DNA from: Obrimoposthia wandeli
Taxonomy: Eukaryota
Direction of reading: 5' to 3'
DNA length: 64,000 nt
NCBI GenBank assembly: GCA_977020255.1
Contig: CDROCS010000462.1
Location: forward strand, 1-64,000
Shown: in pieces, positions 1 to 64,000 of the stretch
Position numbering within the stretch: the first letter of the stretch is position 1
Layout of the letters: every line of letters begins with the position of its first letter
Program-made: the position numbers and the translations under genes
Notes under the pieces: model-generated
What the model was told of the DNA's origin: nothing
What the model saw: the letters and a program-made list of their open reading frames with translations, nothing else
The model's database searches: none

Positions 1-7
1 TGGCGCC

Positions 8-2035
8 ATGCAGTATTTTGTCGGCGATATCGTTTGGCTCTGGCCAATAGCGCTTTTTTTAGCCGCTCCATTACTGGTTATTAAACGGCGTAGTGATAGC
101 GCCATTTTTTATAACACCCTTATCTACTCTGGCGGCATTGGCCTAGCCTATATTCTCGTTCAAGGGTTTCTTATCGGTATTTCCGGCTGGGAATATGCGG
201 TGGCAAATGCCCTCTTCGGCGAGTTGGATTTACGCCAGTTTGGCTTGGGCTCCGGCGCATTACTTGTGCTCAGTGCATTGCTTTTTCAGTTTACCAGTGG
301 ATTAGCGGCAAAAGGAGTGATGAGAGGGGATGTTTTTGTCGTCGGCGCCATTGGGTTCATTATCGCAACCGTACTAGCTTTCGTTTTCTTACCTGTGCTG
401 GGTATTTTAAGTAGCGCGTTCAAGAATGATGATGGCGAACTGGCATTACTGCTCTTTTTTGCTAAGTTCTTCAATGCAAACATCTGGAGCGTTGGCTGCC
501 TCAGTGGGGGTAGCTGCGGAGTAGCCATTAATTCACTCTTGCTCTCTGTTATGACAGCAACAATCGCGACGTTCTTCGGCCTCGCCTTTGCTCTCGTTGC
601 GGCGCGCTCTAATATCATCGCTAAGAAGCCCATTCGCATACTCAGCATGTTGCCAATAATCACACCACCTTTTGTTATTGGTTTATCACTCATTCTTTTA
701 TTCGGTCGCTCTGGCGCCGTCACTCAGTTTTTAGAATTTGCTTTTGGCATAGAGCCCAGCCGCTGGCTCTATGGTTTACCTGGGATACTCTTCGCTCAAG
801 TACTCGCCTTCACGCCTATCACTTTCATGGTGCTAATTGGTGTTGTCGATGGCATTAGCCCTTCGATGGAAGAGGCAGCACAAACTTTACGCGCCTCGCG
901 CTGGCGCACCTTTGTGACAGTTACTCTGCCGCTTCTTCGCCCGGGACTGGCAGCAGCTTTCTTGTTAGCCTTTATCGAAAGCATGGCTGATTTTGGTAAC
1001 CCGCTAGTCTTAGGCGGAAATTTCGAAGTGCTCTCGACACAGATTTTCTACGCGATTGTCGGCGCCCAAAACGATCAATCTAAAGCCGCTGTACTCGCTA
1101 TCGTGCTACTAGTATTCACCCTCGCCGCTTTCTTTATCCAGCGTAAATGGGTGGGTAAAAAATCTTATACCACTGTGACAGGTAAAGGCGATGCCGGTAT
1201 TCACGCTGTTTTGCCAAAGCGCGTTAAGTACTTGTCTTTCGGTATCGTTATGCCCTGGACCCTTTTCACTCTCGTCATCTATTCGATGGTCATGTTTGGC
1301 GGCTTTGTTCAAACCTGGGGCCTAGATCACAGTTTCACCTTGAAACACTACATTGAAGCGTTCTCTGTCACTAGCGGTGATCACGGGCTGGTCTGGTCTG
1401 GTGCAGCGTGGAACTCCTTTTTCACCACTATTAGCATCTCGGCCATTTCAGCACCACTGACCGCTGCTATAGGTTTATTAGTTGCCTATTTACTGGTGCG
1501 TCAGGACTTCATTGGCAAGCAAGTCTTTGAATTTGGCACCATGCTGAGCTTCGCTATTCCAGGTACCGTGATTGGTGTCAGTTACGTATTGGCCTACAAC
1601 GTTCCACCTATTGAACTGACGGGGACCGGGGTGATTTTGGTACTTTGCTTTATCTTTCGTAACATGCCTGTTGGGGTACGTGGCGGCATGGCAGCTATGA
1701 GCCAACTCGATAAAAGTCTAGATGAGGCATCACTGATGCTCGGAGCCAACAGTTTTACCACCATTCGCCGCGTCATATTACCGCTGTTACGCCCAGCAAT
1801 ATTCTCGGCAATCACCTATGGTTTCGTGCGTGCGATCACCTCTATTAGCGCTGTTATATTCTTGGTCAGCGCTGATTATGACATGGCCACTTCATACATT
1901 ATTGGACGAGTTGAAAACGGTGACTACGGCATCGCTATCGCCTATTCATCGGTTCTTATTGTAGTGATGCTCAGTGTCATATTGTTACTACAGTTTGTTG
2001 TTGGTAAACGTAAACTTCATCGCGACAGCGTTTAA
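8..2035 (+). CDS. ABC transporter permease, FbpB/AfuB-like (two fused permease domains); true start may lie upstream of the window
   Basis: Highly hydrophobic; two EAA loops (MEEAAQTLRASRWRTF, LDEASLMLGANSFTT); LPIITPPFVIGL and FIESMADFGNP motifs. Confidence 0.85.
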   Translation: MQYFVGDIVWLWPIALFLAAPLLVIKRRSDSAIFYNTLIYSGGIGLAYILVQGFLIGISGWEYAVANALFGELDLRQFGLGSGALLVLSALLFQFTSGLAAKGVMRGDVFVVGAIGFIIATVLAFVFLPVLGILSSAFKNDDGELALLLFFAKFFNANIWSVGCLSGGSCGVAINSLLLSVMTATIATFFGLAFALVAARSNIIAKKPIRILSMLPIITPPFVIGLSLILLFGRSGAVTQFLEFAFGIEPSRWLYGLPGILFAQVLAFTPITFMVLIGVVDGISPSMEEAAQTLRASRWRTFVTVTLPLLRPGLAAAFLLAFIESMADFGNPLVLGGNFEVLSTQIFYAIVGAQNDQSKAAVLAIVLLVFTLAAFFIQRKWVGKKSYTTVTGKGDAGIHAVLPKRVKYLSFGIVMPWTLFTLVIYSMVMFGGFVQTWGLDHSFTLKHYIEAFSVTSGDHGLVWSGAAWNSFFTTISISAISAPLTAAIGLLVAYLLVRQDFIGKQVFEFGTMLSFAIPGTVIGVSYVLAYNVPPIELTGTGVILVLCFIFRNMPVGVRGGMAAMSQLDKSLDEASLMLGANSFTTIRRVILPLLRPAIFSAITYGFVRAITSISAVIFLVSADYDMATSYIIGRVENGDYGIAIAYSSVLIVVMLSVILLLQFVVGKRKLHRDSV

Positions 2036-2088
2036 TACACCAGCGATAATGGGCACTGCTGAAGCGCCAAAGGCTGGCGATTTATATT

Positions 2089-3165
2089 ATGAGCGCCCAT
2101 GCAAATGCAGCCTCGGTTGAATTTAGAAATATCAGTAAAATTTTCGGCAGTGTTAAAGCCGTTAACAATGTGTCGTTCACAGTGGAAGCTGGGAGCTTGG
2201 TCACTCTCTTAGGCCCCAGTGGTTGTGGCAAGACTACAACACTGCGAATGATTGCCGGATTAGAGCACTCAAGTAGCGGACAGATTTTTATCGCCGGTCA
2301 AGATGTCACCCAACTTTCAGTGATGGAACGCGATGTCAGCATGGTGTTCCAATCTTATGCTCTATTTCCACACATGAGTGTGATTGAGAACGTTGCCTAC
2401 GGCCTACGCGAGCAGGGTTTTAATAAGAAAGATGCGTATGAAAAAGCTGAGGACGGCATGGCTATGGTCGGCCTCAGTGGCTTTGGCAAACGTATGCCCA
2501 ACCAACTATCTGGCGGGCAACAGCAGCGCGTAGCGGTGGCTCGCGCCCTCGTATTAAAACCCAAAGTACTGCTATTTGATGAGCCACTGTCCAATCTAGA
2601 CGCCAAGTTGCGACGCAGGGTTCGCGAAGAAATTCGCGAACTGCAACAGAAACTGGGAATAACCTCTGTCTATGTTACCCACGATCAAGAAGAGGCAATG
2701 GCCGTTTCCGACAAAATCATTGTCATGAGCGATTCTGTTATCTCGCAGCACGGCACACCACATGAGCTATACGAGCAGCCTAAAAACCTGTTTATCGCCG
2801 ACTTTATTGGCGATGCTACGTTAGTCAGTGGCCGCTTCATCAGTGCTGATGACAGCCATGTCAAAATGCATTTAGATACCTTAGAAGTCAATTTACCGCA
2901 TCGTGGCTTAGCCAATCTAGAACAAAAATTAGATGTTGCTATCCGCCCTCACGCCTTAAGTGTTCACACCGAAAACGAGGTCGCTAGCAGTATTAAAGGT
3001 AAGGTACTAAAATCGGTTTATCTCGGCGGCCACGTTGAGTACGAGCTCGACACTGCGCTGGGAACACTGTTCGCGATTGATCATCAAGCCATCTCGGCAA
3101 TACCGGTAGGTACAGATGTTTCAGTACGTATTGCCGAACAGGGCATTGCCCTAGTGGGAGGTTAA
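2089..3165 (+). CDS. ABC transporter ATP-binding protein, FbpC/AfuC/PotA-like with C-terminal TOBE
   Basis: Walker A GPSGCGKT, signature LSGGQQQR, Walker B LLFDEP, YVTHDQEEA. Confidence 0.92.
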   Translation: MSAHANAASVEFRNISKIFGSVKAVNNVSFTVEAGSLVTLLGPSGCGKTTTLRMIAGLEHSSSGQIFIAGQDVTQLSVMERDVSMVFQSYALFPHMSVIENVAYGLREQGFNKKDAYEKAEDGMAMVGLSGFGKRMPNQLSGGQQQRVAVARALVLKPKVLLFDEPLSNLDAKLRRRVREEIRELQQKLGITSVYVTHDQEEAMAVSDKIIVMSDSVISQHGTPHELYEQPKNLFIADFIGDATLVSGRFISADDSHVKMHLDTLEVNLPHRGLANLEQKLDVAIRPHALSVHTENEVASSIKGKVLKSVYLGGHVEYELDTALGTLFAIDHQAISAIPVGTDVSVRIAEQGIALVGG

Positions 3166-3974
3166 TGATGCAACCTAGTGAACTACAATCACGCTTTGAT
3201 TTCGCCAAGACGCTAATTCTTAAAGCAGGGGCTCTCGCTCACGATTATTTCGAGCGACGAGACGCATTAACTATTGAACACAAAGGGCTGCAGGATGTGG
3301 TTAGTATTGCCGATAAGGCTGTTGAGCTGCTAATACGTGAGCAGTTAGCGCAGGCCTTTAGTCAAGATGGCTTTCTCGGAGAAGAAGATGCCGAACGGGA
3401 TATCGCCAACTTCAGCGCCAATGCAACTTCCTGTATTTGGGTAGTTGACCCTATAGATGGCACCGCGTTATTTCTCAATGGTATCCCATCTTGGTGCATC
3501 TCAATTGCGCTCTTAGTTGAAGGGGAGATTGAACTTGGTTTGATCTACGATCCCTGTAATCAAGAGCTATTTTGTGCCCAGCGCGGATTGGGGGCCAGCT
3601 TAAACGGTAAAGCAATCAATGTTGCAGAGGCAACGAGCGTCACAGATGGCATGATAGGTGTCGGCTTCTCTCACCGGGTCAAACCTGATATTTGCCTACA
3701 CTTCTTAAGCCAATTACTCCACGACGGTGGCATGTATGTGCGCAGCGGCTCAGGCGCACTCACTTTAGCCTACGTAGCTGCCGGTCGATTAATTGGCTAT
3801 TACGAACCGCATATTAATGCCTGGGATTGTCTCGCCGGAATTTTATTAATAGAGGAGGCTGGAGGTTGGGTCGATGATTTTTTAGTCAATGATGGCTTAG
3901 CAAAAGGCAACCCTATTCTCAGCGGCACCATAGCACTGCAATCAACGCTGCTCAGTTACTGTTTGAGTGAGTAA
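3165..3974 (+). CDS. Inositol monophosphatase family protein
   Basis: GEE, WVVDPIDGT and WDCLAG motifs; TAATG overlap with the ATPase stop. Confidence 0.9.
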   Translation: MMQPSELQSRFDFAKTLILKAGALAHDYFERRDALTIEHKGLQDVVSIADKAVELLIREQLAQAFSQDGFLGEEDAERDIANFSANATSCIWVVDPIDGTALFLNGIPSWCISIALLVEGEIELGLIYDPCNQELFCAQRGLGASLNGKAINVAEATSVTDGMIGVGFSHRVKPDICLHFLSQLLHDGGMYVRSGSGALTLAYVAAGRLIGYYEPHINAWDCLAGILLIEEAGGWVDDFLVNDGLAKGNPILSGTIALQSTLLSYCLSE

Positions 3975-3988
3975 CGAGGAACGAACTC

Positions 3989-4020
3989 TGTGACAACTTT
4001 TGGTGTAAAAGGCTGTCACA
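3989..4020. terminator. Imperfect hairpin between convergent genes (probable bidirectional terminator)
   Basis: tgtgaca..ctttt / aaaag..tgtcaca inverted repeat. Confidence 0.4.
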
Positions 4021-4051
4021 AAGCCACATTTTTCTAATAAGATACCCTTGG

Positions 4052-4486
4052 CTATTTGGCAAACAATTCTTTTTCGATATCGCGGAAACCTTTAAATTCC
4101 AAAGCATTACCAGAGGGGTCACTAAAAAACATGGTCCCCTGCTCCCCCACTTCACCGGCGAAGCGAACATAAGGTTCAATGATAAAGTTATCCACAAATC
4201 CACGCGCCCTCTCAGCAAAAACCTGCCAGTCATCAAACGCCAATACCACACCGAAATGCGGCACAGGGACACCGTGACCGTCGACACCATTACAAATATT
4301 GGGCACCGCTCCACTCGCACCTAATGCTGGGTTGAGATGCGTGACAAATTGATGCCCGAACATATCGAAATCAATCCATTGTTCGCTACTTCGCCCTTCG
4401 GCAAAACCCATTTTACGGCCGTAAAAATCTCGTGCCTCTTCAATGTCTCGTACCTGTACCGCAAGGTGGAAAGGGGTCAATTTCAT
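4052..4486 (-). CDS. VOC (glyoxalase/extradiol dioxygenase-like) family protein
   Basis: PFHLAVQVRDIEEARDFYG start, PHFGVVL, FFSDPSGNALEFK. Confidence 0.85.
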   Translation of the reverse strand: MKLTPFHLAVQVRDIEEARDFYGRKMGFAEGRSSEQWIDFDMFGHQFVTHLNPALGASGAVPNICNGVDGHGVPVPHFGVVLAFDDWQVFAERARGFVDNFIIEPYVRFAGEVGEQGTMFFSDPSGNALEFKGFRDIEKELFAK

Positions 4487-5748
4487 GATATTCCTCGTTT
4501 ATGCTGTGCTTTATTTTGATACATACGCTTGTCTGCCAGAATATAGCAGCGCTGAGAATCCCCATCACTTTCACTAAAACTGGCGAAGCCTATACTGACT
4601 GAAATAGGATAGTCTAATATCATCGACATTCTGTGTTCTACATCTGCTAGTTGGTTTTTAATCCGCAGGTTGCTCTCCTGTGTCGCCTTGTGCAGCACTA
4701 GCGCAAACTCATCGCCACCCAAGCGAAAGGCGTTATCACCAACGCGACCGAGTTTGGCCAATTCCGTGGCAAATAAGCGCAGTAAACTGTCACCTTTAGG
4801 ATGGCCGAACTTATCATTATACGCTTTGAAATCATTGAGATCTAAAATCCCAATACTGCAATCCTCATTTTCCCTGACATAGCTCTGAGCCGTACTTTCA
4901 CAAACCTCTTCAAAATAACTACGGTTGCGCAATTTGGTCAAACTATCAGTACTGGCCAGTTCAACGGCGCTTTGTAGTTCGCCTTGTGCATGACTTAACA
5001 ACAGGCGCGAGGACACAACTAAAGAGGCCAGTTTTATAACATCCTCCATATACTTGTAATCGACATCGCTGCTGTCGTGCAGACACATTATATGACCGAT
5101 CGGAGCTTGATCTTGACCGTAGTAAACCAGTCCAGCGTAGGATTTCGCTCCTATCTCTGCAAGGAATAAATTTTTGGGAAAAGAGACGGCAACGTCAGTA
5201 AATAGAGTAAATTTTTTATTGCGCGCCATCACCTCACAAGGAGAATCAGGCAACGTGTAACGGCTCGCGGGGTGTAAGGCGTTAGTATTCCAGAAAGAAA
5301 TAACTTCGACCGTTTGCCGATCGAGAAAACGGGTGACAAAAATCCAACGCCATCCAGTAATATCAGCAATCGCCTCAACTATAGCGTCGAACAATTCTTC
5401 ACTGTAATTAATACGCTGCAGCATTTTACCGAGTAAACCGTCGCTGTGATTGGGTTTCGCCACAGGCGAATCTATATACAGCACACGACCTTCACTTAAA
5501 ACGACACAGCGAATGCTGTAGCCATCAAGATAACTATCTTCATCACAATTAAGTAATTTAGTTTGCAGTGCATGCGTTAAAAGATGGTAGCTAGCGTTGT
5601 TGTAGATAGGCGTGTTTTGCCCATCTAGGATTAATACAGCGCTAGCATAATTATCCAGTAACTGATGAAAATCTGCATTGCTAATGTTCAACGATAACTC
5701 CACTGGCAGCAGAGCTGCCATCACTCGATAGGGTGGTAAACAAGACAT
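4483..5748 (-). CDS. Diguanylate cyclase with GAF-like sensory region
   Basis: DSLTKLRNR, DLNDFKAYNDKFGH, RLGGDEF; I-site RVGD. Confidence 0.9.
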   Translation of the reverse strand: MSCLPPYRVMAALLPVELSLNISNADFHQLLDNYASAVLILDGQNTPIYNNASYHLLTHALQTKLLNCDEDSYLDGYSIRCVVLSEGRVLYIDSPVAKPNHSDGLLGKMLQRINYSEELFDAIVEAIADITGWRWIFVTRFLDRQTVEVISFWNTNALHPASRYTLPDSPCEVMARNKKFTLFTDVAVSFPKNLFLAEIGAKSYAGLVYYGQDQAPIGHIMCLHDSSDVDYKYMEDVIKLASLVVSSRLLLSHAQGELQSAVELASTDSLTKLRNRSYFEEVCESTAQSYVRENEDCSIGILDLNDFKAYNDKFGHPKGDSLLRLFATELAKLGRVGDNAFRLGGDEFALVLHKATQESNLRIKNQLADVEHRMSMILDYPISVSIGFASFSESDGDSQRCYILADKRMYQNKAQHKRGIS

Positions 5749-5870
5749 TAACTTCTGTTAAGTGCCTTATCCAACCTAGACTGTATCTAGAAGTACGTCA
5801 AACGCAAAGCGAATATTACCAAAGACCTATTAATTAATTGATATTGTTAAAAAATAATTTCACCGCTTGT

Positions 5871-6638
5871 TTAAAAGCGTAGTGACAAACAGCTTAAGCC
5901 ACCGTCTACTTTTTGAAACTCGCTAACATCGACTTCAATCACTTGGTAACCCGCTCGCTCAATAATCGCTTTCGTTTTAGGAAAGCCTTTTGGGGTCAAT
6001 ACTTTATCATTTATCCAAACGCTATTCGCCGCATATGCTTCACTCGCGTCTACTTCAAGTAGATTATATTTACTAAATTCACTTTTGCTTAAAAACTCAC
6101 CGCAGGCAAGTAGGTTGTTACCCTCAAGGTAGCCCAACCCCGTCTTTAAGTGCAGTACCTCACTCATGGTTACCACTGAACCTGTCATGCCATATTTTTC
6201 AAGTATAGCGATCATTTGTCGCGCACCTTCACTGTTCGTACGCTCTGACAAGCCGATATAGTAATGGTCTTCTACCATCATAATATCACCTGCTTCCACC
6301 GTACCTGGATGCTCTATCGCTTCAACTTGCTGATAAAACTGTTCGACTACTGGGCGCATCGCCAGCGTCTCTGCAGTGCGAGAACTCGCCCCTGGGTTGG
6401 TGATGATGGCACAGTGTGGTGTCATTAACGCGGCATCTTCAACAAAGGTTGAATCGGGAAAGTTTTCATCTGCCGCCAGTTCTGTCACTTCCAGTCCACA
6501 GGCCTTCAGCGCCGCAACATAGTTGCTGTGTTGCGCGAGAGCGTTTTGGTAATTTGGTACGCCTAAGTCAGCGCTGGTAATTCCAGAAACGATAGCTTCA
6601 CATGGCTTTTTAACAATTGCTTTAGTAAACATAGACAC
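5871..6638 (-). CDS. ddaH: Dimethylarginine dimethylaminohydrolase (amidinotransferase superfamily)
   Basis: FPDSTFVED, HLKT and C-terminal KVDGGLSCLSLRF carry the catalytic Asp/His/Cys. Confidence 0.9.
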   Translation of the reverse strand: MSMFTKAIVKKPCEAIVSGITSADLGVPNYQNALAQHSNYVAALKACGLEVTELAADENFPDSTFVEDAALMTPHCAIITNPGASSRTAETLAMRPVVEQFYQQVEAIEHPGTVEAGDIMMVEDHYYIGLSERTNSEGARQMIAILEKYGMTGSVVTMSEVLHLKTGLGYLEGNNLLACGEFLSKSEFSKYNLLEVDASEAYAANSVWINDKVLTPKGFPKTKAIIERAGYQVIEVDVSEFQKVDGGLSCLSLRF

Positions 6639-6720
6639 CCTCTAATACAGTTTAAGCTGGCACTACTCACAGTGCGAATAACTGGATAATGCCTTTTTAA
6701 TTTTCGTATTTCCAGCTTTA

Positions 6721-6736
6721 TTTTACAAGTGTACAA
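6721..6736. promoter_or_regulatory. Putative TetR operator 1 (TTTTACA-AG-TGTACAA) upstream of ddaH
   Basis: Imperfect palindrome matching the sites at 10059 and 12159. Confidence 0.55.
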
Positions 6737-6786
6737 CAATTTATTGAAATGCCCCTAAAGCGTAGACCCTAGATAAGTTATCCCTG

Positions 6787-7428
6787 CTAACTTTGCTCAA
6801 CCAACCCCTCGATCATCAGCACAGACTGCACCGAGCGCAGCCCTATCTCTGCCAGTTCCCCCTCTTCAAACAACTCCATTGCCAAACAGCCCTCAAGCCA
6901 AAGCCCATCGAGTAGTGCATTCACCATAATGCCGTAACGCTCTAGTTCTTTAGTGGTGACTTGACGCCCTAACTCTTTAAAAACCGATGCGACCAAGTCT
7001 TGGCAACCCATGCGAAACTCCAAGTAAGATTCGTGATGAATCTTAGCCATTGACGGTGTAGAGCGAGTTAAGCTGGTAAAAGAGGCCCACAATTGATGAT
7101 AGCGGCTGTTCATCACTCCACCTTGCAGGGACGTGTTGATAAAGTGGCGCAGTTTTTCGATAGCGCTAGTATTTATATCCTCCAAGCCATCCCTTGCACC
7201 TAGGAACATATCGTCCATGGTCTGGCGATAAGCGGCACAGATCAGCGTTTCTTTATCGGGAAAATAATGTCTCACTAACCCCGGAGTTACCCCTGCAACA
7301 TCGGCAATTCGGCGAATGCTAGCCTCGCCAATTCCACCGCGTTCGACACAGATTTGCGTGGCAATAATGAGATCTTTTCGACGCTTTTCTTCTGATTCTC
7401 TGCTGTAAGACTTTCTCGAACTATTCAT
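6787..7428 (-). CDS. TetR family regulator, BetI-like
   Basis: N-terminal HTH IRRIADVAGVTPGLVRHYF; C-terminal ALLDGLWLE typical of the BetI subgroup. Confidence 0.88.
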   Translation of the reverse strand: MNSSRKSYSRESEEKRRKDLIIATQICVERGGIGEASIRRIADVAGVTPGLVRHYFPDKETLICAAYRQTMDDMFLGARDGLEDINTSAIEKLRHFINTSLQGGVMNSRYHQLWASFTSLTRSTPSMAKIHHESYLEFRMGCQDLVASVFKELGRQVTTKELERYGIMVNALLDGLWLEGCLAMELFEEGELAEIGLRSVQSVLMIEGLVEQS

Positions 7429-7836
7429 ATTTTCATCTTAGGATGGCTAGCTTTGGGGCATCCTAACACGCCTATATGTTTTGTAAATAAAGTGCTTGCT
7501 GGCACGACACTGTTATCACTTCGCTATTTTAAAGAAGAGCACAATTCATTCCTTTCCTATAACACTCGTTTCGCTTTATTTACCTGCATAAATACTCCAG
7601 TGGATAACTTACGTATTCGAATATTAGTCTCTATATTTAGCTAGGGCTGTTCTCTAAAAAACATATCGAGCGATAGTGGAAAGAAGGCATAAGTCGACAA
7701 CGTAGCAAGTCCGTGTGACTATTTTAAATAGGGGTTTTGGTGCATATCATTTTGGGACAGCCATTAACCGAAGCTTCAAGGCTGCCTTTTGGGTTTATGG
7801 ATAGGATAATATCGGTATCTTGGGAGCCAATATTAA

Positions 7837-7870
7837 TCTAGCGCATAACAGTTATTTATGATGCGCTAGA
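7837..7870. terminator. Hairpin downstream of the deacylase gene
   Basis: Perfect 10-bp inverted repeat tctagcgcat / atgcgctaga. Confidence 0.45.
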
Positions 7871-7900
7871 CACCTTTCGCGCCATGAATAGAGCAGTATA

Positions 7901-8899
7901 TTAGAAGCCACGGCGTGGAGATACTAGCTCAAATAGGCAGTCCCCTCGCTGGGTAGGTGCCATTGCCCGCTGGCAAATTACAATGCCGGCACTAGCAGAA
8001 AAGATCTCGATCACTTTAGATAACGGTGTTTCTGGCTGATAAATACACCCCATTAATTGGTCCTCCTCAACCCAGTCCCCCAGAGCGACTTGTGGCTCAA
8101 ATAAACCTTCTGTATAAGAAAAAATTTGCTGTTCAGACGAACTCGTCACGTATTGAGTGGCGATGGGTACCTCAAATTGACTAGGATAGTTGCATAAATT
8201 AACACTGGCGAAAAAACGTAATAGCGAGCTTTGGAATTGCTTTCTATAATCGCGATTCACTCGCCCTGCACCACCGAGTTCGACTGTCACGGCACACGCA
8301 CCTTGACGATAAGCTGCCGAGGTCGCAAACCAACCTTGATTATCGCCGTCAAATAGTAATGTGTGGGGTAATGCTAAACTTTCCAGCATCCCTTGTAACC
8401 GCGTTTGGTGTTCTTTCGTTCCCTCTTTATTTGCCATCGCCAGCGGTAAATAGTCAAGTGACTGGCCTCCGGAGTGGATATCAATAAAGTAATCAGCATC
8501 CGCCAATAGTACCGTTTCAATGTAATTGGCCATCACAGCGGTGGTTGTGCCTTGTGGATCACCTGGGAATATTCGGTTCAAATTGAGCTGATCTAAAGGT
8601 GAGGTACGTTGTCTAGCCATCGCTGCTGCGAAGTTGGCCATCGGCAGCAAGATCAGTTGCCCTTGAATATCAGCAGCTTCCACAGCGCTGATCAATTGCT
8701 GGACAATAATCTGGCCTTCGTACTCATCGCCGTGATTACCAGCCATGACGACGATTTTAGGACCTTGGCCACGTTTTATACTGACCACGGGAACTGGCAG
8801 CCAACCGTAAGCTGAACGTGACACTGAATGAGATAAACGAATATAGCCGCAGTGTTTTCCCTCTTTACTAAAATCTACTTCGCTGCTGATAAAAGACAC
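7901..8899 (-). CDS. Succinylglutamate desuccinylase/aspartoacylase (M14, DoeB-like) deacylase
   Basis: GNHGDEYEG, NLNRIFPG, DIHSGG, VELGG; GTG start with GAGGAG RBS. Confidence 0.85.
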   Translation of the reverse strand: MSFISSEVDFSKEGKHCGYIRLSHSVSRSAYGWLPVPVVSIKRGQGPKIVVMAGNHGDEYEGQIIVQQLISAVEAADIQGQLILLPMANFAAAMARQRTSPLDQLNLNRIFPGDPQGTTTAVMANYIETVLLADADYFIDIHSGGQSLDYLPLAMANKEGTKEHQTRLQGMLESLALPHTLLFDGDNQGWFATSAAYRQGACAVTVELGGAGRVNRDYRKQFQSSLLRFFASVNLCNYPSQFEVPIATQYVTSSSEQQIFSYTEGLFEPQVALGDWVEEDQLMGCIYQPETPLSKVIEIFSASAGIVICQRAMAPTQRGDCLFELVSPRRGF

Positions 8900-8917
8900 A
8901 GTAACTCCTCTATTTTA

Positions 8918-9946
8918 TTAAATTTTAATGGCTGCGATAAATCCAGCGACGTCCTGTTCTTTGGTCGCCCAGCTGGTTACTAATCGGTAGCAATCGTTCC
9001 CTTCAACTGGCCAGTGATACAACACATAACCTTGCTCTTTTGCTTGAAGCCACTGCTGGTTACTCAAAGAAATGAACAATTGATTAGTTTGCGCGGGAAA
9101 ATAACAAGTACCCAAATTTTTCTCTGCCACTTGATCAGCCACTAATGCCGCCATGCGATTGGCGTGATGTGCGTTTTTTAGCCACAATTCATTTTCGAAA
9201 TACCCCAGTAATTGGGCCGATAGAAATCTCATTTTTGATGCTAGGTGACCGGTTTGTTTAGCATGCGCGCGGATACCCGAAGCCAAAGCCGGGTCAAAAA
9301 CCACCAGCGCTTCTGCACCAAAAGTGCCATTTTTGCTCGCACCAAAAGTCATTGCATCTACCCCACAACGCCAACTAAGATCAGCGGGGTGACAATCATA
9401 ATGGGCGACTGCATTGGCAAATCTAGCGCCATCAACAAAGTATTTTAATTGATATTGGCGACAAATTTCGCCCAATTCACTCATCTGTTCACTGCTATAG
9501 CAACGGCCATATTCTGTCGCTTGAGTAATCGCTAACGCGGCAGGAGCTGGGCTATGAATATCATTGGTATCAAGTGATTGTAAATAACCTTCAAGCAATT
9601 TTTTATCAATACGGTCTAGATCAGTACCCAGTGTTGCCAGCCTAGCACCGCCGGTAAACAACTGAGGTGCTGTACTTTCGGAAAGGGCTAAATGACTATT
9701 TGAATGGCAAATAATACTTTGTCGTCCATGACACATCTGCCCAAGTGCCAGGCAATTCGCGGCGGTTCCCGTCAACACCGGAAAAACATAAACTTGCTGA
9801 CCAAAAACAGCCGAGACGCAATCATTGAGTTTGGCAGTTAACGCGTCATCGCCATAGGGTAAATCGTAGCCATGTTGCGCATGCTGCTCAACATACTGCC
9901 AAATTTCTGGGCTTGCTGGTGCAGTATTGTCCGATAAAAACATCAT
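8918..9946 (-). CDS. Low-specificity threonine aldolase family PLP enzyme
   Basis: FLSDNT, PYGDD, TGTAAN, VDGARFANA, FGASKNG (PLP lysine); start moved to ATG 9946 behind AAGGA. Confidence 0.85.
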   Translation of the reverse strand: MMFLSDNTAPASPEIWQYVEQHAQHGYDLPYGDDALTAKLNDCVSAVFGQQVYVFPVLTGTAANCLALGQMCHGRQSIICHSNSHLALSESTAPQLFTGGARLATLGTDLDRIDKKLLEGYLQSLDTNDIHSPAPAALAITQATEYGRCYSSEQMSELGEICRQYQLKYFVDGARFANAVAHYDCHPADLSWRCGVDAMTFGASKNGTFGAEALVVFDPALASGIRAHAKQTGHLASKMRFLSAQLLGYFENELWLKNAHHANRMAALVADQVAEKNLGTCYFPAQTNQLFISLSNQQWLQAKEQGYVLYHWPVEGNDCYRLVTSWATKEQDVAGFIAAIKI

Positions 9947-10058
9947 TCCATCCTTAGTCATTCTTCTTATGGTTATCAATATGAGTGGACACATTATCTA
10001 AATATAAAAAATCGTTCAATGTTGTTGATCATTGATTGGTTTCACCATAATATATTTG

Positions 10059-10074
10059 TTATACAAATGAATAA
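10059..10074. promoter_or_regulatory. Putative TetR operator 2 (TTATACA-AA-TGAATAA) in the aldolase/dioxygenase divergent promoter
   Basis: ttgttatacaaatga is shared exactly with 12156-12170; lies just after a cataat -10-like box at 10046-10051. Confidence 0.65.
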
Positions 10075-10091
10075 CAAGGGAGATTTAGCTG

Positions 10092-11222
10092 ATGATAATG
10101 AAAACTGCAACCGCCTCATCTGAAGGCTTGATCGTCAATTGGGCTGACGGAAGTGAAAAAACCTTCCCCTGGCTTTGGATTATGGATCACGGTGAAGACC
10201 AAAAAAGCGTGAATCACAAAACATTACAAAGAAACGTTGATACATTCGCTCTCAATCAAACCTTGAGAGGAGAGCATGTGACGTTGCTTGACCAAGAGCA
10301 GCAAATTAGCATTAGCTGGAACAATGGCGAACAAACGACTATTTCTTGTTTACGACTCGCACAGGTTGTCGCTAAAGCACGAGATGACGATCAACTATCC
10401 CTAGCGACTGACAAAGTGCTCTGGCAACAAGATAGCATGCTCAGTGACATACCCAGTATCGGCTATCAAGAAATCGTCGCGGGTGACCAAGGCGTGCTTA
10501 ACTGGTTAAACCAAATTGATCGATACGGATTCTGTTTGGTAACGGATACGCAAGCAACCGAGCAAGGAACCATTGATTTAGCAGAGCGCCTTGCTCCAGC
10601 CCAACGCACTATTTTTGGTACTTATTGGCCATTATCTTCCGATATTAAACATCACGACGATACGGCTTATACTACTCAGTTTTTATCACCCCATACCGAT
10701 GCGTCCTATCACAGCAATGCACCGGGGTTACAGATGTTCAATTGCCTAGTGTTTGATGGCCAAGGAGGTGAAAGCATTGTCGTAGACGGTTTCGCTATTG
10801 CTAAAAAAATTCATCAAGAGCGACCAGATCTTTACCAAATACTCTGTGAGGTGAATGTCCCTGGGCATTATAAAGAGCCCAATGTCCACTTATCGGCCCA
10901 GCGTCCAGCTATTCGGCACGATCGTCACGGCGATCTTGAGCAAGTTACCTTCAATAATTATGACCGCTCAGCATTTTTATTACCGGATGCACAACAAACA
11001 CTGTTTTACGAGGCGTACGCAGAGTTCAATCGCCACAGTATGGATCAAGCCAATTGGATTAAAATTCCTCTACGACCCGGTATGGCCCTTATTTTTGACA
11101 ACTGGCGCTGCCTACACGGAAGGATGTCCTATTCGGGAAAACGTAATTTCTATGGCTGCTATCATGACCATGCAGAATACCAAAGCAGGGTACGCACCTT
11201 ACAAAAGACACTTTCCTCTTAA
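10092..11222 (+). CDS. Fe(II)/2-oxoglutarate dioxygenase, trimethyllysine dioxygenase / gamma-butyrobetaine hydroxylase-like (TauD family)
   Basis: HTD iron motif, WRCLHGR, N-terminal WIMDH..KTLQR region resembling TMLD. Confidence 0.85.
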   Translation: MIMKTATASSEGLIVNWADGSEKTFPWLWIMDHGEDQKSVNHKTLQRNVDTFALNQTLRGEHVTLLDQEQQISISWNNGEQTTISCLRLAQVVAKARDDDQLSLATDKVLWQQDSMLSDIPSIGYQEIVAGDQGVLNWLNQIDRYGFCLVTDTQATEQGTIDLAERLAPAQRTIFGTYWPLSSDIKHHDDTAYTTQFLSPHTDASYHSNAPGLQMFNCLVFDGQGGESIVVDGFAIAKKIHQERPDLYQILCEVNVPGHYKEPNVHLSAQRPAIRHDRHGDLEQVTFNNYDRSAFLLPDAQQTLFYEAYAEFNRHSMDQANWIKIPLRPGMALIFDNWRCLHGRMSYSGKRNFYGCYHDHAEYQSRVRTLQKTLSS

Positions 11223-11260
11223 AAAGGAAGCGATCTAAAAAGTAATCCAAATTAGTTTCA

Positions 11261-11296
11261 AAATACCCCTTATCACTCGTCGAGTGAGGGGTATTT
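11261..11296. terminator. Hairpin between convergent genes
   Basis: aaatacccct..tcactcg / cgagtga.ggggtattt nested inverted repeat. Confidence 0.6.
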
Positions 11297-11446
11297 AATG
11301 ACTCTGGCTACCTAGTAAGATCGCTCAAACAGTACTATTTCTATCAAGTTCACACGAGCTAAGTTGAATATTCAAAGCGTATTTCATGTTATAAAAGGAC
11401 AGTAATATCTGATTACAAAACACTACCACCTTAATTTTCAGGCCTC

Positions 11447-12076
11447 TTATAAGCTCTCTAACCCTAACATTGACTGCACTGAAGAAACGCCAAGTTCTAT
11501 CAATTCGTCATGTTCAAAAAGCTCTATCGCCATACAACCTTCAACCCACAGACCATCAATTAGCGCGTTAACGGCAATGGCATACCTTTCGATTTGTCGA
11601 TTATCTAGCTCTCGCCCGCACTCGATAAGCACCTCTCGTATCAATACCTCACAGCTATTGCGAAACTCTAGGTAGGCTTCACGATGAATTTCTGCAATTT
11701 CAGGCACCGCAGTCATCAAACTGGTAAATGATGCCCACAACTGGTGGTTTCGCGGTTGCATGACAGGAGGTTTCAACGAGGTTTCAATGAAGAACCGCAA
11801 CTTGGCAGAAGGGGTTAATTCACTATAACCCAACGTCTGTTTTGCCTGTTGAGTCATGGTAGACATGGTCGCTTGATAAGCGGCGCGAAGGAGTGACACT
11901 TTATCGGGAAAATAGTGGCGTACTAAGCCCGGAGTAACACCGGCAATATCGGCTACTTTACGGATTGTCGCAGCACCTATGCCACCTTCTATTATGCATT
12001 CTTGGGTTGCAGCAATTAAATCGCCGCGTCTCTCTGCTTCGCTAGCGCGGCGAAATGATCGTCGTGGGGTCGTCAT
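11447..12076 (-). CDS. TetR family regulator, BetI-like (paralog of 6787-7428)
   Basis: HTH IRKVADIAGVTPGLVRHYF; ALIDGLWVE. Confidence 0.88.
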   Translation of the reverse strand: MTTPRRSFRRASEAERRGDLIAATQECIIEGGIGAATIRKVADIAGVTPGLVRHYFPDKVSLLRAAYQATMSTMTQQAKQTLGYSELTPSAKLRFFIETSLKPPVMQPRNHQLWASFTSLMTAVPEIAEIHREAYLEFRNSCEVLIREVLIECGRELDNRQIERYAIAVNALIDGLWVEGCMAIELFEHDELIELGVSSVQSMLGLESL

Positions 12077-12158
12077 AGTATCGGGATTCCAGCAATAGTC
12101 GACACACTCTACTCGGTTTTAATAGCTTCACCAAATTTATCAACATAACTATTGCTTG

Positions 12159-12174
12159 TTATACAAATGAGTAA
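12159..12174. promoter_or_regulatory. Putative TetR operator 3 (TTATACA-AA-TGAGTAA) in the tetR/ABC divergent promoter
   Basis: 15 of 16 positions identical to the site at 10059. Confidence 0.65.
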
Positions 12175-12206
12175 TAGTATCGAGCGATAACTTTCGAGGT
12201 AAAGCT

Positions 12207-13016
12207 ATGCTGGCAAGCGACAATAAAAAACAAATATTTGCCAATTCAACCACCCGCGAAGAGGCGATTAGCATCCGTGGTTTGAGAAAATCATTTGGTG
12301 GTATTGAAGTATTAAAAGGCGTTGATTTAACTGCAAAACAAGGCGACATCATCGCCATTATAGGTGGTAGTGGTTCCGGAAAATCTACCCTGCTACGCTG
12401 CATCAATCTACTGGAAATCCCCTCGGCAGGCGAGGTCGCTATCAATGGCGAAGTCATCCGCATGAAGCAAACCAAAGAAGGTCCAAAACCCGCCGACAAA
12501 CAGCAAGTTAAACGACTCAGATCAAAATTAGCCATGGTTTTCCAGAGTTTTAACTTGTGGCAACATATGACGCTGCTGGAGAATCTAATTGCCGCTCCCA
12601 CTATCGTGCATGGCACCGATAAAAACACTGCTACCCAGCTGGCGAAGCAGTTATTAAAGCGAGTAGGACTTAGCGATAAAGAACAAAGTTACCCCGCATT
12701 CTTATCCGGTGGTCAGCAGCAGCGTGTTGCGATCGCCAGAGCCGTTGCCGTCCAACCCAGTGTCATGCTATTTGATGAGCCCACCTCAGCACTAGACCCC
12801 GAACTCGTTGGAGAAGTCCTCAAGGTCATTGAAGATTTGGCGAATGAAGGTCGCACCATGATATTGGTGACACATGAGATGAAATTTGCCCGTGAAGTTG
12901 CTAGCCACGTAGTCTTTCTTTATCAAGGAGTAATTGAAGAAGAGGGCCCTGCTGAGCAAATATTTAATAGGCCAAAATCAGAACGTTTGAAACAATTTAT
13001 CAGTTCAGTTCAATAA
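12207..13016 (+). CDS. Polar amino-acid ABC transporter ATPase (HisP-like)
   Basis: GGSGSGKST, LSGGQQQR, FDEPTSALDPE, VTHEM. Confidence 0.92.
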   Translation: MLASDNKKQIFANSTTREEAISIRGLRKSFGGIEVLKGVDLTAKQGDIIAIIGGSGSGKSTLLRCINLLEIPSAGEVAINGEVIRMKQTKEGPKPADKQQVKRLRSKLAMVFQSFNLWQHMTLLENLIAAPTIVHGTDKNTATQLAKQLLKRVGLSDKEQSYPAFLSGGQQQRVAIARAVAVQPSVMLFDEPTSALDPELVGEVLKVIEDLANEGRTMILVTHEMKFAREVASHVVFLYQGVIEEEGPAEQIFNRPKSERLKQFISSVQ

Positions 13017-13056
13017 GCGCTGTAAACACCGTTTTACCATTAGGAGATAATAACAA

Positions 13057-13839
13057 ATGAAGATTCTAAATAAACACGCCATCGCCGGCGCCTTGATGGC
13101 GATAGTCGCAGCACCCTCTGCATTCGCCGATGTTGTAAAGGTCGGCATTGCTGCTGAGCCCTATCCTCCCTTCGCCTCAACAGATGTCTCTGGTAAATGG
13201 CAAGGCTGGGAAATCGATATGATTGGCGCTATTTGTGAGACGGCTAAGCTCGATTGCAAAATTACTCCCATCGCTTGGGATGGCATTATACCCGCACTAA
13301 ACAGTAAAAAAATTGACGTGGTTATGGCATCATTATCCATTACCCCCGATCGTCTTAAAGTTATCGACTTCTCTGACAAATACTACAACACTCCCGCTGT
13401 CATTATTGGCGACAAGAATGTTGATATTGGTGTTACCGCCGACAGCATGAAAGGCAAAATCCTCGGTGTGCAAAGTGGTACTATCCACCGTAAATATGTA
13501 CTAAAACACTTTGCTGATGCCGCCGATAGCATCAAAGAATACCAAACTCAAGATGAGGCAAATCAAGATTTAGTTGCCGGTCGTATTGACGCTTTACAAG
13601 CCGACTCTCTCGCCATGATGGATTTTGTAAATTCAGAGCAAGGTAAAATGTGCTGTGAAATTAAAGGCGAAGTCGCCGCTGATTTAGATGTCCTAGGCCC
13701 AGGTGTTGGCGCGGGTATGCGCAAAGGTGAGGACGCTTTGAAAACCGCTATAAATGGCGCGATCAAAACCTTACGCGACAACGGTAAATACATGGAAATT
13801 TCTAAAAAGTACTTCAGCTTTGACCCATACGGAAGCTAA
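13057..13839 (+). CDS. Polar amino-acid ABC substrate-binding protein (HisJ/ArgT-like)
   Basis: Signal peptide ending AFA; EPYPPF, AWDGIIPAL, SLSITPDR. Confidence 0.9.
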   Translation: MKILNKHAIAGALMAIVAAPSAFADVVKVGIAAEPYPPFASTDVSGKWQGWEIDMIGAICETAKLDCKITPIAWDGIIPALNSKKIDVVMASLSITPDRLKVIDFSDKYYNTPAVIIGDKNVDIGVTADSMKGKILGVQSGTIHRKYVLKHFADAADSIKEYQTQDEANQDLVAGRIDALQADSLAMMDFVNSEQGKMCCEIKGEVAADLDVLGPGVGAGMRKGEDALKTAINGAIKTLRDNGKYMEISKKYFSFDPYGS

Positions 13840-13854
13840 CGTATTCAAAAATAG

Positions 13855-13873
13855 CGACCTAGCCACTAGGTCG
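13855..13873 (+). terminator. Intercistronic hairpin after the SBP gene
   Basis: cgacctag-cca-ctaggtcg followed by tcatttt. Confidence 0.5.
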
Positions 13874-13926
13874 TCATTTTGAGCTTTATTTACGCCTAGC
13901 ACCTTATTATCACTTATTGATCCCTC

Positions 13927-14676
13927 TTGGGAGAGTCCATTTTGGATAGCATAGCTTCGTTTTTCGACAGTTTACAACTACTCGCGCTAACGCCTCCCGG
14001 CTGGGGTGGGAATTTATTGAGGGGTTTACTACACTCCTTAGAAATCGCCTTAGGTGGATATTCTCTCGGCCTGATTATTGGTGTTTTAGGTGCTTGCGGA
14101 AAACTCTATGCTGGCGTATTTACACGAGACACTCTCTCTTGCTACACCACATTAGTACGTGCGGTACCTGAACTCATTCTCATTTTGTTGTTCTACTATG
14201 CCGGTACTGACTTGATCAACCAATTGATGTTTTTACTCGGTAGAGATGCAGTCGATATCAATGGTTTAGTAGCCGGCATCTTCGTTATTGGCTTAGTCCA
14301 AGGCGCCTACGCCACTGAAGTGATCCGCGGTGCGATATTAGCGGTACCAAAAGGGCAAATTGAAGCGGCCACAGCTTACGGATTTTCGTTTTGGCAGACC
14401 ATGCGTCGTATCACACTACCCGCCATGCTCCCTTACGCGATCCCCGGTCTGGCAAATCTTTGGTTGATCGCAACGAAAGATACAGCCTTATTAGCCGTTG
14501 TCGGTTTTAGTGAACTCACCTTAGAAACCAAACAAGCAGCCGGTTCAACCAAACACTACATGTTATTTTACTGTGCCGCTGGCGTGCTGTATTTGATGGT
14601 CACGTTAATGTCTAATCAGCTAATTCAGCGCATTGAAAAATGGTCGAGACGTGGGTTTTCGCAGGAGCGAACATAA
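13927..14676 (+). CDS. Polar amino-acid ABC permease (HisQ-like)
   Basis: RAVPELIL, GAYATEVIRGA, GQIEAATAYG; TTG start uncertain. Confidence 0.88.
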   Translation: MGESILDSIASFFDSLQLLALTPPGWGGNLLRGLLHSLEIALGGYSLGLIIGVLGACGKLYAGVFTRDTLSCYTTLVRAVPELILILLFYYAGTDLINQLMFLLGRDAVDINGLVAGIFVIGLVQGAYATEVIRGAILAVPKGQIEAATAYGFSFWQTMRRITLPAMLPYAIPGLANLWLIATKDTALLAVVGFSELTLETKQAAGSTKHYMLFYCAAGVLYLMVTLMSNQLIQRIEKWSRRGFSQERT

Positions 14677-15449
14677 TGATCACTGCTCAGCCATTTTGGA
14701 GTCCACATCGATTTATTCTCGCCGGTATTGGTATTGCGATTGTTACCAGCTGCGCTATTTTCATGCGCTGGGACTGGCTACCCGACTACTACGAGATCAT
14801 ATTAGAAGGTATCTGGCGAACCATTTGGCTGTTAATTGCCAGTGTGACCATTGGCTTTGCCTTAGCCCTACCTATTGGTCTGGTCCAAGTAACTGGGCCT
14901 AAACCGCTCGCTATCTTAGCCCGTCAATTTTGCACTATTATTCGCGGCACTCCGCTGTTGTTACAATTGTGGTTACTCTACTACGGTTTAGGCTCGGTAT
15001 TCGCAACCATTCCGGAAATTCGCGGTTCAGCTATGTGGCCTTATCTGCGCCAAGCTTGGCCTTATGCCTTGCTATGTTTAACCCTGTCGTTTGCCGCTTA
15101 CGAAGCTGAAATTATGCGCGGTGCTTTCCTTGGTGTCCCTAAAGGCGAAATTGAAGCGGCGCGGGCGTTTGGCTTTAGTGAAACACAATTATTTCGTAAA
15201 GTTTGGCTACCTAGGGCCATCCAACGCGCGCTGCCAACACTGGGCGGCGAGGTCGTTCTACAACTCAAGGCAACACCACTGGTCGCTACCATTACCATGA
15301 TTGATGTTTACGGTGCCTTCTCAAAGGTTCGCCAAGACATATTTATTACTTATGAGCCATTACTGCTGCTCGCTTTGATATACATGATGATTGCCGGTTT
15401 ATTAGTAATGATATTCCGCTACTTGGAAAATCGGACTCCTACTCAATAA
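14676..15449 (+). CDS. Polar amino-acid ABC permease (HisM-like)
   Basis: IRGTPLLLQL, AAYEAEIMRG, GEIEAARAFG; start set at the TAATG overlap. Confidence 0.88.
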   Translation: MITAQPFWSPHRFILAGIGIAIVTSCAIFMRWDWLPDYYEIILEGIWRTIWLLIASVTIGFALALPIGLVQVTGPKPLAILARQFCTIIRGTPLLLQLWLLYYGLGSVFATIPEIRGSAMWPYLRQAWPYALLCLTLSFAAYEAEIMRGAFLGVPKGEIEAARAFGFSETQLFRKVWLPRAIQRALPTLGGEVVLQLKATPLVATITMIDVYGAFSKVRQDIFITYEPLLLLALIYMMIAGLLVMIFRYLENRTPTQ

Positions 15450-15497
15450 CTTATTATCATTAGCTCACTGGCACCGGCTTTCTCCGATAACAACGAG

Positions 15498-15526
15498 AAG
15501 AGCTGTAATATTTATTTACAGCTCTT
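15498..15526 (+). terminator. Hairpin ending the ABC operon
   Basis: aagagctgtaa / ttacagctctt 11-bp stem. Confidence 0.6.
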
Positions 15527-15840
15527 TCGGTTTCAAACTGTCAGCTGTTAATTGGCGCCATCAACGGTAGCTATTTTCATGTAGGTTAAGCTCTATTCTT
15601 CGATAACGCCACAAACCTTCAATCGATCCTATTCAATACTACGATCTGCAATTTTTTACTCTATATTTTTTACATGGGCCGAAGTTATTACTATGCATGC
15701 CGTCTTCACAGCGGCTCAAGTCACCGGACTTTTTCCTATCATTAAGCACTGTCACTTCATGATTTATATGAAATTTGGCAAGAAATGTTTAGTATAGTTA
15801 ACGAAAGGTCTTTAACTCACATCCTATACAAGGCGCACCA

Positions 15841-16980
15841 ATGATACTCACCGTTTTCTTTTGTGGTACAGGCTCCAACAGTAATGACCATAATAATAAC
15901 GCATATTTCAACGGCGAATTAGTTTCTACTTTAGCCAAGAACCATAAGGGCCAAGAGTATCGCGATTACATAATTGTTGATGGTGTGGGTAGTCATAACC
16001 AGTCAGAATGGATGAAATTTAGCGATTGTAAAACTTACAATTTCATTCAAGGCACTCTCGGATTTGGCATAGAGAGCAATGTCGAACACGTTAAGAACAT
16101 TCTATTAGGTAACGTTAATAACATTGCGAACAGCACTTACAAAGATAGAGCCAGCGACATGTTAAGCGAGTCCAAGCCATTCTTTTTTAAAAATAAATGG
16201 AAGCGAGAAAGAGACGAATTAGCGGGTGATTTAAGTGCCCATATGAATCATCTGATGCAAAGAAATTCAGCATTTTCTGAGGTAACACAAGTTAATTTGA
16301 TCGGTTGGAGTCGAGGTGGAGTCACTTGTTTTGAGCTTGCGAATGCCATGGCAAACCATCCTCATCTCAAGAAAATTGAGGTAAATATCTTCGCACTAGA
16401 CCCCGTACCTGGCGGAGTCAATAAGTTTAAAACCATTAAGAATCTGCAATCCAACGTCAAAAACTTTGTCGCTATATACGCCGCAGATGAAAGATCGGTA
16501 GCTTTTACTGCTCTATTGCCCACCTTAAGTAATAGTACTGTTTCTTATACCACGACCATGCCTGGATCTCATGCCACGTTAGTTGGCAACGATGCCTGTC
16601 CGTCTTTCAAAAGGGCGAATTTAACCCGCGTAGGAAAAATAACCAGAGACTTTGCTGAAAAAGTACTTTCTCATTGGGGCGCCAGCTTCAAGCAACAATC
16701 TCATTATAGCGCTGAACAATTAAAGACTTTATATTTTCAAATTGGACTTCGTTTGGATGCATACGAATCAAGACAAAATCAGACCTATACCATTAAGCAG
16801 CTATTTGTTAACAGCGCAGATGATCGAGTACAAAATGGATCTGCTGCACAGTTATTACCTCAGTCAAAAAAAATAAATGACATTACTGTGATAAACAAAC
16901 ACCACGAGGATATATTGAAAAATAAACCTTTCGCTATCAATGGTAATATGAAGACGCTCACGAACCGCTGTCACTCATAA
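15841..16980 (+). CDS. Alpha/beta hydrolase resembling DUF2235/Tle1 lipase effectors; candidate T6SS effector
   Basis: FFCGTGSN, DGVGS, GWSRGG nucleophile elbow, ALDPVPG, ADER, PGSH; no signal peptide; AT-rich; next to PAAR. Confidence 0.6.
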   Translation: MILTVFFCGTGSNSNDHNNNAYFNGELVSTLAKNHKGQEYRDYIIVDGVGSHNQSEWMKFSDCKTYNFIQGTLGFGIESNVEHVKNILLGNVNNIANSTYKDRASDMLSESKPFFFKNKWKRERDELAGDLSAHMNHLMQRNSAFSEVTQVNLIGWSRGGVTCFELANAMANHPHLKKIEVNIFALDPVPGGVNKFKTIKNLQSNVKNFVAIYAADERSVAFTALLPTLSNSTVSYTTTMPGSHATLVGNDACPSFKRANLTRVGKITRDFAEKVLSHWGASFKQQSHYSAEQLKTLYFQIGLRLDAYESRQNQTYTIKQLFVNSADDRVQNGSAAQLLPQSKKINDITVINKHHEDILKNKPFAINGNMKTLTNRCHS

Positions 16981-17009
16981 ACCCTATCCACTGAAGGTCA
17001 AAGCTCTTT

Positions 17010-17309
17010 TTAGCCTCCTATCATCACTGTCGGGCAACCCAAAACAATAGAGCCTCCATGTGCGGTACTATCACCCATTCGCGCAGCTGGCTTGCCACCA
17101 ATCAATACGGTGGCGCTGCCTTTAACAATACTATCTGGTGGACCGACACAGACACACATATCCCCCACCCCTGCAGCGGGCATCTTACCGATCAGTACCG
17201 TCGGTGCGCCCGGGCCTACAATAGGGCCGCCGACGTGAGGAATAGGTACCACGGCTGGTGTCTGCATCGGGCAAACGTGCATATCTGTCAGGCGCGCTGC
17301 TAAAGTCAT
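17010..17309 (-). CDS. PAAR-repeat spike protein
   Basis: LAARLTD, MPAAGVGD, KPAARMGD with conserved His/Cys. Confidence 0.92.
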   Translation of the reverse strand: MTLAARLTDMHVCPMQTPAVVPIPHVGGPIVGPGAPTVLIGKMPAAGVGDMCVCVGPPDSIVKGSATVLIGGKPAARMGDSTAHGGSIVLGCPTVMIGG

Positions 17310-17899
17310 TTTTCAGCTCCTACAACCGTTTTTAATATCCCTTTACCACCATGAGCAAGATCTTCAGCTAGTGTACGGGCATCACGGTAGTACGCTTGGT
17401 AGCTTTGCCACTCAGGTTTTAATGCTGCAGTATTGATCGCTCCCGCCACCGCTTTAGCATAGAGATATGGTGCTGGTAATACTTCAGGTTGATCGGTGCC
17501 TGCGATACTGCCCGCGCCACTCCAAAATACCGCTTGTGCCAACCAGCCCATGGCACAGCTATGCCCTAACGTTTGCACACGTTGCTCTATCAATCGACGC
17601 TTGGTCTCCTCTGGCTCCAACACCCAATTTTTGCAGTGCAGCAGAGTATCACGCTCTAAATCACTCCAGTCGTCCCAGCGCAATTCCAGCACGATGGCAC
17701 ACCACCAAATAGATTCGCGCATTGGCAGTGCATGAGCAACATAATTAGTCAGGTCGATAAAATAAGCGGCATCGTACAATTGCCCTATCGTTTGCTCCGG
17801 AGTGTTTTGTCGATCTATCACCTCCTGCGCATCTTCTGAAGGTTCTATCCGCGACCAAATTACTTCACTACTGGAAAAAGGTATTTTTTTATAACTCAT
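17306..17899 (-). CDS. T6SS spike-associated protein (DUF6931-like)
   Basis: AHALPMRESIWWCA and AQAVFWSGAGSI motifs; coupled between vgrG and PAAR. Confidence 0.65.
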   Translation of the reverse strand: MSYKKIPFSSSEVIWSRIEPSEDAQEVIDRQNTPEQTIGQLYDAAYFIDLTNYVAHALPMRESIWWCAIVLELRWDDWSDLERDTLLHCKNWVLEPEETKRRLIEQRVQTLGHSCAMGWLAQAVFWSGAGSIAGTDQPEVLPAPYLYAKAVAGAINTAALKPEWQSYQAYYRDARTLAEDLAHGGKGILKTVVGAEK

Positions 17900-19920
17900 C
17901 AGTTCACCATTACCACGCCGCCTTTCACTGTTGTCATTCCACTGGCAGATATTTCCGCCATTGCAGCACCTTTAACTGTCGCCCCCACTGTTCCAGAGAG
18001 CTCCGCATTTAAACCCGAGGCCTTCAAATCTGCCGTGGCTTTAATGGCGATGCTAGCGCTGGATTTGATATCAACTTTAGTTGTGCCTTTGATTTCCACT
18101 TGCATGCCATCGACCACCACTTTTGAATCACCTTTGAGTGATATTTCGCTACTTTTAAGCTCTATCTTAGAACTGCTGATGGTCAATTTGCTCGAACCGA
18201 CTTTGAGGGTAATCGTATCATCGGCTTCTAACGTAATAGTCTTGGCTTTCTCGGTGATGGCGTCTTTCGCGGTCAAGCTGTAATTTTGCTCACTAGTGGC
18301 ACTAATGTCTTTCTCAACAACTAAGGTGTGGTTGCCTGTCACTTCCTCTTTACTATCATTTAATACTTTAACACTGACGTCATTTTCAACTTCCAGAGCA
18401 TAATCTTTTGCCGCATGAAGATAGAGTTGCTCATTATCTTTTTTATCATCAAAACGCAATTCATTAGACTCACCCTCCAACTTGGTTTTAATGCCCGATT
18501 GTGTGGTGTCTTGCTCGGCGTAAGGCACCTTATGCTTGCTGTTGTACAGACTGCCCGTCACTACCGGTCTATCGATATCTCCGTCTAAAAAGCTAACTAA
18601 CACTTCCTGTCCGGCGCGCGGGATGAATTGCAACCCGTAACCATTGCCAGCCATTGACTGAGCGACTCGGACCCAGCAACTGGTCTTGTCACCGCTGCTG
18701 TCGTCCCAGTGAAACTTTATCTTCACTCGCCCTTCGTCATCACTGCTCGGCTCATGCTCATTGGCACCGGCAACAACTGCGCTATGCATGCCATGAATCA
18801 GTGGTTTGTTATTTTCTATTGGATAAAACGCATGCTCTTTAGCGCTGCAACTGAACTCCATTGTCTGCGATAGCTGTCCTTCACCGTCAACGCTATAGAG
18901 GTACTCATTACTGATAACAAGGTAATCACCCAATTGTGAGGGATCACTGTGTGAGGCCAAATTAATATAGTGACCGCAGCTGATAAAAGCATTTTCTGTG
19001 CGTGCGCTCACTAACGTGTGTTGTGAGTCCAATTGCGCGCGCTTGGTCTTTGCCAGTACTTTGGCAAGATCATCCTGTTTACCGCTGATGCTCGCTTGAG
19101 AGTAGCGAAAATCGACCAATTTACTATTGCCAGCTAAGGTGTAACTAGATTTGGTCGAGGAAGACTTTACCAGTTTAGTTTGCTCTGGATCATAACTGGC
19201 CAATTCAAGTTTAGCCGCGTGATAACGCAACCGCGGCATCCACTCTAAAATGGTCGGCAGTGTTCCGCTTCTGGTTGCGGCGCCATCAAAACTTATTTTA
19301 TCGTCATCACTGAAGGGTTTAGCGGCGTCTTGCAGCACTAATACCTCGTTTTTCTCATCGCGATCAAAGTAAAAGTGAATACCCTCTTGTGCCAAGATTC
19401 TACTGATAAAGTCATAATCAGTTTCATTGTATTGCAGGCAATATTCACGTTTGGTACTCGGCAAGGCATTAAGTTTATATTTACCTTTGAAACCCAATTC
19501 ATCAAATATAGACGTAACTATTTGCTGACTACTTTGATCTTGGAAGACACGATAATTCCTACTGTATTGCAGCAGTGCTAACCAGGGCTGTACTGTCAAA
19601 AAAAAGCAGTGACTTTTATCCTCTTCACTACTAAATAACGACTCGACCCCGACCACTACACCACTATAACTGCGTATCGCTTTTCTACTCGTCGATAATT
19701 GATCGAATACCTCACAGCTAACCGTTTGGCCCAGCCATTTAGCACCATCTGGATCACTGCTCAATACCGTTGTTTCAATAGTCGAGAGAACTGATAGTTG
19801 CTCGTTAATAGACAGCCCCGTGACGACAAAGTCGCTGCCACTTTCATCTTTTATTGTCAGCTGGCTACTTTGCGGTTCTCGGCTGATACCTTTTAAATTA
19901 TTTCGCTGACGCAATGACAT
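17899..19920 (-). CDS. vgrG: T6SS spike protein VgrG (no C-terminal effector extension)
   Basis: REYCLQYNETDYDFISRIL, GRVKIKFHWD, FIPRAGQEVLVSFLDGDIDRPVVTG; ATG at 19920 behind AGAGGT. Confidence 0.95.
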   Translation of the reverse strand: MSLRQRNNLKGISREPQSSQLTIKDESGSDFVVTGLSINEQLSVLSTIETTVLSSDPDGAKWLGQTVSCEVFDQLSTSRKAIRSYSGVVVGVESLFSSEEDKSHCFFLTVQPWLALLQYSRNYRVFQDQSSQQIVTSIFDELGFKGKYKLNALPSTKREYCLQYNETDYDFISRILAQEGIHFYFDRDEKNEVLVLQDAAKPFSDDDKISFDGAATRSGTLPTILEWMPRLRYHAAKLELASYDPEQTKLVKSSSTKSSYTLAGNSKLVDFRYSQASISGKQDDLAKVLAKTKRAQLDSQHTLVSARTENAFISCGHYINLASHSDPSQLGDYLVISNEYLYSVDGEGQLSQTMEFSCSAKEHAFYPIENNKPLIHGMHSAVVAGANEHEPSSDDEGRVKIKFHWDDSSGDKTSCWVRVAQSMAGNGYGLQFIPRAGQEVLVSFLDGDIDRPVVTGSLYNSKHKVPYAEQDTTQSGIKTKLEGESNELRFDDKKDNEQLYLHAAKDYALEVENDVSVKVLNDSKEEVTGNHTLVVEKDISATSEQNYSLTAKDAITEKAKTITLEADDTITLKVGSSKLTISSSKIELKSSEISLKGDSKVVVDGMQVEIKGTTKVDIKSSASIAIKATADLKASGLNAELSGTVGATVKGAAMAEISASGMTTVKGGVVMVN

Positions 19921-20033
19921 TATTAAACCTCTAAACTTATCTTTAGCTGATCTGTAGATGATTGGCTTAACGACAATGTATCCAATAGATTTCGCGCTGT
20001 AAAAACGTACTTTTATCACGCTTTATGGCCGAA

Positions 20034-20048
20034 AAAGCAATTATAAAT
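20034..20048 (-). promoter_or_regulatory. Promoter element upstream of vgrG containing TATAAT, shared with the tssA upstream region
   Basis: aaagcaattataaat versus aaagtaattataaat at 44483-44497. Confidence 0.45.
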
Positions 20049-20227
20049 GAACCTAGCATTAACTCGGAGTTTCATCTAGTTTTTTTGCATTTTTAGATAT
20101 AAATCAATTCGAACAAAGCATAAACTTATCTTTACGTAGTTGCACCAAAAAATGGATTCGCCATTTTTCAGATATAATAAAAATACTTTCGCACTACACC
20201 CTTTCCAATAAGAAAAGTGATTGCCTT

Positions 20228-21034
20228 ATGAAAGCCTTTATTGAAATACATCTCAAGCTAGTTGTCACTATATGGCTAATTTTGTTCAGTGTGCTCGGCC
20301 TGTTATTGATGATGAATTACATGAAATTTTCAAGCATGATGTCTAATGTCGTGTCCTCACAGTTGCAAGTTATTTCCAGCTCTATCCAACGCTCAATTAT
20401 CAAGGCCGAGCAATTGGGATTGCCCTTAGCTGAAATGCAAAATCTGCCTTTACTGCTGCAACGCGAACAAGCACGAGATCCGCAAATACAGAATATATTT
20501 ATCATCGATGTCAGCGCAAAAATACTTTTTCGAAGTAGCGGCGACGCCTCGCAAAATATGCCTATCCAAAACAACTTACTGCGCAAAGCCACTACCGGTA
20601 AAGAGCAACAGTGGAGTATTGAAAGTGATACTCAGCTCTACAGTGGGTTAAAGCTCCTCGATGCCACTGAGCAGTTAATGGGTAACATTATTATTATTTA
20701 CAACAAGCAAGGCTACTTGGCGATATCCAATCAAGTATTTTATCAACTGATTAACGCTAGTATTGCTATTTTCGTGCTGTTTGCTCTCTTGGTATTTTTA
20801 GCGGTCCGCTGGGGTTTCTCCGATGTTAATAATGTGCTCAAAGTGATCAATAGCCAACTCAAACTTAAACAGACAGCGCCACTGCAACAGGCGTTGAAGC
20901 CCGATACGTTAGCTTATCAGTTTGCCCGTCAAATTGAGCAGCGAGAAAAAATGAAACGACATGTTTCCGAGCAGCTCGATGCTTGCTGCTCTGGTGTAAA
21001 AGAAACACAGCCATCATCAGGATCTACCCAATGA
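20228..21034 (+). CDS. Two-TM membrane protein with periplasmic sensor-like domain
   Basis: TM1 near the N-terminus, about 140-aa extracytoplasmic stretch, TM2, short cytoplasmic tail with no output domain. Confidence 0.6.
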   Translation: MKAFIEIHLKLVVTIWLILFSVLGLLLMMNYMKFSSMMSNVVSSQLQVISSSIQRSIIKAEQLGLPLAEMQNLPLLLQREQARDPQIQNIFIIDVSAKILFRSSGDASQNMPIQNNLLRKATTGKEQQWSIESDTQLYSGLKLLDATEQLMGNIIIIYNKQGYLAISNQVFYQLINASIAIFVLFALLVFLAVRWGFSDVNNVLKVINSQLKLKQTAPLQQALKPDTLAYQFARQIEQREKMKRHVSEQLDACCSGVKETQPSSGSTQ

Positions 21035-23133
21035 AGCAACAAAGCGATGGCCTCACCGGCTTTATCAATCGACGCCTGTTCTATATCACTTTAATTAGCA
21101 CGCTACTGGCGGCAACTCTTAGTGCCTTGTTCACTTTGGCACAGTTCAACCAGTCATTAAAACCGAAGCTGTTACAAAAAGTTGAAGCGGTGGTCGACTC
21201 AGTGCGCCTAGATGTCGAGCTCGCCGTCTCTGTCGGAATACCTATCGATCAAATTAGAGGCCTTGATCCCTACCTCAATGAGATAATTGAGAAGTATCCA
21301 GAATTACAGTATCTCGCCATCAGCGATCGCAGCGGGGAATTACTCTACCAACAAAGCAGTGGCGAGGTGATGATCGCCAATATAAGCGAAGCACAAGCAC
21401 TGCGTGAAAACCTCGACCAATCACAAACTTCGTTTTTTTATCAGTTGCTCAATAGTGCCTCTGAACTCACTCAGTTAGTCCCCGGTATGTCTTCTCAACA
21501 CAGCGGCGCCGATGACTACTTTTTACCGTTAGAAGTACAGGGGAATAGCATTGGTGCCGTGCAAATTGGCCTTAATAGTGGCTATATTCGCTCGCAACTG
21601 AGTAATGTGTTTTTCGATATTGCCATCGTGTTAATTGCTGTCCTGTTAGTTTCATTTGAAGTGGTTATGGTATTGGTTATGTTTTACGTAACTGCGCCCT
21701 TACGCCGTTCCGAAAAACTATTACAGCGCCAAGCCAGTGGCGACTTCAGCGTTAATGATCAAGGTGATGGGCAGGGCGCTATCGAAAGTTATAATCGTCA
21801 GCTCAATCGCGACTCTGTCGATTTACAGAAAACCTACCGCAGCGCGGCTGCTCAACAGAACACCAACTTGAGCGATCAGTTAAAGCAAGTTGCCCAAAAA
21901 TTTAATCTAGTCAAAGTATTAAAAGAGAAAAGCAGTAATGTATTAGATGCACGTATTCCGCTGTTTGTCTTTGCTTTTGCCGAAGAGCTACAAAAATCCT
22001 TTATGCCGCTCTTTGTCGCCCAGTATTACGAGCCCAACCCTTGGCTCAGTCAAGATATCGTACTGGCATTACCCATTTCCGTCTTCATGTTGGTGATTGC
22101 TGTCGCCACACCTTTTGCCGGTGGCTGGGTCGATCGCTGGGGCAATAAACGACTCTTTATGCTCGGTTTAATTCCCGCACTTTTGGGTTACATCGGCTGC
22201 GCACTAGCGATGGATAGTTATCATATTATAGCCTCACGCGCTGTCACTGCACTAGGATATGCCATCATTACCATTAGTTGTCAGGGCTATATTGCGGCGG
22301 CAGTCTCCGCTGAAAATCGTGCTAAGGGGATGGCTATCTTTGTCGGTGTACTCATGACCGCAACGATGAGTGGTACAGCTCTGGGTGGTATTATTGCCGA
22401 TCGCATTGGCTATCATAATGTATTTTTCATCAGCGCTATTTTAACCTTAGCCGCCGGTGCACTTGCCTGGATGATGCTCAGTGCGGACAAACCTGAACCT
22501 AAGAGCGCAAAAATCAAAAAAGGCGGCTCTGCCATGAAGGCGCTGGCAGGTAATACAGAGTTTGTATGTCTCATAATATTTTGTGCCATTCCAGCCAAGA
22601 TAATATTAACCGGCTTCCTCTATTACTTAGTACCTCTCTACTTGATATCTCTAGATGCCAGCCAATCAGAAATTGGCCGTATCATGATGGTTTATGCGCT
22701 AGTGATTATTCCGCTCAGCCCAGTGGCATCACAGTTTGCCGATCGCTGTGGAAAAATGATGCACTTAGTTATTATAGGCACCATTATCTCTGGCTTGGTT
22801 CTAATTTCCCTCTATCAGCGTGAATCGATAATGAGCGTTCTACTGGCGATTGCATTAATGGGTGCTGCCCATTCTATCCTCAAGGCACCACTGATCGCAG
22901 CGGCCCTGAATGCTGCAGAGGCCACCGCAAACGTTGGTCGCACTACAGTGCTTGGCATACTGCGCACCAGTGAGCGTATTGGCAGTGTACTCGGACCTAT
23001 TCTTGTCGGGACTTTACTGCTGTTCTACAACTTCTCGGAAACCCTGGCGATCATCGGTATTGGTATCGTTTGTAGCGGCCTGATTATGGCTTATTATTTC
23101 CTTCGACCGACTGCAGTGGAGACAACCCAATGA
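21031..23133 (+). CDS. Fusion of a periplasmic sensor/HAMP-like region to an MFS transporter
   Basis: N-terminal TM-periplasmic-TM-VTAPLRR linker; MFS from about 21946 (GGWVDRWGNKR, GGIIADRIG, ASQFADRCG); ATGA overlap sets the start. Confidence 0.8.
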   Translation: MKQQSDGLTGFINRRLFYITLISTLLAATLSALFTLAQFNQSLKPKLLQKVEAVVDSVRLDVELAVSVGIPIDQIRGLDPYLNEIIEKYPELQYLAISDRSGELLYQQSSGEVMIANISEAQALRENLDQSQTSFFYQLLNSASELTQLVPGMSSQHSGADDYFLPLEVQGNSIGAVQIGLNSGYIRSQLSNVFFDIAIVLIAVLLVSFEVVMVLVMFYVTAPLRRSEKLLQRQASGDFSVNDQGDGQGAIESYNRQLNRDSVDLQKTYRSAAAQQNTNLSDQLKQVAQKFNLVKVLKEKSSNVLDARIPLFVFAFAEELQKSFMPLFVAQYYEPNPWLSQDIVLALPISVFMLVIAVATPFAGGWVDRWGNKRLFMLGLIPALLGYIGCALAMDSYHIIASRAVTALGYAIITISCQGYIAAAVSAENRAKGMAIFVGVLMTATMSGTALGGIIADRIGYHNVFFISAILTLAAGALAWMMLSADKPEPKSAKIKKGGSAMKALAGNTEFVCLIIFCAIPAKIILTGFLYYLVPLYLISLDASQSEIGRIMMVYALVIIPLSPVASQFADRCGKMMHLVIIGTIISGLVLISLYQRESIMSVLLAIALMGAAHSILKAPLIAAALNAAEATANVGRTTVLGILRTSERIGSVLGPILVGTLLLFYNFSETLAIIGIGIVCSGLIMAYYFLRPTAVETTQ

Positions 23134-24143
23134 TCCGCGTTTGCCTCATCATATTGACTAGCCTATTAGCTAGCACGTTAGTCAGTGCTAAGGACTTTAG
23201 CAAAGACAACCCCGCTCAAATTTACATGGTACTTTGGCGCGGTTGTGAAGAGGCCTGTCAAGGTTTCAAACAACAGCTTGAAGCACAGCAATTGCCAGTA
23301 ACCATTACCTTGCGTGATGCCGCGCGCGACAAAGGTAAACTGAAAACTTTTTTAGCCGAGGCAAAGCAGCTAAAACCTGACCTTGTAGTCACTTGGGGGA
23401 CCTCTGTCAGTAAAGCTATTATCGGCACTTTAGAGAGTGATGCCAGCGATCAGTTTTTAGGAGACATCCCTGCTCTCTTCATGATTGTAGCGGACCCTAT
23501 TGGAGCGGGTATTGTACAAAGCTATCAACGTAGCGGCAGAGCTTGGGTTACCGGTGTTCGCAACCGAGTACCTGAGGAAGTGCAAATTCGTACCATTAAA
23601 GATTACTTGGGATTGAACAAACCTAATATTGGTGTTATTTACAGCCAATCAGAGCTCAACTCGGTTCTCAATACTCAAAAGCTCGAACAATTAAGCACGA
23701 CTTTGGACTTTACTTTGACTCCATTAAAGTATCAGTTAGACCCACAGGGCAAACCTCTACCTAATCAACTTCCTCTTTTAATGGATGAGCTCGCCGCAAG
23801 TGGCGTCGATATGATTTACGTGGGTTCAAGCTCGTACAACAGAGCTAACCGCCAGGCTTTTATAGCCCAAGCAGACAGCGTGGGTTTACCGGTCGCCAGT
23901 GCTTATGAAGTGATGGTGGCTAAATCAGATGGTCTTATTGCCGTGGCTAATCGCTATTACAATGTCGGTAAACTAGCGGCTAACCAGGCGCGTAAAGTTC
24001 TTTTTGAAGACGCAAAACCTGGGGAATTAAATATCCCCTCGCTGAGTCGATATTCAATTTTTATCAATATGCACAGTGCTCGTAAGTTTAAGCTCTACCC
24101 ACCTATCCAACTGCTTCGCTTAGCCGAGTTAGTCAACCCATAG
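23130..24143 (+). CDS. ABC_sub_bind-type periplasmic solute-binding protein with no ABC partner nearby
   Basis: Signal peptide; DLVVTWGT, ADPIGAGIV, VTGV, IFINMHSARK motifs; ATGA-coupled to the MFS gene. Confidence 0.8.
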   Translation: MIRVCLIILTSLLASTLVSAKDFSKDNPAQIYMVLWRGCEEACQGFKQQLEAQQLPVTITLRDAARDKGKLKTFLAEAKQLKPDLVVTWGTSVSKAIIGTLESDASDQFLGDIPALFMIVADPIGAGIVQSYQRSGRAWVTGVRNRVPEEVQIRTIKDYLGLNKPNIGVIYSQSELNSVLNTQKLEQLSTTLDFTLTPLKYQLDPQGKPLPNQLPLLMDELAASGVDMIYVGSSSYNRANRQAFIAQADSVGLPVASAYEVMVAKSDGLIAVANRYYNVGKLAANQARKVLFEDAKPGELNIPSLSRYSIFINMHSARKFKLYPPIQLLRLAELVNP

Positions 24144-24275
24144 CCAAGCTGTGAGCCGCTCATATTTTTCCGGTGTTTTCTTGTAGTCTACAGTTAAGCA
24201 TCGGGGATTTAATACCTCTGAGTAGTTCCCACTTTATCTTGCCTGTTTCCAACTGAGCTAGCTACACAGCTTGAA

Positions 24276-25061
24276 TCAAGACGTAGCGCCTTTCACTCTC
24301 TTAGCACAGTAATCCACCAATCGATTATTCAACCGCCAGGTGTGATCGTGTACCTCATCCGTATGGCAGTGTTTGAGGTACCGCTCGATACTTTGATCAA
24401 ACACTCCGGCGAGTGGGCTGGCTGACTGCCAATCTGGCTGAACCACCTGTCCTCTCATTGCCGCCTCTAAAATACACAAAAAACTATATTGATCTTTTTC
24501 GATATCAGCACAACCCATTCCCTGTTTCTGCTCTGGCAGAGAGAAATGTCTAGAATAGCTGTAGAACGCCCTTTTACTATCATCACTGTGTGCTGTTCTG
24601 GCATTAGCAAAATCTAATAGCGCTACTTGTGGCTGTCGATACAATACATTGGACGGTTTAAGGTCACCGTGAACTACACCACTTAGGTGTAATTTTTCAA
24701 TTGCTTGCTGTAGTTTCCACAGTACATTGGCCAAACCTGAATTATTGGTATTTTTTGCGGAGTTCTCCTGCCACTGCGCCCTTATAAGCTCAGCGAGGCT
24801 CTGTCCTACGATGTAGTGTGACAGTAGTAAATCATAGGAATCAAAGCATAGCAGTTCAATAAAACTTCCAGCACTGAGCGTATCATTCAGCTGTTGCCAG
24901 TGTGCCTGATTAGAGAGGAAAAAACGTTCGCGCTGCGTCGCAGCGACTTTAACCACATAATCTTGGTGAGAACTGTCGCGAAGGCGCCAACTAGAGCGCC
25001 CCAATCTTTCGACACAGTGCCAATCTCTATCGCGACAATAATGCTTAATTATTTCATTCAC
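24276..25061 (-). CDS. Soluble Hanks-type Ser/Thr protein kinase, T6SS-associated
   Basis: VVKV lysine, VHGDLKPSNV, DFA (for DFG), LPEQ; overlaps the tssM stop. Confidence 0.75.
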   Translation of the reverse strand: MNEIIKHYCRDRDWHCVERLGRSSWRLRDSSHQDYVVKVAATQRERFFLSNQAHWQQLNDTLSAGSFIELLCFDSYDLLLSHYIVGQSLAELIRAQWQENSAKNTNNSGLANVLWKLQQAIEKLHLSGVVHGDLKPSNVLYRQPQVALLDFANARTAHSDDSKRAFYSYSRHFSLPEQKQGMGCADIEKDQYSFLCILEAAMRGQVVQPDWQSASPLAGVFDQSIERYLKHCHTDEVHDHTWRLNNRLVDYCAKRVKGATS

Positions 25062-28000
25062 AGCGCCGATGGAAGTTTTATTTTACTAAAATAGCCCGCG
25101 GTAAAGGGTGATTTCGCCCCGTTAACACGTAACACTAGAACCGCACCTTGTCCCTGATTTTTCACAGTGAGTACTGAAACAGCAGGGTCTTTTCCGGTTC
25201 GCGCCTGCATGGTGTCGGCGAGCTTAAACCAACTCCAAAAACCGACAAAGCTAGCGCGTAATATGTGTTTGTCGATGCTTTTGAGTTGCAGTTCGATATC
25301 TTCTGAACTCTGCTGCGGCTCTGGCCACTGCACGCTTGCCCACAGGGGCGGGCCATTGCGATAGCTGTATATCTTGCGCTCACTGTACAATGATATTTCA
25401 GACAGAGCAGAACTCATATCCTGCGCCCGGATTTCAAAATCTACTTTCAGCACACCTGCGCTGTACATACGCTGCTGGATATCTTTAACGGCCACTAAGA
25501 AGCGACTTAATTCATCGTTAAAAGGTACATTGCTGTTACTGAGGAAGCTTCCCATATTGCGCTGCCCAGTTATGTCTACATTAAAGTAACCTAAGAACTG
25601 ATTACTAAAGCGATCGACCATGCCATCTACCGCGAAAAATTGATTGAAATTCTGTGCACTAACATCTTGCGTTGCGCTCGTGTTAAAAGGGTAAAACCCC
25701 GCCAATTTACTACGATAGAAGCTATAAACATTGCGGCGCCACTGATCGTTAATAAAGCTGCGAACTTCTAACATCGCGACAGTATTTAGCTCATTCGCCG
25801 ATCGAGTGAGATACCCTGCAATTAAGCGATCATTGTAACTACCTGCAAGGCTCGTCATCTCCTCCAGTGGATTCACGCCCGCACTCGCCGATAATTGCTG
25901 AAGTAAATCCGCTCCACGCGGCTGCTGAGCCAATGCTGTTTCCAACCACAAATTCGCTTTACTCAATTGAGCAATCGCCGCGTCAATGGGTGTTATCCCC
26001 TGATCGTCTGCCGTGACCAAACTATGTAATGCGGTAAATGGGCGACCAATTTCCTGTGCTATTTGTTTCGCTATTTCACTGCGTTCCAAATCGCGTTGCG
26101 CAGGCTCAGCACCCTCTGCAACCTCGGGCATAATCGCTAACTCGTTCAAGTTAGTGTGGTAGCTCATTAACATCTGCAACTTTTTCAGCGGAGAAAAAGT
26201 CGAATCGGTGATCAAATTAAGTTGGTTGCGTACCTGTAAACTTCCCTGTGCATCACGCCATTTAACATTGCGATAGAAGGTTTGCCAACTGGCAATGTAG
26301 TCGGAGATATATCGCTGCTTTAGTTCGCGGTTAATACGGCTAATCTGACTCGCACTGCTCACTTTTCCGATGATTCCCTCGAAATCGCCAATCGCCTTAG
26401 TAGCCAATTGAAAGTCGTCGCCTTTGAGCAGTTGCTCAAAGCCTTCACGAGTAAAGATCCGCGGCATGAGGTAGGGGCTATCATCTTCGCTATAGCTGAA
26501 CACTAACTGCGCCTTTTGTCCTAAGCTCTGTCTTAGATCAATCCTTTGACTCATTTGGGGGCGCTGCATTATATGCTGGTAGAGTAATTCGCTAATATCA
26601 TCCTGAGACAGTGAATCTTTAACGATATTAATCAGTGTCTGTTCACCTTTTTGTGGCACTACACCTGGGCGCAAAGCATCTGCTAAGATGGTACGAAAGC
26701 GCTCTATTGTGGATATATCACTTTCGCCTTCGGCCTGCAGTGAACTGACATAATAATTAATCAGCGGAACTTTATTGACCCGCTTAGGGTTGTAAAGTAG
26801 TTGGTATAAATTATAGAGCTCTATGGTTTTAAGCTTGTCTTCCAGTTTATTGTAGACAAACATATCTTTGAGTAAATAATCACGCAGCGCTGTGAGTAAA
26901 ATGTTATCTAATGCCTGCTCATAGCTTTGCTCTACTTCTGCTTCGATGCTCGGATTCGGCAAACCTGCAAGCACGTACCAAGGTTTAGCTGTACGGTAAA
27001 TTTCACGAATCTTACGCAAATCACTTAGGCTGTAAATAGGGCCTGTTAAATCGTCAATATTTGGCGGATCTACCTGTAAATTTTCACGATATTGTACTAA
27101 TTGAAGCTGGGCTTTGGCATTTAGGTCGCTGTAATAACTATAGTTACTTTCAAGTAGAAATCCCGCGGCAACGATACCGGCAAGTAATAATGCACCGTAA
27201 CTCCAGCCCCAAAAGCGGTAGCGTCTCTCACGTCGACGGTTTACACCAACCAAGCGCGACTCAGGTAGGATCGCTCTATTAAACAAACCTTTGCTGAAAA
27301 GCACCTTACCTGGCTCAGTCTCGCTCTTTAAAGCTTGTTGATAACCCAATTGCGCACTCAGCAACATCGTTAACTTATCTATGCTGTTGGCCTGCGCGCC
27401 GATATTACTAAAGAAATAGCCTCGAAAATTCAGCCCTTTATCAGCGAAGGTACTGTCATCAAACAGCTGACGTAAAAAGCCACCCAACTCCGTCTTTAGT
27501 AAACTGAACTGATAGGGCCCCATCACAATAGAATCACGATATTCAGGATTCAACTGCGCTTTTAAGCCCCGGGTGGTGTGCTCTAATAGCTGTTGCTGGA
27601 TTTGGCTGTAAGATTGCTCAAACCACTGTTCGTCAAATCCATCTATCGCTGCAGGACTTAGCGCACCCAGCGGCTGCTCCAGTCGCTCATCATCAAAACA
27701 AGAAAATAATCGCTGCAGATCACTCAGCGCAGAGAAATCTGTTACCAGTGTATAGCAGGGTAAGTTGAGTCCCATCGCACTATTACAGCGGCCCAATAAA
27801 TTGCGCCAGTGCTTCGCTCGTTCATTTACCTGTGACTGCTGCTGCTGCATTAATTGCGCAGCAGAAAGCCCTAGTAGCACCCCATTGACACCTTGACGCG
27901 CTCGGCGCTTTTCGAACAGCTGTAGTAGACGGGTGATTCCCTCTTCAAAATACGGTGATTCAAACTGCTCTATAGCAACCACAACAATTTGATCACTACG

Positions 28001-28441
28001 CCAGAAACTCAGTGGTGCTAAATCATCCCTATCTTCTTGATCAAGTAACTCCAGCCCTTGGCTAAGTAACAGCTCCCGCGTGTGTTCTTGTGCATCGCTA
28101 AAAAGAAGATACCAGGGAGTTTTGTAATTATCACCGCTGCGGCTAGAAGCGTCATCCGCGCGATTAAAGTGCGCCGTTATAGCCCGTTCAATACCTTTAA
28201 TGCGCTCGCGCTCTGCTAACACATCATCACTGGGTACTTGCGCTCTATTCAATTTAACCAGCCAGTAACACAAGCTACTCAGTAAACTAGCACTGATTAT
28301 AGCAACGGCACTTATCGAGAGAATCTGCCACGGTAATACCCAACCCCACCACTGGAAATACCACGCGGTAAAAAGTGCACACCCTATGAATAAAATACTG
28401 AGTAGAACAAAAGGCCAAAGCTGTAATTTTTTGGTTTTCAT
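25058..28441 (-). CDS. tssM: T6SS membrane complex protein TssM/IcmF
   Basis: TPWYL, RQGVNGVLL, LPCYTL, FRGYFF, FYPFN, FFAVDG; 1127 aa. Confidence 0.95.
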   Translation of the reverse strand: MKTKKLQLWPFVLLSILFIGCALFTAWYFQWWGWVLPWQILSISAVAIISASLLSSLCYWLVKLNRAQVPSDDVLAERERIKGIERAITAHFNRADDASSRSGDNYKTPWYLLFSDAQEHTRELLLSQGLELLDQEDRDDLAPLSFWRSDQIVVVAIEQFESPYFEEGITRLLQLFEKRRARQGVNGVLLGLSAAQLMQQQQSQVNERAKHWRNLLGRCNSAMGLNLPCYTLVTDFSALSDLQRLFSCFDDERLEQPLGALSPAAIDGFDEQWFEQSYSQIQQQLLEHTTRGLKAQLNPEYRDSIVMGPYQFSLLKTELGGFLRQLFDDSTFADKGLNFRGYFFSNIGAQANSIDKLTMLLSAQLGYQQALKSETEPGKVLFSKGLFNRAILPESRLVGVNRRRERRYRFWGWSYGALLLAGIVAAGFLLESNYSYYSDLNAKAQLQLVQYRENLQVDPPNIDDLTGPIYSLSDLRKIREIYRTAKPWYVLAGLPNPSIEAEVEQSYEQALDNILLTALRDYLLKDMFVYNKLEDKLKTIELYNLYQLLYNPKRVNKVPLINYYVSSLQAEGESDISTIERFRTILADALRPGVVPQKGEQTLINIVKDSLSQDDISELLYQHIMQRPQMSQRIDLRQSLGQKAQLVFSYSEDDSPYLMPRIFTREGFEQLLKGDDFQLATKAIGDFEGIIGKVSSASQISRINRELKQRYISDYIASWQTFYRNVKWRDAQGSLQVRNQLNLITDSTFSPLKKLQMLMSYHTNLNELAIMPEVAEGAEPAQRDLERSEIAKQIAQEIGRPFTALHSLVTADDQGITPIDAAIAQLSKANLWLETALAQQPRGADLLQQLSASAGVNPLEEMTSLAGSYNDRLIAGYLTRSANELNTVAMLEVRSFINDQWRRNVYSFYRSKLAGFYPFNTSATQDVSAQNFNQFFAVDGMVDRFSNQFLGYFNVDITGQRNMGSFLSNSNVPFNDELSRFLVAVKDIQQRMYSAGVLKVDFEIRAQDMSSALSEISLYSERKIYSYRNGPPLWASVQWPEPQQSSEDIELQLKSIDKHILRASFVGFWSWFKLADTMQARTGKDPAVSVLTVKNQGQGAVLVLRVNGAKSPFTAGYFSKIKLPSAL

Positions 28442-29631
28442 TGCAGCGGCTGCGCCTCTTGCGGAGTGTAATAATAGTAAAAGACGTCACTAAATCCCAA
28501 GCTTTGCAGTTCACTGCTCAACGTTTGGGCGCGCGCTTCGGTTTTGGTCTGAATAACCACTCTATATTTATCGCGGATAAAAATAACTTGGGCCATCAAA
28601 GACTTAATTTTTTCTCGCCGCAGGAATTGAATGGCTTTTAAACGCGAGGGAAAAGCGGCAATTTCAAGCGTCAATACTGGATCTTTACTGGCTAGCGAGC
28701 TAGTGGCAGCCGTGCTATTTACCCTGGATATTTCTAATGCTTTTTGACCACGCGTCGGTCGCATTTCAGTATTAACAGATAGGTAGACTGCCTCTTTTTG
28801 CTTTTGTCCTTGCAGATGCTTAGCATTGAAGCTGGCCAATTCGCTAAAACCTTCCGCCTCTGCACTGCGATGTGTTTGGAACCAGTAACTACTGGCGGCA
28901 AACATAATAATCAGTGCAGCACAAAACAGTACTAACTGTAAGGCAAAGCGAATAGGTGAACGCGGTTTTGCTGTGCGCGGTAACGGGACTGCTTGTAAAT
29001 TATCTAAATTGAGCGCCGGATTACCTTCAAAAACGGCTTGCTCTAGACGGTACATCGTCTCTTCAAGCTGCTCACGTCCATGTAATCGATATTGGCCTCT
29101 GAAACCTATTTTGATAAACACGTAGATTAGTTCGAGCATATCCGCAAGAATTTTAGGCTGTTGTAGCGCTTTTTCGGTGACGAGGAAAAATTGTTCTCCA
29201 CCATCGCGAACGCCAAACAAATCACTCACTAAGGTGTTATTTTCCCAACTGCTTTGTTCACCCCACTGCGAGTGAAGAATAAATTCATCTAGGGCGATAC
29301 TAAATAGGAAACAACACTTATCCGCTACGGTAGCGGGGTAATCCAACTGACTAACTCGCTGTTTTAATTGTGTGATCTGTTCAACCAAAGCTTTACGAAA
29401 ACGATATATATCATCCGGCAGAGGCATCCGAGAAAGAGCTACACAAGTTGCCAATAAGGGAGTGCCCGCATTAAGTAGCGGGTTGTTATATCCTTGAAAA
29501 TGCTCCAGGGCAATCAAGTCTTCATCGCGATTTTTAAGTGCCCCCGCGCTCGCAAGTACTTGCAAAGCACCGGTGGTACTGTCACCACGGCTGACTTCTA
29601 TCGTTTCTTCATCGAGAAAATCCATCGTCAT
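28438..29631 (-). CDS. tssL: T6SS TssL/DotU with C-terminal SPOR-like domain
   Basis: NPLLNAG, ALDEFIL, GGEQFF, IGFRGQY; TM; C-terminal EIAAF..YRV..A..L..LGFSDVF. Confidence 0.9.
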   Translation of the reverse strand: MTMDFLDEETIEVSRGDSTTGALQVLASAGALKNRDEDLIALEHFQGYNNPLLNAGTPLLATCVALSRMPLPDDIYRFRKALVEQITQLKQRVSQLDYPATVADKCCFLFSIALDEFILHSQWGEQSSWENNTLVSDLFGVRDGGEQFFLVTEKALQQPKILADMLELIYVFIKIGFRGQYRLHGREQLEETMYRLEQAVFEGNPALNLDNLQAVPLPRTAKPRSPIRFALQLVLFCAALIIMFAASSYWFQTHRSAEAEGFSELASFNAKHLQGQKQKEAVYLSVNTEMRPTRGQKALEISRVNSTAATSSLASKDPVLTLEIAAFPSRLKAIQFLRREKIKSLMAQVIFIRDKYRVVIQTKTEARAQTLSSELQSLGFSDVFYYYYTPQEAQPLQ

Positions 29632-29636
29632 TCAAA

Positions 29637-30962
29637 CTACCCCAGGGCAAACAGTTTTAATTCTAAATCTGGAATACGCGCATCGATATGCGCCACAATA
29701 GGTTCACGCTTTTCTAACAACTCTTGCCAGAACTTGTGATGAGTATCAATCTCTATATAGCAGATATCCGTTCGTGGCTTTAACTCACTTGGCGCGACCG
29801 GCAGGGCGCTCAAACTGACACCTGAAAGACCATTGCGTACCACTTCCGCTATCTGGCTCAAACCGCAAAGTTTACAGGCACTTGGGAACAGACGAATCAG
29901 GTTAGCAGCACCTATACTTGATTCCACACTAAGGACAAAGCGATAATTCTCCATCGTGTGAATATCACTGATGGCTGTGCGCAGTAAACGACGTTTTTCG
30001 AACAGGTTACTATCCCAGCTAAACTCTCGTACTCTGTCGCTTTGTACCAGCGATAACTGCTGGCGTAACTGGGCAAATAACGGCAGGAAATTCGCCGCTA
30101 AATCCTCATTGATCAAGGCGCGAGTTGGTTCGACAACACTGGGATTAAAAGCGGCTAATTCCGCATTCAACGTGCTCAACTTTTGATAAAACTCACTGAT
30201 ATCAGTGTTAGGTTTCTGCAAGGTTAAACTGAGCCAGGGAATCCAGCGATTCAAAGTTTGCAGCCACATATACTCATGCATTAGTGTCTGGTCACTTTTG
30301 CGCTCGCGTCCACTATCAATGCGCTCGACGACCGCCTGGGCACGTGTTTCTATCAACACTTGTACTTCTTTTAGTCGATCGATGAGAACATGCGAGGCGC
30401 CGTAGTGCAAAACACTGGGAATAAAACTATGGTCGAGTACCACCTTACCGCTCTCGCGCTTTTCCAATACACGTGCTATCGCAATAGTGGCCAAGCCCGA
30501 ACAGTCCTCTCCTTCCAATAACAAGCGGATGTTGGCCTGAGCCAAGTCAGTGTCAATACTGTTACTACTATCATCACTACTGTCATATAATCTAGACGAT
30601 TCCACATAGTAGCGACGCTTTTGAGCCATCGCTCCGCTTTGCGCTTCACCTTCAACGATCAGTGGCAGAGCGAGATAGATTTTTTTCTCCAGTGTGCCGT
30701 CAGGTATCTGCAATAACAACTCGCGATCGCTTTCAAAAAAACTGCCATCGCCAAAGATCCCCTGACTTTTCAGCATTGAAAACTGACCTATTTTCAAGCG
30801 TTCAGTATCTATCTCCAATGCGGTTAAACCGTAATTTTGAGCCGCCGCTAGTGCACCTACATAGCGCTCTATGTAATAGTTTAGATAGCGTTCTTGCTGC
30901 TGAAAGTGCTGCGGGGCGATAAACATCCCCTCCTGCCAGACGACTTTGCGATGCCTTTTCAA
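29637..30962 (-). CDS. tssK: T6SS baseplate TssK
   Basis: KVVWQEGMFIAPQHFQQQERY; LSALPVAPSEL; TTG start behind GAGG. Confidence 0.95.
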   Translation of the reverse strand: MKRHRKVVWQEGMFIAPQHFQQQERYLNYYIERYVGALAAAQNYGLTALEIDTERLKIGQFSMLKSQGIFGDGSFFESDRELLLQIPDGTLEKKIYLALPLIVEGEAQSGAMAQKRRYYVESSRLYDSSDDSSNSIDTDLAQANIRLLLEGEDCSGLATIAIARVLEKRESGKVVLDHSFIPSVLHYGASHVLIDRLKEVQVLIETRAQAVVERIDSGRERKSDQTLMHEYMWLQTLNRWIPWLSLTLQKPNTDISEFYQKLSTLNAELAAFNPSVVEPTRALINEDLAANFLPLFAQLRQQLSLVQSDRVREFSWDSNLFEKRRLLRTAISDIHTMENYRFVLSVESSIGAANLIRLFPSACKLCGLSQIAEVVRNGLSGVSLSALPVAPSELKPRTDICYIEIDTHHKFWQELLEKREPIVAHIDARIPDLELKLFALG

Positions 30963-30975
30963 AGGATTTTCCTCA

Positions 30976-31470
30976 TCATAACTGCCACCAAGATTTTTTT
31001 GGCTTGGCCTTCATTGTTATATCGACCACTAGGCCGTTGACTTGCACTGAAATTATTTGCTGATCGGGATTGTCATCTAAACGTAGTACCGCTTTACCAA
31101 CTGCACTGCGATAATCGGCAAACTCGGCAAACACCGCTAAGTAACGAGTATCGCGTTGGATATCCAATTGCAGCGTTTGCTCCCCAGGTAACATCGGTTC
31201 TAAATACTGCGCATCAATTAACGATGCACCTAGTACTTTACGATCATCGAGGTAGATATCCAGAAATTCTGCATTGTTAAAAACACCCGGTTCGCGCAAT
31301 TGGTATATTCTTAAAACAATCGGATGCGATGTTACTTCATCATATGGGTTTACCTGATCACCAACATTCAACTGTGTGCTAACTGAAAAGGGTACATTAC
31401 TGGGTACAGGCGTCGAGGAGCAAGCGATCATAAGTGCGCTCAAACCCAACAATAACAATAGGCGCATCAA
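30976..31470 (-). CDS. tssJ: T6SS lipoprotein TssJ
   Basis: Lipobox MIAC; VNP..PIVLRIYQL; YLAVFAEFADY. Confidence 0.92.
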   Translation of the reverse strand: MMRLLLLLGLSALMIACSSTPVPSNVPFSVSTQLNVGDQVNPYDEVTSHPIVLRIYQLREPGVFNNAEFLDIYLDDRKVLGASLIDAQYLEPMLPGEQTLQLDIQRDTRYLAVFAEFADYRSAVGKAVLRLDDNPDQQIISVQVNGLVVDITMKAKPKKSWWQL

Positions 31471-32408
31471 TTTTTACCTCGTAGCTCTTCCATGAAAATA
31501 GAGGCAAACTGACGGTGAAACTCGCGCCTTGCCATCTTGCGTTTAAACTGTTTTTTATAGAGTTGCCAATATTTTTTATCCTTGTTACCCCAGCCGGTGA
31601 TATAGCCATTAAACATTTCTTCGAGGTACTCAGGCGCCATTTCCTCGATGAATTTATCCATACTGGTTTGTATACATTGCATCAGTGTATCGTAGCTATG
31701 GGGATCAGAATTATTGCGTTGCTGGGCTAATAACATTGTTAATTGTTGTAAATTTTGCTGCGCGGTATCTGTCACGCCCCCCTGTGACTCCACCGTGACA
31801 TGATTGCTCATTGTACTGGGCTGCATTTGTTCGTCTTCAAAAGGATCTATACCCAGCTGCACTTCACCTAGTGCATTTTGCGCACTAAAGCCGCTACTTT
31901 TTTCACTCATTTTAGCTGGTTTGACCTCGTGATCCATCGCTGCCATATCGATATCTTCGCGCATTCGCATCTTTTCAGCTTCAACTACTTGCGCATCAGT
32001 GACATCAAATTCATCAACACTAAATAATGGCTCACTGAGCGGTTTTTTTTGTGCCATCTGTGATACATCTGCATCTGTCGCAGCGAGTACCGACAAATCA
32101 GTCACTAGTAATAGGTAATCACCAATTTTCCATATATCGCCATCGCCAATAGCGTGATACTGACCGCGTGAAAGTACTTTGTCATTAACTTGCATACCAT
32201 TGGTGCTTTTATTAACAACTTGATACCTTCCCTGCTCATCGCGGCTAACTTGAGCGTGAACTCGCGATAGGCTCTTAGAGAAATCAGGCAGTTGAATCGT
32301 ACAATCATACGCACGACCAATGGTTCCCCCAGCCGGTGGCAGTGATATTTGGCGGCTGCTAACTTGCTCGTTTTCAGGTATTTCAACCAATTGAATATTG
32401 ATACTCAT
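31467..32408 (-). CDS. T6SS FHA-domain protein (Fha/TagH-like)
   Basis: TIGR, LSRVHA, STNG FHA motifs; start at the TGATG overlap. Confidence 0.88.
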   Translation of the reverse strand: MSINIQLVEIPENEQVSSRQISLPPAGGTIGRAYDCTIQLPDFSKSLSRVHAQVSRDEQGRYQVVNKSTNGMQVNDKVLSRGQYHAIGDGDIWKIGDYLLLVTDLSVLAATDADVSQMAQKKPLSEPLFSVDEFDVTDAQVVEAEKMRMREDIDMAAMDHEVKPAKMSEKSSGFSAQNALGEVQLGIDPFEDEQMQPSTMSNHVTVESQGGVTDTAQQNLQQLTMLLAQQRNNSDPHSYDTLMQCIQTSMDKFIEEMAPEYLEEMFNGYITGWGNKDKKYWQLYKKQFKRKMARREFHRQFASIFMEELRGKN

Positions 32409-33127
32409 CAGCTTTCCTTCAGACAACGGGCCAGCGAGCGGTTAAACGTCGGCAAAAAATTGGGATTAAGTTTGAGAAAGTCTTTAGCGAAATGCACACT
32501 TAAATCTTGTTTCTTTAGCGCTACTCGCTTGAAGTAATCCAGCGGGATTCCCTGCATTTTCATCGAGTGCTCAAACACCAGTTCGTACTCTAGCGCAACG
32601 TCAATCTCTCTTTGCCATAACATTTGCAATAACGTATCGGCATTGCGTGGTTTCTTCACCACATTATAACCATTCTTTTTTAAAAACAACCACTTGCTAG
32701 TATTGAACTTAGCACCATAACGCGCTTGATACTTAGATGCCTCACTGTCTAAAGTTAAATTAGCACTGGGCGATACAAACCAAGACAACGCTTCGGAAAT
32801 AACTGGATCAGAGGGTATGGCAAATTTAGCTCGCGCGGCATTGGCCGAGCCTGAAAAAAAACCGTCCATCTGGTTAGTTTCCACCAGTAACTGCGCCTTA
32901 TCCCAGCTCATCATGTGAAGCTCATACGGCTGTCCCATTTTGCGCAAGGTACATTTAACTCGATCGAGCGCCACGCCACCCATCACATCATTTTTCAACG
33001 TTTGATAAGGTGGCCACTCTTGAGTAGCCAATTTGAGGCGTTCTATGGCTCCTACTTGTGCAGTGACTACCAGTAATAGCCCTGCTAACAAGGGTTTCGT
33101 TTTATCTATCTTTCGCAATAGCTTCAC
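32408..33127 (-). CDS. Family-3 periplasmic solute-binding protein inside the T6SS operon
   Basis: Signal peptide; ATQEWPPY, MSWDKAQ, MDGFF. Confidence 0.75.
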   Translation of the reverse strand: MKLLRKIDKTKPLLAGLLLVVTAQVGAIERLKLATQEWPPYQTLKNDVMGGVALDRVKCTLRKMGQPYELHMMSWDKAQLLVETNQMDGFFSGSANAARAKFAIPSDPVISEALSWFVSPSANLTLDSEASKYQARYGAKFNTSKWLFLKKNGYNVVKKPRNADTLLQMLWQREIDVALEYELVFEHSMKMQGIPLDYFKRVALKKQDLSVHFAKDFLKLNPNFLPTFNRSLARCLKES

Positions 33128-33201
33128 TTATATATTCCATTTCAATCACTGCTAGATATTGAACCGCTTCAATACCTAGCGGGCTAAATGATAGCTGTTA
33201 T

Positions 33202-35805
33202 TTATTCTATGTGTAATGCAATGCTGCCATCTGCAATGTCGACAACCACTTTATCTATCGGCTGCTCTTCACTCAAACGCATAATACACTCTTGTGCCAA
33301 CTGAGGCATCAGCGAACGATTGATTATCTGCTCTATCGCCCGTCCGCCCGTTGTTGAGTCTGCATTTCGCCCTACCACATAATCGATAAACGCGTCGCTC
33401 CACTCAAAGCTTGCCGCGTACTGCTGATCCAGCTTGCGTTCAATACGACGTAAGTTAATTTCAGTGATTTTCTTTAATTCATCATCACTTAAAGGATAGT
33501 AGGGGATCACAGTACTGCGACCAAGAAACGCCGGCTTAAAGAAGTTTTGTAGTTCAGGACGAATCTGTTCAACTAGTTCGCTGTTTTCTGGCAACGGCTG
33601 CGTGCCATCACACAAATCACAAATAGCCTGATCCGCAGCATTAGAGGTCATAATAATAATGGTGTTTCTGAAATCAACACTGCGCCCCTCACTGTCTTTT
33701 ATATAGCCCTTATCAAATATTTGATAGAACATATCGTGCACTCCTGGGTGCGCTTTTTCCATCTCATCTAGCAAAAGAACCGAATATGGATTGCGACGAA
33801 TTGCTTCAGTGAGCACTCCTCCTTCGCCAAAACCAACATAACCAGCTGGTGATCCCAAGAGCATAGATATTTTATGTTCCTCTTTAAACTCGGTCATATT
33901 GATCACGGTGAGATTATCTTCTCCGCCGAACACTTGATCGGCAAGTGCCATCGCCGTTTCCGTTTTACCGACACCACTTGGGCCACACATCAAAAATACG
34001 CCAACGGGTTTACGGATATCGGTTAAGCCCGCTCGAGAAATACGAATACTTTTTGCCAGTTCCGAAATAGCGGTTTTTTGACCGATAACCCGTTTGTGCA
34101 TTTCTTGCTCTAAGGTCAGCAACTTAGCCACTTCATCTTTGACCATGCTACCCGCTGGAATACCCGTCCAGTTTGAAATCACTTCGGCAATCGTTTGTTG
34201 GCCTACCATGGCATGCACTAAAGGCTGATCGCCTTGTAGTTGCGACAGCTCTTCGCTCAAGGTCAATAACTGTTGCTGTTGCTCTGGATCTACATTGTTC
34301 TCTTGGTAGCCTGTTTGTAGCTGCTTGTTCAACTCTATGATCTGTGTGACCAATACTTGCTCTTGATCCCATTGCTTTTGTAGAAGCACTAACTCACCTT
34401 CTAACACCAGCATCTTTTGCTCTAACTCAGCAATCTCATCGGCACCGCTACTAAATACTGCCTGTTCGGTGCGTGTTGCTTCAAGTTCACTGCTTAAATA
34501 GTCTATCTGCTGTTCCAACTGCTCTAATGATTCAGGCTTAGCCCCTTGAGTCAGCGCAATACGTGCCGAGGCGGTGTCGAGTAAGCTGATCGCTTTATCG
34601 GGTAGCTGACGCGCTGGTAAATAGCGTACCGATAATTGCACTGCAGCTTCGATAGCTTCTTCGCGGATAAAGACTCCATGGTGGGCGCTAAGTGACTTAG
34701 CGACACCCCGCAACATGGCCGTAGCGTCAGCCTCATTAGGCTCTTCCACTTTAACGACTTGGAAACGGCGTGTCAGAGCGGGGTCTTTCTCAAAGTATTT
34801 TTTGTACTCTGCCCAGGTTGTCGCCGCCAATGATTTAAATTCACCACGAGCCAATGCAGGTTTAAGCAGGTTCGCCGCGTCATTTTGCCCAGCTGCCCCG
34901 CCAGCGCCGATCAATGTATGCGCTTCATCGATAAACATCACTATCGGTGTGTCTGAGGTTTTTACTTCGTTAATGACATCCTTCAAGCGGTTTTCGAACT
35001 CACCTTTGATACTGGCACCCGCCTGTAATAGCCCAAGATCCAAACTGTGAAGCTCTACTCCCTGCAGCGCCGATGGTACTTGATTGGCCACTATGCGAAG
35101 GGCTAAGCCTTCTACCACTGCTGTTTTACCGACTCCAGGCTCACCGACTAAAATAGGATTATTTTGACGCTTGCGACATAAAATATCTATCGCCGAGCGA
35201 ACCTCAGCGTTGCGTCCTGAGATTGGGTCTATTCGCCCTTCACGCGCCTGAGCGGTTAAATTAACGGTGTATTTGTCCAATGCACAGTCGCCACTCGGTG
35301 CGCCGCTCGATGGCATACCCGATGGGCTGCTAACTGACGCAGATAACGCCAATTTAGCTATTTGCCCTTCCAGTGCCTGCACTGATATCTGGGCCAATAC
35401 CTTCAAACTGAGTAAACGGACGCCAAAGCTGTCTTGTTGTAGGAGTGCAAAGAACAAGTGCAAAGCAACTACTTTAGAGTGACCAAAGTTAACCGATGCT
35501 TGCATCCAGGCTGACTCGACTAAATCACTGAGTGATTTACTGACACTAGGCTGGCTTTGGCTGCCGGTTTTTAGTCCGTTAAGACGTTGATTCAACTCAT
35601 CCATCAACGCTGTTTGATCTACTTTTTGCTGTGCTAGGAACGCATCTACATCACTGTCTTGTGCCAGTAAAATTTGTACTAGCCAATGTTCGATTTCAAT
35701 GACAGGAGCACCTTGATTCATCGCAGCTCCGGCCGCTTGTTCAAGGGCTGATTTTAAGCTCGGGTCCAGTTTTGCAACTAAATTACTTAATTTTATCTGT
35801 GACAT
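33202..35805 (-). CDS. tssH: T6SS ATPase TssH/ClpV
   Basis: GEPGVGKT, FIDEAH, ATTWAEYKKYFEKDPALTRRF, GPSGVGKT, LLDEMEKAH. Confidence 0.97.
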   Translation of the reverse strand: MSQIKLSNLVAKLDPSLKSALEQAAGAAMNQGAPVIEIEHWLVQILLAQDSDVDAFLAQQKVDQTALMDELNQRLNGLKTGSQSQPSVSKSLSDLVESAWMQASVNFGHSKVVALHLFFALLQQDSFGVRLLSLKVLAQISVQALEGQIAKLALSASVSSPSGMPSSGAPSGDCALDKYTVNLTAQAREGRIDPISGRNAEVRSAIDILCRKRQNNPILVGEPGVGKTAVVEGLALRIVANQVPSALQGVELHSLDLGLLQAGASIKGEFENRLKDVINEVKTSDTPIVMFIDEAHTLIGAGGAAGQNDAANLLKPALARGEFKSLAATTWAEYKKYFEKDPALTRRFQVVKVEEPNEADATAMLRGVAKSLSAHHGVFIREEAIEAAVQLSVRYLPARQLPDKAISLLDTASARIALTQGAKPESLEQLEQQIDYLSSELEATRTEQAVFSSGADEIAELEQKMLVLEGELVLLQKQWDQEQVLVTQIIELNKQLQTGYQENNVDPEQQQQLLTLSEELSQLQGDQPLVHAMVGQQTIAEVISNWTGIPAGSMVKDEVAKLLTLEQEMHKRVIGQKTAISELAKSIRISRAGLTDIRKPVGVFLMCGPSGVGKTETAMALADQVFGGEDNLTVINMTEFKEEHKISMLLGSPAGYVGFGEGGVLTEAIRRNPYSVLLLDEMEKAHPGVHDMFYQIFDKGYIKDSEGRSVDFRNTIIIMTSNAADQAICDLCDGTQPLPENSELVEQIRPELQNFFKPAFLGRSTVIPYYPLSDDELKKITEINLRRIERKLDQQYAASFEWSDAFIDYVVGRNADSTTGGRAIEQIINRSLMPQLAQECIMRLSEEQPIDKVVVDIADGSIALHIE

Positions 35806-35816
35806 AGCACTACCTA

Positions 35817-36761
35817 TTATTGTAATAATATTTTGTGTAAAGCATCTGGCTTACGCTCCGGCGCAAGGCAGTTCGATTCTCCCAATCGCAGTGATTGCTG
35901 CGAATGACTCAATAAACGTGGTGCACTAATAAACTTTCGGCGCACACATAAAAATAACTTTATCGGGGTCGACTCACGTAAATAATGATGTACTAATCGC
36001 TTTAACGTGGCCGAAAACTCACTGTCGCCACTAATTTTGAGATATTCTTCGCGATTACTTGGCGACACGGTAATCTCCAGTGTCTTCGCTTGCAAAGTAC
36101 AGCGTTTACCTAGGCATACTCCCTGACCCAAACGGTTGTTCGCTCCCGTTTTGGCACTGAGTTGCGACAGCATCGACTTAGGAAGTAAATGGTGACTGTA
36201 AAGCTGCGCTTTAGCGCTAACTTGTAATGAAAAATAGTCAGTCAATATCTGTTGCAGTACTGCCAAACTATTGCTTTTTTGACCCAGCAGTAAGCTGTAG
36301 GGCAATAGCGCACTGTCTTGGTCACATAAACCCGCCAGAGAATGCAGTGCACTACGCTGAGAAAAACGCGTTAAGTTCCGTCCTTCAAAGCGCTCCTGCT
36401 CTTGGCGTAATAACAGATGATTACGCTCTCGCTCTGCTATATAGAGTTGATAATAGCGATGATTAAATATGTTAAGGAAATCAAGTAAGGCGTGATTATC
36501 ATCGTGCAGACTCGCCAGTAGCTGCTGGTAAAAGTAATCTGGCAATACACTTCTCGCCCCACTAAGGGCCTCTAATGCTATTGATATCTCAAAGTTATCC
36601 CCAGAGCGTTCGATTTTCTGCACTTGGGATAAGTTGGCGTTGGCTAAAGGTTCCACATTAAACATCAGCCGCCCGTGCGAGCGACTATGGCGTAAAATAC
36701 GCACTACCTGTACTAATTCATATTCGCTAGCCTGTGTGCAAAGCTGCTCCACTACAGGCAT
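35817..36761 (-). CDS. tssG: T6SS baseplate TssG
   Basis: LSGARSVLPDYF, DFLNIFNHR, LQQILTDYF, NRLGQG. Confidence 0.88.
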   Translation of the reverse strand: MPVVEQLCTQASEYELVQVVRILRHSRSHGRLMFNVEPLANANLSQVQKIERSGDNFEISIALEALSGARSVLPDYFYQQLLASLHDDNHALLDFLNIFNHRYYQLYIAERERNHLLLRQEQERFEGRNLTRFSQRSALHSLAGLCDQDSALLPYSLLLGQKSNSLAVLQQILTDYFSLQVSAKAQLYSHHLLPKSMLSQLSAKTGANNRLGQGVCLGKRCTLQAKTLEITVSPSNREEYLKISGDSEFSATLKRLVHHYLRESTPIKLFLCVRRKFISAPRLLSHSQQSLRLGESNCLAPERKPDALHKILLQ

Positions 36762-38533
36762 AACTGGCTACCTTGTACCGCCTTAAATTCTCGGCAATAG
36801 TTATCATCACCAAAGTGGCGAACTTGTAATTGGATAAAGCGATCATAACTACAAAACTGCTGCAAAAAAGCGTTGAGTACTTGGGCAAACACACTACTAC
36901 TAGCCATTAATTCGCGTTTATCTAATGTCAGCTTTATAGCGCTGCCACTGCTAAATATCGGTTTATTATCTACCTGAACACTGCCAACCGTAGGATAAAA
37001 ACTCAAGTCTTTCACTGCCTCTACCTGTTTGGCACTACGTCCCTGATTACAAAGCGCCAGCATATCACGCAGCGCAGCAGCCGGCTCGTTTGCGTGAAGC
37101 AGCGAGCTGAAATTAGCATTCAGTAAAGCGATAAAACGCCAATACAAATCATCTTGTAGGTCAGGATAAATAGGGCCCGTTGGCACGGCGGCAACACTTA
37201 GACTTCCCGGTAAATCAGTGTTGCTTAAATTGATAACTTCACTGTGTTTGGCAATGGTGCAAGGCGCACGTCCATTGCCACAAATCAAGTCTAGCGCCAG
37301 AGCGATAGACTCTCGCGCCAGTTCCTTTTCACTGACACTGACACTGAGCTCGACTTCGCGCTCACCAAGATTATTCCAAGATTGTCGGCTCTGCCATTTA
37401 CGCTGCTTTGGGTCATCGCCATAACGCTGCTTATACAAGGGGTTCAGGCGGTGCTCACCATAGGCATCTATTTCGTAAACTGCCTCTACCCGAATAACTT
37501 CTATGCTCGACTGCGCTTGTGCATCACAGATTACTGGCATGGCTAAACTACTAGCATCGTATTGCATCGGTTCAGCGCTCTGAGCAAAGCGGTTAATTGC
37601 AGGCACGGTATACAGAGAAAAAACATCGGTGTTGAAGAGTCGTAAAAATTCCGCCGGTAGGTGCTTTAAATATATGTTGAGCACGATCTCACTGTCGGCG
37701 AAATAGACTGTATTAGCGGCAAAATCGGACAGGCAAAAATAAGCACTCTTATCTGGATAACAAAAATAATCACGTAGTAAATCATAACCACCAAATTGGT
37801 TACCGTGTTTACTCAACCACTGAAACTGCGGTTGTGTGACCCGATTAATAAGTGATTCCGGTGCTATTTCACGGTGTACTCTCCCCGCGATGTCACTGAG
37901 TGTCATACAGCAGCTGTGCTCCAGCAGCAGGTCAATCAGCGGCTGAGCATTACCTTCGAACCCATTGACATAAAATTCTAAATCACCTAACTCCAGCTGA
38001 TCGAAACTCCCCTGCGGGTCTGCACAACGTAAATGTAGTTGAATAAGACCCTCGGCATTTTGCAACGATTTTGGCGCCGCGGTGGTAAAAGGTGCCGCCT
38101 CTGCAGTGACATCTGCCAAGATGAAGGGATATATGTTTAAATCTGCAACGGTGGTAAAATGGCATTCCTGCTGATCGCCTTGGCTGACGCTTACTAGAGA
38201 TCCTGCTGCCAACTGTTGATTGTCGTTCATCTGATCAACGTCGGGCGTCAAGCGCAGCGGAAAGTAACTCGCTGCCGGCTCCAGCATTCCAGGATATAAC
38301 AAAGTGAATAAATCTTGAACCAGGTCAGGGAACTGCTGGTCCAATCGTTGCTCAGTCTTGGCCGTCAGCATCGCCATCCCTTCAACGAGACGGTTGATAT
38401 TGGGATCCTCAACACTACTGCGATCGATCCGCAGCTGCGCCGCCTGCTCCGGATGCTGCTGCGCAAATTTGCCCAAGGCTTTGCGAATATAAGCTAATTC
38501 ACGTTCGTAGTAGCGCATCGCCTGATCAGACAA
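36752..38533 (-). CDS. tssF: T6SS baseplate TssF
   Basis: YYERELAYIR, DPNINRLVEG, LYTVPAINRF, WRFIALLNANF; start uncertain (TTG 38533 or ATG 38518). Confidence 0.92.
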   Translation of the reverse strand: MSDQAMRYYERELAYIRKALGKFAQQHPEQAAQLRIDRSSVEDPNINRLVEGMAMLTAKTEQRLDQQFPDLVQDLFTLLYPGMLEPAASYFPLRLTPDVDQMNDNQQLAAGSLVSVSQGDQQECHFTTVADLNIYPFILADVTAEAAPFTTAAPKSLQNAEGLIQLHLRCADPQGSFDQLELGDLEFYVNGFEGNAQPLIDLLLEHSCCMTLSDIAGRVHREIAPESLINRVTQPQFQWLSKHGNQFGGYDLLRDYFCYPDKSAYFCLSDFAANTVYFADSEIVLNIYLKHLPAEFLRLFNTDVFSLYTVPAINRFAQSAEPMQYDASSLAMPVICDAQAQSSIEVIRVEAVYEIDAYGEHRLNPLYKQRYGDDPKQRKWQSRQSWNNLGEREVELSVSVSEKELARESIALALDLICGNGRAPCTIAKHSEVINLSNTDLPGSLSVAAVPTGPIYPDLQDDLYWRFIALLNANFSSLLHANEPAAALRDMLALCNQGRSAKQVEAVKDLSFYPTVGSVQVDNKPIFSSGSAIKLTLDKRELMASSSVFAQVLNAFLQQFCSYDRFIQLQVRHFGDDNYCREFKAVQGSQLCL

Positions 38534-38954
38534 AACTATCTTCCTCAAATTCAGCCTGCTGACTGGTTAAATTCATCTTTGAGTTGAAAGCCAACTCGTG
38601 TATTCGCCCATCGCTCACTAATTGAGCCTGCACGCTAAAACTAATTTGATTACGCTGTTCATCTTTTGGCGCGACCTCAACACTAACCTGTGTTAAACGC
38701 GGCTCGAAAAGCTGTATCCAGTACTCAACTTGACGGGCGAAACTCGCACCGTCCATCTGACCACTAATCGATTGAAAGTTATCTAGGCCAAAACACAGAT
38801 TTGATTGACGCACTTGTCGATACTGTTTAGGGGTCGCACGCAGTGGCGCTTCAGAGCTGAGCATCGCTTGTAAATGATATTCGATCGAAGCGACTAAATC
38901 CGATGCTTGGTCACTCTGCTCGCTGTCGCGCATAAATGTTTGCCAAAAAATCAT
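38526..38954 (-). CDS. tssE: T6SS baseplate TssE (gp25-like)
   Basis: FGLDNF, IQLFEPRL; position between tssC and tssF. Confidence 0.85.
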   Translation of the reverse strand: MIFWQTFMRDSEQSDQASDLVASIEYHLQAMLSSEAPLRATPKQYRQVRQSNLCFGLDNFQSISGQMDGASFARQVEYWIQLFEPRLTQVSVEVAPKDEQRNQISFSVQAQLVSDGRIHELAFNSKMNLTSQQAEFEEDSFV

Positions 38955-40369
38955 CCCCCCGCTCCCACACTACTTTTTCCCAAATCTGTTGAAAGCATAA
39001 TTTCGCCGCAAAAATGATCGAATTGATATTGTGGTTGAATGGTGAGTTCACAGACAAAACGGCCACCGGCACCGTCAGCTTGCTCATGCACTTTTACTCG
39101 CCCTTTACTCAAAGGATATTTCGCCAAGGTACTCTCATCGGCATCTACCAAGTGACTGCTGTATTCATCGATCCAGTCACTGAGAAACTTTTGACATTCC
39201 GTGGCGGTGTGAAAGCTGCCAATCATATTGCGTATTTGTACCTTGAGGTAGTGCGCAATACGACAGCTCATCAATATCGACTGAATTTGGCTGCCCGCGC
39301 TGTCTTCCTCACCCTTTGAAGCTTTCCATAACGAGTGATTGCCAAAAAAATAGTACTTATCGGTCATTGGGCTCTGGCTGATAGGGATCAGTCCTTGTGC
39401 ACTGTAAAAACGGGCGTGAGCGCCAATAAAATGTATATCTGGTTGTGGTGTGCGCAGTACAAAATCCGCGTCAACCCCAGGCGCCACATTGATCAGAGCC
39501 CCTTGATAGCTATCTTGCCAGCGTGATTTCATAAATCCAAACCAACCCAAACGGTTGTACTCGCGAATGGCGGTGCTGGCAAAGGCAAAGGCGGCACTGC
39601 CCCACAAGCCTTGTTCTGGACTCTTTTTTTCATCGAAGACAAAGCCGATACGTTGTTGACGATAACGCTGTCGCAGCTTTATTTTTGGTAGTGTTAAAGC
39701 AATAAATTTCATCGCTGGGTGTTGGCGCATCCGGCGCCAGCCATTAAAATCAGGCCCCTCCACAATTTTTCCGATACGCGCAGTATCCGTCAACCAACCG
39801 GCGCCTGTATTACCAAAAAAATCATCGCAGATACTCAACGTAAAAGGGCACAGACACAACTCTCCCAAACGGGCGAGTAATTCGAGGGAATATAAATCAT
39901 CAAATTCATCGTCATAGTCCATTTCCATCGAAATAGCATGGTTGACAACAAACAAACCGAACGGCTCGCCGCCCAATGTATTGAGCTCTCGATTACCGAT
40001 AAAATTATAGAGCGCACTGCGTTCAACGGACACTGAAGTATTTAGGTCGCGCGCAATCTCTGTCCAAGTGATATCGAGCAATTTAACTTTGACTTTACTA
40101 CCGGGTGATTGCAGTGCAACCAAACTGTGTAAATTACGCCACACTGCCTCTAGCTCTGTGAACTCTGGCTGTGCCATAACTGCGCTTAATTGCTGTGATA
40201 ACGCTTGGTCTATCGCCACTATCATGCGGGTAAGCAATATTTTTAACTGCGTTTTATTCTCTAGAGCTTGCGGATTCACCTGTAATAAGGCCGTCAGTGC
40301 TTGAGCAAGATAATCCTCGTGTGATGAGTCTAACTGATTAAAATCCTGCTGCCACTGCTCTGCAAACAT
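38951..40369 (-). CDS. tssC: Second, divergent TssC sheath-like protein
   Basis: LEAVWRNL, TLGGEPFG, WGSAAF, SCRIAHYLKVQIR, IQPQYQF. Confidence 0.85.
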   Translation of the reverse strand: MFAEQWQQDFNQLDSSHEDYLAQALTALLQVNPQALENKTQLKILLTRMIVAIDQALSQQLSAVMAQPEFTELEAVWRNLHSLVALQSPGSKVKVKLLDITWTEIARDLNTSVSVERSALYNFIGNRELNTLGGEPFGLFVVNHAISMEMDYDDEFDDLYSLELLARLGELCLCPFTLSICDDFFGNTGAGWLTDTARIGKIVEGPDFNGWRRMRQHPAMKFIALTLPKIKLRQRYRQQRIGFVFDEKKSPEQGLWGSAAFAFASTAIREYNRLGWFGFMKSRWQDSYQGALINVAPGVDADFVLRTPQPDIHFIGAHARFYSAQGLIPISQSPMTDKYYFFGNHSLWKASKGEEDSAGSQIQSILMSCRIAHYLKVQIRNMIGSFHTATECQKFLSDWIDEYSSHLVDADESTLAKYPLSKGRVKVHEQADGAGGRFVCELTIQPQYQFDHFCGEIMLSTDLGKSSVGAGG

Positions 40370-40448
40370 CCATGATTCTCTAGTAATAGAAAGAAGATTA
40401 GCTCAATGGCTAATTTAGCATCCTGTGCTTTTGCTAGAATCGCACTGG

Positions 40449-40473
40449 AAAAAAAGGCGCCCTGAGGCGCCTT
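40449..40473 (-). terminator. Rho-independent terminator between tssC1 and tssC2
   Basis: On the minus strand aaggcgcc-tcag-ggcgcc followed by a T run. Confidence 0.75.
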
Positions 40474-40485
40474 CCAAAGCATTAT

Positions 40486-41967
40486 CTAACCTGGAATTTT
40501 GGTAACCATCCGTACGGAGGTCGTCAGTTCTTCCAGTTGTAACCAAGGTCTCAAGTGTGCCACTGCCGAGTACGCGCCTGGGCGCCCTGGCTGCTCAACC
40601 ACTTCAATACGTGATTCGCAAAGCGGTGTTTTAGAGCGTTCAAGGTTACCCATCGCACCAGAGTTTGTGTACTGATCGATCCACGTTTGTAGATCGCGCT
40701 TGATGTCAGTCGCTTCCATGTTAGAACCTAACATGTCGCGGCCCATCACTTTCAAGAAATGCGCAATACGGCTACTTGCCATGACGTAAGGTAGACGCGC
40801 TGAGATGGCCGCATTACCTGTTGCATCAGGATCGGTATACGTTTTTGGCTGCTGTGTCGTTTGACCGCCAATAAACACCGCATAATTGCTGTTCTTATAG
40901 TGAACAAGCGGTAAGAAACCCAAATCACTGAGCTCTTTTTCACGCTCATCTGTCAGGTTTACTTCTGTAGGGCACTGCTGTTGGATATCACCAGCATCCG
41001 ACTTATAAGTCAGATTAGGTAAATTTTCAACTTTACCGCCATTATCCATACCGCGAATTGAAGTACACCAACCTGAAGCGGTGTAAGACTGTGTCATTTT
41101 CAGACCCATCTCAAAAGCCGCATTCGACCACACTAGCTGATCGTTATTCGCTGGACGAGGATTACCCTCAGCATCGTTTGCCAACTCTTCATATTCAAAC
41201 GCTTTAGTACCTAAACCTTTAGCGCCGTATGGAAGGCGTGCCAAAGTTTGTGGCAAAGTAAGAGACACATAGCGTGCATCATCACTCTCTCTGAAAGCAT
41301 TCCACGCAGCATAGGCGGGTGAATCAAAGCCTGCAGCAACCGGCTTACCTTCACTGAAAGTATCGAAGCTGTTGTATTCAAACATTTCTGGATTTGCCGC
41401 CGCGACAAATGGCGCGTGGCTAGCCGCAGCCGTTTCGCCCATGTAGCGTAGTAGTGCCACATCTTCATCTTGATGCGAGAAAGTGTAGTCCCCTAGTAAC
41501 AATCCATAAGGCTCGCCACCGGCTGTACCGAATTCTTTCTGATAAAGCGCGTCAAATAAAGGACTGCGATCGACAGCAGGTGCATCTTCGAACTGCTCGA
41601 TCAACTCTTCTTTGTTGAAATCGACTAGACGAATTTTTAGGCTAGAACCCAGGTCGCTCTCTTTAACTAACTTGTTTAGACCGCGCCAAGAACCTTCCAA
41701 ACGACGGAAGTCCTCATGCTGCATCACCGCAGACAACTGCTTTGACATTTGTCTGTCAATTTCAGCAATCGCGTTTTCAATAGTTTTAGTTACGTTTTTA
41801 TCCCAGACAACGGTACCGTCTAGCGCTTGCTGCGCCAGAACAGAGAACAACTCTTTTGTAGTGTCGACAGGGGTCTGTGTTGTCGCTGCAATAGCGCGGT
41901 CAAGTAGACTTACCGCTTCACCTGCACTCGCTTGCGCCTGTGCGCCTTGTAGTTCTTCAGTGCTCAC
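40486..41967 (-). CDS. tssC: T6SS sheath large subunit TssC
   Basis: LEGSWRGL, EFGTAGGEPYG, QQCPTEV, AISARLPY, LRPWLQLEEL. Confidence 0.96.
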   Translation of the reverse strand: MSTEELQGAQAQASAGEAVSLLDRAIAATTQTPVDTTKELFSVLAQQALDGTVVWDKNVTKTIENAIAEIDRQMSKQLSAVMQHEDFRRLEGSWRGLNKLVKESDLGSSLKIRLVDFNKEELIEQFEDAPAVDRSPLFDALYQKEFGTAGGEPYGLLLGDYTFSHQDEDVALLRYMGETAAASHAPFVAAANPEMFEYNSFDTFSEGKPVAAGFDSPAYAAWNAFRESDDARYVSLTLPQTLARLPYGAKGLGTKAFEYEELANDAEGNPRPANNDQLVWSNAAFEMGLKMTQSYTASGWCTSIRGMDNGGKVENLPNLTYKSDAGDIQQQCPTEVNLTDEREKELSDLGFLPLVHYKNSNYAVFIGGQTTQQPKTYTDPDATGNAAISARLPYVMASSRIAHFLKVMGRDMLGSNMEATDIKRDLQTWIDQYTNSGAMGNLERSKTPLCESRIEVVEQPGRPGAYSAVAHLRPWLQLEELTTSVRMVTKIPG

Positions 41968-42470
41968 TGATCACCTCCTTGAGGCTCAATTCCCAGTTCG
42001 CTAGACAGCGCTGAAATCGTTTCAGCGTTTTGCAGCACTTCTTTCAGTAGCTTTTCTAAGTCGCGTGACTTATCAGATTTAGAAAGTAATGTCTTCAGTT
42101 GGCTGCGTGTCTCTGCCAGCCGCTTTAACGGGTCTACTTTCTCGACAATCGCATCTGGCTCGAAATCTTTCATCGAGTTAAACGATAAATCGACGGCAAA
42201 TTCACTGTCATCATCGCTCAATGTGTTATCAATTTTCATTGATAATTCTGGACCGACCCGCTTCATCACGTTGTCAAAATTATCTTTGTCAACTTGATAG
42301 AACGTGCGATCTTCCATTTCTTCACGGTCCGCTTTATGAGCAGAAAAATCGCCCATAACGCCGACGACGAAAGGTAGTTCCTTGGTTTCTACTGCACCAT
42401 TTGTTTCAACATCATAAGTGATGCTGACGCGGTTTTTGCTGATCCGCTTGTGCTGTGAATTTAAAGCCAT
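41964..42470 (-). CDS. tssB: T6SS sheath small subunit TssB
   Basis: RVSITYDVETNGA..ELPFVVGVMGDFS; DFEPD. Confidence 0.96.
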   Translation of the reverse strand: MALNSQHKRISKNRVSITYDVETNGAVETKELPFVVGVMGDFSAHKADREEMEDRTFYQVDKDNFDNVMKRVGPELSMKIDNTLSDDDSEFAVDLSFNSMKDFEPDAIVEKVDPLKRLAETRSQLKTLLSKSDKSRDLEKLLKEVLQNAETISALSSELGIEPQGGDQ

Positions 42471-42502
42471 CGCTTTATCCCCTATCGCTTAAAGTCTATT
42501 TT

Positions 42503-43027
42503 TTATCCAGCTTTCGATTCTAATTTAGCGGTAGTGACATCATACTTAATCGTATCGCCCTTCTCGATTTCACCGCCATCGTTCTCATTGTAATAAACAA
42601 GTGAAACGACTGTGTATGCCAGTGAAAATGACTCGCCCGGTAAGCTGCCATCATTACAGCTAACATTATAGTTAGACATACGCGCTTTTTCTAAGGTGAT
42701 AATTAAATAAGGATCTGCGCCGTCACCAGTACGTGATGGTTTAGTCATCAACAAGTCGATTGTTTTTCCTTCAGTACCAGGTGCGAACAAGAACGTGGTC
42801 AAATGAGGGCTCGCGCCATCAGAAGTACGTGAAATGTTTAATTCGCCTAATGCAACCATACCTTGGTCTGCGTTGTTTGCGTTACCAACATCAACACTCA
42901 CGCCGCGTACAGCGCCCCAAGACATGTTTTCTATAGCAAAAAAGCCTTTTTTACTGCCAATATCGCCAATAGTTGCCGCGCCTTTGATCGTGTCAATACC
43001 TTCTATACGCATAAAAATTGAAGCCAT
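42503..43027 (-). CDS. hcp: T6SS tube protein Hcp
   Basis: IFMRIEGI..KG, SWG, DGASPHL, ESFSLAY; position after tssA. Confidence 0.9.
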   Translation of the reverse strand: MASIFMRIEGIDTIKGAATIGDIGSKKGFFAIENMSWGAVRGVSVDVGNANNADQGMVALGELNISRTSDGASPHLTTFLFAPGTEGKTIDLLMTKPSRTGDGADPYLIITLEKARMSNYNVSCNDGSLPGESFSLAYTVVSLVYYNENDGGEIEKGDTIKYDVTTAKLESKAG

Positions 43028-43083
43028 GGTGTTCTCCTTAATGTATTAATTACCGCGGAGCGGCGCTTTAAATTCAGTCGTGC

Positions 43084-44439
43084 TTACCATTGAAAACTAC
43101 TGATGCCTGATTTCGACGATTCAGTTTTTTCCTCTTTTGTTTCTTCTTTCACATTCTCTACTGCTGCCACTTTTTTTACTGCAGCAACTTCAACTTGGGG
43201 AGCGCTAATACTGCTATTGGCACTGCTTTTGTGTTGTGCAAACTCGGCGGCACTGACAGAGGGCGTAGGCACTACAGTTTTCACTACACTCTCTAAACCT
43301 GCCATTTGACTAATTCGGCCCATCACTTGATCGTTTTCGCCAACCATTTCGTCCAGTAAATCGGGGAGCGACATATAGCCCCAGCGAATCGCTCGTTCCA
43401 ACAACATATGTACGGGGCTATGTGGCTCAGTTCGTTGAAAGTATTCAGATATTTTTCGCAGCTCTGTAAAAGCTTGATCGCGATTAAACAACGCCTCTCC
43501 CGCACTAATGGCAACACGCTGGGCGCTCGATACGTTCTGTGTCACTACTGCACTGACCACACTTCCATCGTCATCTTTCACTGATGTCTGCTCCACTATT
43601 GGGTCACTCTCAATAGTTTCTAATTCTTTTGTCACATCTAATGGCCAAACCGTAAAAGCATCGCCGACAAGATACTTTACTGCATTGAGCAAATCGGAAA
43701 CCAGCTTCAACAAGAATTTGAAGCTAATTCCTTTGGCAGAAACTTGAGCACAATTTTTATTAACAGTTATTTCAATACCTTTAATCGAAATCTCTATTGC
43801 CGCTAGAGCCAAGATTCGCTGAGTAATCTGCTCTTTATCGGCGCTAAAAAACTGCCGCGCCCCCTCTTTTAGGTCAGCTAAGCTACCCGCGCGTTCGGCC
43901 GAATAAAACTGGGTGTAATTGATGGTACCTACTAAAGGTAAATTCAATAGCGGCATCGCCAGAATACCTGAACTTTCGCTCTCCCCAGCTAATTGCCACA
44001 TCGGCTTAATCTTAAACCCAGCCCACTCGCTATCTCGACCGCTATCATCGACACTTTTTAATTTATCTACGGGTGGTTTAGGGTGTAGGTCACTCCAATA
44101 AGCATCAATCACTTGGGCAAAATCTTCAAAAGCCAATTGCAGATTTGACAGTGCATTAGCGCCAAATAATTGCGCGCTTATATACCAGCCAAATACTTCG
44201 ATGTCTTTAGCATCATCCGTCAAGCAAGCTTTACAGACATCACCAAGAGCGCGCCAGTTTTCGATATTTTGCTCTACCAGTTCATCGTCAGATGCCGCAT
44301 CTGGAGACTCCATTAGCTGCCGGTAACTAGATTGCGCTTGGTTAAAACTGTTGCGCAATGCTCGGTATAACGTTTTATTGCCTTTAAGGTACTCGCCACA
44401 GGTAGACGTATCTGAGATAGGTTGTACTATCGATTCCAT
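43084..44439 (-). CDS. tssA: T6SS TssA (ImpA N-terminal domain)
   Basis: KDIEV, WSDLHP, EPHSPVHMLLERAIRWG. Confidence 0.9.
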   Translation of the reverse strand: MESIVQPISDTSTCGEYLKGNKTLYRALRNSFNQAQSSYRQLMESPDAASDDELVEQNIENWRALGDVCKACLTDDAKDIEVFGWYISAQLFGANALSNLQLAFEDFAQVIDAYWSDLHPKPPVDKLKSVDDSGRDSEWAGFKIKPMWQLAGESESSGILAMPLLNLPLVGTINYTQFYSAERAGSLADLKEGARQFFSADKEQITQRILALAAIEISIKGIEITVNKNCAQVSAKGISFKFLLKLVSDLLNAVKYLVGDAFTVWPLDVTKELETIESDPIVEQTSVKDDDGSVVSAVVTQNVSSAQRVAISAGEALFNRDQAFTELRKISEYFQRTEPHSPVHMLLERAIRWGYMSLPDLLDEMVGENDQVMGRISQMAGLESVVKTVVPTPSVSAAEFAQHKSSANSSISAPQVEVAAVKKVAAVENVKEETKEEKTESSKSGISSFQW

Positions 44440-44482
44440 TAAGTTGCCTATTCCCTATGTGTAAGAGTTGATATTGGACCAC

Positions 44483-44497
44483 AAAGTAATTATAAAT
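44483..44497 (-). promoter_or_regulatory. Promoter element upstream of tssA containing TATAAT, shared with the vgrG upstream region
   Basis: aaagtaattataaat, one mismatch to 20034-20048. Confidence 0.45.
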
Positions 44498-44624
44498 TTA
44501 ACCTTTAGCTGCCTTAAAAACAATGCATCAAGTATTTAATAAACATTTTGACCTGCTATGTTGCTAGCTGTTAATTTAAGGTTAATATACAGCAACAAAG
44601 CGGTCTCTTTTCGACATAAATAAT

Positions 44625-45914
44625 TTAGGGAGTAGCACTTTGACGCCCCTGAAACTCATGCCCCGTCAAAATACCTTTACCCGTCTGTAGTTCACTCAAA
44701 CGTGCTTGGATAAAGTTATCGGTACTTTTGAATATCACTCCATAATTATCGGTGTATTCACCGATATAACTCGCAGATAGCTTTTTTAGTGTTTCAATAT
44801 GATGTACGCCTTTAGCGAACTCCGCATCATTTACGACACTGGCATCGGGGTTTATCAATTGCATAAAACGATAGGGATGTCCGGCAAATCCTGAGCCCAT
44901 GGCAAGCGCCGCCACAACAGGGTTGGCAATCGTCGCTTTTTGAAACCATTGCGAAAAAGCTTTGTGATCATCCATCATGGTGCGCTCATTTTTAACACTG
45001 TTCCACTGCGCTTTGGCATTTCTCGTTTCCTTAGCCGTTTTGGCCGCTGCCATCGCTTTTTGTGCCGCTTGCTTTAATAGCTCTTTCTGCCACATACCTT
45101 CAGCTGTTTTACGTATTTTCTTCATCCGGGTAAATTGGAGAGTGTAATCGACTAAGTTAGCAATACGTTGCAGTATTCCGGTCACTGCACTGACTATAGT
45201 ACCGGCCCCACCCACCGCGTCTCCACCAGCTTGCAATCCGATATTTATCGCACCTACTGCAACATTTTTAAGTCCGCCAGCAAAACCTGCGGCAGAGTGG
45301 CGTGCCAAAGTACTGGCTATAATTGAAGGATGACCGCCGAGCAGTTTGACACCACGACCACTCCACAATTGTGTGATAAAGTCCTTGGCTTTGAGAACAG
45401 CTTGTCGTACCCCTGCATAAATGTCGGCAGCTCCCTGCACGTATCCCCAGCCCGGTATTAGGCTAGACAAATTACCGGCAAATTCAGAAACGGCCCAAAC
45501 CCCAAATTCAGTCAACCATTCCATGCCACTGACAACGTGGGCATAACGCTCTTTGATTTTGTCGATAAAGCTGCGAAAGAATCCCGCTATTATCTCCTTG
45601 ATTCGATCTTTAACTTCGCCTATTTTAGCCCCGGCTGTCTCCAGACCGCTGACTATCTTGGCCCCTGCGTCTGTTTTCTTGAGTAGATATTTACAGCCGT
45701 TCTTCAAATCTGTTGCCGCAGTTGTATCGACAGCAAAGCCACCCACTAGATCGAGTGAAAAGCTCGCCTCTTTTACCATTTCTGTTTTTGCCAACATATA
45801 GATCACGCCATATCGTGCGCTTGCCATCTCTTCTAACTGAACAGCCAGAGCTGTATTGCTAGTGTTGCCAAAAATTTTAGCTGCCGCCTTGCGAGCAGAA
45901 CGTGGCCATTTCAT
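44625..45914 (-). CDS. Hypothetical 429-aa protein with Gly/Ala-rich hydrophobic helices; candidate T6SS effector
   Basis: Long ORF with GGAG RBS directly upstream of tssA on the same strand; no recognisable family. Confidence 0.6.
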   Translation of the reverse strand: MKWPRSARKAAAKIFGNTSNTALAVQLEEMASARYGVIYMLAKTEMVKEASFSLDLVGGFAVDTTAATDLKNGCKYLLKKTDAGAKIVSGLETAGAKIGEVKDRIKEIIAGFFRSFIDKIKERYAHVVSGMEWLTEFGVWAVSEFAGNLSSLIPGWGYVQGAADIYAGVRQAVLKAKDFITQLWSGRGVKLLGGHPSIIASTLARHSAAGFAGGLKNVAVGAINIGLQAGGDAVGGAGTIVSAVTGILQRIANLVDYTLQFTRMKKIRKTAEGMWQKELLKQAAQKAMAAAKTAKETRNAKAQWNSVKNERTMMDDHKAFSQWFQKATIANPVVAALAMGSGFAGHPYRFMQLINPDASVVNDAEFAKGVHHIETLKKLSASYIGEYTDNYGVIFKSTDNFIQARLSELQTGKGILTGHEFQGRQSATP

Positions 45915-46290
45915 ATACGAGTACTCCGAAAATAATACGCATTTAAAGTCTAGACTAAAATCTGGATTCTATTTTTAAGTCAATAAGAATATCACCTAGC
46001 AAAAAAAGCTTTTAGTTTTAATCTCTCTTTTGTGAGGTTTATTACGTGCTGCATATCCGCTTAGATTCAAAAAAATAGATAGAACAATCATTCAGTTACT
46101 TAAAGAAAACTACTTAATACTGCAAAAACAAAACGTTAGTTCCCAAAATAAAAATATACTAATTTCTCTTAGAAAATAAGCTAAACATTACTCACTTCTT
46201 TGACAGAGCATCTAATGTACATTGTATTACTCACTAGAAAGGTATCTGAGCTAACGGGTGGTTGAGAGGCAAGATTCGAAACAGATATTA

Positions 46291-46318
46291 CGCAGCTGTT
46301 TAGTAGTGAACAGCTGCG
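46291..46318 (-). terminator. Hairpin downstream of dgt
   Basis: cgcagctgtt / aacagctgcg 10-bp stem. Confidence 0.55.
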
Positions 46319-46339
46319 CTTTCTTGAAGCACTCTAAGA

Positions 46340-47803
46340 TCAGAACTTGCTTGCCGATAACCCCTGATACTGTTGCACTGCAAATTGATCAGTCATACCG
46401 CTGATATAATCTATTAACAATCTGACCCGATAATAGCGCTCCCACATTTCAAAATGCAGATCTGCTATGTCGAGCAACGCACTGCGATAATGCGCTTTAT
46501 GTTTATCGGATAATTTGTGAAAGAGGCGTGTCGCGACAGCAGCTCCCTCCAGGCGATCAGTATTAATCAACCTTTGGAACTGCTGCGCTGTGAGTAACAG
46601 TAAGGGGGTATAAATGTTAAGTAGACCTGATATCACACTGAAACCTTTTAGCTCCAAATCCTCCACTTCGGGATGATTAAAAACATGCTCCCTAGCCACT
46701 AGACGGAGGGTTTGTGCCGCGCGATTGTAATTATCATCGCCATCTAACAACGGGGCATCAAAGGTGCCGTCAAAGATCTCTTGCTGGTTAGCAATATAGC
46801 GTGTTGCCGCATACTGGGCGAGATCGTTAACGAAAACAGTGCGCAATGTCAGTATATAGGCATGATTTTTTTGATAGTCTGCCTCTTGTGCAGCCGCGTA
46901 CGCGGCGCTGAGAATATCCAGCAAATAATGACTGACGACAGCCTTGCCTTCGCTGTCTGCCTCGCAGAGTACTCTCCATTTTTTACACAGTAGTTGATGG
47001 AGTTGCTCTAGATTCAATATCCCTTTTTCCAAAGCGTCTTCAAGATCTGCTATACAATAGGAGATGTCATCCGCGGCCTCCATAATATAGCTCAGCGGAA
47101 AACGACAACCTTCTGCTATATTCAGCTCTGTACTCAATCTAGCCACCAGCAATCGCTCAGACAAATAGAAACCGGGCTTTTTTTTGCGGTAGTAAAACTC
47201 ATCCCCTGCCATAGGCTTTGCATCACAGGCACAACGGGTATATTTGACGAGGCTGGCTAATTGAGTAAGGCTTAGATTCAAGGTTTGTAATTGATGTAAT
47301 AACCGTAACCCTTGAGCATTCCCCTCAAAATTCAATAAGTCTGTCAGTAACTGTTGATATAAGGCGCTGTCTTGGTAGGCAAAAAACTCACTTCGCCAGA
47401 TACCCGTTACTGTCTCAGCAGCCCACTGATTGATTGCTTCTTCACCAAAATGGCCAAAAGGCGGGTTGCCAATATCATGTAATAAGCAAGAAATTTCTAC
47501 CGCGCTTATAAACCCATCTTCACTCCCCGCTAAGCCGAGTTCTATGCTTTGTTGTGCTACGTTTTTCAGCACTAATTTTGCAATATAACGTCCTACCTGC
47601 TGCACTTCGAGCGAATGGGTCAGTCTACTGCGCACCGCGGCATTAGTTTCCAGTGGAAAAACCTGAGTTTTTTGTTGTAAACGGCGCACCGCGGCAGAAT
47701 TTACCGCTCTGCCGCGATCGCTTTCCATTTCATTGTTAAAATCACGACCACTAATTTTCGAAGAATAAAAGCGATTACATTTAAGCTTATCGGTATAGTT
47801 CAT
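46340..47803 (-). CDS. dgt: dGTP triphosphohydrolase (HD domain)
   Basis: RRLQQKTQVFPL, RLTHSLEV, LLHDIGNPPFGHFGE, FEGNAQ, EAADDISY, DYISGMTD. Confidence 0.93.
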   Translation of the reverse strand: MNYTDKLKCNRFYSSKISGRDFNNEMESDRGRAVNSAAVRRLQQKTQVFPLETNAAVRSRLTHSLEVQQVGRYIAKLVLKNVAQQSIELGLAGSEDGFISAVEISCLLHDIGNPPFGHFGEEAINQWAAETVTGIWRSEFFAYQDSALYQQLLTDLLNFEGNAQGLRLLHQLQTLNLSLTQLASLVKYTRCACDAKPMAGDEFYYRKKKPGFYLSERLLVARLSTELNIAEGCRFPLSYIMEAADDISYCIADLEDALEKGILNLEQLHQLLCKKWRVLCEADSEGKAVVSHYLLDILSAAYAAAQEADYQKNHAYILTLRTVFVNDLAQYAATRYIANQQEIFDGTFDAPLLDGDDNYNRAAQTLRLVAREHVFNHPEVEDLELKGFSVISGLLNIYTPLLLLTAQQFQRLINTDRLEGAAVATRLFHKLSDKHKAHYRSALLDIADLHFEMWERYYRVRLLIDYISGMTDQFAVQQYQGLSASKF

Positions 47804-48011
47804 CGTAATTTCCGCAATACAAAAACTCGATATTAACCCTATTCCTACAAGATAGCTAAATGTCCATGTCCATCACTGACAGTCTACTTTTCAGTCCCCA
47901 GGGGAATGCATTACCGTTAAAACAAAGTCACCCAGTCGACAAAGTAATTGCTGCGAAAACAATATCCCTTTATAGCATTTTGTAGTCGTATCCTCGCACC
48001 TGTTTTGCAGC

Positions 48012-49421
48012 CTATGACAATGTCACCCTATAACGTTGATATAGTGCGCTTAATAGTTGCACCAAACTATCCACAAAGAGCACTACTAACAATGCAATCC
48101 CTGTTAAGGGGAACAGTAAACCTAGAAGCAACACCAATAACATAGCGCTTTTCCAGCGCACCGCTACTTTGATCGCTGGCGCATTAATACCTAAGGATTT
48201 TTCCGGACGTCTAGTCCACCACAGCCATATACCACTGACACTGATTAATATAAAGATTAAACACAACACTGTGTTTAGCGCTAAATTTATCCAACCTAGC
48301 CCTCCTTGATGTAAACCAACACCTGCTGCCATTACCTTTGCCAGCAGAGAGTACTCGGCAAAACCTATATCAACTAAAATATCACCCGTATATTGATCAA
48401 TGTGTACTGTGCGATCTAACCTTGGATCCGCCACATCACCGCTCATCGTATCGGCGGATAAAGTATAAACACCACTCGCTGAACTAGGTAAGTTCAACTG
48501 ATAGTTCATCATTCCAAGCTGTTCAGCAAGGGCCGTTAATTGGTCAATAGAGAGGAATTTACCGCTAATTAACTCCCTTGATTCAGGTAATTTTGTCTGC
48601 TCTAAGTTCCATGGAACCTCTTCCATTACCCCTTGGTTCATTGAGCTGTGCGTCTCATTTGAAAGCGGTACAGCATCCCACTTCTCCGCGGGAAAGCTAT
48701 TCCAAGCCTGGACCATCTTCGCCCCCCAGACACCGCTCCATGACAGCCCTGACAAGACAAAAAAGAGTAAGAACACTACACTGTACAGCCCTAAACTGCT
48801 GTGTAAATCTCGAAAAAAGGTGCGTTTTCCCCGATGAATACGTGGCACAAACACCATAGGTTTTGCGGGTGAACTGCTAGGTAACCAAAGGTATATGCCA
48901 CTGATCAGTAACAACACTATAAAGCCTGTCGCTACTTCTATCGCTCGGTCACCCCACTCCCCTAGCATTAGGGAACCGTGAATATCATTGGCCAAAGCGT
49001 ACCAGCTATCATTACGCTCCAGCTGCGTTAATACTTCAGCGGTATAAGGGTTAATCGCCACGTGTAGCGTACGCCCCTCTAATTTAACAACAAAGAAACT
49101 CGCTGCAGAAACAGCCTTAGGGGGGAGATATTTTTTCACTTGAGCTTGGGGATAACTTACTTTGAGTGCCGCCAATTGAACAGATGCTGGCAGCATCCCA
49201 CTCTGCTCAGCAAGTACGGTTTTTAACACAGGATAGCGTGAGTTTTGAATCTGTTCATCGTACAGCATCACCGTTCCTGTCACGCTTAACATGAGTAAAA
49301 AGGGGATGACGAAGAGCCCTGCATAGCAGTGCCAGCGCCACGCTAATTGATAACAGGCACGCGTAATGATTTGCGGTGCCACAACACCTTGGTTTGATTT
49401 ATTCACAGTGTATTCCAACAT
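48012..49421 (-). CDS. PepSY-associated TM helix protein
   Basis: WRWHCYAGL, DIHGSL, RDLHSSLG, GVGLHQG; start uncertain. Confidence 0.88.
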   Translation of the reverse strand: MLEYTVNKSNQGVVAPQIITRACYQLAWRWHCYAGLFVIPFLLMLSVTGTVMLYDEQIQNSRYPVLKTVLAEQSGMLPASVQLAALKVSYPQAQVKKYLPPKAVSAASFFVVKLEGRTLHVAINPYTAEVLTQLERNDSWYALANDIHGSLMLGEWGDRAIEVATGFIVLLLISGIYLWLPSSSPAKPMVFVPRIHRGKRTFFRDLHSSLGLYSVVFLLFFVLSGLSWSGVWGAKMVQAWNSFPAEKWDAVPLSNETHSSMNQGVMEEVPWNLEQTKLPESRELISGKFLSIDQLTALAEQLGMMNYQLNLPSSASGVYTLSADTMSGDVADPRLDRTVHIDQYTGDILVDIGFAEYSLLAKVMAAGVGLHQGGLGWINLALNTVLCLIFILISVSGIWLWWTRRPEKSLGINAPAIKVAVRWKSAMLLVLLLGLLFPLTGIALLVVLFVDSLVQLLSALYQRYRVTLS

Positions 49422-49543
49422 ATAATCTGTTGATAACCAGGGCAACGGGCCCTGAATTTAAACTTGTTCACTCATACGTTACTAACTGTATAAGTGAATT
49501 AAGAAGAGAGTGTCAGTACAGTTATACTGCTACTTCTAGAGAT

Positions 49544-49891
49544 TTATGCTGTTGGTGGTGCTCTGGGGGCTTGTGGGCGATAACCTAGGAGCCAAAGCTT
49601 GAAAGTGTAGTAGTCACGTGCGACTTGAGCCGGCTGTAATTGGAGTAACGTCTCACTGTGTACCACAAGCGTGAGCTCAGCCGAACAGGCACAACTCTGT
49701 GCTTCATGGTTATCTTTACTTTGCACTAAATCAGACAAACTGATCAACTGCACACCTTTTTGGGTGCACAGGGCCAGCCAACTTTCGCTGTTGGCACTCA
49801 TGTTATTACACAGCGGAATCGCAAACAAAATAATCCAGCAGAGGATGCTAATCCGCTGTAATCCTTTACTTGTTTGCGCCTTTAAAATCAA
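49544..49891 (-). CDS. DUF2946-like protein ending in RAPP
   Basis: N-terminal hydrophobic helix, ALCT, CAC, C-terminal PRAPP; TTG start uncertain. Confidence 0.65.
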   Translation of the reverse strand: MILKAQTSKGLQRISILCWIILFAIPLCNNMSANSESWLALCTQKGVQLISLSDLVQSKDNHEAQSCACSAELTLVVHSETLLQLQPAQVARDYYTFKLWLLGYRPQAPRAPPTA

Positions 49892-50280
49892 AATAGCTCG
49901 CCATTCTTTTAGTTATTTGCGACGTAATTATAGGCGCATCACAATAATTGTAAACCCGTCAAATTAGGACTGCAGGAATGTCAGACTCTGCCGATACCCT
50001 TACGCATAACTGTACAATATTCGCACAACAAAAAATAACAAACTCACCAAGATTATCTTGCTTGCGATTAATGCCAACATTCTAACTGTCACGCGCGAAA
50101 GGCCTTTATCTAGCGTCATTCACGTTACTTTAAAATATGGAATTATCGACTACTCTTCACTCCTTATTATGGGAAAACGGAGCAAGAAGTCGTCATTACA
50201 TGGTATTTCCCGTTGCTGCTTAGCTGGGCAACTGGAGATTCAGGGCTTAATCAAAGCACCTAAATAAACAAGGAGGTATT

Positions 50281-51870
50281 ATGAGAATCCTATCATCTGA
50301 CGTTGCCTTTAACTCCCGTCATGAGGAACAGCGCAGCGAATCTTTTAATCGCACGGTAAACTCAGAGCAATCACGCGCTACTTTGGGAGAGCAAACGGGT
50401 AACAAGGTTGACGTTGTCGATTTATCCTACAATGCGCGTATATATTCGCAGCAATACAGCAGTGTTAGTAGCCAGTCCACGGTGCGTCAAGGTGAAAGCG
50501 AAATACAGTTGCAACGCCAACAGAGTACTATCAGTGTTATTCAGCAGAGTATTGGCCTGCACACTAGTATCATCAATCTATCATTAGAGGAGCAAGACAC
50601 GACCCCTCTGCTGGATCCCAATGGTACTAAAGCATATAAGGCCGTCGAAAGTTTAGATTTACGCAGCGGCAGTGCACAACAAACTTCTATGACTATCGCG
50701 ACTCAAGCAGAACAAGCTAGATTAGTCATTAAAGAGCAACACGTTATCGCCGAGAGTGAAAAGTTACACGTGGGTACTCAAGGGCGTATCACCACTCAAG
50801 ATGGTCGTGAAATCGACTTTATGATGTCACTAGAAATGAATCGAGACTTTAAGCTTGAAGAATCTTTGACGATAGAGCGCAGCCAGCGAGCGATGATGGA
50901 CCCTCTAGTGATTAATTTAGGTGGTGGTGCTGCCAGTTTAACCAGTACCAGTTTTACCTTTGATTTAGATGCCGACGGGCGCACTGAAGAAATATCTTTT
51001 GCCGGCAGTGGTAGCGGTTTTTTGGCACTTGATGTTAATGAAGATGGCCGTATTAACGACGGCTCTGAGCTCTTTGGCACAGGGAGCCTCGAAGGCTTCA
51101 GTGACCTGGCACGTTATGACAGTGACAATAACATGTGGATCGATGAGAGCGATCCCGTGTTTGAAAAACTTAAAGTATGGAGCCGTGACGAACAAGGTAA
51201 TGATCAATTGATCAGCCTTAAAGAGGCAGGTGTTGGTGCTATTTACTTGGGTTCTACCCCTTCAAGCTTTGACTTAACTGATAGCGAAAACAACCTGTTA
51301 GGTCAGGTAAAACGCAGTGGTATTTTCCTCACTGAAAAAGGTGAAGTAGCCAGCATCCAAGAACTCGATATAGCAATACACAACAAAACCTCCATGGTAG
51401 AGGCGTCCATGCAGAAAATAGAGGAGCAGAGCGCACAATGGCAGCCCGCAGTCGAACTACCTTCGTTTGATCTCTGGGGAGGACCCACTGACCAATTTAC
51501 CGCGCAAGAGAAACCCGAGGGCTACCTCAGCTTACTCGACATGCTGTTCCCAGAACCGGGTAGCGATCTAGCGAAAAAACGTGAACACGCCAAGAGTGAA
51601 CAATTTGAACAAAAAGGGATATTTAACACCGCTGAGTTAAATGCGTCACGCGATAAGGAGAAGGAAGAGGAAACTGAACTCTATCAAATTGACGACTCTA
51701 CCTTTGATATGATGCAACGTCTTGAGCGCAAAGATGCACTCAAAATGGATCAATCGAGCGATAAGTATGAGCACTTACGTAATATTATTGAATCAATGCA
51801 AAAGAAACATTTAGAACAGCGCGAAGAAATGAGCGATAAGCCTCAGACCCTGAAGTCTCAAAACGTATAA
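50281..51870 (+). CDS. Hypothetical protein with an FrpC-type self-processing-module-like Ca-binding domain
   Basis: DPLVINL, DLDADG, GFLALDVNEDGRINDGSELFG, LARYDSD, LKVW, SLKEAGV; AGGAGG RBS. Confidence 0.7.
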   Translation: MRILSSDVAFNSRHEEQRSESFNRTVNSEQSRATLGEQTGNKVDVVDLSYNARIYSQQYSSVSSQSTVRQGESEIQLQRQQSTISVIQQSIGLHTSIINLSLEEQDTTPLLDPNGTKAYKAVESLDLRSGSAQQTSMTIATQAEQARLVIKEQHVIAESEKLHVGTQGRITTQDGREIDFMMSLEMNRDFKLEESLTIERSQRAMMDPLVINLGGGAASLTSTSFTFDLDADGRTEEISFAGSGSGFLALDVNEDGRINDGSELFGTGSLEGFSDLARYDSDNNMWIDESDPVFEKLKVWSRDEQGNDQLISLKEAGVGAIYLGSTPSSFDLTDSENNLLGQVKRSGIFLTEKGEVASIQELDIAIHNKTSMVEASMQKIEEQSAQWQPAVELPSFDLWGGPTDQFTAQEKPEGYLSLLDMLFPEPGSDLAKKREHAKSEQFEQKGIFNTAELNASRDKEKEEETELYQIDDSTFDMMQRLERKDALKMDQSSDKYEHLRNIIESMQKKHLEQREEMSDKPQTLKSQNV

Positions 51871-51881
51871 AGTATTTACCA

Positions 51882-51909
51882 AAGATACGACTCAGCGCCG
51901 TCGTATCTT
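51882..51909. terminator. Hairpin between convergent genes
   Basis: aagatacgac / gtcgtatctt 10-bp stem. Confidence 0.6.
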
Positions 51910-51930
51910 GATACCGCTTTTTGTTGGATT

Positions 51931-52152
51931 TCAAACTCTTTTGTGCGTTTCGTTAATAATCGTCTTATTGAGGATAACGACTTTAGCCACCATTAATAGC
52001 CGCAGGTCAGCTACAATATATTCAGCTAGCGCCTGATCACTTATATCATCGTTTGTGATATCTAGCCTGAAACCTTGTCCCTGCAGCCCTCCCTCGTTTG
52101 AAAACTCAATTTCAAAGTCAAACACCACCCTTTTTTGCCTATGCAACCCCAT
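51931..52152 (-). CDS. Small conserved-looking protein (resembles the N-terminal domain seen on some cyclase-family proteins)
   Basis: KRVVFDFEIEFSNEGGLQGQGFRLDI..YIVADLRLLMV..HKR; ATG 52152 preferred. Confidence 0.55.
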   Translation of the reverse strand: MGLHRQKRVVFDFEIEFSNEGGLQGQGFRLDITNDDISDQALAEYIVADLRLLMVAKVVILNKTIINETHKRV

Positions 52153-52385
52153 TACTGCACCCTTTATGTCTATTATTAATGCCCAATTATTACCTAACAC
52201 ATTACTATACGCCAGCGTCAAACCAGACCGGACACAGGGTGATTAAGGACTTTTCTGCTATTAGAAAAGAGGCCATTCCAACTAAGAGGGTTTAGAGTCG
52301 ATCAGTAAATCAGATGCGGGATGATAAAGTTATTTCTCCGTACAAACCTTCTAACGATAAATTTGCACAGAGAGTGTGCACCTAA

Positions 52386-52865
52386 TTAGTGAAGCGGAAC
52401 CACCATCACGGGGATAGTCGTATGATGCATTACTTTGTTAGCTGTCGAGCCCATGAAAAACTGTTTGGTCGCGCTATGTGTACGTGTTCCCATCACGATC
52501 AAATCAACACTTTGGGCAGTGGCTGTGCTGACAATTGTTTTCTCTACTACTCCCTCTAGCAATACCGGTGTCACCTCGGGCTGCCAGCTCAATCCTTCGA
52601 GTTCGGACTGACAAAAATTTTCAATACGCGTGCGCATTGTCTCTTTCAAATGACTGACACCATCAGCGCGAATTTTCTTGAACTCACTGTCTGACAGCGC
52701 TGATTGGAAAGCAATGCGTGCCGAGTCAGAGATAGGTTCTAGCACATGTAAGAAGACGATTTGTGCATCGTATTGTTTAGCTTGGCTAACCGCCATGCGA
52801 AATGCTGGGCGCGAACCCTCTGCTAGATCAGATACATATAGAATTTTTTTAATGTCAGGGATCAT
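52386..52865 (-). CDS. Universal stress protein (UspA family)
   Basis: KILYVSDL, FLHV, DLIVMGT..GSTANKV..IPVMVVP. Confidence 0.9.
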   Translation of the reverse strand: MIPDIKKILYVSDLAEGSRPAFRMAVSQAKQYDAQIVFLHVLEPISDSARIAFQSALSDSEFKKIRADGVSHLKETMRTRIENFCQSELEGLSWQPEVTPVLLEGVVEKTIVSTATAQSVDLIVMGTRTHSATKQFFMGSTANKVMHHTTIPVMVVPLH

Positions 52866-53222
52866 AACTACCTCGATCACAATAAATAATTGAAAGATGT
52901 TATGAATAATTATAGGCCTGACAGCCCAGAAAACTGCTGATATAAATCAATACAGACGCCAATACCTAGGAACCTGTCGGACTTACCACTAATCTACTGC
53001 GAAAAACCAGAATCAGGTCATATTTCCCGACCTTTATCGTTGAATAGCGCGCTATTTACCGCAAAAGATCAAAATATCTGCTTCAAATCTTATTTTTCTC
53101 GCGACGATCGGCCAAGTTCGACAAGTTCCTAGTATTTTAACTGCACCGCTGTTTGGAGCACCATAGCGATAAAAACTGTTTTAGGCCTGGGTATCACATG
53201 GTAAACGTAGAGCCAATGACCA

Positions 53223-54152
53223 TTAACGCTTAACGGCAAGAAACAATCCCGGCAAGATAAGCATAGCTGCCAACAAGTGAAACCCTTGCAACGACTCCCC
53301 TAAAATAAGCCATGACATTGCCGCGTTATAAAGCGGGATCGCATACATCACCAGGGAAGCTTTAGAGGCACCTAAAACATTTTGAATATGCGCATAGGCC
53401 GCGTAGGCTGCGATTGAAGATATGAGTGCTAAAAAAATAATTGTCAGCGCAAATGTGGTAGCGATATGAGGCTGTATAAGCTGTTGCCACTGGCCACTTA
53501 TTTCGACGATAGCAAAGGGTAGTAAGCCTAATACGCCACCGACAGACATCGCACAAAATCGAGGAAACAATGCCAGTTTACTTTTTAAGTGCCCCTGCCA
53601 AAGTGAGTAAAACCCCCAAGAAGCGGAGGCGATCAAAATCCAGATATCACCCGTGGTAAAATCTAAATTGGCAAGCACCACGAAAGAGCCTTTCGCGACA
53701 ACAATAATCACTCCGAGTAATGAAATAGCCACCCCACACAATTGGCGTGCGCTCATTGATTGGCCGTACCAACACCTGGCAAATACAATAATAAAAACAG
53801 GCGACATGGCGTAGATCAAACCAATATTGGTTGAGGTTGTCGTCTGGGCTCCTATATAGGGAAATGCACCGCACACTCCCATCCCGAGTAAGCCGAGTAA
53901 CAATAGCTGACGCCATTCTGCACGTAGCACATCCCGCTGACGTAATAGCGTCGGATAGACAAAAGGCAACAACACCAAAATGGCAACTAACCAGCGCGTA
54001 AAGGCCAACGTAAAAGGTGGAATCACATCATGTACTAAACGAGCTACCACCATATTACTTGAAAGGAGTGCCGGTGTTAGCAGTAAAATAATTAACGCTA
54101 TACTACGTTGGTTAAGCCAGTGCTTCGACAATGAATTAGAGGGTATTGACAC
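53223..54152 (-). CDS. DMT/EamA family transporter
   Basis: Ten hydrophobic helices; PPFTLAFTRW, GLIYAMSPVF, LILGESL. Confidence 0.88.
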   Translation of the reverse strand: MSIPSNSLSKHWLNQRSIALIILLLTPALLSSNMVVARLVHDVIPPFTLAFTRWLVAILVLLPFVYPTLLRQRDVLRAEWRQLLLLGLLGMGVCGAFPYIGAQTTTSTNIGLIYAMSPVFIIVFARCWYGQSMSARQLCGVAISLLGVIIVVAKGSFVVLANLDFTTGDIWILIASASWGFYSLWQGHLKSKLALFPRFCAMSVGGVLGLLPFAIVEISGQWQQLIQPHIATTFALTIIFLALISSIAAYAAYAHIQNVLGASKASLVMYAIPLYNAAMSWLILGESLQGFHLLAAMLILPGLFLAVKR

Positions 54153-54643
54153 ACAACGTCCTTATGATTGGGTTAGATAATACGCGAGCTAATTAAATAG
54201 GTAGCTATATCACTGATGCCTAGTTACCGATCATCATTCTAGTGTAATAACCATGCTATAGGGATCTATTAATTGCCTGTCAGTCAATGTTTTGCACGGT
54301 TATATATGCTTTTCAGGTAATGTCAGCGTTTAACTTGGTTAATAACCATTATTCGTTACTTCTTTATAAAAACCTGCAGCTAAACCCTCCTGCCCTCTAT
54401 TACATTATTCACTGGCTCAATGATAATGATTCCCCTGAATAAGTAACTGCAGGCGATCGTTAAACTAGCCTTCCTTTGCATTGAAAACGCTCTCATTTTC
54501 AAGTAACCCATTATTCGACTATATTTGAATATAAGAGCATACTTGTTTATTGTCATATTTGACAAACAACTAATATGCCCTTATATTCCTCAAACAGCCT
54601 GTATCAAAACACAGTGCCACTTACCCCTATCAGAGTCATTACA

Positions 54644-55180
54644 ATGAATATGTTCAAATCAATCGTCGTCACTAGCTTGATCGTCTGCTCTGTCTGGGGA
54701 GTCGTTTGGGCACAGCAAACGCTCACACCAAAAGTATCAGTGGAGAAAAAAAAGCAATTCTTACCTATCACTACCAGCTTGGTAGGTTTATCGGCGACAA
54801 GTTCGTTTGCCGAGGCAGAAAACACCGCATTCAATCTAATGACACAGTTAACTGATGATCCAGCTTTAAATAACCAACTCAAAAACAACACCACATTAAA
54901 GGTTTATCTGATTTATCAATACACAGCTTCAGATACATTATTAATTAGCAGTGCGATGGCTGAAGAAGATTTAAAACACTCGGTCCTCAAGTCTGTGGTA
55001 GTACCGCGCGGTAAATATGATGCATTTGCAGCGCCGAGTGATTCTGGCGATGCTCTCATCCAAGCGTGGCAAAATATAGACATGAAGCGGCAACTACATG
55101 CAGTGATCGAAAGCTATCAGTTTAACATGCAAGGTGCACTGATCAGCGCTCAATCCTTTATTGCCTACCAACCGAAATAA
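54644..55180 (+). CDS. Exported protein, GyrI-like small-molecule-binding fold (tentative)
   Basis: Signal peptide ending VWA; YLIYQY, VPRGKYDAF, IQAWQNI; start moved to ATG 54644. Confidence 0.5.
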   Translation: MNMFKSIVVTSLIVCSVWGVVWAQQTLTPKVSVEKKKQFLPITTSLVGLSATSSFAEAENTAFNLMTQLTDDPALNNQLKNNTTLKVYLIYQYTASDTLLISSAMAEEDLKHSVLKSVVVPRGKYDAFAAPSDSGDALIQAWQNIDMKRQLHAVIESYQFNMQGALISAQSFIAYQPK

Positions 55181-56095
55181 ATGGAAATAACGATCATGTT
55201 TGAAACTTTATTAACCACCGTTGATGAAAATATATTCTACGCTTGGGAAAATTGGCTCGGTGATTGGCTCTTTATTATTTCGCTCGCACTGTTCGTCTTA
55301 GAATTAATTGTCGTTTCGATCCGCAGCAAGATGAACTGGCGTTTGATCGCCGATAGCGTTAGTAATTTTATAACCCTATACGCTTATTTGGGCTTGAGTT
55401 ATCTATTTTTGGCCACCTTCTATGTCAGCACCTTTTACGTTGTCTACACACAATTTAGCATCACTGAGCTCCCATTAACGGGCTGGACACTTGCAGGCTG
55501 TATTGTATTAGCTGACCTAGCTTACTACTGGGAGCATCGCTTTATGCATCGCACTGGGTTAGGTTGGGCAACTCATACCGTACATCACAGCTCACCTGAG
55601 TTTAATATCTCGGTCGCTTATCGCTTTGGTCCACTCGATGGTTTACTGCCCATCATTTTCCACTTACCTCTAGCTATGCTTGGGTTTAATCCATTAATCA
55701 TTTTTCTCAGTGAAGCCATCGTGCAACTCTACCAAACGATGCTGCACACCCAGTTAATCAAGAAGCTTCCAGCACCCATTGAAGCGATGTTCAACACCCC
55801 TTCTCATCATCGAGTACATCATGGAAGAAACCGTGAATATCTCGATAAAAATTACGGCGGTATTTTTATTATTTGGGATCGACTATTCGGCACTTTTGCC
55901 AGCGAGGAGAAAAAGGTAAAATTTGGTGTTTATCCTCAATTGAATTCAGTCAATCCGGTGACTATCTTTTGTCATGGCTTTTACAAGTTAGCGGACGATT
56001 TTATCCGTGCCAAAGGGATCAGACAGCGCTTGCTTCTGCTGTTAAAACCACCGGGTTGGCTTGAACGGCAACAAGACAAAAAAGGGAGTGAGTAA
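55181..56095 (+). CDS. Sterol desaturase/fatty-acid hydroxylase family, alkylglycerol monooxygenase-like
   Basis: His boxes YWEHRFMH, HTVHHS, HHRVHHG; KNYGGIFIIWDRLFGTF. Confidence 0.88.
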   Translation: MEITIMFETLLTTVDENIFYAWENWLGDWLFIISLALFVLELIVVSIRSKMNWRLIADSVSNFITLYAYLGLSYLFLATFYVSTFYVVYTQFSITELPLTGWTLAGCIVLADLAYYWEHRFMHRTGLGWATHTVHHSSPEFNISVAYRFGPLDGLLPIIFHLPLAMLGFNPLIIFLSEAIVQLYQTMLHTQLIKKLPAPIEAMFNTPSHHRVHHGRNREYLDKNYGGIFIIWDRLFGTFASEEKKVKFGVYPQLNSVNPVTIFCHGFYKLADDFIRAKGIRQRLLLLLKPPGWLERQQDKKGSE

Positions 56096-57264
56096 TGTTT
56101 TATTCACATGGGCAACATCAAAAACATCTGCAACAATTACGACAGAGTTGCACCGCACCGCACTCCCAAGCCTGCGCTTTGCCTCTGAGCAGCTATATCG
56201 ATTCTGCTATTTTCGAGATAGAACAGCAAAAGGTCTTCGCCTCAGACTGGCTCTTCGTTTGCCCTAGCGATAAATTACAACCGGATAACAGCTATTTCGC
56301 CTGTCTATTGTCAGGAGAGCCCGTGGTGATCATCCGTGATGAAAACGCAGAGCTACGTGCACTTTCCAATAGCTGTCGCCATCGTGGTACGCCACTCTTA
56401 GATTTAGGTTTTGGAAAATTAGAAGGAAATATTAGCTGCCCTTACCACGCTTGGAGCTATGCTAAGGATGGTCGTTTCCAAGGTGCTCCCATGTGCAAAA
56501 AATCGTCAACCGAGGCAAAAGATCATTCACTGGTGCAATTTCAGGTCGAAATTTTTCTCGGTTTAATTTTTGTTAATTTCGATCAACGAGCACCTTCTCT
56601 TCATCAGCGTTGCAAGCACATCGAACCTTACACTCAGCTATTTGGTCTTGAGAGTTTTAAATACAGCTGTGTTAATCCAAGCGAGTATTGGCAGTGCAAT
56701 TGGAAAATTGCTTTTGAAAACGCCGCTGAAAGCTATCACTTGTTCAAAGTACACCCGCAAACCTTAGAAAAGGTCAGCCCAAGTAAACACGCTTATTATG
56801 TAGCAGGTAATGCGAGTGCCACTTTAACCGGTGGCGCATTGACCTTGTCAATGTTAGATAAGCTGTGGCTCAGCGGTACTAAAAACACCTCCAAACACTA
56901 TTTACTGCTGGCACTGCCCCCTTCCATTGTTATGGTAATAAACCATGACTCTCTCAGTTGGATTAGTGTAAATCCGCTAGATAGCGAGCATTCACGTATT
57001 GACGCCGGCTTTATATCTGCGGCAAAAGATAAGGCGCAATCTTCGAGTGAACTAGCCTTTACCCAAGCATTTATTGCCGAGGATAAAGCTATCTGTGAGC
57101 GCTTACAAATGGCGGCCAAAAGCCGTTTTAACCCAGGCGGGCAACTTGTCGGGATGGAGCAGGTTTTAGCAGACTTTCACCATTATCTAGGAGAAAGACT
57201 GTTTGCCCAGCCAGCCCCTCCATTCACGGTGAACCGCAGTGAGCAGAACCCTTTTCAGCTTTGA
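56095..57264 (+). CDS. Rieske non-heme iron oxygenase alpha subunit (choline monooxygenase/CntA-like)
   Basis: CRHRG, CPYHAW, NWK..ENAAESYH..VH, EDKAICE. Confidence 0.88.
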   Translation: MFYSHGQHQKHLQQLRQSCTAPHSQACALPLSSYIDSAIFEIEQQKVFASDWLFVCPSDKLQPDNSYFACLLSGEPVVIIRDENAELRALSNSCRHRGTPLLDLGFGKLEGNISCPYHAWSYAKDGRFQGAPMCKKSSTEAKDHSLVQFQVEIFLGLIFVNFDQRAPSLHQRCKHIEPYTQLFGLESFKYSCVNPSEYWQCNWKIAFENAAESYHLFKVHPQTLEKVSPSKHAYYVAGNASATLTGGALTLSMLDKLWLSGTKNTSKHYLLLALPPSIVMVINHDSLSWISVNPLDSEHSRIDAGFISAAKDKAQSSSELAFTQAFIAEDKAICERLQMAAKSRFNPGGQLVGMEQVLADFHHYLGERLFAQPAPPFTVNRSEQNPFQL

Positions 57265-57307
57265 ATAAAGCTGGGTAGTCTCTCTGTACTATGTTGAGTA
57301 ACTTAAG

Positions 57308-57916
57308 CTACCCCTGCTCAATCAAGACCCTGAGTTTGCGCAGTGCCACCGCTGTCCGGCTGAGTAGCTCACTATTGTAAAAATAAGCCGGTACATAACC
57401 CCCAGGCTCAAGCCAGGTTGAATACCGTACGATGACTTGTGATGATGGTAGTGTTTCAACAACCCACTGTGCTCGGTATTTTTTGACTCTCTGATACTTA
57501 TTTGACTGCGCCGAGCGCTCTGAGCACCCTCTAAAAGACAGAGTGACTAGGTTATTAGCGGCCACACTGCTGACACAGGCAATTATTTCTCGATCTTTAA
57601 ATGGCCAAGGGCTATCCAATACCGTACGAACCACCATTTCACTGGGGCTATCTATAGCGATAGTTTCCACCGATTGAACATCCTCGAACCACTGTCCGGT
57701 CAAATCTAAGTCGATCAAGGTGGTTACCACCGCACTCGCTTTTTGCGTCGTGTAAAACTGAGCTTTTAGCGCGTTGAATTTGCTACCTTTTTCCGTGACT
57801 AAAGATAACTGTAAATCTTGGCGATCCTCTGTTATGTTTTTAGTTACCTGCTGTTGAAATGAGCAGCCGGTCACTAAGAGCAGTGTCACCCAGTATAATA
57901 TCGATGCGCGCATCAT
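57308..57916 (-). CDS. START-domain lipid-binding lipoprotein
   Basis: Lipobox LVTGC; SPWPFKDRE; EPGGYVPA. Confidence 0.75.
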   Translation of the reverse strand: MMRASILYWVTLLLVTGCSFQQQVTKNITEDRQDLQLSLVTEKGSKFNALKAQFYTTQKASAVVTTLIDLDLTGQWFEDVQSVETIAIDSPSEMVVRTVLDSPWPFKDREIIACVSSVAANNLVTLSFRGCSERSAQSNKYQRVKKYRAQWVVETLPSSQVIVRYSTWLEPGGYVPAYFYNSELLSRTAVALRKLRVLIEQG

Positions 57917-58590
57917 GTTTTCCCCTCTCCGATAGATCCACACTTAAGCTATTTTTAGCCGCGCTTTGCTAACCCAAATATTACATACAGCTACTCATGC
58001 GCTAACTTACTTTTTGTTTCTACAGGATTTTTTCTCAATCAACCTGACACACCAGTACGGCGCTCAATCGAAAAAATCCTGTAAAAAAACTAGCCCCGCT
58101 ATCATCACGGCATTGCATGTAATATCCGAGCTAACAGTCAGACAGAGAAACTAAAGGTTAGCTCCCGATAATATAACTAAATTCGATACGCTAAAGGATG
58201 AGTCATCATTTTGTGTCATACACCACCTCGCCACCTACGTCAGTTACAACATTGCGGCGCGCCGTTTATTCTCGATTTATTTAAGCGGCAACGTTTTATT
58301 CGCTAAATAGGTGACCAGTAGATTAATTCTTTTGAAGGCGCTATACAGATGTTTTAAATTGAAATTTTAGCTCGGAAGGCGCGGCAATGGCGTGAATTAA
58401 GTGATAGAGACTCATCCAGAGAATACACCACAGTACTACTTACGGACATTGGGTTTTGCTTTTTCCAAGATCCTTAATAGGCCAGATGATGCCGCCGGCA
58501 GCTTGCTGTACCATCTCTCCTGCTAAAATCTGCACCTATAAGCAGGGCAGATTAAAGAGGAAAACACATCACAGCGCCAAGGCTGAAACG

Positions 58591-60573
58591 CTACTTATTT
58601 TTACTCAAGTCATACAAACGTTTAGAGGCATCAGAAGATAAATTACTCATGTCAGTAAGTTTTTTGGCATCATCTGAGTTTTGTTCACTAATCTGACGAA
58701 TCCGTTCGGCCAGCTCTTGAATTTCATCGGTTACTTTGGCTTGCTCATTAGCCGTCACAGCGATCAGCGAAGTGCGCTCATTGATATTACCGAAAGCTTC
58801 AACAATGTTTTCAAAAGCTTCTACCGCTGTATCCGCGCGTTCAATAGATTCATTCGATAAGTTTTGACTGCTGGCAATCACGTCAACGCCAGTGTTTGCC
58901 GCCTCTTGTAATTGCATTATCATATTTTCTATTTCAGCGGCAGAATCTTGTGTTTTGGCCGCGAGCGAGCGTACTTCATCAGCGACTACAGCAAAGCCTC
59001 TCCCATGTTCACCTGCTCGAGCAGCTTCAATAGCAGCATTCAACGCCAAGAGATTAGTCTGCCCTGAGATTGTCTTGATAACATCTAATACAGCGCCCAC
59101 TTTTTGACTATCTTTGGACAGCTGATCGATCACTGAAGAGGTTTTATTTAATGCCCCTGCCAACTCTTGTACTGCCGCACCGTTCTGTTGCACCATGTTG
59201 CGACCATGTGCCACCAACGTGCGCGCTTCGTCAGCTGTTTTAGAGGCATCTTCTGTATTTTGCGCAACATCTCGTGCACTGGCGGACATTTCATGAATAG
59301 CCGCCGCCAAGACATTGTTCTCATCCATTTGCTCAGCAGCTCTCGCACTTAAGGTATGACTTAACGCGCTTAAGCTCTCTGCTTCTTCACTGATTCCACC
59401 TGCCTCGACACCAATATCTTTAAGCAAACTATTTAGATAGCTCCCGTAGTCATTCACTGCTTCTTTAAGGAGCCCTATTTCATCCATCGAACGAATTTCA
59501 AGGCTCGCGGATGAACCGCCACTTACCAGCAATTTCACTTGCGAGGTCGTCTCTTTTATCCATCCCAGTACCACACGGCTATACCAGATGAAGATGACGA
59601 CAAAAAACAGCAGTGCTGGGATCATAGTCATATACAAACTATTGGCCAATTTTTGAACTGGCGCTTGAGTGATACTATCCGGTAGCACCATGCCGACTTT
59701 CCAATTTAAATCCGCAAGTTTATTAACGATTAAAATACTGCTGTCTCCTGGCACCACCCCTTTCGCTAAGGTTGTTATTTCTCGACCATCACTAAGTGCT
59801 GTCGACAAACTAGCAAGACTAGCGTCAGCAGCTACCGCCTTGTCCAGCGCAATCATCGAAAGGCCGGCGCGGCGGATAGCGGGAAAGCTGACAATCTGAT
59901 CCGTTTGATCGACGGCAAAACTGTAGCCTCCGGTCACTTTGTTTTGTGCTTCAAATAGCTCATTCAATCCCGAGAGCATTAAATCAACTGTCGCCACACC
60001 CCAAAAGCGCCCCGCGCGTTCAATCGCTACAGTACAGGTCACCATAGGTACTTTTGATATTGAGTCTTCATAAGCTTCAGACCAAGCGCACTGACCTGGT
60101 TTAAGATTTCTACCCACTTGATACCAAGACTCATTATGATAGCCACTACCTGCAGGATCATTGTAGTCATTCAGTAATGTTAGCCCACCATTGCTCTCTC
60201 GTGCCCAAAAGAACGAGTGCCGTGCAGTGTCGGTGGCAAAAGCGTTTGGTTCAGGCCAGATACCACCGCCGGCAATGGCGGCATTGCCAAATTTATCGAC
60301 CAGTGAAGGAAAGTAGGCCTCGAAAGTGTCACGCTCTAAAGGTAGTGTTTGCGCTAAGGCGGCTAAACTTTGCGTCAGTGATGCGGTATCAGCCAAGGTA
60401 ACTTCTAGCGCCTGAGACGTCGCATTCACTTGGGCACGCGCCTCTCGCTGTACTTGCTCTTGCATAATGGGTAAAGCTAAAAACTGCATGACAAAATAAA
60501 TAAGTGCCGCTGCTGCGATCAGCAGCATTCCACTCATCGTGGTCACTTTCTTACTAATACTGAAAACTTTCAT
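58591..60573 (-). CDS. Methyl-accepting chemotaxis protein (Cache-HAMP-MA)
   Basis: [50 protein letters not shown]. Confidence 0.95.
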
Positions 60574-60838
60574 CTGCGTACCCTTTTTTGTTTTTATTCA
60601 TTCTATAAAGCTATCGGCGGTATTTCTTCAATAATCATCTTTTTAGCAAACATTTGATTATTGACCGTTTTATGCATATGTTTTTAGCATAAAATCGATT
60701 TAACAACAAAGCATTTTACCCTTTGGTCATTATTTTAAGCTTTTGATTTTTAAATATTTAACTGAGGTACAGCCTTAAATAACCTGACACTAAATGCGAT
60801 GAAAAAATTCAATACTGGGCACGCTATAAGAACAGTAA

Positions 60839-61528
60839 TTACTGATTAAGCCATTGCTTTAACTGAGCAATGACTTCCGCATTTTCAGCACTGTTTGTCA
60901 GCGCTATTACCAAGGGTTTGACCACCAATGCAGACTTAACAACGGTTAAATTGTGATGATTATCTTGCTTAGAATAGTACTTCATCAAGCGGGGATCCGT
61001 CAGCGCAAGTGCAACTCGCTTATTGGCCAGCACCCTAATTAACGTTTTATCGTCGGGAACATAGTGTATGTTATAGCGGTTTTTTTTAAGTACTTTATCT
61101 ATTTCTTTCGAGTACACGTAGCTACTGACGACGCCAATACTACGGTGTTCTAATGTTTGCTCTAATGATGTCCACTCAATCGCTGATCCGCGATAACTAA
61201 GTAGCGCAACAGAGGACATTTCTATAGCGGAGGATGGCACAAAACCAGCCTGAACTTCTTCCGGCCAAGCCGGAAAATAGCCAATATAACGTCCTTTTTT
61301 AGCGTGGGCCACCGCACGGTTCCAAGGTAAAAAATCCACCTCTAAAGTAATATTATGTGCAGAGAGTATTTTTTTGAGTGCTTGCAAAGCACTACCCTGC
61401 GCTTCTAAGTCGGCTCCAGCATAAGGAGGCCATTCGATGCTCGCCAAACGCCATGTCTGCGCCGAGCTAATGGTTGCCAGACTCAATAGCACAAGCGCAA
61501 CGAGTGTGTGTACACAGAGTTTCATCAT
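60839..61528 (-). CDS. Family-3 periplasmic solute-binding protein
   Basis: Signal peptide; EWPPY, FLPWNRA, GYFPAW. Confidence 0.8.
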   Translation of the reverse strand: MMKLCVHTLVALVLLSLATISSAQTWRLASIEWPPYAGADLEAQGSALQALKKILSAHNITLEVDFLPWNRAVAHAKKGRYIGYFPAWPEEVQAGFVPSSAIEMSSVALLSYRGSAIEWTSLEQTLEHRSIGVVSSYVYSKEIDKVLKKNRYNIHYVPDDKTLIRVLANKRVALALTDPRLMKYYSKQDNHHNLTVVKSALVVKPLVIALTNSAENAEVIAQLKQWLNQ

Positions 61529-61670
61529 TATTTCGATTCCACTGTTTAGAGACAAAGTGATAGCCTAGTGCCTTACTTTAGCACTTAGTGAAGCTGTCGC
61601 AAAATATGTCAATTAAACGTACTGATGGCGTTAAATGCTAAAAATAGAAGAGCTGGTGTAATCACAAGCA

Positions 61671-61704
61671 GTTAGTCCTTACTGTTGTTAATAATAGGAC
61701 TAAC
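61671..61704. terminator. Hairpin downstream of iolB
   Basis: gttagtcct / aggactaac. Confidence 0.4.
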
Positions 61705-61820
61705 ACGGGGTGACATAGGCTTTATCAAACAGTGACTTTAATGCCGGTTCAGCTGAACCGACATCCTGACAGAAAACAACTGTATTTATCAGTCAGTTTT
61801 AGAGACGCTAATCAGTAAGA

Positions 61821-62645
61821 TTAAGCGCTATTTTTTTGTTTATCAGCCTCTATTATCCACTCATGATCGGGGTCATTGTGAAAGATCCAATTACGCGAGG
61901 GCCCTGCCATCACATTGAGATAGTATGATTCATAGCCGTGAGGCACACCTACCGGATGATAACCTTCAGGCACCATCACGACACCGTGATTTTCAACACT
62001 TATTGTCTCATCCAAACTGCGGTCATCTGTATATACACGCTGAAATACAAATCCTTGCTCAGGGTTTATTCTGTGATAATAAGTCTCCTCCAACTGAGTC
62101 TCTAGAGGCGCGTTGTCGCTATCGTGCTTATGTGGCGGATAGCTCGACCAATTACCCGTCGGTGTCGCCACTTCACAGACTAACAAACTCTCAGCCTCTA
62201 AATTATCAAATAATATATTGCAGACATGACGACGGTTGGAGTCGATACCACGCGTTTGGTAATTACACATATCCGGAGTGATTAAACGCACCGGGTACTT
62301 ACCAACCGCTGGTGCCTTGCAAATCGCCAGCTCTAAATCAGTAGTCGCTGTTACTTGGTAGCGCTCTGTCGGCGGCACATAAACTGCATAGGGCGCCTTG
62401 TTCTCAAATAAACTCATGCGCTCGCCCAACCCCTGCCAGCTTTGGTTGCCCGCACTAACATCCGCCTTACCAGTCAATATAACCAGGCAAACTTCTTTGT
62501 CTAAGGTGAGCTGCTCTAGGCTCTCTCCAGCGGCTAACTGGTACATTTCAAAGCCTACATACTGCCAGTTAGCCGATTCTGGAGTTATTTTTTGACGACA
62601 ACCCTGTTGATCCGGATTAGAAACTTTACTCAATAAATGGGACAT
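61821..62645 (-). CDS. iolB: 5-deoxy-glucuronate isomerase
   Basis: SANWQYVGF, GNWSSYPPHKHD, LEETYYHR, YYLNVMAGP. Confidence 0.93.
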   Translation of the reverse strand: MSHLLSKVSNPDQQGCRQKITPESANWQYVGFEMYQLAAGESLEQLTLDKEVCLVILTGKADVSAGNQSWQGLGERMSLFENKAPYAVYVPPTERYQVTATTDLELAICKAPAVGKYPVRLITPDMCNYQTRGIDSNRRHVCNILFDNLEAESLLVCEVATPTGNWSSYPPHKHDSDNAPLETQLEETYYHRINPEQGFVFQRVYTDDRSLDETISVENHGVVMVPEGYHPVGVPHGYESYYLNVMAGPSRNWIFHNDPDHEWIIEADKQKNSA

Positions 62646-62694
62646 GACTATTTCTCCAGTCACGCAGCACTATAGTGGGCTGCGTTAGTAACCG

Positions 62695-63680
62695 TTATAG
62701 CTGTACAGCTTTTCCGCTGCGTGATGATTCCAGTGCAGCCTCTGCCAATAGCAGCGACTGTAAGCCATCAATACCACTGGCAACTGGCTGAACTCCATCG
62801 CGTATACACTCAACGAAGTTATCCAATTCCAATCGATAAGCGGCGTCGTAGCGCTCTAGAAAGAAATATTGTGGTTTAGCACCATTGGAACCCTGACCAC
62901 CGGTCAAGGTCAATTGCGACTCTAACTGATTGCCAACTTGCGCCATTCCGAGCGAGCCAAACGCTTCTATGCGCTGGTCATAGCCATAAACCGCACGGCG
63001 ACTATTGCTAATTTGACACAATTTACCGCTGGCTGTTTTTAAGGTCACTAGTGCCGTATCTACATCACCAGCTTCACCAATAGCGGGATCCACTTGGCAA
63101 CTAGCGGTCGCGAACACTTCAACAGGCTCTTCGCCTAATAACCAGCGCGCCATATCAAAGTCGTGAATCATCATGTCGCGAAATAGTCCGCCGGAAACAC
63201 CAATATACTCTACCGGTGGGGGTGATGGGTCACGACTGGTGATGGTTAACATTTCTAGATTACCGACACTACCAGCATCGAGTGAAGCTTTAAGTGCATT
63301 GAACTGCGGATCGTAGCGTCGATTAAAACCGATAGAACAAACCACACCGCTAGCCTCAACAACCTTGAGACATTCACGTACGCGCTCCACACTCAAATCA
63401 ACAGGCTTTTCACAGAAAATAGCTTTACCGGCACACTCAAACTCTTTACAAATTGGCGTACAGTATTGAGTAAGACAGCGATAATCACCCCGTGAATATC
63501 CGGATCAGCTAACGCTTGTGCTACTGATACCACTTTTGCGCCATAGAGTTTTGCCAACTCTAGTGCCGCTGGTTCATAAGCATCGACAACATAGCGAATA
63601 CTCACTTCTGCGTGGCGCGCCACGTTACTCGCGTGAATAGATCCGATGCGGCCGGCGCCAAAAAGACACAAATTAATCAT
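62695..63680 (-). pseudogene. iolG: myo-Inositol 2-dehydrogenase split by a frameshift near 63430-63480 (possibly sequencing error)
   Basis: N-part GAGRIG..GVIIA and C-part GKAIFCEKPVDL..GFNRRYD..DMMIHDFD are in different frames. Confidence 0.8.
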
Positions 63681-63720
63681 TCAAATATTACTCCGTTCTT
63701 CCGGCGACGTTGCAAATAGG

Positions 63721-64000
63721 TCAGCCGGAGGTTTTTGCTAAATGTTCTAAACGATATGCCAAGCCAATCGCTATTGATTGGGCGAGGCATAATGAAGATG
63801 AGAGAGAGCGAAAAGAATGAACCTCCGCTTCTTTGACCACAAAACACGTCGTCGATATAGAGGCCAAAGGGCTAAGTAAGCTATCGGTAATCACGATCAG
63901 CGGTACATTTTTCTGCACCGCCAACTTGGCTACATCTTGCGTTTCTTTGCGTGTATGGTGAAACTAATCGCGATAATCTTCCCACCTCAATACTCCGCAT
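63721..64000 (-). CDS. C-terminal part of an RpiR/IolR-family SIS regulator (runs off the window; frame disrupted near 63950-63975)
   Basis: ITDSLLSPLA, VKEAEVHSFRSLSSSLCLAQSIAIGL; IIAISF is in another frame. Confidence 0.7.

What the first reader, a model, noticed from the sequence alone, without database searches (positions are those of the whole stretch)
5871..15449. Candidate regulon for scavenging post-translationally methylated Arg/Lys
Seen: DDAH, a TMLD-like 2OG dioxygenase, a PLP aldolase, an M14 deacylase, a HisJQMP-like ABC importer and two BetI-like TetRs lie within 10 kb and share an operator. Known: DDAH hydrolyses methylarginines, TMLD hydroxylates trimethyllysine, and both substrates come from turnover of methylated proteins. 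Inference: a unified bacterial pathway for methylated basic amino acids released from eukaryotic (algal or animal) protein.
Basis: partly seen in the sequence, partly recalled or inferred. Interest (0 to 1): 0.7.

Follow-up and report, generated by a model that had tools for sequence, protein, structure and literature searches.

The report
Regulon for methylated arginine and lysine
A marine bacterium keeps an importer, a methylarginine hydrolase and a trimethyllysine-hydroxylase-like enzyme with its aldolase under one conserved repressor-binding site, which looks like an undescribed bacterial route for feeding on the methylated amino acids released when methylated proteins break down.

Summary
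All ten genes are at the stated coordinates. A 22-bp palindrome (TTGTTATACA-NN-TGTATAACAA) occurs three times in the 64-kb window, against 0.07 expected. The three copies lie upstream of DDAH, between the aldolase and the dioxygenase, and between TetR2 and the ABC genes.

The operator is conserved in every orthologous locus examined. In two complete 5.2-Mb relatives its only three genome-wide copies sit in front of the dioxygenase, DDAH and ABC genes. In another relative DDAH is unlinked yet keeps the operator. The same gene set recurs around dioxygenases only 52% identical in other bacteria, one of them Microbaculum marinum.

- **DDAH:** about 65% identical to the solved Pseudomonas aeruginosa enzyme, with all catalytic and substrate-binding residues kept.
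- **Dioxygenase:** keeps the iron triad, the aromatic cage and the aspartate that distinguishes trimethyllysine hydroxylase from butyrobetaine hydroxylase.
- **Aldolase:** a threonine/phenylserine-aldolase type.

My reading is a repressor-controlled uptake and catabolic system for side-chain-methylated basic amino acids. The DDAH branch is secure. The substrate of the dioxygenase/aldolase branch is unproven: trimethyllysine is most likely, a methylarginine such as SDMA is possible. The deacylase role is open. I found no paper describing this system. It is a new bacterial variant of known chemistry.

The parts
5871..6638 (-). DDAH (dimethylarginine dimethylaminohydrolase); likely true start is the ATG at 6632
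   Evidence: NF045658, 389.5 bits, full length. About 65% identical over the full length to P. aeruginosa DDAH 3RHY/1H70 (331 bits), with Cys249, His162, Glu114, Asp66, Arg85 and Arg132 equivalents kept. The RBS and ATG are seen.
6718..6739 (.). Operator copy upstream of DDAH (TetR1-type variant, TTATTTTACAAGTGTACAACAA)
   Evidence: 3 mismatches to the palindromic consensus. The same variant lies upstream of the TetR1-linked DDAH in L016, L028 and L037.
6787..7428 (-). TetR1, a BetI-like TetR repressor that travels with DDAH
   Evidence: PF13977 plus PF00440. 56% identical to TetR2 with an identical recognition helix. Its orthologues always sit next to DDAH.
7901..8899 (-). AstE/AspA-family (DoeB-like) N-acyl-amino-acid deacylase
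   Evidence: PF24827, 135 bits. TIGR02994 at 204 bits, below the 402.7 cut-off. Nearest structures are 3NA6 and DoeB 6TWL.
8918..9994 (-). PLP-dependent L-threonine/phenylserine-aldolase-type enzyme
   Evidence: PF01212, 148 bits. 264 bits to L-threonine aldolase 7YVR and 238 bits to the 1V72 aldolase. An aldolase is adjacent to the dioxygenase in L011, L028, L030, L031 and the distant L046.
10056..10077 (.). Operator copy in the divergent aldolase/dioxygenase promoter region (TTGTTATACAAATGAATAACAA)
   Evidence: 1 mismatch to the consensus. Conserved at the same place in every orthologous locus. It overlaps a -35-like hexamer of a promoter-like site on the aldolase strand.
10092..11222 (+). 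TMLD/BBOX-family Fe(II)/2-oxoglutarate dioxygenase
   Evidence: PF02668, 148 bits. TIGR02410 (TMLD) 256 bits, above BBOX at 228 and TmpA at 223. His201/Asp203/His342, Arg351, cage Phe175/Trp179/Tyr193/Tyr357, and Asp190 at the BBOX Asn191 / TMLH Asp231 position.
11447..12076 (-). TetR2, a BetI-like TetR repressor divergent from the ABC operon
   Evidence: PF13977, 61.5 bits, plus PF00440. Syntenic in all orthologous loci.
12156..12177 (.). Operator copy in the divergent TetR2/ABC promoter region (TTGTTATACAAATGAGTAATAG)
   Evidence: First 15 bases identical to the 10056 site. The left half is exact in seven of the loci scanned.
12207..13016 (+). ABC ATPase (HisP-like)
   Evidence: NF007908, 341 bits; PF00005.
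13057..13839 (+). Periplasmic binding protein, LAO/HisJ class
   Evidence: TIGR01096, 213 bits. 150 bits to HisJ 1HSL. Backbone binders Ser70, Ser72, Arg77 and Asp161 are kept. The side-chain pocket is changed to Glu11, Trp52, Ala69, Gln117, Ile121 and His122.
13927..14676 (+). ABC permease (HisQ-like)
   Evidence: NF011714, 186 bits.
14640..15449 (+). ABC permease (HisM-like); the real start is probably later than 14640
   Evidence: NF011651, 147 bits. The L011 orthologue is called as 257 aa.

Best explanation
This is a repressor-controlled uptake and catabolic regulon for free basic amino acids whose side-chain nitrogen is methylated.

**Regulation (inferred from the operator and family membership).** In the absence of ligand, the BetI-like TetR dimers sit on a 22-bp palindrome. 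That palindrome overlaps the promoters of three units: the ABC importer with TetR2, the divergent deacylase-aldolase and dioxygenase genes, and DDAH.

**Uptake (inferred).** The LAO/HisJ-type binding protein keeps its amino-acid backbone clamp. Its side-chain pocket is remodelled to be more aromatic and hydrophobic. It is expected to deliver methylated cationic amino acids to the importer.

**Branch 1, well supported by homology.** DDAH hydrolyses asymmetric dimethylarginine and monomethylarginine to citrulline plus di- or monomethylamine.

**Branch 2, chemistry inferred from family and gene pairing.** The TMLD-like dioxygenase hydroxylates C3 of an amino acid held by its alpha-ammonium (Asp190) and by a methylated cationic head group in an aromatic cage. 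The threonine-aldolase-type enzyme then splits the 3-hydroxy amino acid into glycine and an aldehyde. With trimethyllysine this gives 4-trimethylaminobutanal, the precursor of gamma-butyrobetaine. That is the first half of the eukaryotic carnitine pathway, used here for catabolism.

**Substrate odds for branch 2.** Trimethyllysine about 0.45, a methylarginine such as SDMA about 0.3, another methylated or quaternary amino acid for the remainder.

**Deacylase (inferred, weak).** The DoeB-like deacylase probably frees the amino acid from an N-alpha-acylated form.
For: Regulon:
- Three operator copies occur in 64 kb against 0.07 expected.
- The operator is conserved in every orthologous locus examined.
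- In the complete genomes G008 and G009 the only three sites with 3 or fewer mismatches are those before the dioxygenase/aldolase, DDAH and ABC genes. The reversed-pattern control found none.
- In G186 the unlinked DDAH carries the operator about 130 bp upstream.
- Among 190 family genomes, 8 have the dioxygenase and 9 have the DDAH clade; 7 have both.
- Distant loci repeat the set. L040 has TetR, dioxygenase, DDAH-like and SBP. L042 has DDAH-like, TetR, dioxygenase, AstE-like and SBP.

DDAH: about 65% identity to solved PaDDAH with the catalytic triad and ligand-binding residues kept.

Dioxygenase:
- Iron triad, 2OG arginine and aromatic cage are present.
- Asp190 sits at the position that separates TMLH (Asp231) from BBOX (Asn191) (PMC7764450).
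- This Asp is invariant in the clade and absent from the BBOX-like paralogue.
- By my recollection of the literature, the characterised relatives that matched (BBOX, TmpA, DfmD) and TMLH all act on trimethylammonium compounds.

Aldolase: threonine/phenylserine-aldolase type. It is paired with the dioxygenase even at 48% dioxygenase identity in L046.

Hints of downstream quaternary-amine metabolism:
- A BBOX-like gene (395 bits) and a GbdR-like regulator lie next to the aldolase in G189.
- 3 to 6 BBOX-family paralogues are present per genome.
- An MTTB gene lies in L049 and a BCCT gene in L043.

Class-wide handling has a eukaryotic precedent: SLC25A45 binds dimethylarginine and trimethyllysine but not Arg or Lys.

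Each branch can also stand alone, which fits parallel rather than sequential action. G183 has DDAH, TetR1 and an ABC without a dioxygenase hit. L041 and G184 have the dioxygenase, TetR and an ABC with no DDAH found (in L041 none in the locus; in G184 none in the MAG at 1e-40).
Against: - No experiment bears on any substrate.
- Three curated equivalog cut-offs are missed: DDAH 389.5 against 450, TMLD 256 against 268, DoeB 204 against 403.
- No aldehyde dehydrogenase for 4-trimethylaminobutanal lies in the cluster.
- The binding proteins of the DDAH-only module and of the dioxygenase module have the same predicted pocket. In G008, G009 and G186 the only importer found in the cluster or behind the operator must feed DDAH. 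The importer therefore certainly sees methylarginines, while trimethyllysine uptake is only assumed.
- In G191 an operator copy precedes a 5-guanidino-2-oxopentanoate-decarboxylase-like gene and an aminotransferase, which points to guanidino substrates.
- Agmatinase-family genes lie near two distant homologues.
- The deacylase has no obvious place in the scheme.
Confidence: 0.6

Rival explanations
1. A methylarginine-only regulon. The importer takes up ADMA, MMA and SDMA. DDAH deals with ADMA and MMA. The dioxygenase hydroxylates C3 of the methylarginine that DDAH cannot hydrolyse (SDMA), or of all of them. The aldolase then recovers glycine. No lysine derivative is involved.
For: - DDAH is the most constant partner of the dioxygenase and shares its operator.
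- In L040 the DDAH-like gene follows the dioxygenase by 14 bp.
- The DDAH-linked and dioxygenase-linked binding proteins share their pocket residues.
- TetR1 and TetR2 have identical recognition helices and are 56% identical.
- G191 puts an AruI-like decarboxylase (720 bits) and an aminotransferase behind an operator copy.
- Agmatinase-family genes lie near L043 and L049.
- From general knowledge, aromatic cages also read methylarginine in Tudor domains.
Against: - By my recollection, every characterised member of this dioxygenase clade acts on a trimethylammonium group; the matching members are listed.
- The best family model is TMLD.
- A BBOX-like gene and quaternary-amine genes neighbour the cluster in some genomes.
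- The methylguanidino aldehyde produced would have no evident further route.
- The TPP enzymes near distant homologues belong to different subfamilies, so that link is weak.
Confidence: 0.25
2. The substrate is another cationic or quaternary amino acid of host or algal origin. Examples are an N-acetylated diamino acid, a shorter or longer trimethylated homologue, or a compatible-solute derivative. DDAH would be co-regulated for a different reason.
For: - The deacylase is DoeB-like, and AstE-like genes recur next to the dioxygenase in L029 and L042.
- The regulators are BetI-like.
- The ABC ATPase and permeases also score on the ectoine transporter models EhuA, EhuC and EhuD.
- These genomes hold many paralogues of the dioxygenase family, presumably with different substrates.
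Against: - No other ectoine-catabolic enzyme was found in the cluster: none of the ten genes matches an ectoine-catabolic family other than DoeB, and the DoeB score is half its cut-off.
- The TMLH-type Asp and the LAO-type backbone clamp point to an L-alpha-amino acid with a long cationic side chain.
- DDAH co-regulation is too conserved to be incidental.
Confidence: 0.1
3. The dioxygenase is an N-demethylase. It hydroxylates an N-methyl group, for example of SDMA or trimethyllysine, and releases formaldehyde. The product then feeds DDAH or ordinary catabolism.
For: A 2OG dioxygenase that hydroxylates the methyl group of methylguanidine has been described in halophilic bacteria (PMC12508155). 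This model would explain a sequential dioxygenase-then-DDAH operon order.
Against: - By my recollection, characterised members of the BBOX/TMLH/TmpA clade hydroxylate backbone carbons, not N-methyl groups (members listed).
- The conserved pairing with a threonine-aldolase-type enzyme fits a 3-hydroxy amino acid product.
- The methylguanidine enzyme did not accept NMMA or ADMA.
Confidence: 0.04

Closest known systems
Eukaryotic carnitine biosynthesis, steps 1-2 (TMLH, then HTML aldolase)
   Same: A DUF971/TauD-clade dioxygenase with the iron triad, aromatic cage and the TMLH-specific Asp (PMC7764450). It sits next to a threonine-aldolase-family PLP enzyme, the family that supplies HTML aldolase activity in mouse according to my recollection of PMC11016064 (listed, not read here).
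   Different: The system is bacterial, is coupled to an importer and a repressor, and so is catabolic or scavenging rather than biosynthetic. No TMABA dehydrogenase lies in the cluster. The substrate is untested. A 2021 paper states that the carnitine pathway had not been observed in prokaryotes (PMC8085414).
Pseudomonas aeruginosa DDAH (PA1195; structures 1H70, 3RHY)
   Same: About 65% identity over the full length, with the catalytic Cys-His-Glu and the residues that hold the amino-acid moiety conserved.
   Different: By my recollection (not checked here), the P. aeruginosa gene is controlled by a sigma-54 activator, DdaR. Here control is by BetI-like TetR repressors and a palindromic operator shared with a dioxygenase and an ABC importer.
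HisJQMP / LAO basic-amino-acid ABC importer
   Same: Same four-component architecture. The binding protein has conserved backbone-binding Ser70, Ser72, Arg77 and Asp161.
   Different: The side-chain pocket is changed: Asp11 to Glu, Leu/Phe52 to Trp, Ser69 to Ala, Leu117 to Gln, Thr121 to Ile, Gln122 to His. These residues are the same in all eleven relatives compared, eight dioxygenase-linked and three DDAH-linked. Curated cut-offs for HisJ, ArgT and ArtJ are far from met.
BetI, the choline-responsive TetR repressor
   Same: TetR_N plus the BetI-type C-terminal domain (PF13977), a divergent arrangement with a transporter operon, and a palindromic operator.
   Different: Scores of 84-85 bits against BetI cut-offs of 118 and 201. 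Different target genes. Two paralogues use related operator variants.
SLC25A45, mitochondrial carrier of methylated amino acids
   Same: It treats dimethylarginine and trimethyllysine as one class and excludes Arg and Lys (PMC12594208). This is the logic proposed for the bacterial importer and regulator.
   Different: An unrelated protein family and organism. This is an analogy of function only.

Membership tests
DDAH (P. aeruginosa type, NF045658) | Full-length homology to a solved DDAH with the catalytic Cys249/His162/Glu114 | tested here: met
   331 bits, residues 3-255 against 1-254 of 3RHY. The motifs around Cys, His and Glu are conserved.
DDAH (P. aeruginosa type, NF045658) | Residues that bind the alpha-carboxylate and alpha-amine of the substrate (Arg85, Arg132, Asp66) | tested here: met
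   All three are conserved in the alignment. The lid residue Leu18 is Ile.
DDAH (P. aeruginosa type, NF045658) | Score above the curated equivalog cut-off | tested here: not met
   389.5 bits against a cut-off of 450.
Trimethyllysine dioxygenase (TIGR02410) | His-x-Asp...His iron triad and the 2OG-binding Arg | tested here: met
   His201, Asp203, His342 and Arg351 align with BBOX His202, Asp204, His347 and Arg360.
Trimethyllysine dioxygenase (TIGR02410) | Aromatic cage for the trimethylammonium group | tested here: met
   Phe175, Trp179, Tyr193 and Tyr357 align with BBOX Tyr177, Trp181, Tyr194 and Tyr366.
Trimethyllysine dioxygenase (TIGR02410) | Asp at the BBOX Asn191 position (TMLH Asp231), binding the alpha-ammonium | tested here: met
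   Asp190 is invariant in 15 clade members and absent from the BBOX-like paralogue. The role of this residue is stated in PMC7764450.
Trimethyllysine dioxygenase (TIGR02410) | Score above the curated equivalog cut-off | tested here: not met
   256.2 bits against 268.3. TMLD is still the best-scoring model, ahead of BBOX at 227.6 and TmpA at 223.3.
Trimethyllysine dioxygenase (TIGR02410) | Hydroxylation of trimethyllysine at C3 | not testable with these tools
   Needs an enzyme assay.
L-threonine aldolase family (PF01212) acting as a 3-hydroxy-amino-acid aldolase | Full-length homology to solved L-threonine or phenylserine aldolases | tested here: met
   264 bits to 7YVR and 238 bits to 1V72. 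PF01212 at 148 bits against a cut-off of 27.
L-threonine aldolase family (PF01212) acting as a 3-hydroxy-amino-acid aldolase | PLP-binding lysine and cleavage of the dioxygenase product | not tested
   The lysine position was not checked residue by residue. Activity needs an assay.
DoeB (N-acetyl-2,4-diaminobutyrate deacetylase, TIGR02994) | Score above the curated equivalog cut-off | tested here: not met
   204.4 bits against 402.7. The protein is a member of the wider AstE/AspA family only (PF24827, 135 bits).
BetI (choline repressor) | TetR_N plus TetR_C_6 domains | tested here: met
   Both TetRs pass the Pfam cut-offs.
BetI (choline repressor) | Equivalog score (NF001978 or TIGR03384) | tested here: not met
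   82-85 bits against cut-offs of 118 and 201.
LAO/HisJ basic-amino-acid binding proteins (TIGR01096) | Backbone-clamp residues Ser70, Ser72, Arg77 and Asp161 | tested here: met
   Conserved in the window protein and in ten relatives.
LAO/HisJ basic-amino-acid binding proteins (TIGR01096) | Side-chain pocket of LAO/HisJ, and the curated cut-off | tested here: not met
   Six pocket positions differ. The score is 213 bits against a cut-off of 256.

The most novel reading that the evidence does not exclude
These bacteria convert scavenged trimethyllysine, through 3-hydroxytrimethyllysine and 4-trimethylaminobutanal, into gamma-butyrobetaine and on to carnitine, using their BBOX-like paralogues. 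That would be a prokaryotic version of the whole carnitine pathway. It would be co-regulated with methylarginine hydrolysis by a repressor that senses methylated basic amino acids as a class.
Probability: 0.3. Interest if true: 0.8.

Novelty: new variant of a known kind. Interest (0 to 1): 0.62.

Why it matters
Methylated arginine and lysine are released whenever methylated proteins are degraded, and ordinary amino-acid pathways cannot use them. How bacteria consume them is barely known beyond DDAH in Pseudomonas.

This locus offers a defined and conserved gene set for study: an importer, two repressors, a 22-bp operator, a hydrolase, a hydroxylase, an aldolase and a deacylase. A cultured carrier with a complete genome, Aliamphritea hakodatensis, is available.

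Work on it would show three things:
- whether bacteria possess a trimethyllysine hydroxylase and the first half of the carnitine route;
- which enzyme removes the DDAH-resistant methylarginine;
- whether methylated basic amino acids are sensed and transported as one class, as was recently found for a mitochondrial carrier.

It also bears on microbial production of butyrobetaine-type compounds and methylamines from host or algal protein.

Tried and rejected
- **Chance juxtaposition of DDAH with a separate dioxygenase cluster.** Rejected by the operator evidence.
- **A TPP-dependent decarboxylase as a conserved pathway member.** TPP enzymes lie near seven dioxygenase homologues. They belong to different subfamilies: PoxB-like, PRK08199, indolepyruvate decarboxylase and ALS-like. 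Only G191 has the AruI type. I dropped this as general evidence.
- **Ectoine catabolism.** Only a half-score DoeB-like deacylase supports it.
- **A riboswitch or other RNA element in the cluster.** There is no Rfam hit in 5000-17000.
- **A phylum-wide sample for more contexts.** 0 of 400 further genomes carry the dioxygenase at 1e-90. This shows rarity but gave no loci.
- **Sequencing runs.** One near-complete holder, probably the source sample, and coded names; no habitat or expression information.
- **Literature.** Nine full-text searches found no description of a bacterial trimethyllysine hydroxylase/aldolase cluster or of its link to DDAH. The library lacks most subscription journals.
- **The sigma-70 consensus scan.** It gave no more sites than shuffles, so promoter positions remain inferred.

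Full report
**What is there.** The window is a bacterial contig (C462) inside a 1.35-Gb, 6912-contig assembly. Its closest public relatives are Oceanospirillaceae/Nitrincolaceae genomes and Aliamphritea hakodatensis.

- DDAH, 5871-6638(-);
- a BetI-like TetR (TetR1), 6787-7428(-);
- an AstE/AspA-family, DoeB-like deacylase, 7901-8899(-);
- a threonine-aldolase-family PLP enzyme, 8918-9994(-);
- a TauD-family dioxygenase, 10092-11222(+), whose best model is trimethyllysine dioxygenase (256 bits, ahead of BBOX at 228 and TmpA at 223);
- a second BetI-like TetR (TetR2), 11447-12076(-);
- a HisP/J/Q/M-like ABC importer, 12207-15449(+).

No Rfam family matches in 5000-17000.

**The operator.** An identical 15-mer, extending to 18 of 19 bases, lies in the aldolase/dioxygenase gap (10056) and in the TetR2/ABC gap (12156).

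Orthologous loci define the full site as a 22-bp palindrome, TTGTTATACA-NN-TGTATAACAA. The window has exactly three sites with 4 or fewer mismatches: 6718-6739, 10056-10077 and 12156-12177. It has none further at 5 mismatches. First-order Markov simulations give 0.07 per window, with a maximum of 1 in 60 runs.

The third site lies 48 bp after the TetR1 stop and about 100 bp before the DDAH start. TetR1 and TetR2 are 56% identical and share the same recognition helix.

Sites in front of TetR1-linked DDAH genes (window, L016, L028, L037) share a variant, TTATTTTACA..CGTACAAYAA. DDAH genes in genomes where I found only the TetR2 type carry sites nearer the main consensus. The two repressors therefore probably use related but not identical operators.

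**Comparative evidence that this is one regulon.**
- *Close relatives.* Two further contigs of the same assembly and the MAG L011 keep the deacylase-aldolase / dioxygenase and TetR2 / ABC arrangement, without DDAH beside it.
- *Other family members.* These place DDAH in different positions of the same neighbourhood. It follows the ABC genes in G189. It lies between the dioxygenase and TetR2 in G008, G009 and G002.
- *Separate DDAH module.* In G001, G191 and G183, DDAH and TetR1 sit beside a paralogous ABC importer elsewhere in the genome.
- *Genome-wide exclusivity.* In the complete 5.2-Mb genomes G008 and G009 the palindrome with 3 or fewer mismatches occurs only three times. The sites lie before the dioxygenase/aldolase, DDAH and ABC genes. 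The reversed-pattern control gives none.
- *Unlinked DDAH.* In G186, DDAH lies on another contig yet has the operator about 130 bp upstream.
- *Co-occurrence.* Of 190 genomes of the family, 8 have the dioxygenase and 9 have this DDAH clade; 7 have both. These genomes are related, so this is not an independent count.
- *Rarity.* The dioxygenase was found in 0 of 400 other genomes sampled across the phylum at 1e-90.
- *Distant loci.* Around dioxygenases only 52% identical the set reappears. One locus, from Microbaculum marinum, has TetR_C_6, dioxygenase, a DDAH-like gene 14 bp downstream, and SBP_bac_3. Another has DDAH-like, TetR_C_6, dioxygenase, AstE-like and an SBP_bac_3 ABC. An aldolase directly precedes a 48%-identical dioxygenase in a gammaproteobacterial MAG.

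**The enzymes.**

*DDAH.* It is about 65% identical over its whole length to the solved P. aeruginosa enzyme. Cys249, His162 and Glu114 are kept, as are the residues that hold the amino-acid moiety: Asp66, Arg85 and Arg132. Hydrolysis of ADMA and MMA to citrulline is therefore a strong inference.

*Dioxygenase.* It aligns end to end with TmpA, human BBOX and DfmD.
- It has His201/Asp203/His342 and Arg351.
- Its cage residues are Phe175, Trp179, Tyr193 and Tyr357.
- It has Asp190 where BBOX has Asn191. A review attributes TMLH specificity to exactly this residue, Asp231, which binds the alpha-ammonium (PMC7764450).
- The Asp is invariant in 15 members of the clade and missing from a BBOX-like paralogue.

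*Aldolase.* It is closest to solved L-threonine aldolases and to the 1V72 aldolase.

*Deacylase.* It is closest to DoeB-type N-acetyl-diaminobutyrate deacetylases, at half the equivalog score.

*Binding protein.* It keeps the LAO/HisJ backbone clamp (Ser70, Ser72, Arg77, Asp161). Its pocket has Glu11, Trp52, Ala69, Gln117, Ile121 and His122. These residues are identical in the dioxygenase-linked and the DDAH-linked paralogues.

**Most likely mechanism.** The TetR dimers repress three promoter regions until a methylated basic amino acid binds them. The importer then brings such amino acids in.

DDAH hydrolyses ADMA and MMA. The dioxygenase hydroxylates C3 of a methylated cationic amino acid, and the aldolase splits the product into glycine and an aldehyde.

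Two branches acting in parallel fit better than one sequential pathway, because each module also occurs alone. G183 has DDAH, TetR1 and an ABC with no dioxygenase hit. L041 and G184 have the dioxygenase, TetR and an ABC with no DDAH found: none in the L041 locus, and none in the G184 MAG at 1e-40.

Class-wide handling has a eukaryotic precedent. The carrier SLC25A45 binds dimethylarginine and trimethyllysine but not arginine or lysine (PMC12594208).

**Which substrate for the dioxygenase.**

Evidence for trimethyllysine:
- the clade's known chemistry (from my recollection of the literature), the best family model and the TMLH-type Asp;
- a BBOX-like gene (395 bits) and a GbdR-like regulator next to the aldolase in G189;
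- 3 to 6 BBOX-family paralogues per genome;
- MTTB, BCCT and TMADH-like neighbours of distant homologues.

Evidence for a methylarginine such as SDMA:
- the tight, conserved coupling to DDAH;
- the shared pocket of the two binding-protein paralogues;
- in G008, G009 and G186 the only importer found in the cluster or behind the operator must supply DDAH;
- an AruI-like decarboxylase and an aminotransferase lie behind an operator copy in G191;
- agmatinase-family neighbours in two distant loci.

I put trimethyllysine at about 0.45, a methylarginine at about 0.3, and other methylated amino acids at the rest.

An N-demethylase role has a loose precedent in methylguanidine hydroxylase (PMC12508155). 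It fits poorly with the conserved aldolase partner.

**What stays open.**
- The deacylase recurs next to the dioxygenase in G191 and L042, but its substrate is unknown. Release from an N-alpha-acylated form is only a guess.
- No aldehyde dehydrogenase is in the cluster.
- Three equivalog cut-offs are missed.
- Promoter positions are inferred.
- The eukaryotic origin of the substrates is plausible ecology, not evidence.

**Novelty.** Nine full-text searches found no description of this system. A 2021 paper states that the carnitine pathway had not been seen in prokaryotes. The library misses most subscription journals, so prior description cannot be excluded.

All the enzymes belong to known families. 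What is new is their assembly into a conserved bacterial regulon. I rate it a new variant of a known kind.

Noticed in passing
G000 contigs C1089:174223-178350 (L002, L009) and C6832:33917-38035 (L003, L010): The same 1.35-Gb assembly holds two more copies of the cluster on other bacterial contigs, with dioxygenases 84% and 82% identical. At least three related Oceanospirillaceae-like strains were therefore co-assembled with the large genome.
   Followed up: partly
window 7429-7900: A 472-bp gap between TetR1 and the deacylase has no ORF of 80 aa or more, no Rfam match and no operator copy. It contains a 17-nt inverted repeat (7474-7490 / 7650-7666). It may be the scar of the insertion that brought DDAH-TetR1 next to the cluster.
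   Followed up: no
L029:10188-13079 (G191): An operator copy (13058-13079) precedes a 5-guanidino-2-oxopentanoate-decarboxylase-like gene (NF005712, 720 bits) and an aminotransferase, downstream of the deacylase. This may be a transamination/decarboxylation branch of the same regulon.
   Followed up: partly
L028:5833-8023 (G189): A gamma-butyrobetaine-dioxygenase-like gene (TIGR02409, 395 bits) and a GbdR-like AraC regulator lie directly beside the aldolase.
   Followed up: partly
G001, G009, G186, G189, G191 (whole genomes): Each genome holds 3 to 6 paralogues of the BBOX/TMLD/TmpA dioxygenase family. This suggests broad catabolism of trimethylammonium compounds in this group.
   Followed up: no
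L030:17010-17801 and L031:16915-17673 (G009, G008): A second DDAH paralogue, 57% identical, lies about 1 kb beyond the ABC genes, with no operator copy found at the thresholds used (6 or fewer mismatches in the locus scan, 3 or fewer genome-wide).
   Followed up: no
window 15841-20019: Immediately after the cluster come a 379-aa protein with no NCBIfam match and a type VI secretion VgrG (17899-20019). Other readers of this scan noted the adjoining T6SS region.
   Followed up: no
window 10092-10100: The dioxygenase has two in-frame ATGs, at 10092 and 10098, after an AAGGGAG ribosome-binding site that overlaps the right end of the operator. The DDAH ORF call starts at a GTG (6638), but the homology and the RBS point to the ATG at 6632.
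   Followed up: partly

What the first reader, a model, noticed from the sequence alone, without database searches (positions are those of the whole stretch)
20228..24143. Receptor-like three-gene module inside the T6SS: output-less sensor, sensor-HAMP-MFS fusion and solute-binding protein
Seen: three ATGA-coupled genes inserted divergently between vgrG and the kinase. Gene 1 is TM-periplasmic-TM with no output domain. Gene 2 begins with the same architecture, then continues through a HAMP-like linker into a full MFS carrier. Gene 3 is an ABC-type binding protein with no ATPase or permease. Inference: a ligand-gated secondary transporter or transceptor, in which the binding protein docks on a heterodimeric sensor and controls transport or T6SS activity. 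Recalled precedent to verify: the accessory vts genes of the Vibrio anguillarum T6SS, which alter Hcp secretion; the mechanism and ligand are unknown to me.
Basis: partly seen in the sequence, partly recalled or inferred. Interest (0 to 1): 0.78.

Follow-up and report, generated by a model that had tools for sequence, protein, structure and literature searches.

The report
Sensor-carrier trio attached to a T6SS
Three coupled genes encode a two-part periplasmic sensor, one half fused to a membrane carrier, plus a solute-binding protein; the trio travels with one subtype of type VI secretion system and is a distant, re-arranged form of the poorly understood vts accessory genes, so it probably passes an outside chemical cue to that weapon.

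Summary
Three ATGA-coupled genes lie between vgrG and a short kinase. g1 is TM, PAS/sCache-like domain, TM and a helical tail. g2 is a paralogous sensor, a HAMP-like linker and a 12-TM MFS. g3 is a PF04392 binding protein.

The trio is not an insertion peculiar to this contig. In 17 of 19 close relatives examined it touches the same T6SS genes. Natural g1+g2 and g2+g3 fusions exist.

In a 401-genome sample, the sensor-MFS, a VtsD-like second binding protein and (5 of 6) a short soluble Ser/Thr kinase occurred together in 6 T6SS loci. None occurred in 29 other DUF6931-type T6SS genomes.

It is a distant, split and relocated variant of V. anguillarum-type vtsB/vtsC. vtsD is kept and the ATP-grasp vtsA is absent.

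More distant relatives sit beside PP2C phosphatases, a T3SS, a cyclase, a PLP enzyme, or alone.

Best reading (about 0.5): a binding-protein-assisted receptor/carrier that feeds a periplasmic small-molecule cue to the T6SS, possibly through kinase and Fha. The ligand, the transport direction and the output are not shown.

The parts
20228..21034 (+). g1: stand-alone sensor subunit. It is TM1, an extracytoplasmic PAS/sCache-like domain, TM2 and a cytoplasmic helix-loop-helix tail of about 70 aa, with no enzymatic output.
   Evidence: A conserved partner gene lies upstream of every g2 examined.
21031..23133 (+). g2: a paralogous sensor (residues ~1-220, TM2 with near-invariant D196/E210), a HAMP-like linker (~221-300), a conserved DARIPLF motif, then a 12-TM MFS carrier (~309-690) with conserved motif-A aspartates.
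23130..24143 (+). g3: secreted PF04392 (ABC_sub_bind) solute-binding protein with an invariant WRGCE[ED]xC motif.
   Evidence: It is fused to g2 in P0081/P0082.
24276..25061 (-). Short soluble Ser/Thr kinase (261 aa, no TM) with a conserved catalytic loop HxDxKPxN, DF motif and beta3 lysine. It is the candidate cytoplasmic output partner.
32408..33127 (-). VtsD-like SBP_bac_3 binding protein between clpV and fha. It is co-inherited with the sensor-MFS.
31467..32426 (-). Fha (FHA domain plus T6SS_FHA_C), the presumed phospho-threonine reader.
17010..20019 (-). vgrG, DUF6931 and PAAR operon, divergent from g1. This is the usual neighbour of the trio in other genomes.
25058..44439 (-). T6SS core genes: tssM, L, K, J, (fha, vtsD-like), clpV, tssG, F, E, a second tssC-like gene, tssC, tssB, hcp and tssA.

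Best explanation
The three genes encode one inner-membrane receptor/carrier complex that is a dedicated accessory of a 'vts-type' T6SS.

Shown:
- g1 and the N-terminus of g2 are paralogous extracytoplasmic PAS/sCache-like domains, each held between two TM helices.
- g2 continues through a conserved helix-connector-helix linker into a complete MFS carrier with conserved gating motifs.
- g3 is a secreted PF04392 binding protein.
- The trio is translationally coupled and conserved as a unit. Either junction can be fused in nature.
- It is co-inherited with a VtsD-like second binding protein and a TM-less Ser/Thr kinase inside one clade of T6SS loci.

Inferred:
- g1 and g2 pair into a pseudo-symmetric sensor.
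- Ligand-loaded g3, and perhaps VtsD, dock on that sensor.
- The HAMP-like linker couples this event to the conformational cycle of the MFS, which may also carry the ligand.
- The complex thereby gives the soluble kinase and Fha (threonine-phosphorylation control of assembly), and/or hcp expression, a periplasmic small-molecule input. The ligand is probably amino-acid-like.
For: Anatomy.

Sensor pairing:
- g1 and the g2 N-terminus are homologous.
- VtsB-type proteins have two tandem TM-domain-TM units, and the second aligns with the g2 sensor.
- All seven relatives of 537-969 aa that were scanned carry the g1-like unit fused to an MFS. In 848-969-aa proteins such as P0244, P0247, P0251 and P0263 the g1 profile matches in two or three stretches, i.e. 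natural g1+g2 fusions. One of them is followed by a PF04392 gene.

Carrier and binding protein:
- g2+g3 fusion proteins of 1033-1034 aa keep the signal-peptide segment as an extra TM.
- Complex prediction of g3 against g1(1-200)+g2(1-225) gave ipSAE 0.47, 0.27 and 0.47, with the best of 3 controls at 0.00. The tool's verdict was 'weak support'. In its calibration the mark was reached by 51 of 78 solved complexes and 2 of 108 mismatches, but scores of 0.60 or under by only 5 of the 78.

Link to the T6SS:
- In 17 of 19 loci of the close family (44-77% identity) the trio lies beside vgrG-DUF6931-PAAR and/or tssA-hcp-tssBC. This holds in Gamma- and Alphaproteobacteria and in four different gene orders.
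- In the g2 tree, all 16 T6SS-adjacent rows fall in one clade of 17 rows, the 17th being the contig-edge 'Osedax' symbiont locus (support 86/90).
- Among 35 DUF6931-bearing genomes in a 401-genome sample, a sensor-MFS lay 2-6 kb from DUF6931 in 6. A VtsD-like gene (58-66% identity) was found in exactly those 6. The short kinase was found in 5 of those 6 and in none of the other 29.

Kinase: its catalytic residues are conserved and it has no TM segment.

Signalling neighbours of distant relatives: a membrane HAMP-PP2C phosphatase (twice), an ECF sigma factor with a partner-switching set inside a T3SS cluster, and a cyclase.

Literature: VtsA-D affect hcp expression and stress responses in V. 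anguillarum, as summarised in PMC8861277. From my own recall of Weber et al. 2009, VtsA, C and D activate hcp and VtsB represses it.
Against: - No experiment bears on this variant.
- No physical or genetic link between the trio and the kinase is shown. Their co-occurrence may only reflect shared descent of one T6SS clade, so the 6 loci are not independent.
- No PP2C phosphatase is present in the cluster.
- HAMP is not confirmed by Pfam.
- The MFS keeps its transport motifs and conserved charged residues, which fits a plain transporter equally well.
- Distant relatives occur alone or beside metabolic enzymes, so no secretion system or kinase is needed for the basic function.
- The MFS resembles drug/H+ antiporters, an odd partner for a binding protein.
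- VflT6SS1 of V. fluvialis, which carries the trio, was reported silent under laboratory conditions (PMC5371669).
- The complex prediction is only weak support.
Confidence: 0.5

Rival explanations
1. It is a plain binding-protein-dependent MFS importer. g3 captures a solute, the g1/g2 periplasmic domains are only a docking platform, and the carrier imports the solute. Any link to the T6SS is metabolic (co-regulated uptake of a nutrient released from killed prey, for instance), not regulatory.
For: The transport motifs and conserved intramembrane charged residues are kept across the family. Stand-alone two-gene units exist. One relative is coupled to a PLP-dependent enzyme, and the classical form is coupled to an ATP-grasp ligase. 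The PF04392 relatives with solved structures are ABC binding proteins, and NCBIfam's best match is the tryptophan binding protein TrpX, below its cut-off.
Against: I found no described MFS that depends on a binding protein. The nearest MFS subfamilies are exporters. The conserved HAMP-like linker and the PAS/sCache sensors are signalling parts. Signalling neighbours recur. The trio strictly co-occurs with a kinase and Fha in T6SS loci. V. anguillarum vts mutants change hcp expression.
Confidence: 0.25
2. It is an exporter with an autocrine read-out. The DHA-like MFS exports a small molecule, which the ATP-grasp VtsA would make in the classical form. The periplasmic binding proteins and sensor domains then monitor its level, giving a density or kin signal that sets T6SS activity.
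For: The MFS is most similar to EmrB and Bcr/CflA efflux families. The classical module includes a D-Ala-D-Ala-ligase-like ATP-grasp enzyme. In V. anguillarum the vts genes are linked to quorum-sensing and stress regulators (plus my own recall of Weber 2009).
Against: The window's variant has no biosynthetic gene in the cluster. The family scores lie far below the subfamily cut-offs. No product is known.
Confidence: 0.12
3. The three genes are unrelated neighbours. They merely flank the T6SS, as they were treated in V. fluvialis, and have nothing to do with it.
For: PMC5371669 describes the MFS and the ABC-type periplasmic gene as the 'left junction' of VflT6SS1. The trio is on the opposite strand to vgrG here.
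Against: Adjacency is kept across two proteobacterial classes despite rearrangements. In some loci the trio lies between PAAR and tssA, and in one g3 alone moved to the head of the tssA operon. In Marinomonas the g3 stop overlaps the vgrG start. The trio co-occurs 6 of 6 against 0 of 29 with the VtsD-like gene.
Confidence: 0.05

Closest known systems
vtsABCD accessory genes of the Vibrio anguillarum-type T6SS (also A. wodanis T6SS3, M. viscosa mts1, V. splendidus VS_1318-1337)
   Same: Both have a sensor-MFS protein followed by a PF04392 binding protein, plus an SBP_bac_3 protein (VtsD, 40% identical to the window's) placed between clpV and fha. The T6SS cores are homologous, with a second tssC-like gene, a short kinase-like gene and an orf429 homologue. 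Mutants affect hcp expression.
   Different: The g2 MFS is only 24-30% identical to VtsB-type proteins. g3 shows no BLAST similarity to VtsC and carries a CxxxC motif that VtsC lacks. The first sensor unit is a separate gene (g1) rather than fused. The sensor units are larger and are followed by a HAMP-like linker. There is no ATP-grasp VtsA. The trio sits at the vgrG end rather than between clpV and fha.
TagQRST-PpkA-PppA-Fha1 threonine-phosphorylation pathway of the P. aeruginosa H1-T6SS (own knowledge)
   Same: Envelope accessory proteins lie upstream of a Ser/Thr kinase and an FHA protein that control T6SS assembly.
   Different: Here the kinase has no TM or periplasmic domain. No PP2C phosphatase is in the cluster. 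The envelope parts are unrelated (PAS/sCache-MFS and binding proteins, against a lipoprotein, a periplasmic protein and an ABC-like pair). The kinase link is inferred, not shown.
LuxP-LuxQ, TorT-TorS and ChvE-VirA: a periplasmic binding protein docking on a periplasmic PAS-like sensor (own knowledge)
   Same: A secreted binding protein is paired with a membrane sensor that has an extracytoplasmic PAS/PDC-type domain.
   Different: The output of those systems is a histidine kinase. Here it is an MFS carrier, with no kinase domain in the same protein.
Transporter co-sensors and transceptors: DctA/DcuB with DcuS, and UhpC with UhpB (own knowledge)
   Same: A secondary carrier works together with a PDC-type sensor to report an external solute. 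The g1 fold matches the DcuS and CitA sensor domains.
   Different: In those systems the carrier and sensor are separate proteins and the sensor carries its own kinase. Here the sensor is fused to the carrier and has no enzymatic output.
TRAP and TTT transporters: binding-protein-dependent secondary carriers (own knowledge)
   Same: A binding protein serves a secondary, non-ABC carrier.
   Different: The membrane parts are unrelated (DctQM and TctAB against MFS). The binding protein belongs to a different family. TRAP and TTT have no sensor or HAMP-like parts.

Membership tests
vts accessory module (VtsA-D) | Sensor-MFS protein homologous to VtsB | tested here: met
   Against two Photobacterium VtsB-type proteins, BLASTP gave E 4e-30 at 28% identity over the MFS. 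The g2 sensor profile matches the second sensor unit of VtsB (probability 89%, E 2e-6). The relationship is distant: a separate long branch in the tree.
vts accessory module (VtsA-D) | PF04392 binding protein encoded directly downstream of the MFS | tested here: met
   The pair shows no pairwise BLAST similarity, however.
vts accessory module (VtsA-D) | VtsD-type SBP_bac_3 protein between clpV and fha | tested here: met
   Window 32408-33127 is 40% identical to the Photobacterium VtsD-type protein (E 3e-56), in the same position.
vts accessory module (VtsA-D) | VtsA ATP-grasp (D-Ala-D-Ala-ligase-like) gene heading the module | tested here: not met
   No ATP-grasp gene was found in the cluster. 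g1 occupies the upstream position. No ATP-grasp match appeared in related loci either.
vts accessory module (VtsA-D) | In-line position between clpV and fha | tested here: not met
   The trio lies between vgrG and the kinase on the other strand. In relatives it lies upstream of vgrG or between PAAR and tssA.
vts accessory module (VtsA-D) | Mutants alter hcp expression or secretion | not testable with these tools
   Only the literature on V. anguillarum bears on this.
Major facilitator superfamily (PF07690) | Profile match over the cut-off, 12 TM segments, motif A in both halves | tested here: met
   MFS_1 scored 171 bits against a cut-off of 33. There are 12 hydrophobic segments. D368 and D571 in DRxG loops are conserved across 46 sequences.
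HAMP domain (PF00672) | Profile match; helix-connector-helix after TM2 with a conserved Pro and Gly | tested here: inconclusive
   There is no Pfam hit even at E 1. hhalign against a true HAMP gave E 0.002 at probability 13%. The pattern P223 / G237-D / G249 / L258-N259 is conserved, and the model aligns with the TM-PAS-TM-HAMP region of WalK.
Extracytoplasmic PAS / sCache (PDC) sensor domains | Long N-terminal helix plus a PAS-like alpha/beta core between two TM helices | tested here: met
   AF2 models have pLDDT 75 and 80. Foldseek hits include the WalK/YycG extracellular domain, PhoR PAS (TM 0.78), CitA and DcuS. By sequence there is only a sub-threshold sCache_3_2 hit (E 0.03).
ABC importer binding protein (PF04392 in its usual setting) | Adjacent ABC permease and ATPase genes | tested here: not met
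   None lies in or next to the trio, here or in 18 related loci. The ABC genes at 12207-15449 have their own SBP_bac_3 protein.
T6SS threonine-phosphorylation pathway (PpkA/PppA/Fha) | Active Ser/Thr kinase and an FHA protein in the cluster | tested here: met
   The Pkinase catalytic residues are conserved in 6 homologues. Fha has FHA plus T6SS_FHA_C.
T6SS threonine-phosphorylation pathway (PpkA/PppA/Fha) | Transmembrane kinase with a periplasmic domain, and a PP2C phosphatase | tested here: not met
   The kinase is 261 aa with no hydrophobic segment. No PP2C was found in the cluster.

The most novel reading that the evidence does not exclude
The trio may be the founding example of an undescribed signalling device. 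In this reading a heterodimeric PAS/sCache sensor is coupled by a HAMP-like linker to an MFS carrier and served by a binding protein. It acts as the transmembrane input for cytoplasmic Ser/Thr phospho-signalling: a soluble kinase with Fha in T6SS loci, and membrane PP2C phosphatases with partner-switching or ECF sigma factors in a T3SS locus and elsewhere. It would also be the first MFS that depends on a binding protein. The g1 profile finds about a thousand clusters (at 50% identity), and no Pfam family covers g1.
Probability: 0.3. Interest if true: 0.8.

Novelty: new variant of a known kind. Interest (0 to 1): 0.6.

Why it matters
How contact-dependent weapons decide when to fire is an open question. 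For the vts-type T6SS of Vibrionaceae, Oceanospirillales and some Alphaproteobacteria, the only lead is a 2009 genetic study of vtsA-D that offered no mechanism.

This analysis adds four things:
- It gives the accessory proteins a concrete architecture: paired PAS/sCache sensors, a HAMP-like linker, an MFS, two binding proteins and a TM-less kinase.
- It shows that a second, split form of the module exists and was previously written off as flanking DNA.
- It shows that the parts are co-inherited.
- It finds the same trio beside PP2C phosphatases and a T3SS.

Together these turn a vague 'transport-like accessory' into testable hypotheses: the ligands of g3 and VtsD, g1-g2-g3 assembly, and kinase/Fha phosphorylation. 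They also point to a large unannotated sensor family that seems always tied to MFS carriers.

Tried and rejected
- Megablast of the trio against plasmids found no match.
- Sigma-70 promoter and terminator scans of 19900-24400 found no more than chance. I saw no sigma-54 site by eye in the vgrG-g1 spacer.
- Pfam HAMP on the g2 linker and the g1 tail gave no hit. hhalign against a genuine HAMP was weak.
- The g1 profile against the first sensor unit of VtsB was not significant, so the statement 'g1 equals VtsB unit 1' rests on architecture only.
- g3 against VtsC by BLASTP showed no similarity.
- DUF6931 as a marker for the module was rejected: 29 of 35 DUF6931 genomes lack the module.
- I first took the two other T6SS loci in the assembly (C4085, C5394) for paralogues in one genome. 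The C4085 protein is 97-99% identical to Photobacterium proteins, so they come from a different bacterium.
- Literature searches returned nothing relevant: COG2984 with T6SS, binding-protein-dependent MFS / PF04392, and T6SS with MFS and binding protein. The V. parahaemolyticus VPA1029-1032 tables were uninformative. The original Weber 2009 paper is not in the library.
- One context look-up was not sent because the queue was full.
- The g1 profile search of the 401 genomes missed three VtsB-type loci that a VtsB query later found. The VtsB query was run only on DUF6931-positive genomes, so modules far from a T6SS could be under-counted.

Full report
**What is there.**
Between vgrG (20019..17899, -) and a 261-aa protein kinase (24276..25061, -) lie three + strand ORFs: 20228-21034, 21031-23133 and 23130-24143. 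Both junctions are ATGA overlaps.

The surrounding genes form a complete T6SS:
- one side: PAAR, DUF6931 and vgrG;
- other side: kinase, tssM, L, K, J, fha, an SBP_bac_3 gene, clpV, tssG, F, E, a second tssC-like gene, tssC, tssB, hcp and tssA.

The window is a bacterial contig inside a 1.35-Gb, 6912-contig assembly. The closest relatives of g2 come from Oceanospirillales/Pseudomonadales MAGs and an 'Osedax' symbiont.

**The three proteins.**

*g1 (268 aa).*
- It matches no Pfam family and has two hydrophobic helices.
- Its AlphaFold2 model (pLDDT 80) shows TM1 running into a long helix, a five-stranded PAS-like core, TM2, and a cytoplasmic helix-loop-helix.
- Foldseek matches the extracellular sensor domains of WalK/YycG, PhoR (TM 0.78), CitA and DcuS. 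It also matches the TM-PAS-TM-HAMP part of a WalK model.

*g2 (700 aa from ATG 21031).*
- It begins with the same layout.
- Profile-profile comparison shows the g1 family and the g2 N-terminal family are homologous (probability 96%, E 2.5e-9).
- After a strikingly conserved TM2, with near-invariant D196 and E210, comes a helix-connector-helix with a conserved Pro, Gly-Asp and Gly.
- That segment looks like HAMP, but Pfam does not detect HAMP and the match to a true HAMP is weak. I therefore call it HAMP-like.
- A conserved DARIPLF motif leads into a 12-segment MFS (MFS_1, E 3e-50).
- The motif-A aspartates of both halves and several intramembrane charged residues are conserved over 46 sequences.
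- The nearest curated MFS subfamilies are drug/H+ antiporters, at scores far below their cut-offs.

*g3 (337 aa).*
- It has a signal peptide and matches PF04392 (E 1e-22). Its best NCBIfam match is the tryptophan binding protein TrpX, below cut-off.
- The solved relatives are 3lkv, 3lft and 6hni.
- All g3-type proteins share an invariant WRGCE[ED]xC motif.

**The trio is a unit.**
- A g1 homologue precedes g2 and a PF04392 gene follows it in every informative locus. The start/stop overlaps are kept.
- Either junction can be fused in nature.
  - P0081 and P0082 (1033-1034 aa) join g2 and g3. The former signal peptide persists as an extra TM, which would put the binding domain in the periplasm.
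  - A profile search with the g1 family found 1065 representative clusters. Ten of the longer hits (424-969 aa) were scanned with Pfam. The seven of 537 aa or more all carry the sensor fused to an MFS, and the three of 424-546 aa have two sensor stretches and no Pfam family. Proteins of 848-969 aa with two or three sensor stretches are natural g1+g2 fusions.
  - One such fusion is followed by a PF04392 gene.
- A complex prediction tested g3 against g1(1-200)+g2(1-225).
  - ipSAE was 0.47, 0.27 and 0.47, and the best of three controls was 0.00. The tool's verdict was 'weak support'.
  - In its calibration the mark was reached by 51 of 78 solved complexes and 2 of 108 mismatches, but scores of 0.60 or under by only 5 of the 78.
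  - The runs agree in at least 45% of contacts and the partner's pLDDT is at least 81.
  - My alignments were not used, and the three-chain job differs from the calibration.

**Link to the T6SS.**

*Close family.* I examined 19 loci whose g2 is 44-77% identical to the window's.
- In 17 the trio lies next to vgrG-DUF6931-PAAR and/or tssA-hcp-tssBC.
- These include Marinomonas, Marinobacterium, Oceanospirillum, Halopseudomonas and Motiliproteus MAGs, Vibrio fluvialis, the alphaproteobacterium Flexibacterium, and metagenomic contigs.
- Four gene orders occur: divergent from vgrG; co-directional upstream of vgrG with overlapping stop and start; between PAAR and tssA; and with g3 alone moved in front of tssA.
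- The two exceptions are a contig-edge locus of the 'Osedax' symbiont and Terasakiella pusilla.
- In an MFS-domain tree, all 16 T6SS-adjacent rows fall in one clade of 17 rows (support 86/90). The 17th row is the contig-edge 'Osedax' symbiont locus. Terasakiella is the sister of that clade.

*Genome sample.* I searched an evenly drawn sample of 401 genomes from the order of Marinobacterium.
- 35 genomes carry DUF6931.
- In 6 of these a sensor-MFS lies 2-6 kb from DUF6931.
- A VtsD-like protein (58-66% identical to window 32408-33127) occurs in exactly those 6, in the same loci.
- The short kinase (251-293-aa frames) occurs in 5 of those 6 and in none of the other 29. It was also found in 5 of 5 further carriers.
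- The six loci probably share descent, so this is co-inheritance, not six independent events.

*Kinase.* It has no TM segment. Its catalytic loop, DF motif and beta3 lysine are conserved.

**Relation to the known vts genes.**
Two other contigs of the assembly carry T6SS loci. One of their proteins is 97-99% identical to Photobacterium frigidiphilum and P. indicum proteins, so they belong to a different bacterium.

Between clpV and fha these loci hold, in order:
- an ATP-grasp (D-Ala-D-Ala-ligase-like) gene;
- a 734-736-aa MFS;
- a PF04392 gene;
- an SBP_bac_3 gene.

This is the vtsABCD arrangement reported for V. anguillarum, A. wodanis T6SS3 and M. viscosa (PMC8861277).

How the two forms compare:
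- The VtsB-type N-terminus has four TM helices, that is, two tandem TM-domain-TM units. The second unit aligns with the g2 sensor.
- The MFS halves are 24-30% identical.
- VtsD is 40% identical to the window's SBP_bac_3 protein and sits in the same place.
- The core genes are shared, including the second tssC-like gene, a kinase-like gene and an orf429 homologue.

The window therefore holds a distant, split (g1+g2) and relocated variant of vtsB/vtsC. It keeps vtsD and lacks vtsA.

In V. fluvialis the same genes were described as the left flank of VflT6SS1 rather than as part of it. That system was silent in the laboratory (PMC5371669).

**Beyond the T6SS.**
- In Terasakiella the trio lies inside a T3SS cluster. 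It sits directly after a membrane HAMP-SpoIIE (PP2C) phosphatase and before an ECF sigma factor, with STAS and anti-sigma-kinase genes nearby.
- A metagenomic relative again follows a dCache-HAMP-PP2C gene.
- Other relatives are translationally coupled to a PLP-dependent enzyme, lie next to a cyclase, or stand alone.
- The basic function therefore does not need a T6SS. The frequent signalling neighbours favour a sensory role, and the enzyme neighbours keep a transport role open.

**Mechanism.**

*Shown:*
- the architecture;
- g1/g2 paralogy;
- the fusions;
- co-inheritance with VtsD, the kinase and Fha.

*Inferred:*
- g1 and g2 form a pseudo-symmetric sensor.
- g3, and perhaps VtsD, present a small ligand, probably amino-acid-like.
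- The HAMP-like linker couples binding to the MFS cycle.
- The complex gives the TM-less kinase and Fha, and/or hcp expression, a periplasmic input.

I put this at about 0.5. The rivals are a plain binding-protein-dependent importer (0.25), an exporter with an autocrine read-out (0.12), and unrelated neighbours (0.05).

**Novelty.**
The kind is known: vts accessory genes have been described since 2009, though their mechanism is unknown. This form is a new variant. To my searches, its architecture has not been described: a split sensor, a HAMP-like linker, a CxxxC binding protein, the short kinase travelling with it, and the links to PP2C phosphatases and a T3SS.

Noticed in passing
whole assembly; L008 (G000:C4085), L007 (G000:C5394): The assembly is 1.35 Gb in 6912 contigs, so it is a eukaryote host assembly holding contigs of at least two bacteria. 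The window's contig resembles Oceanospirillales MAGs and an 'Osedax' symbiont. A protein of C4085 is 97-99% identical to Photobacterium frigidiphilum and P. indicum proteins, and C5394 carries a related locus (about 50% identical).
   Followed up: partly
window 44625-45914 (-); L010:5786-6901: The 429-aa protein upstream of tssA has no Pfam family. A 29%-identical homologue lies right after the kinase-like gene at the end of the classical Photobacterium T6SS, so it is a conserved member of this T6SS clade.
   Followed up: partly
L014 (Terasakiella pusilla JHYO01000019.1): A T3SS cluster (CesT, SseC, needle and YscJ genes) carries the same trio. The trio sits between a HAMP-PP2C phosphatase and an ECF sigma factor, with STAS and anti-sigma-kinase genes nearby, which recalls the Bordetella Btr partner-switching layout.
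   Followed up: partly
window 23130-24143; alignment A4: Every g3-type binding protein has an invariant WRGCE[ED]xC motif at the first strand-helix turn, including those far from any T6SS. Classical VtsC lacks it. It could be a disulfide, a redox site or a metal site.
   Followed up: partly
window 21598-21690 (g2 TM2): TM2 of g2 is almost invariant across two proteobacterial classes and holds near-invariant acidic residues (D196, E210) within or at the edge of the membrane.
   Followed up: no
window 38951-40369 (-): A second, divergent tssC-like gene (VipB plus VipB_2) follows tssC. The same duplication occurs in all related loci, including the classical vts-type ones.
   Followed up: no
L012:12151-13053 (Marinobacterium aestuariivivens): The g3 homologue loses similarity after about residue 270 and ends early. 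This is a probable frameshift or a sequencing error.
   Followed up: no
window 15841-16980 (+): A 379-aa ORF at the T6SS edge lies in a low-GC stretch (about 39-40% against about 46%) and has no Pfam family. It may be an effector-type cargo gene.
   Followed up: no
L037:3671-5745: In one metagenomic relative a PLP-dependent (PALP) enzyme gene overlaps the start of the g1 homologue. This echoes the ATP-grasp gene that heads the classical module and hints at an amino-acid-type ligand.
   Followed up: no
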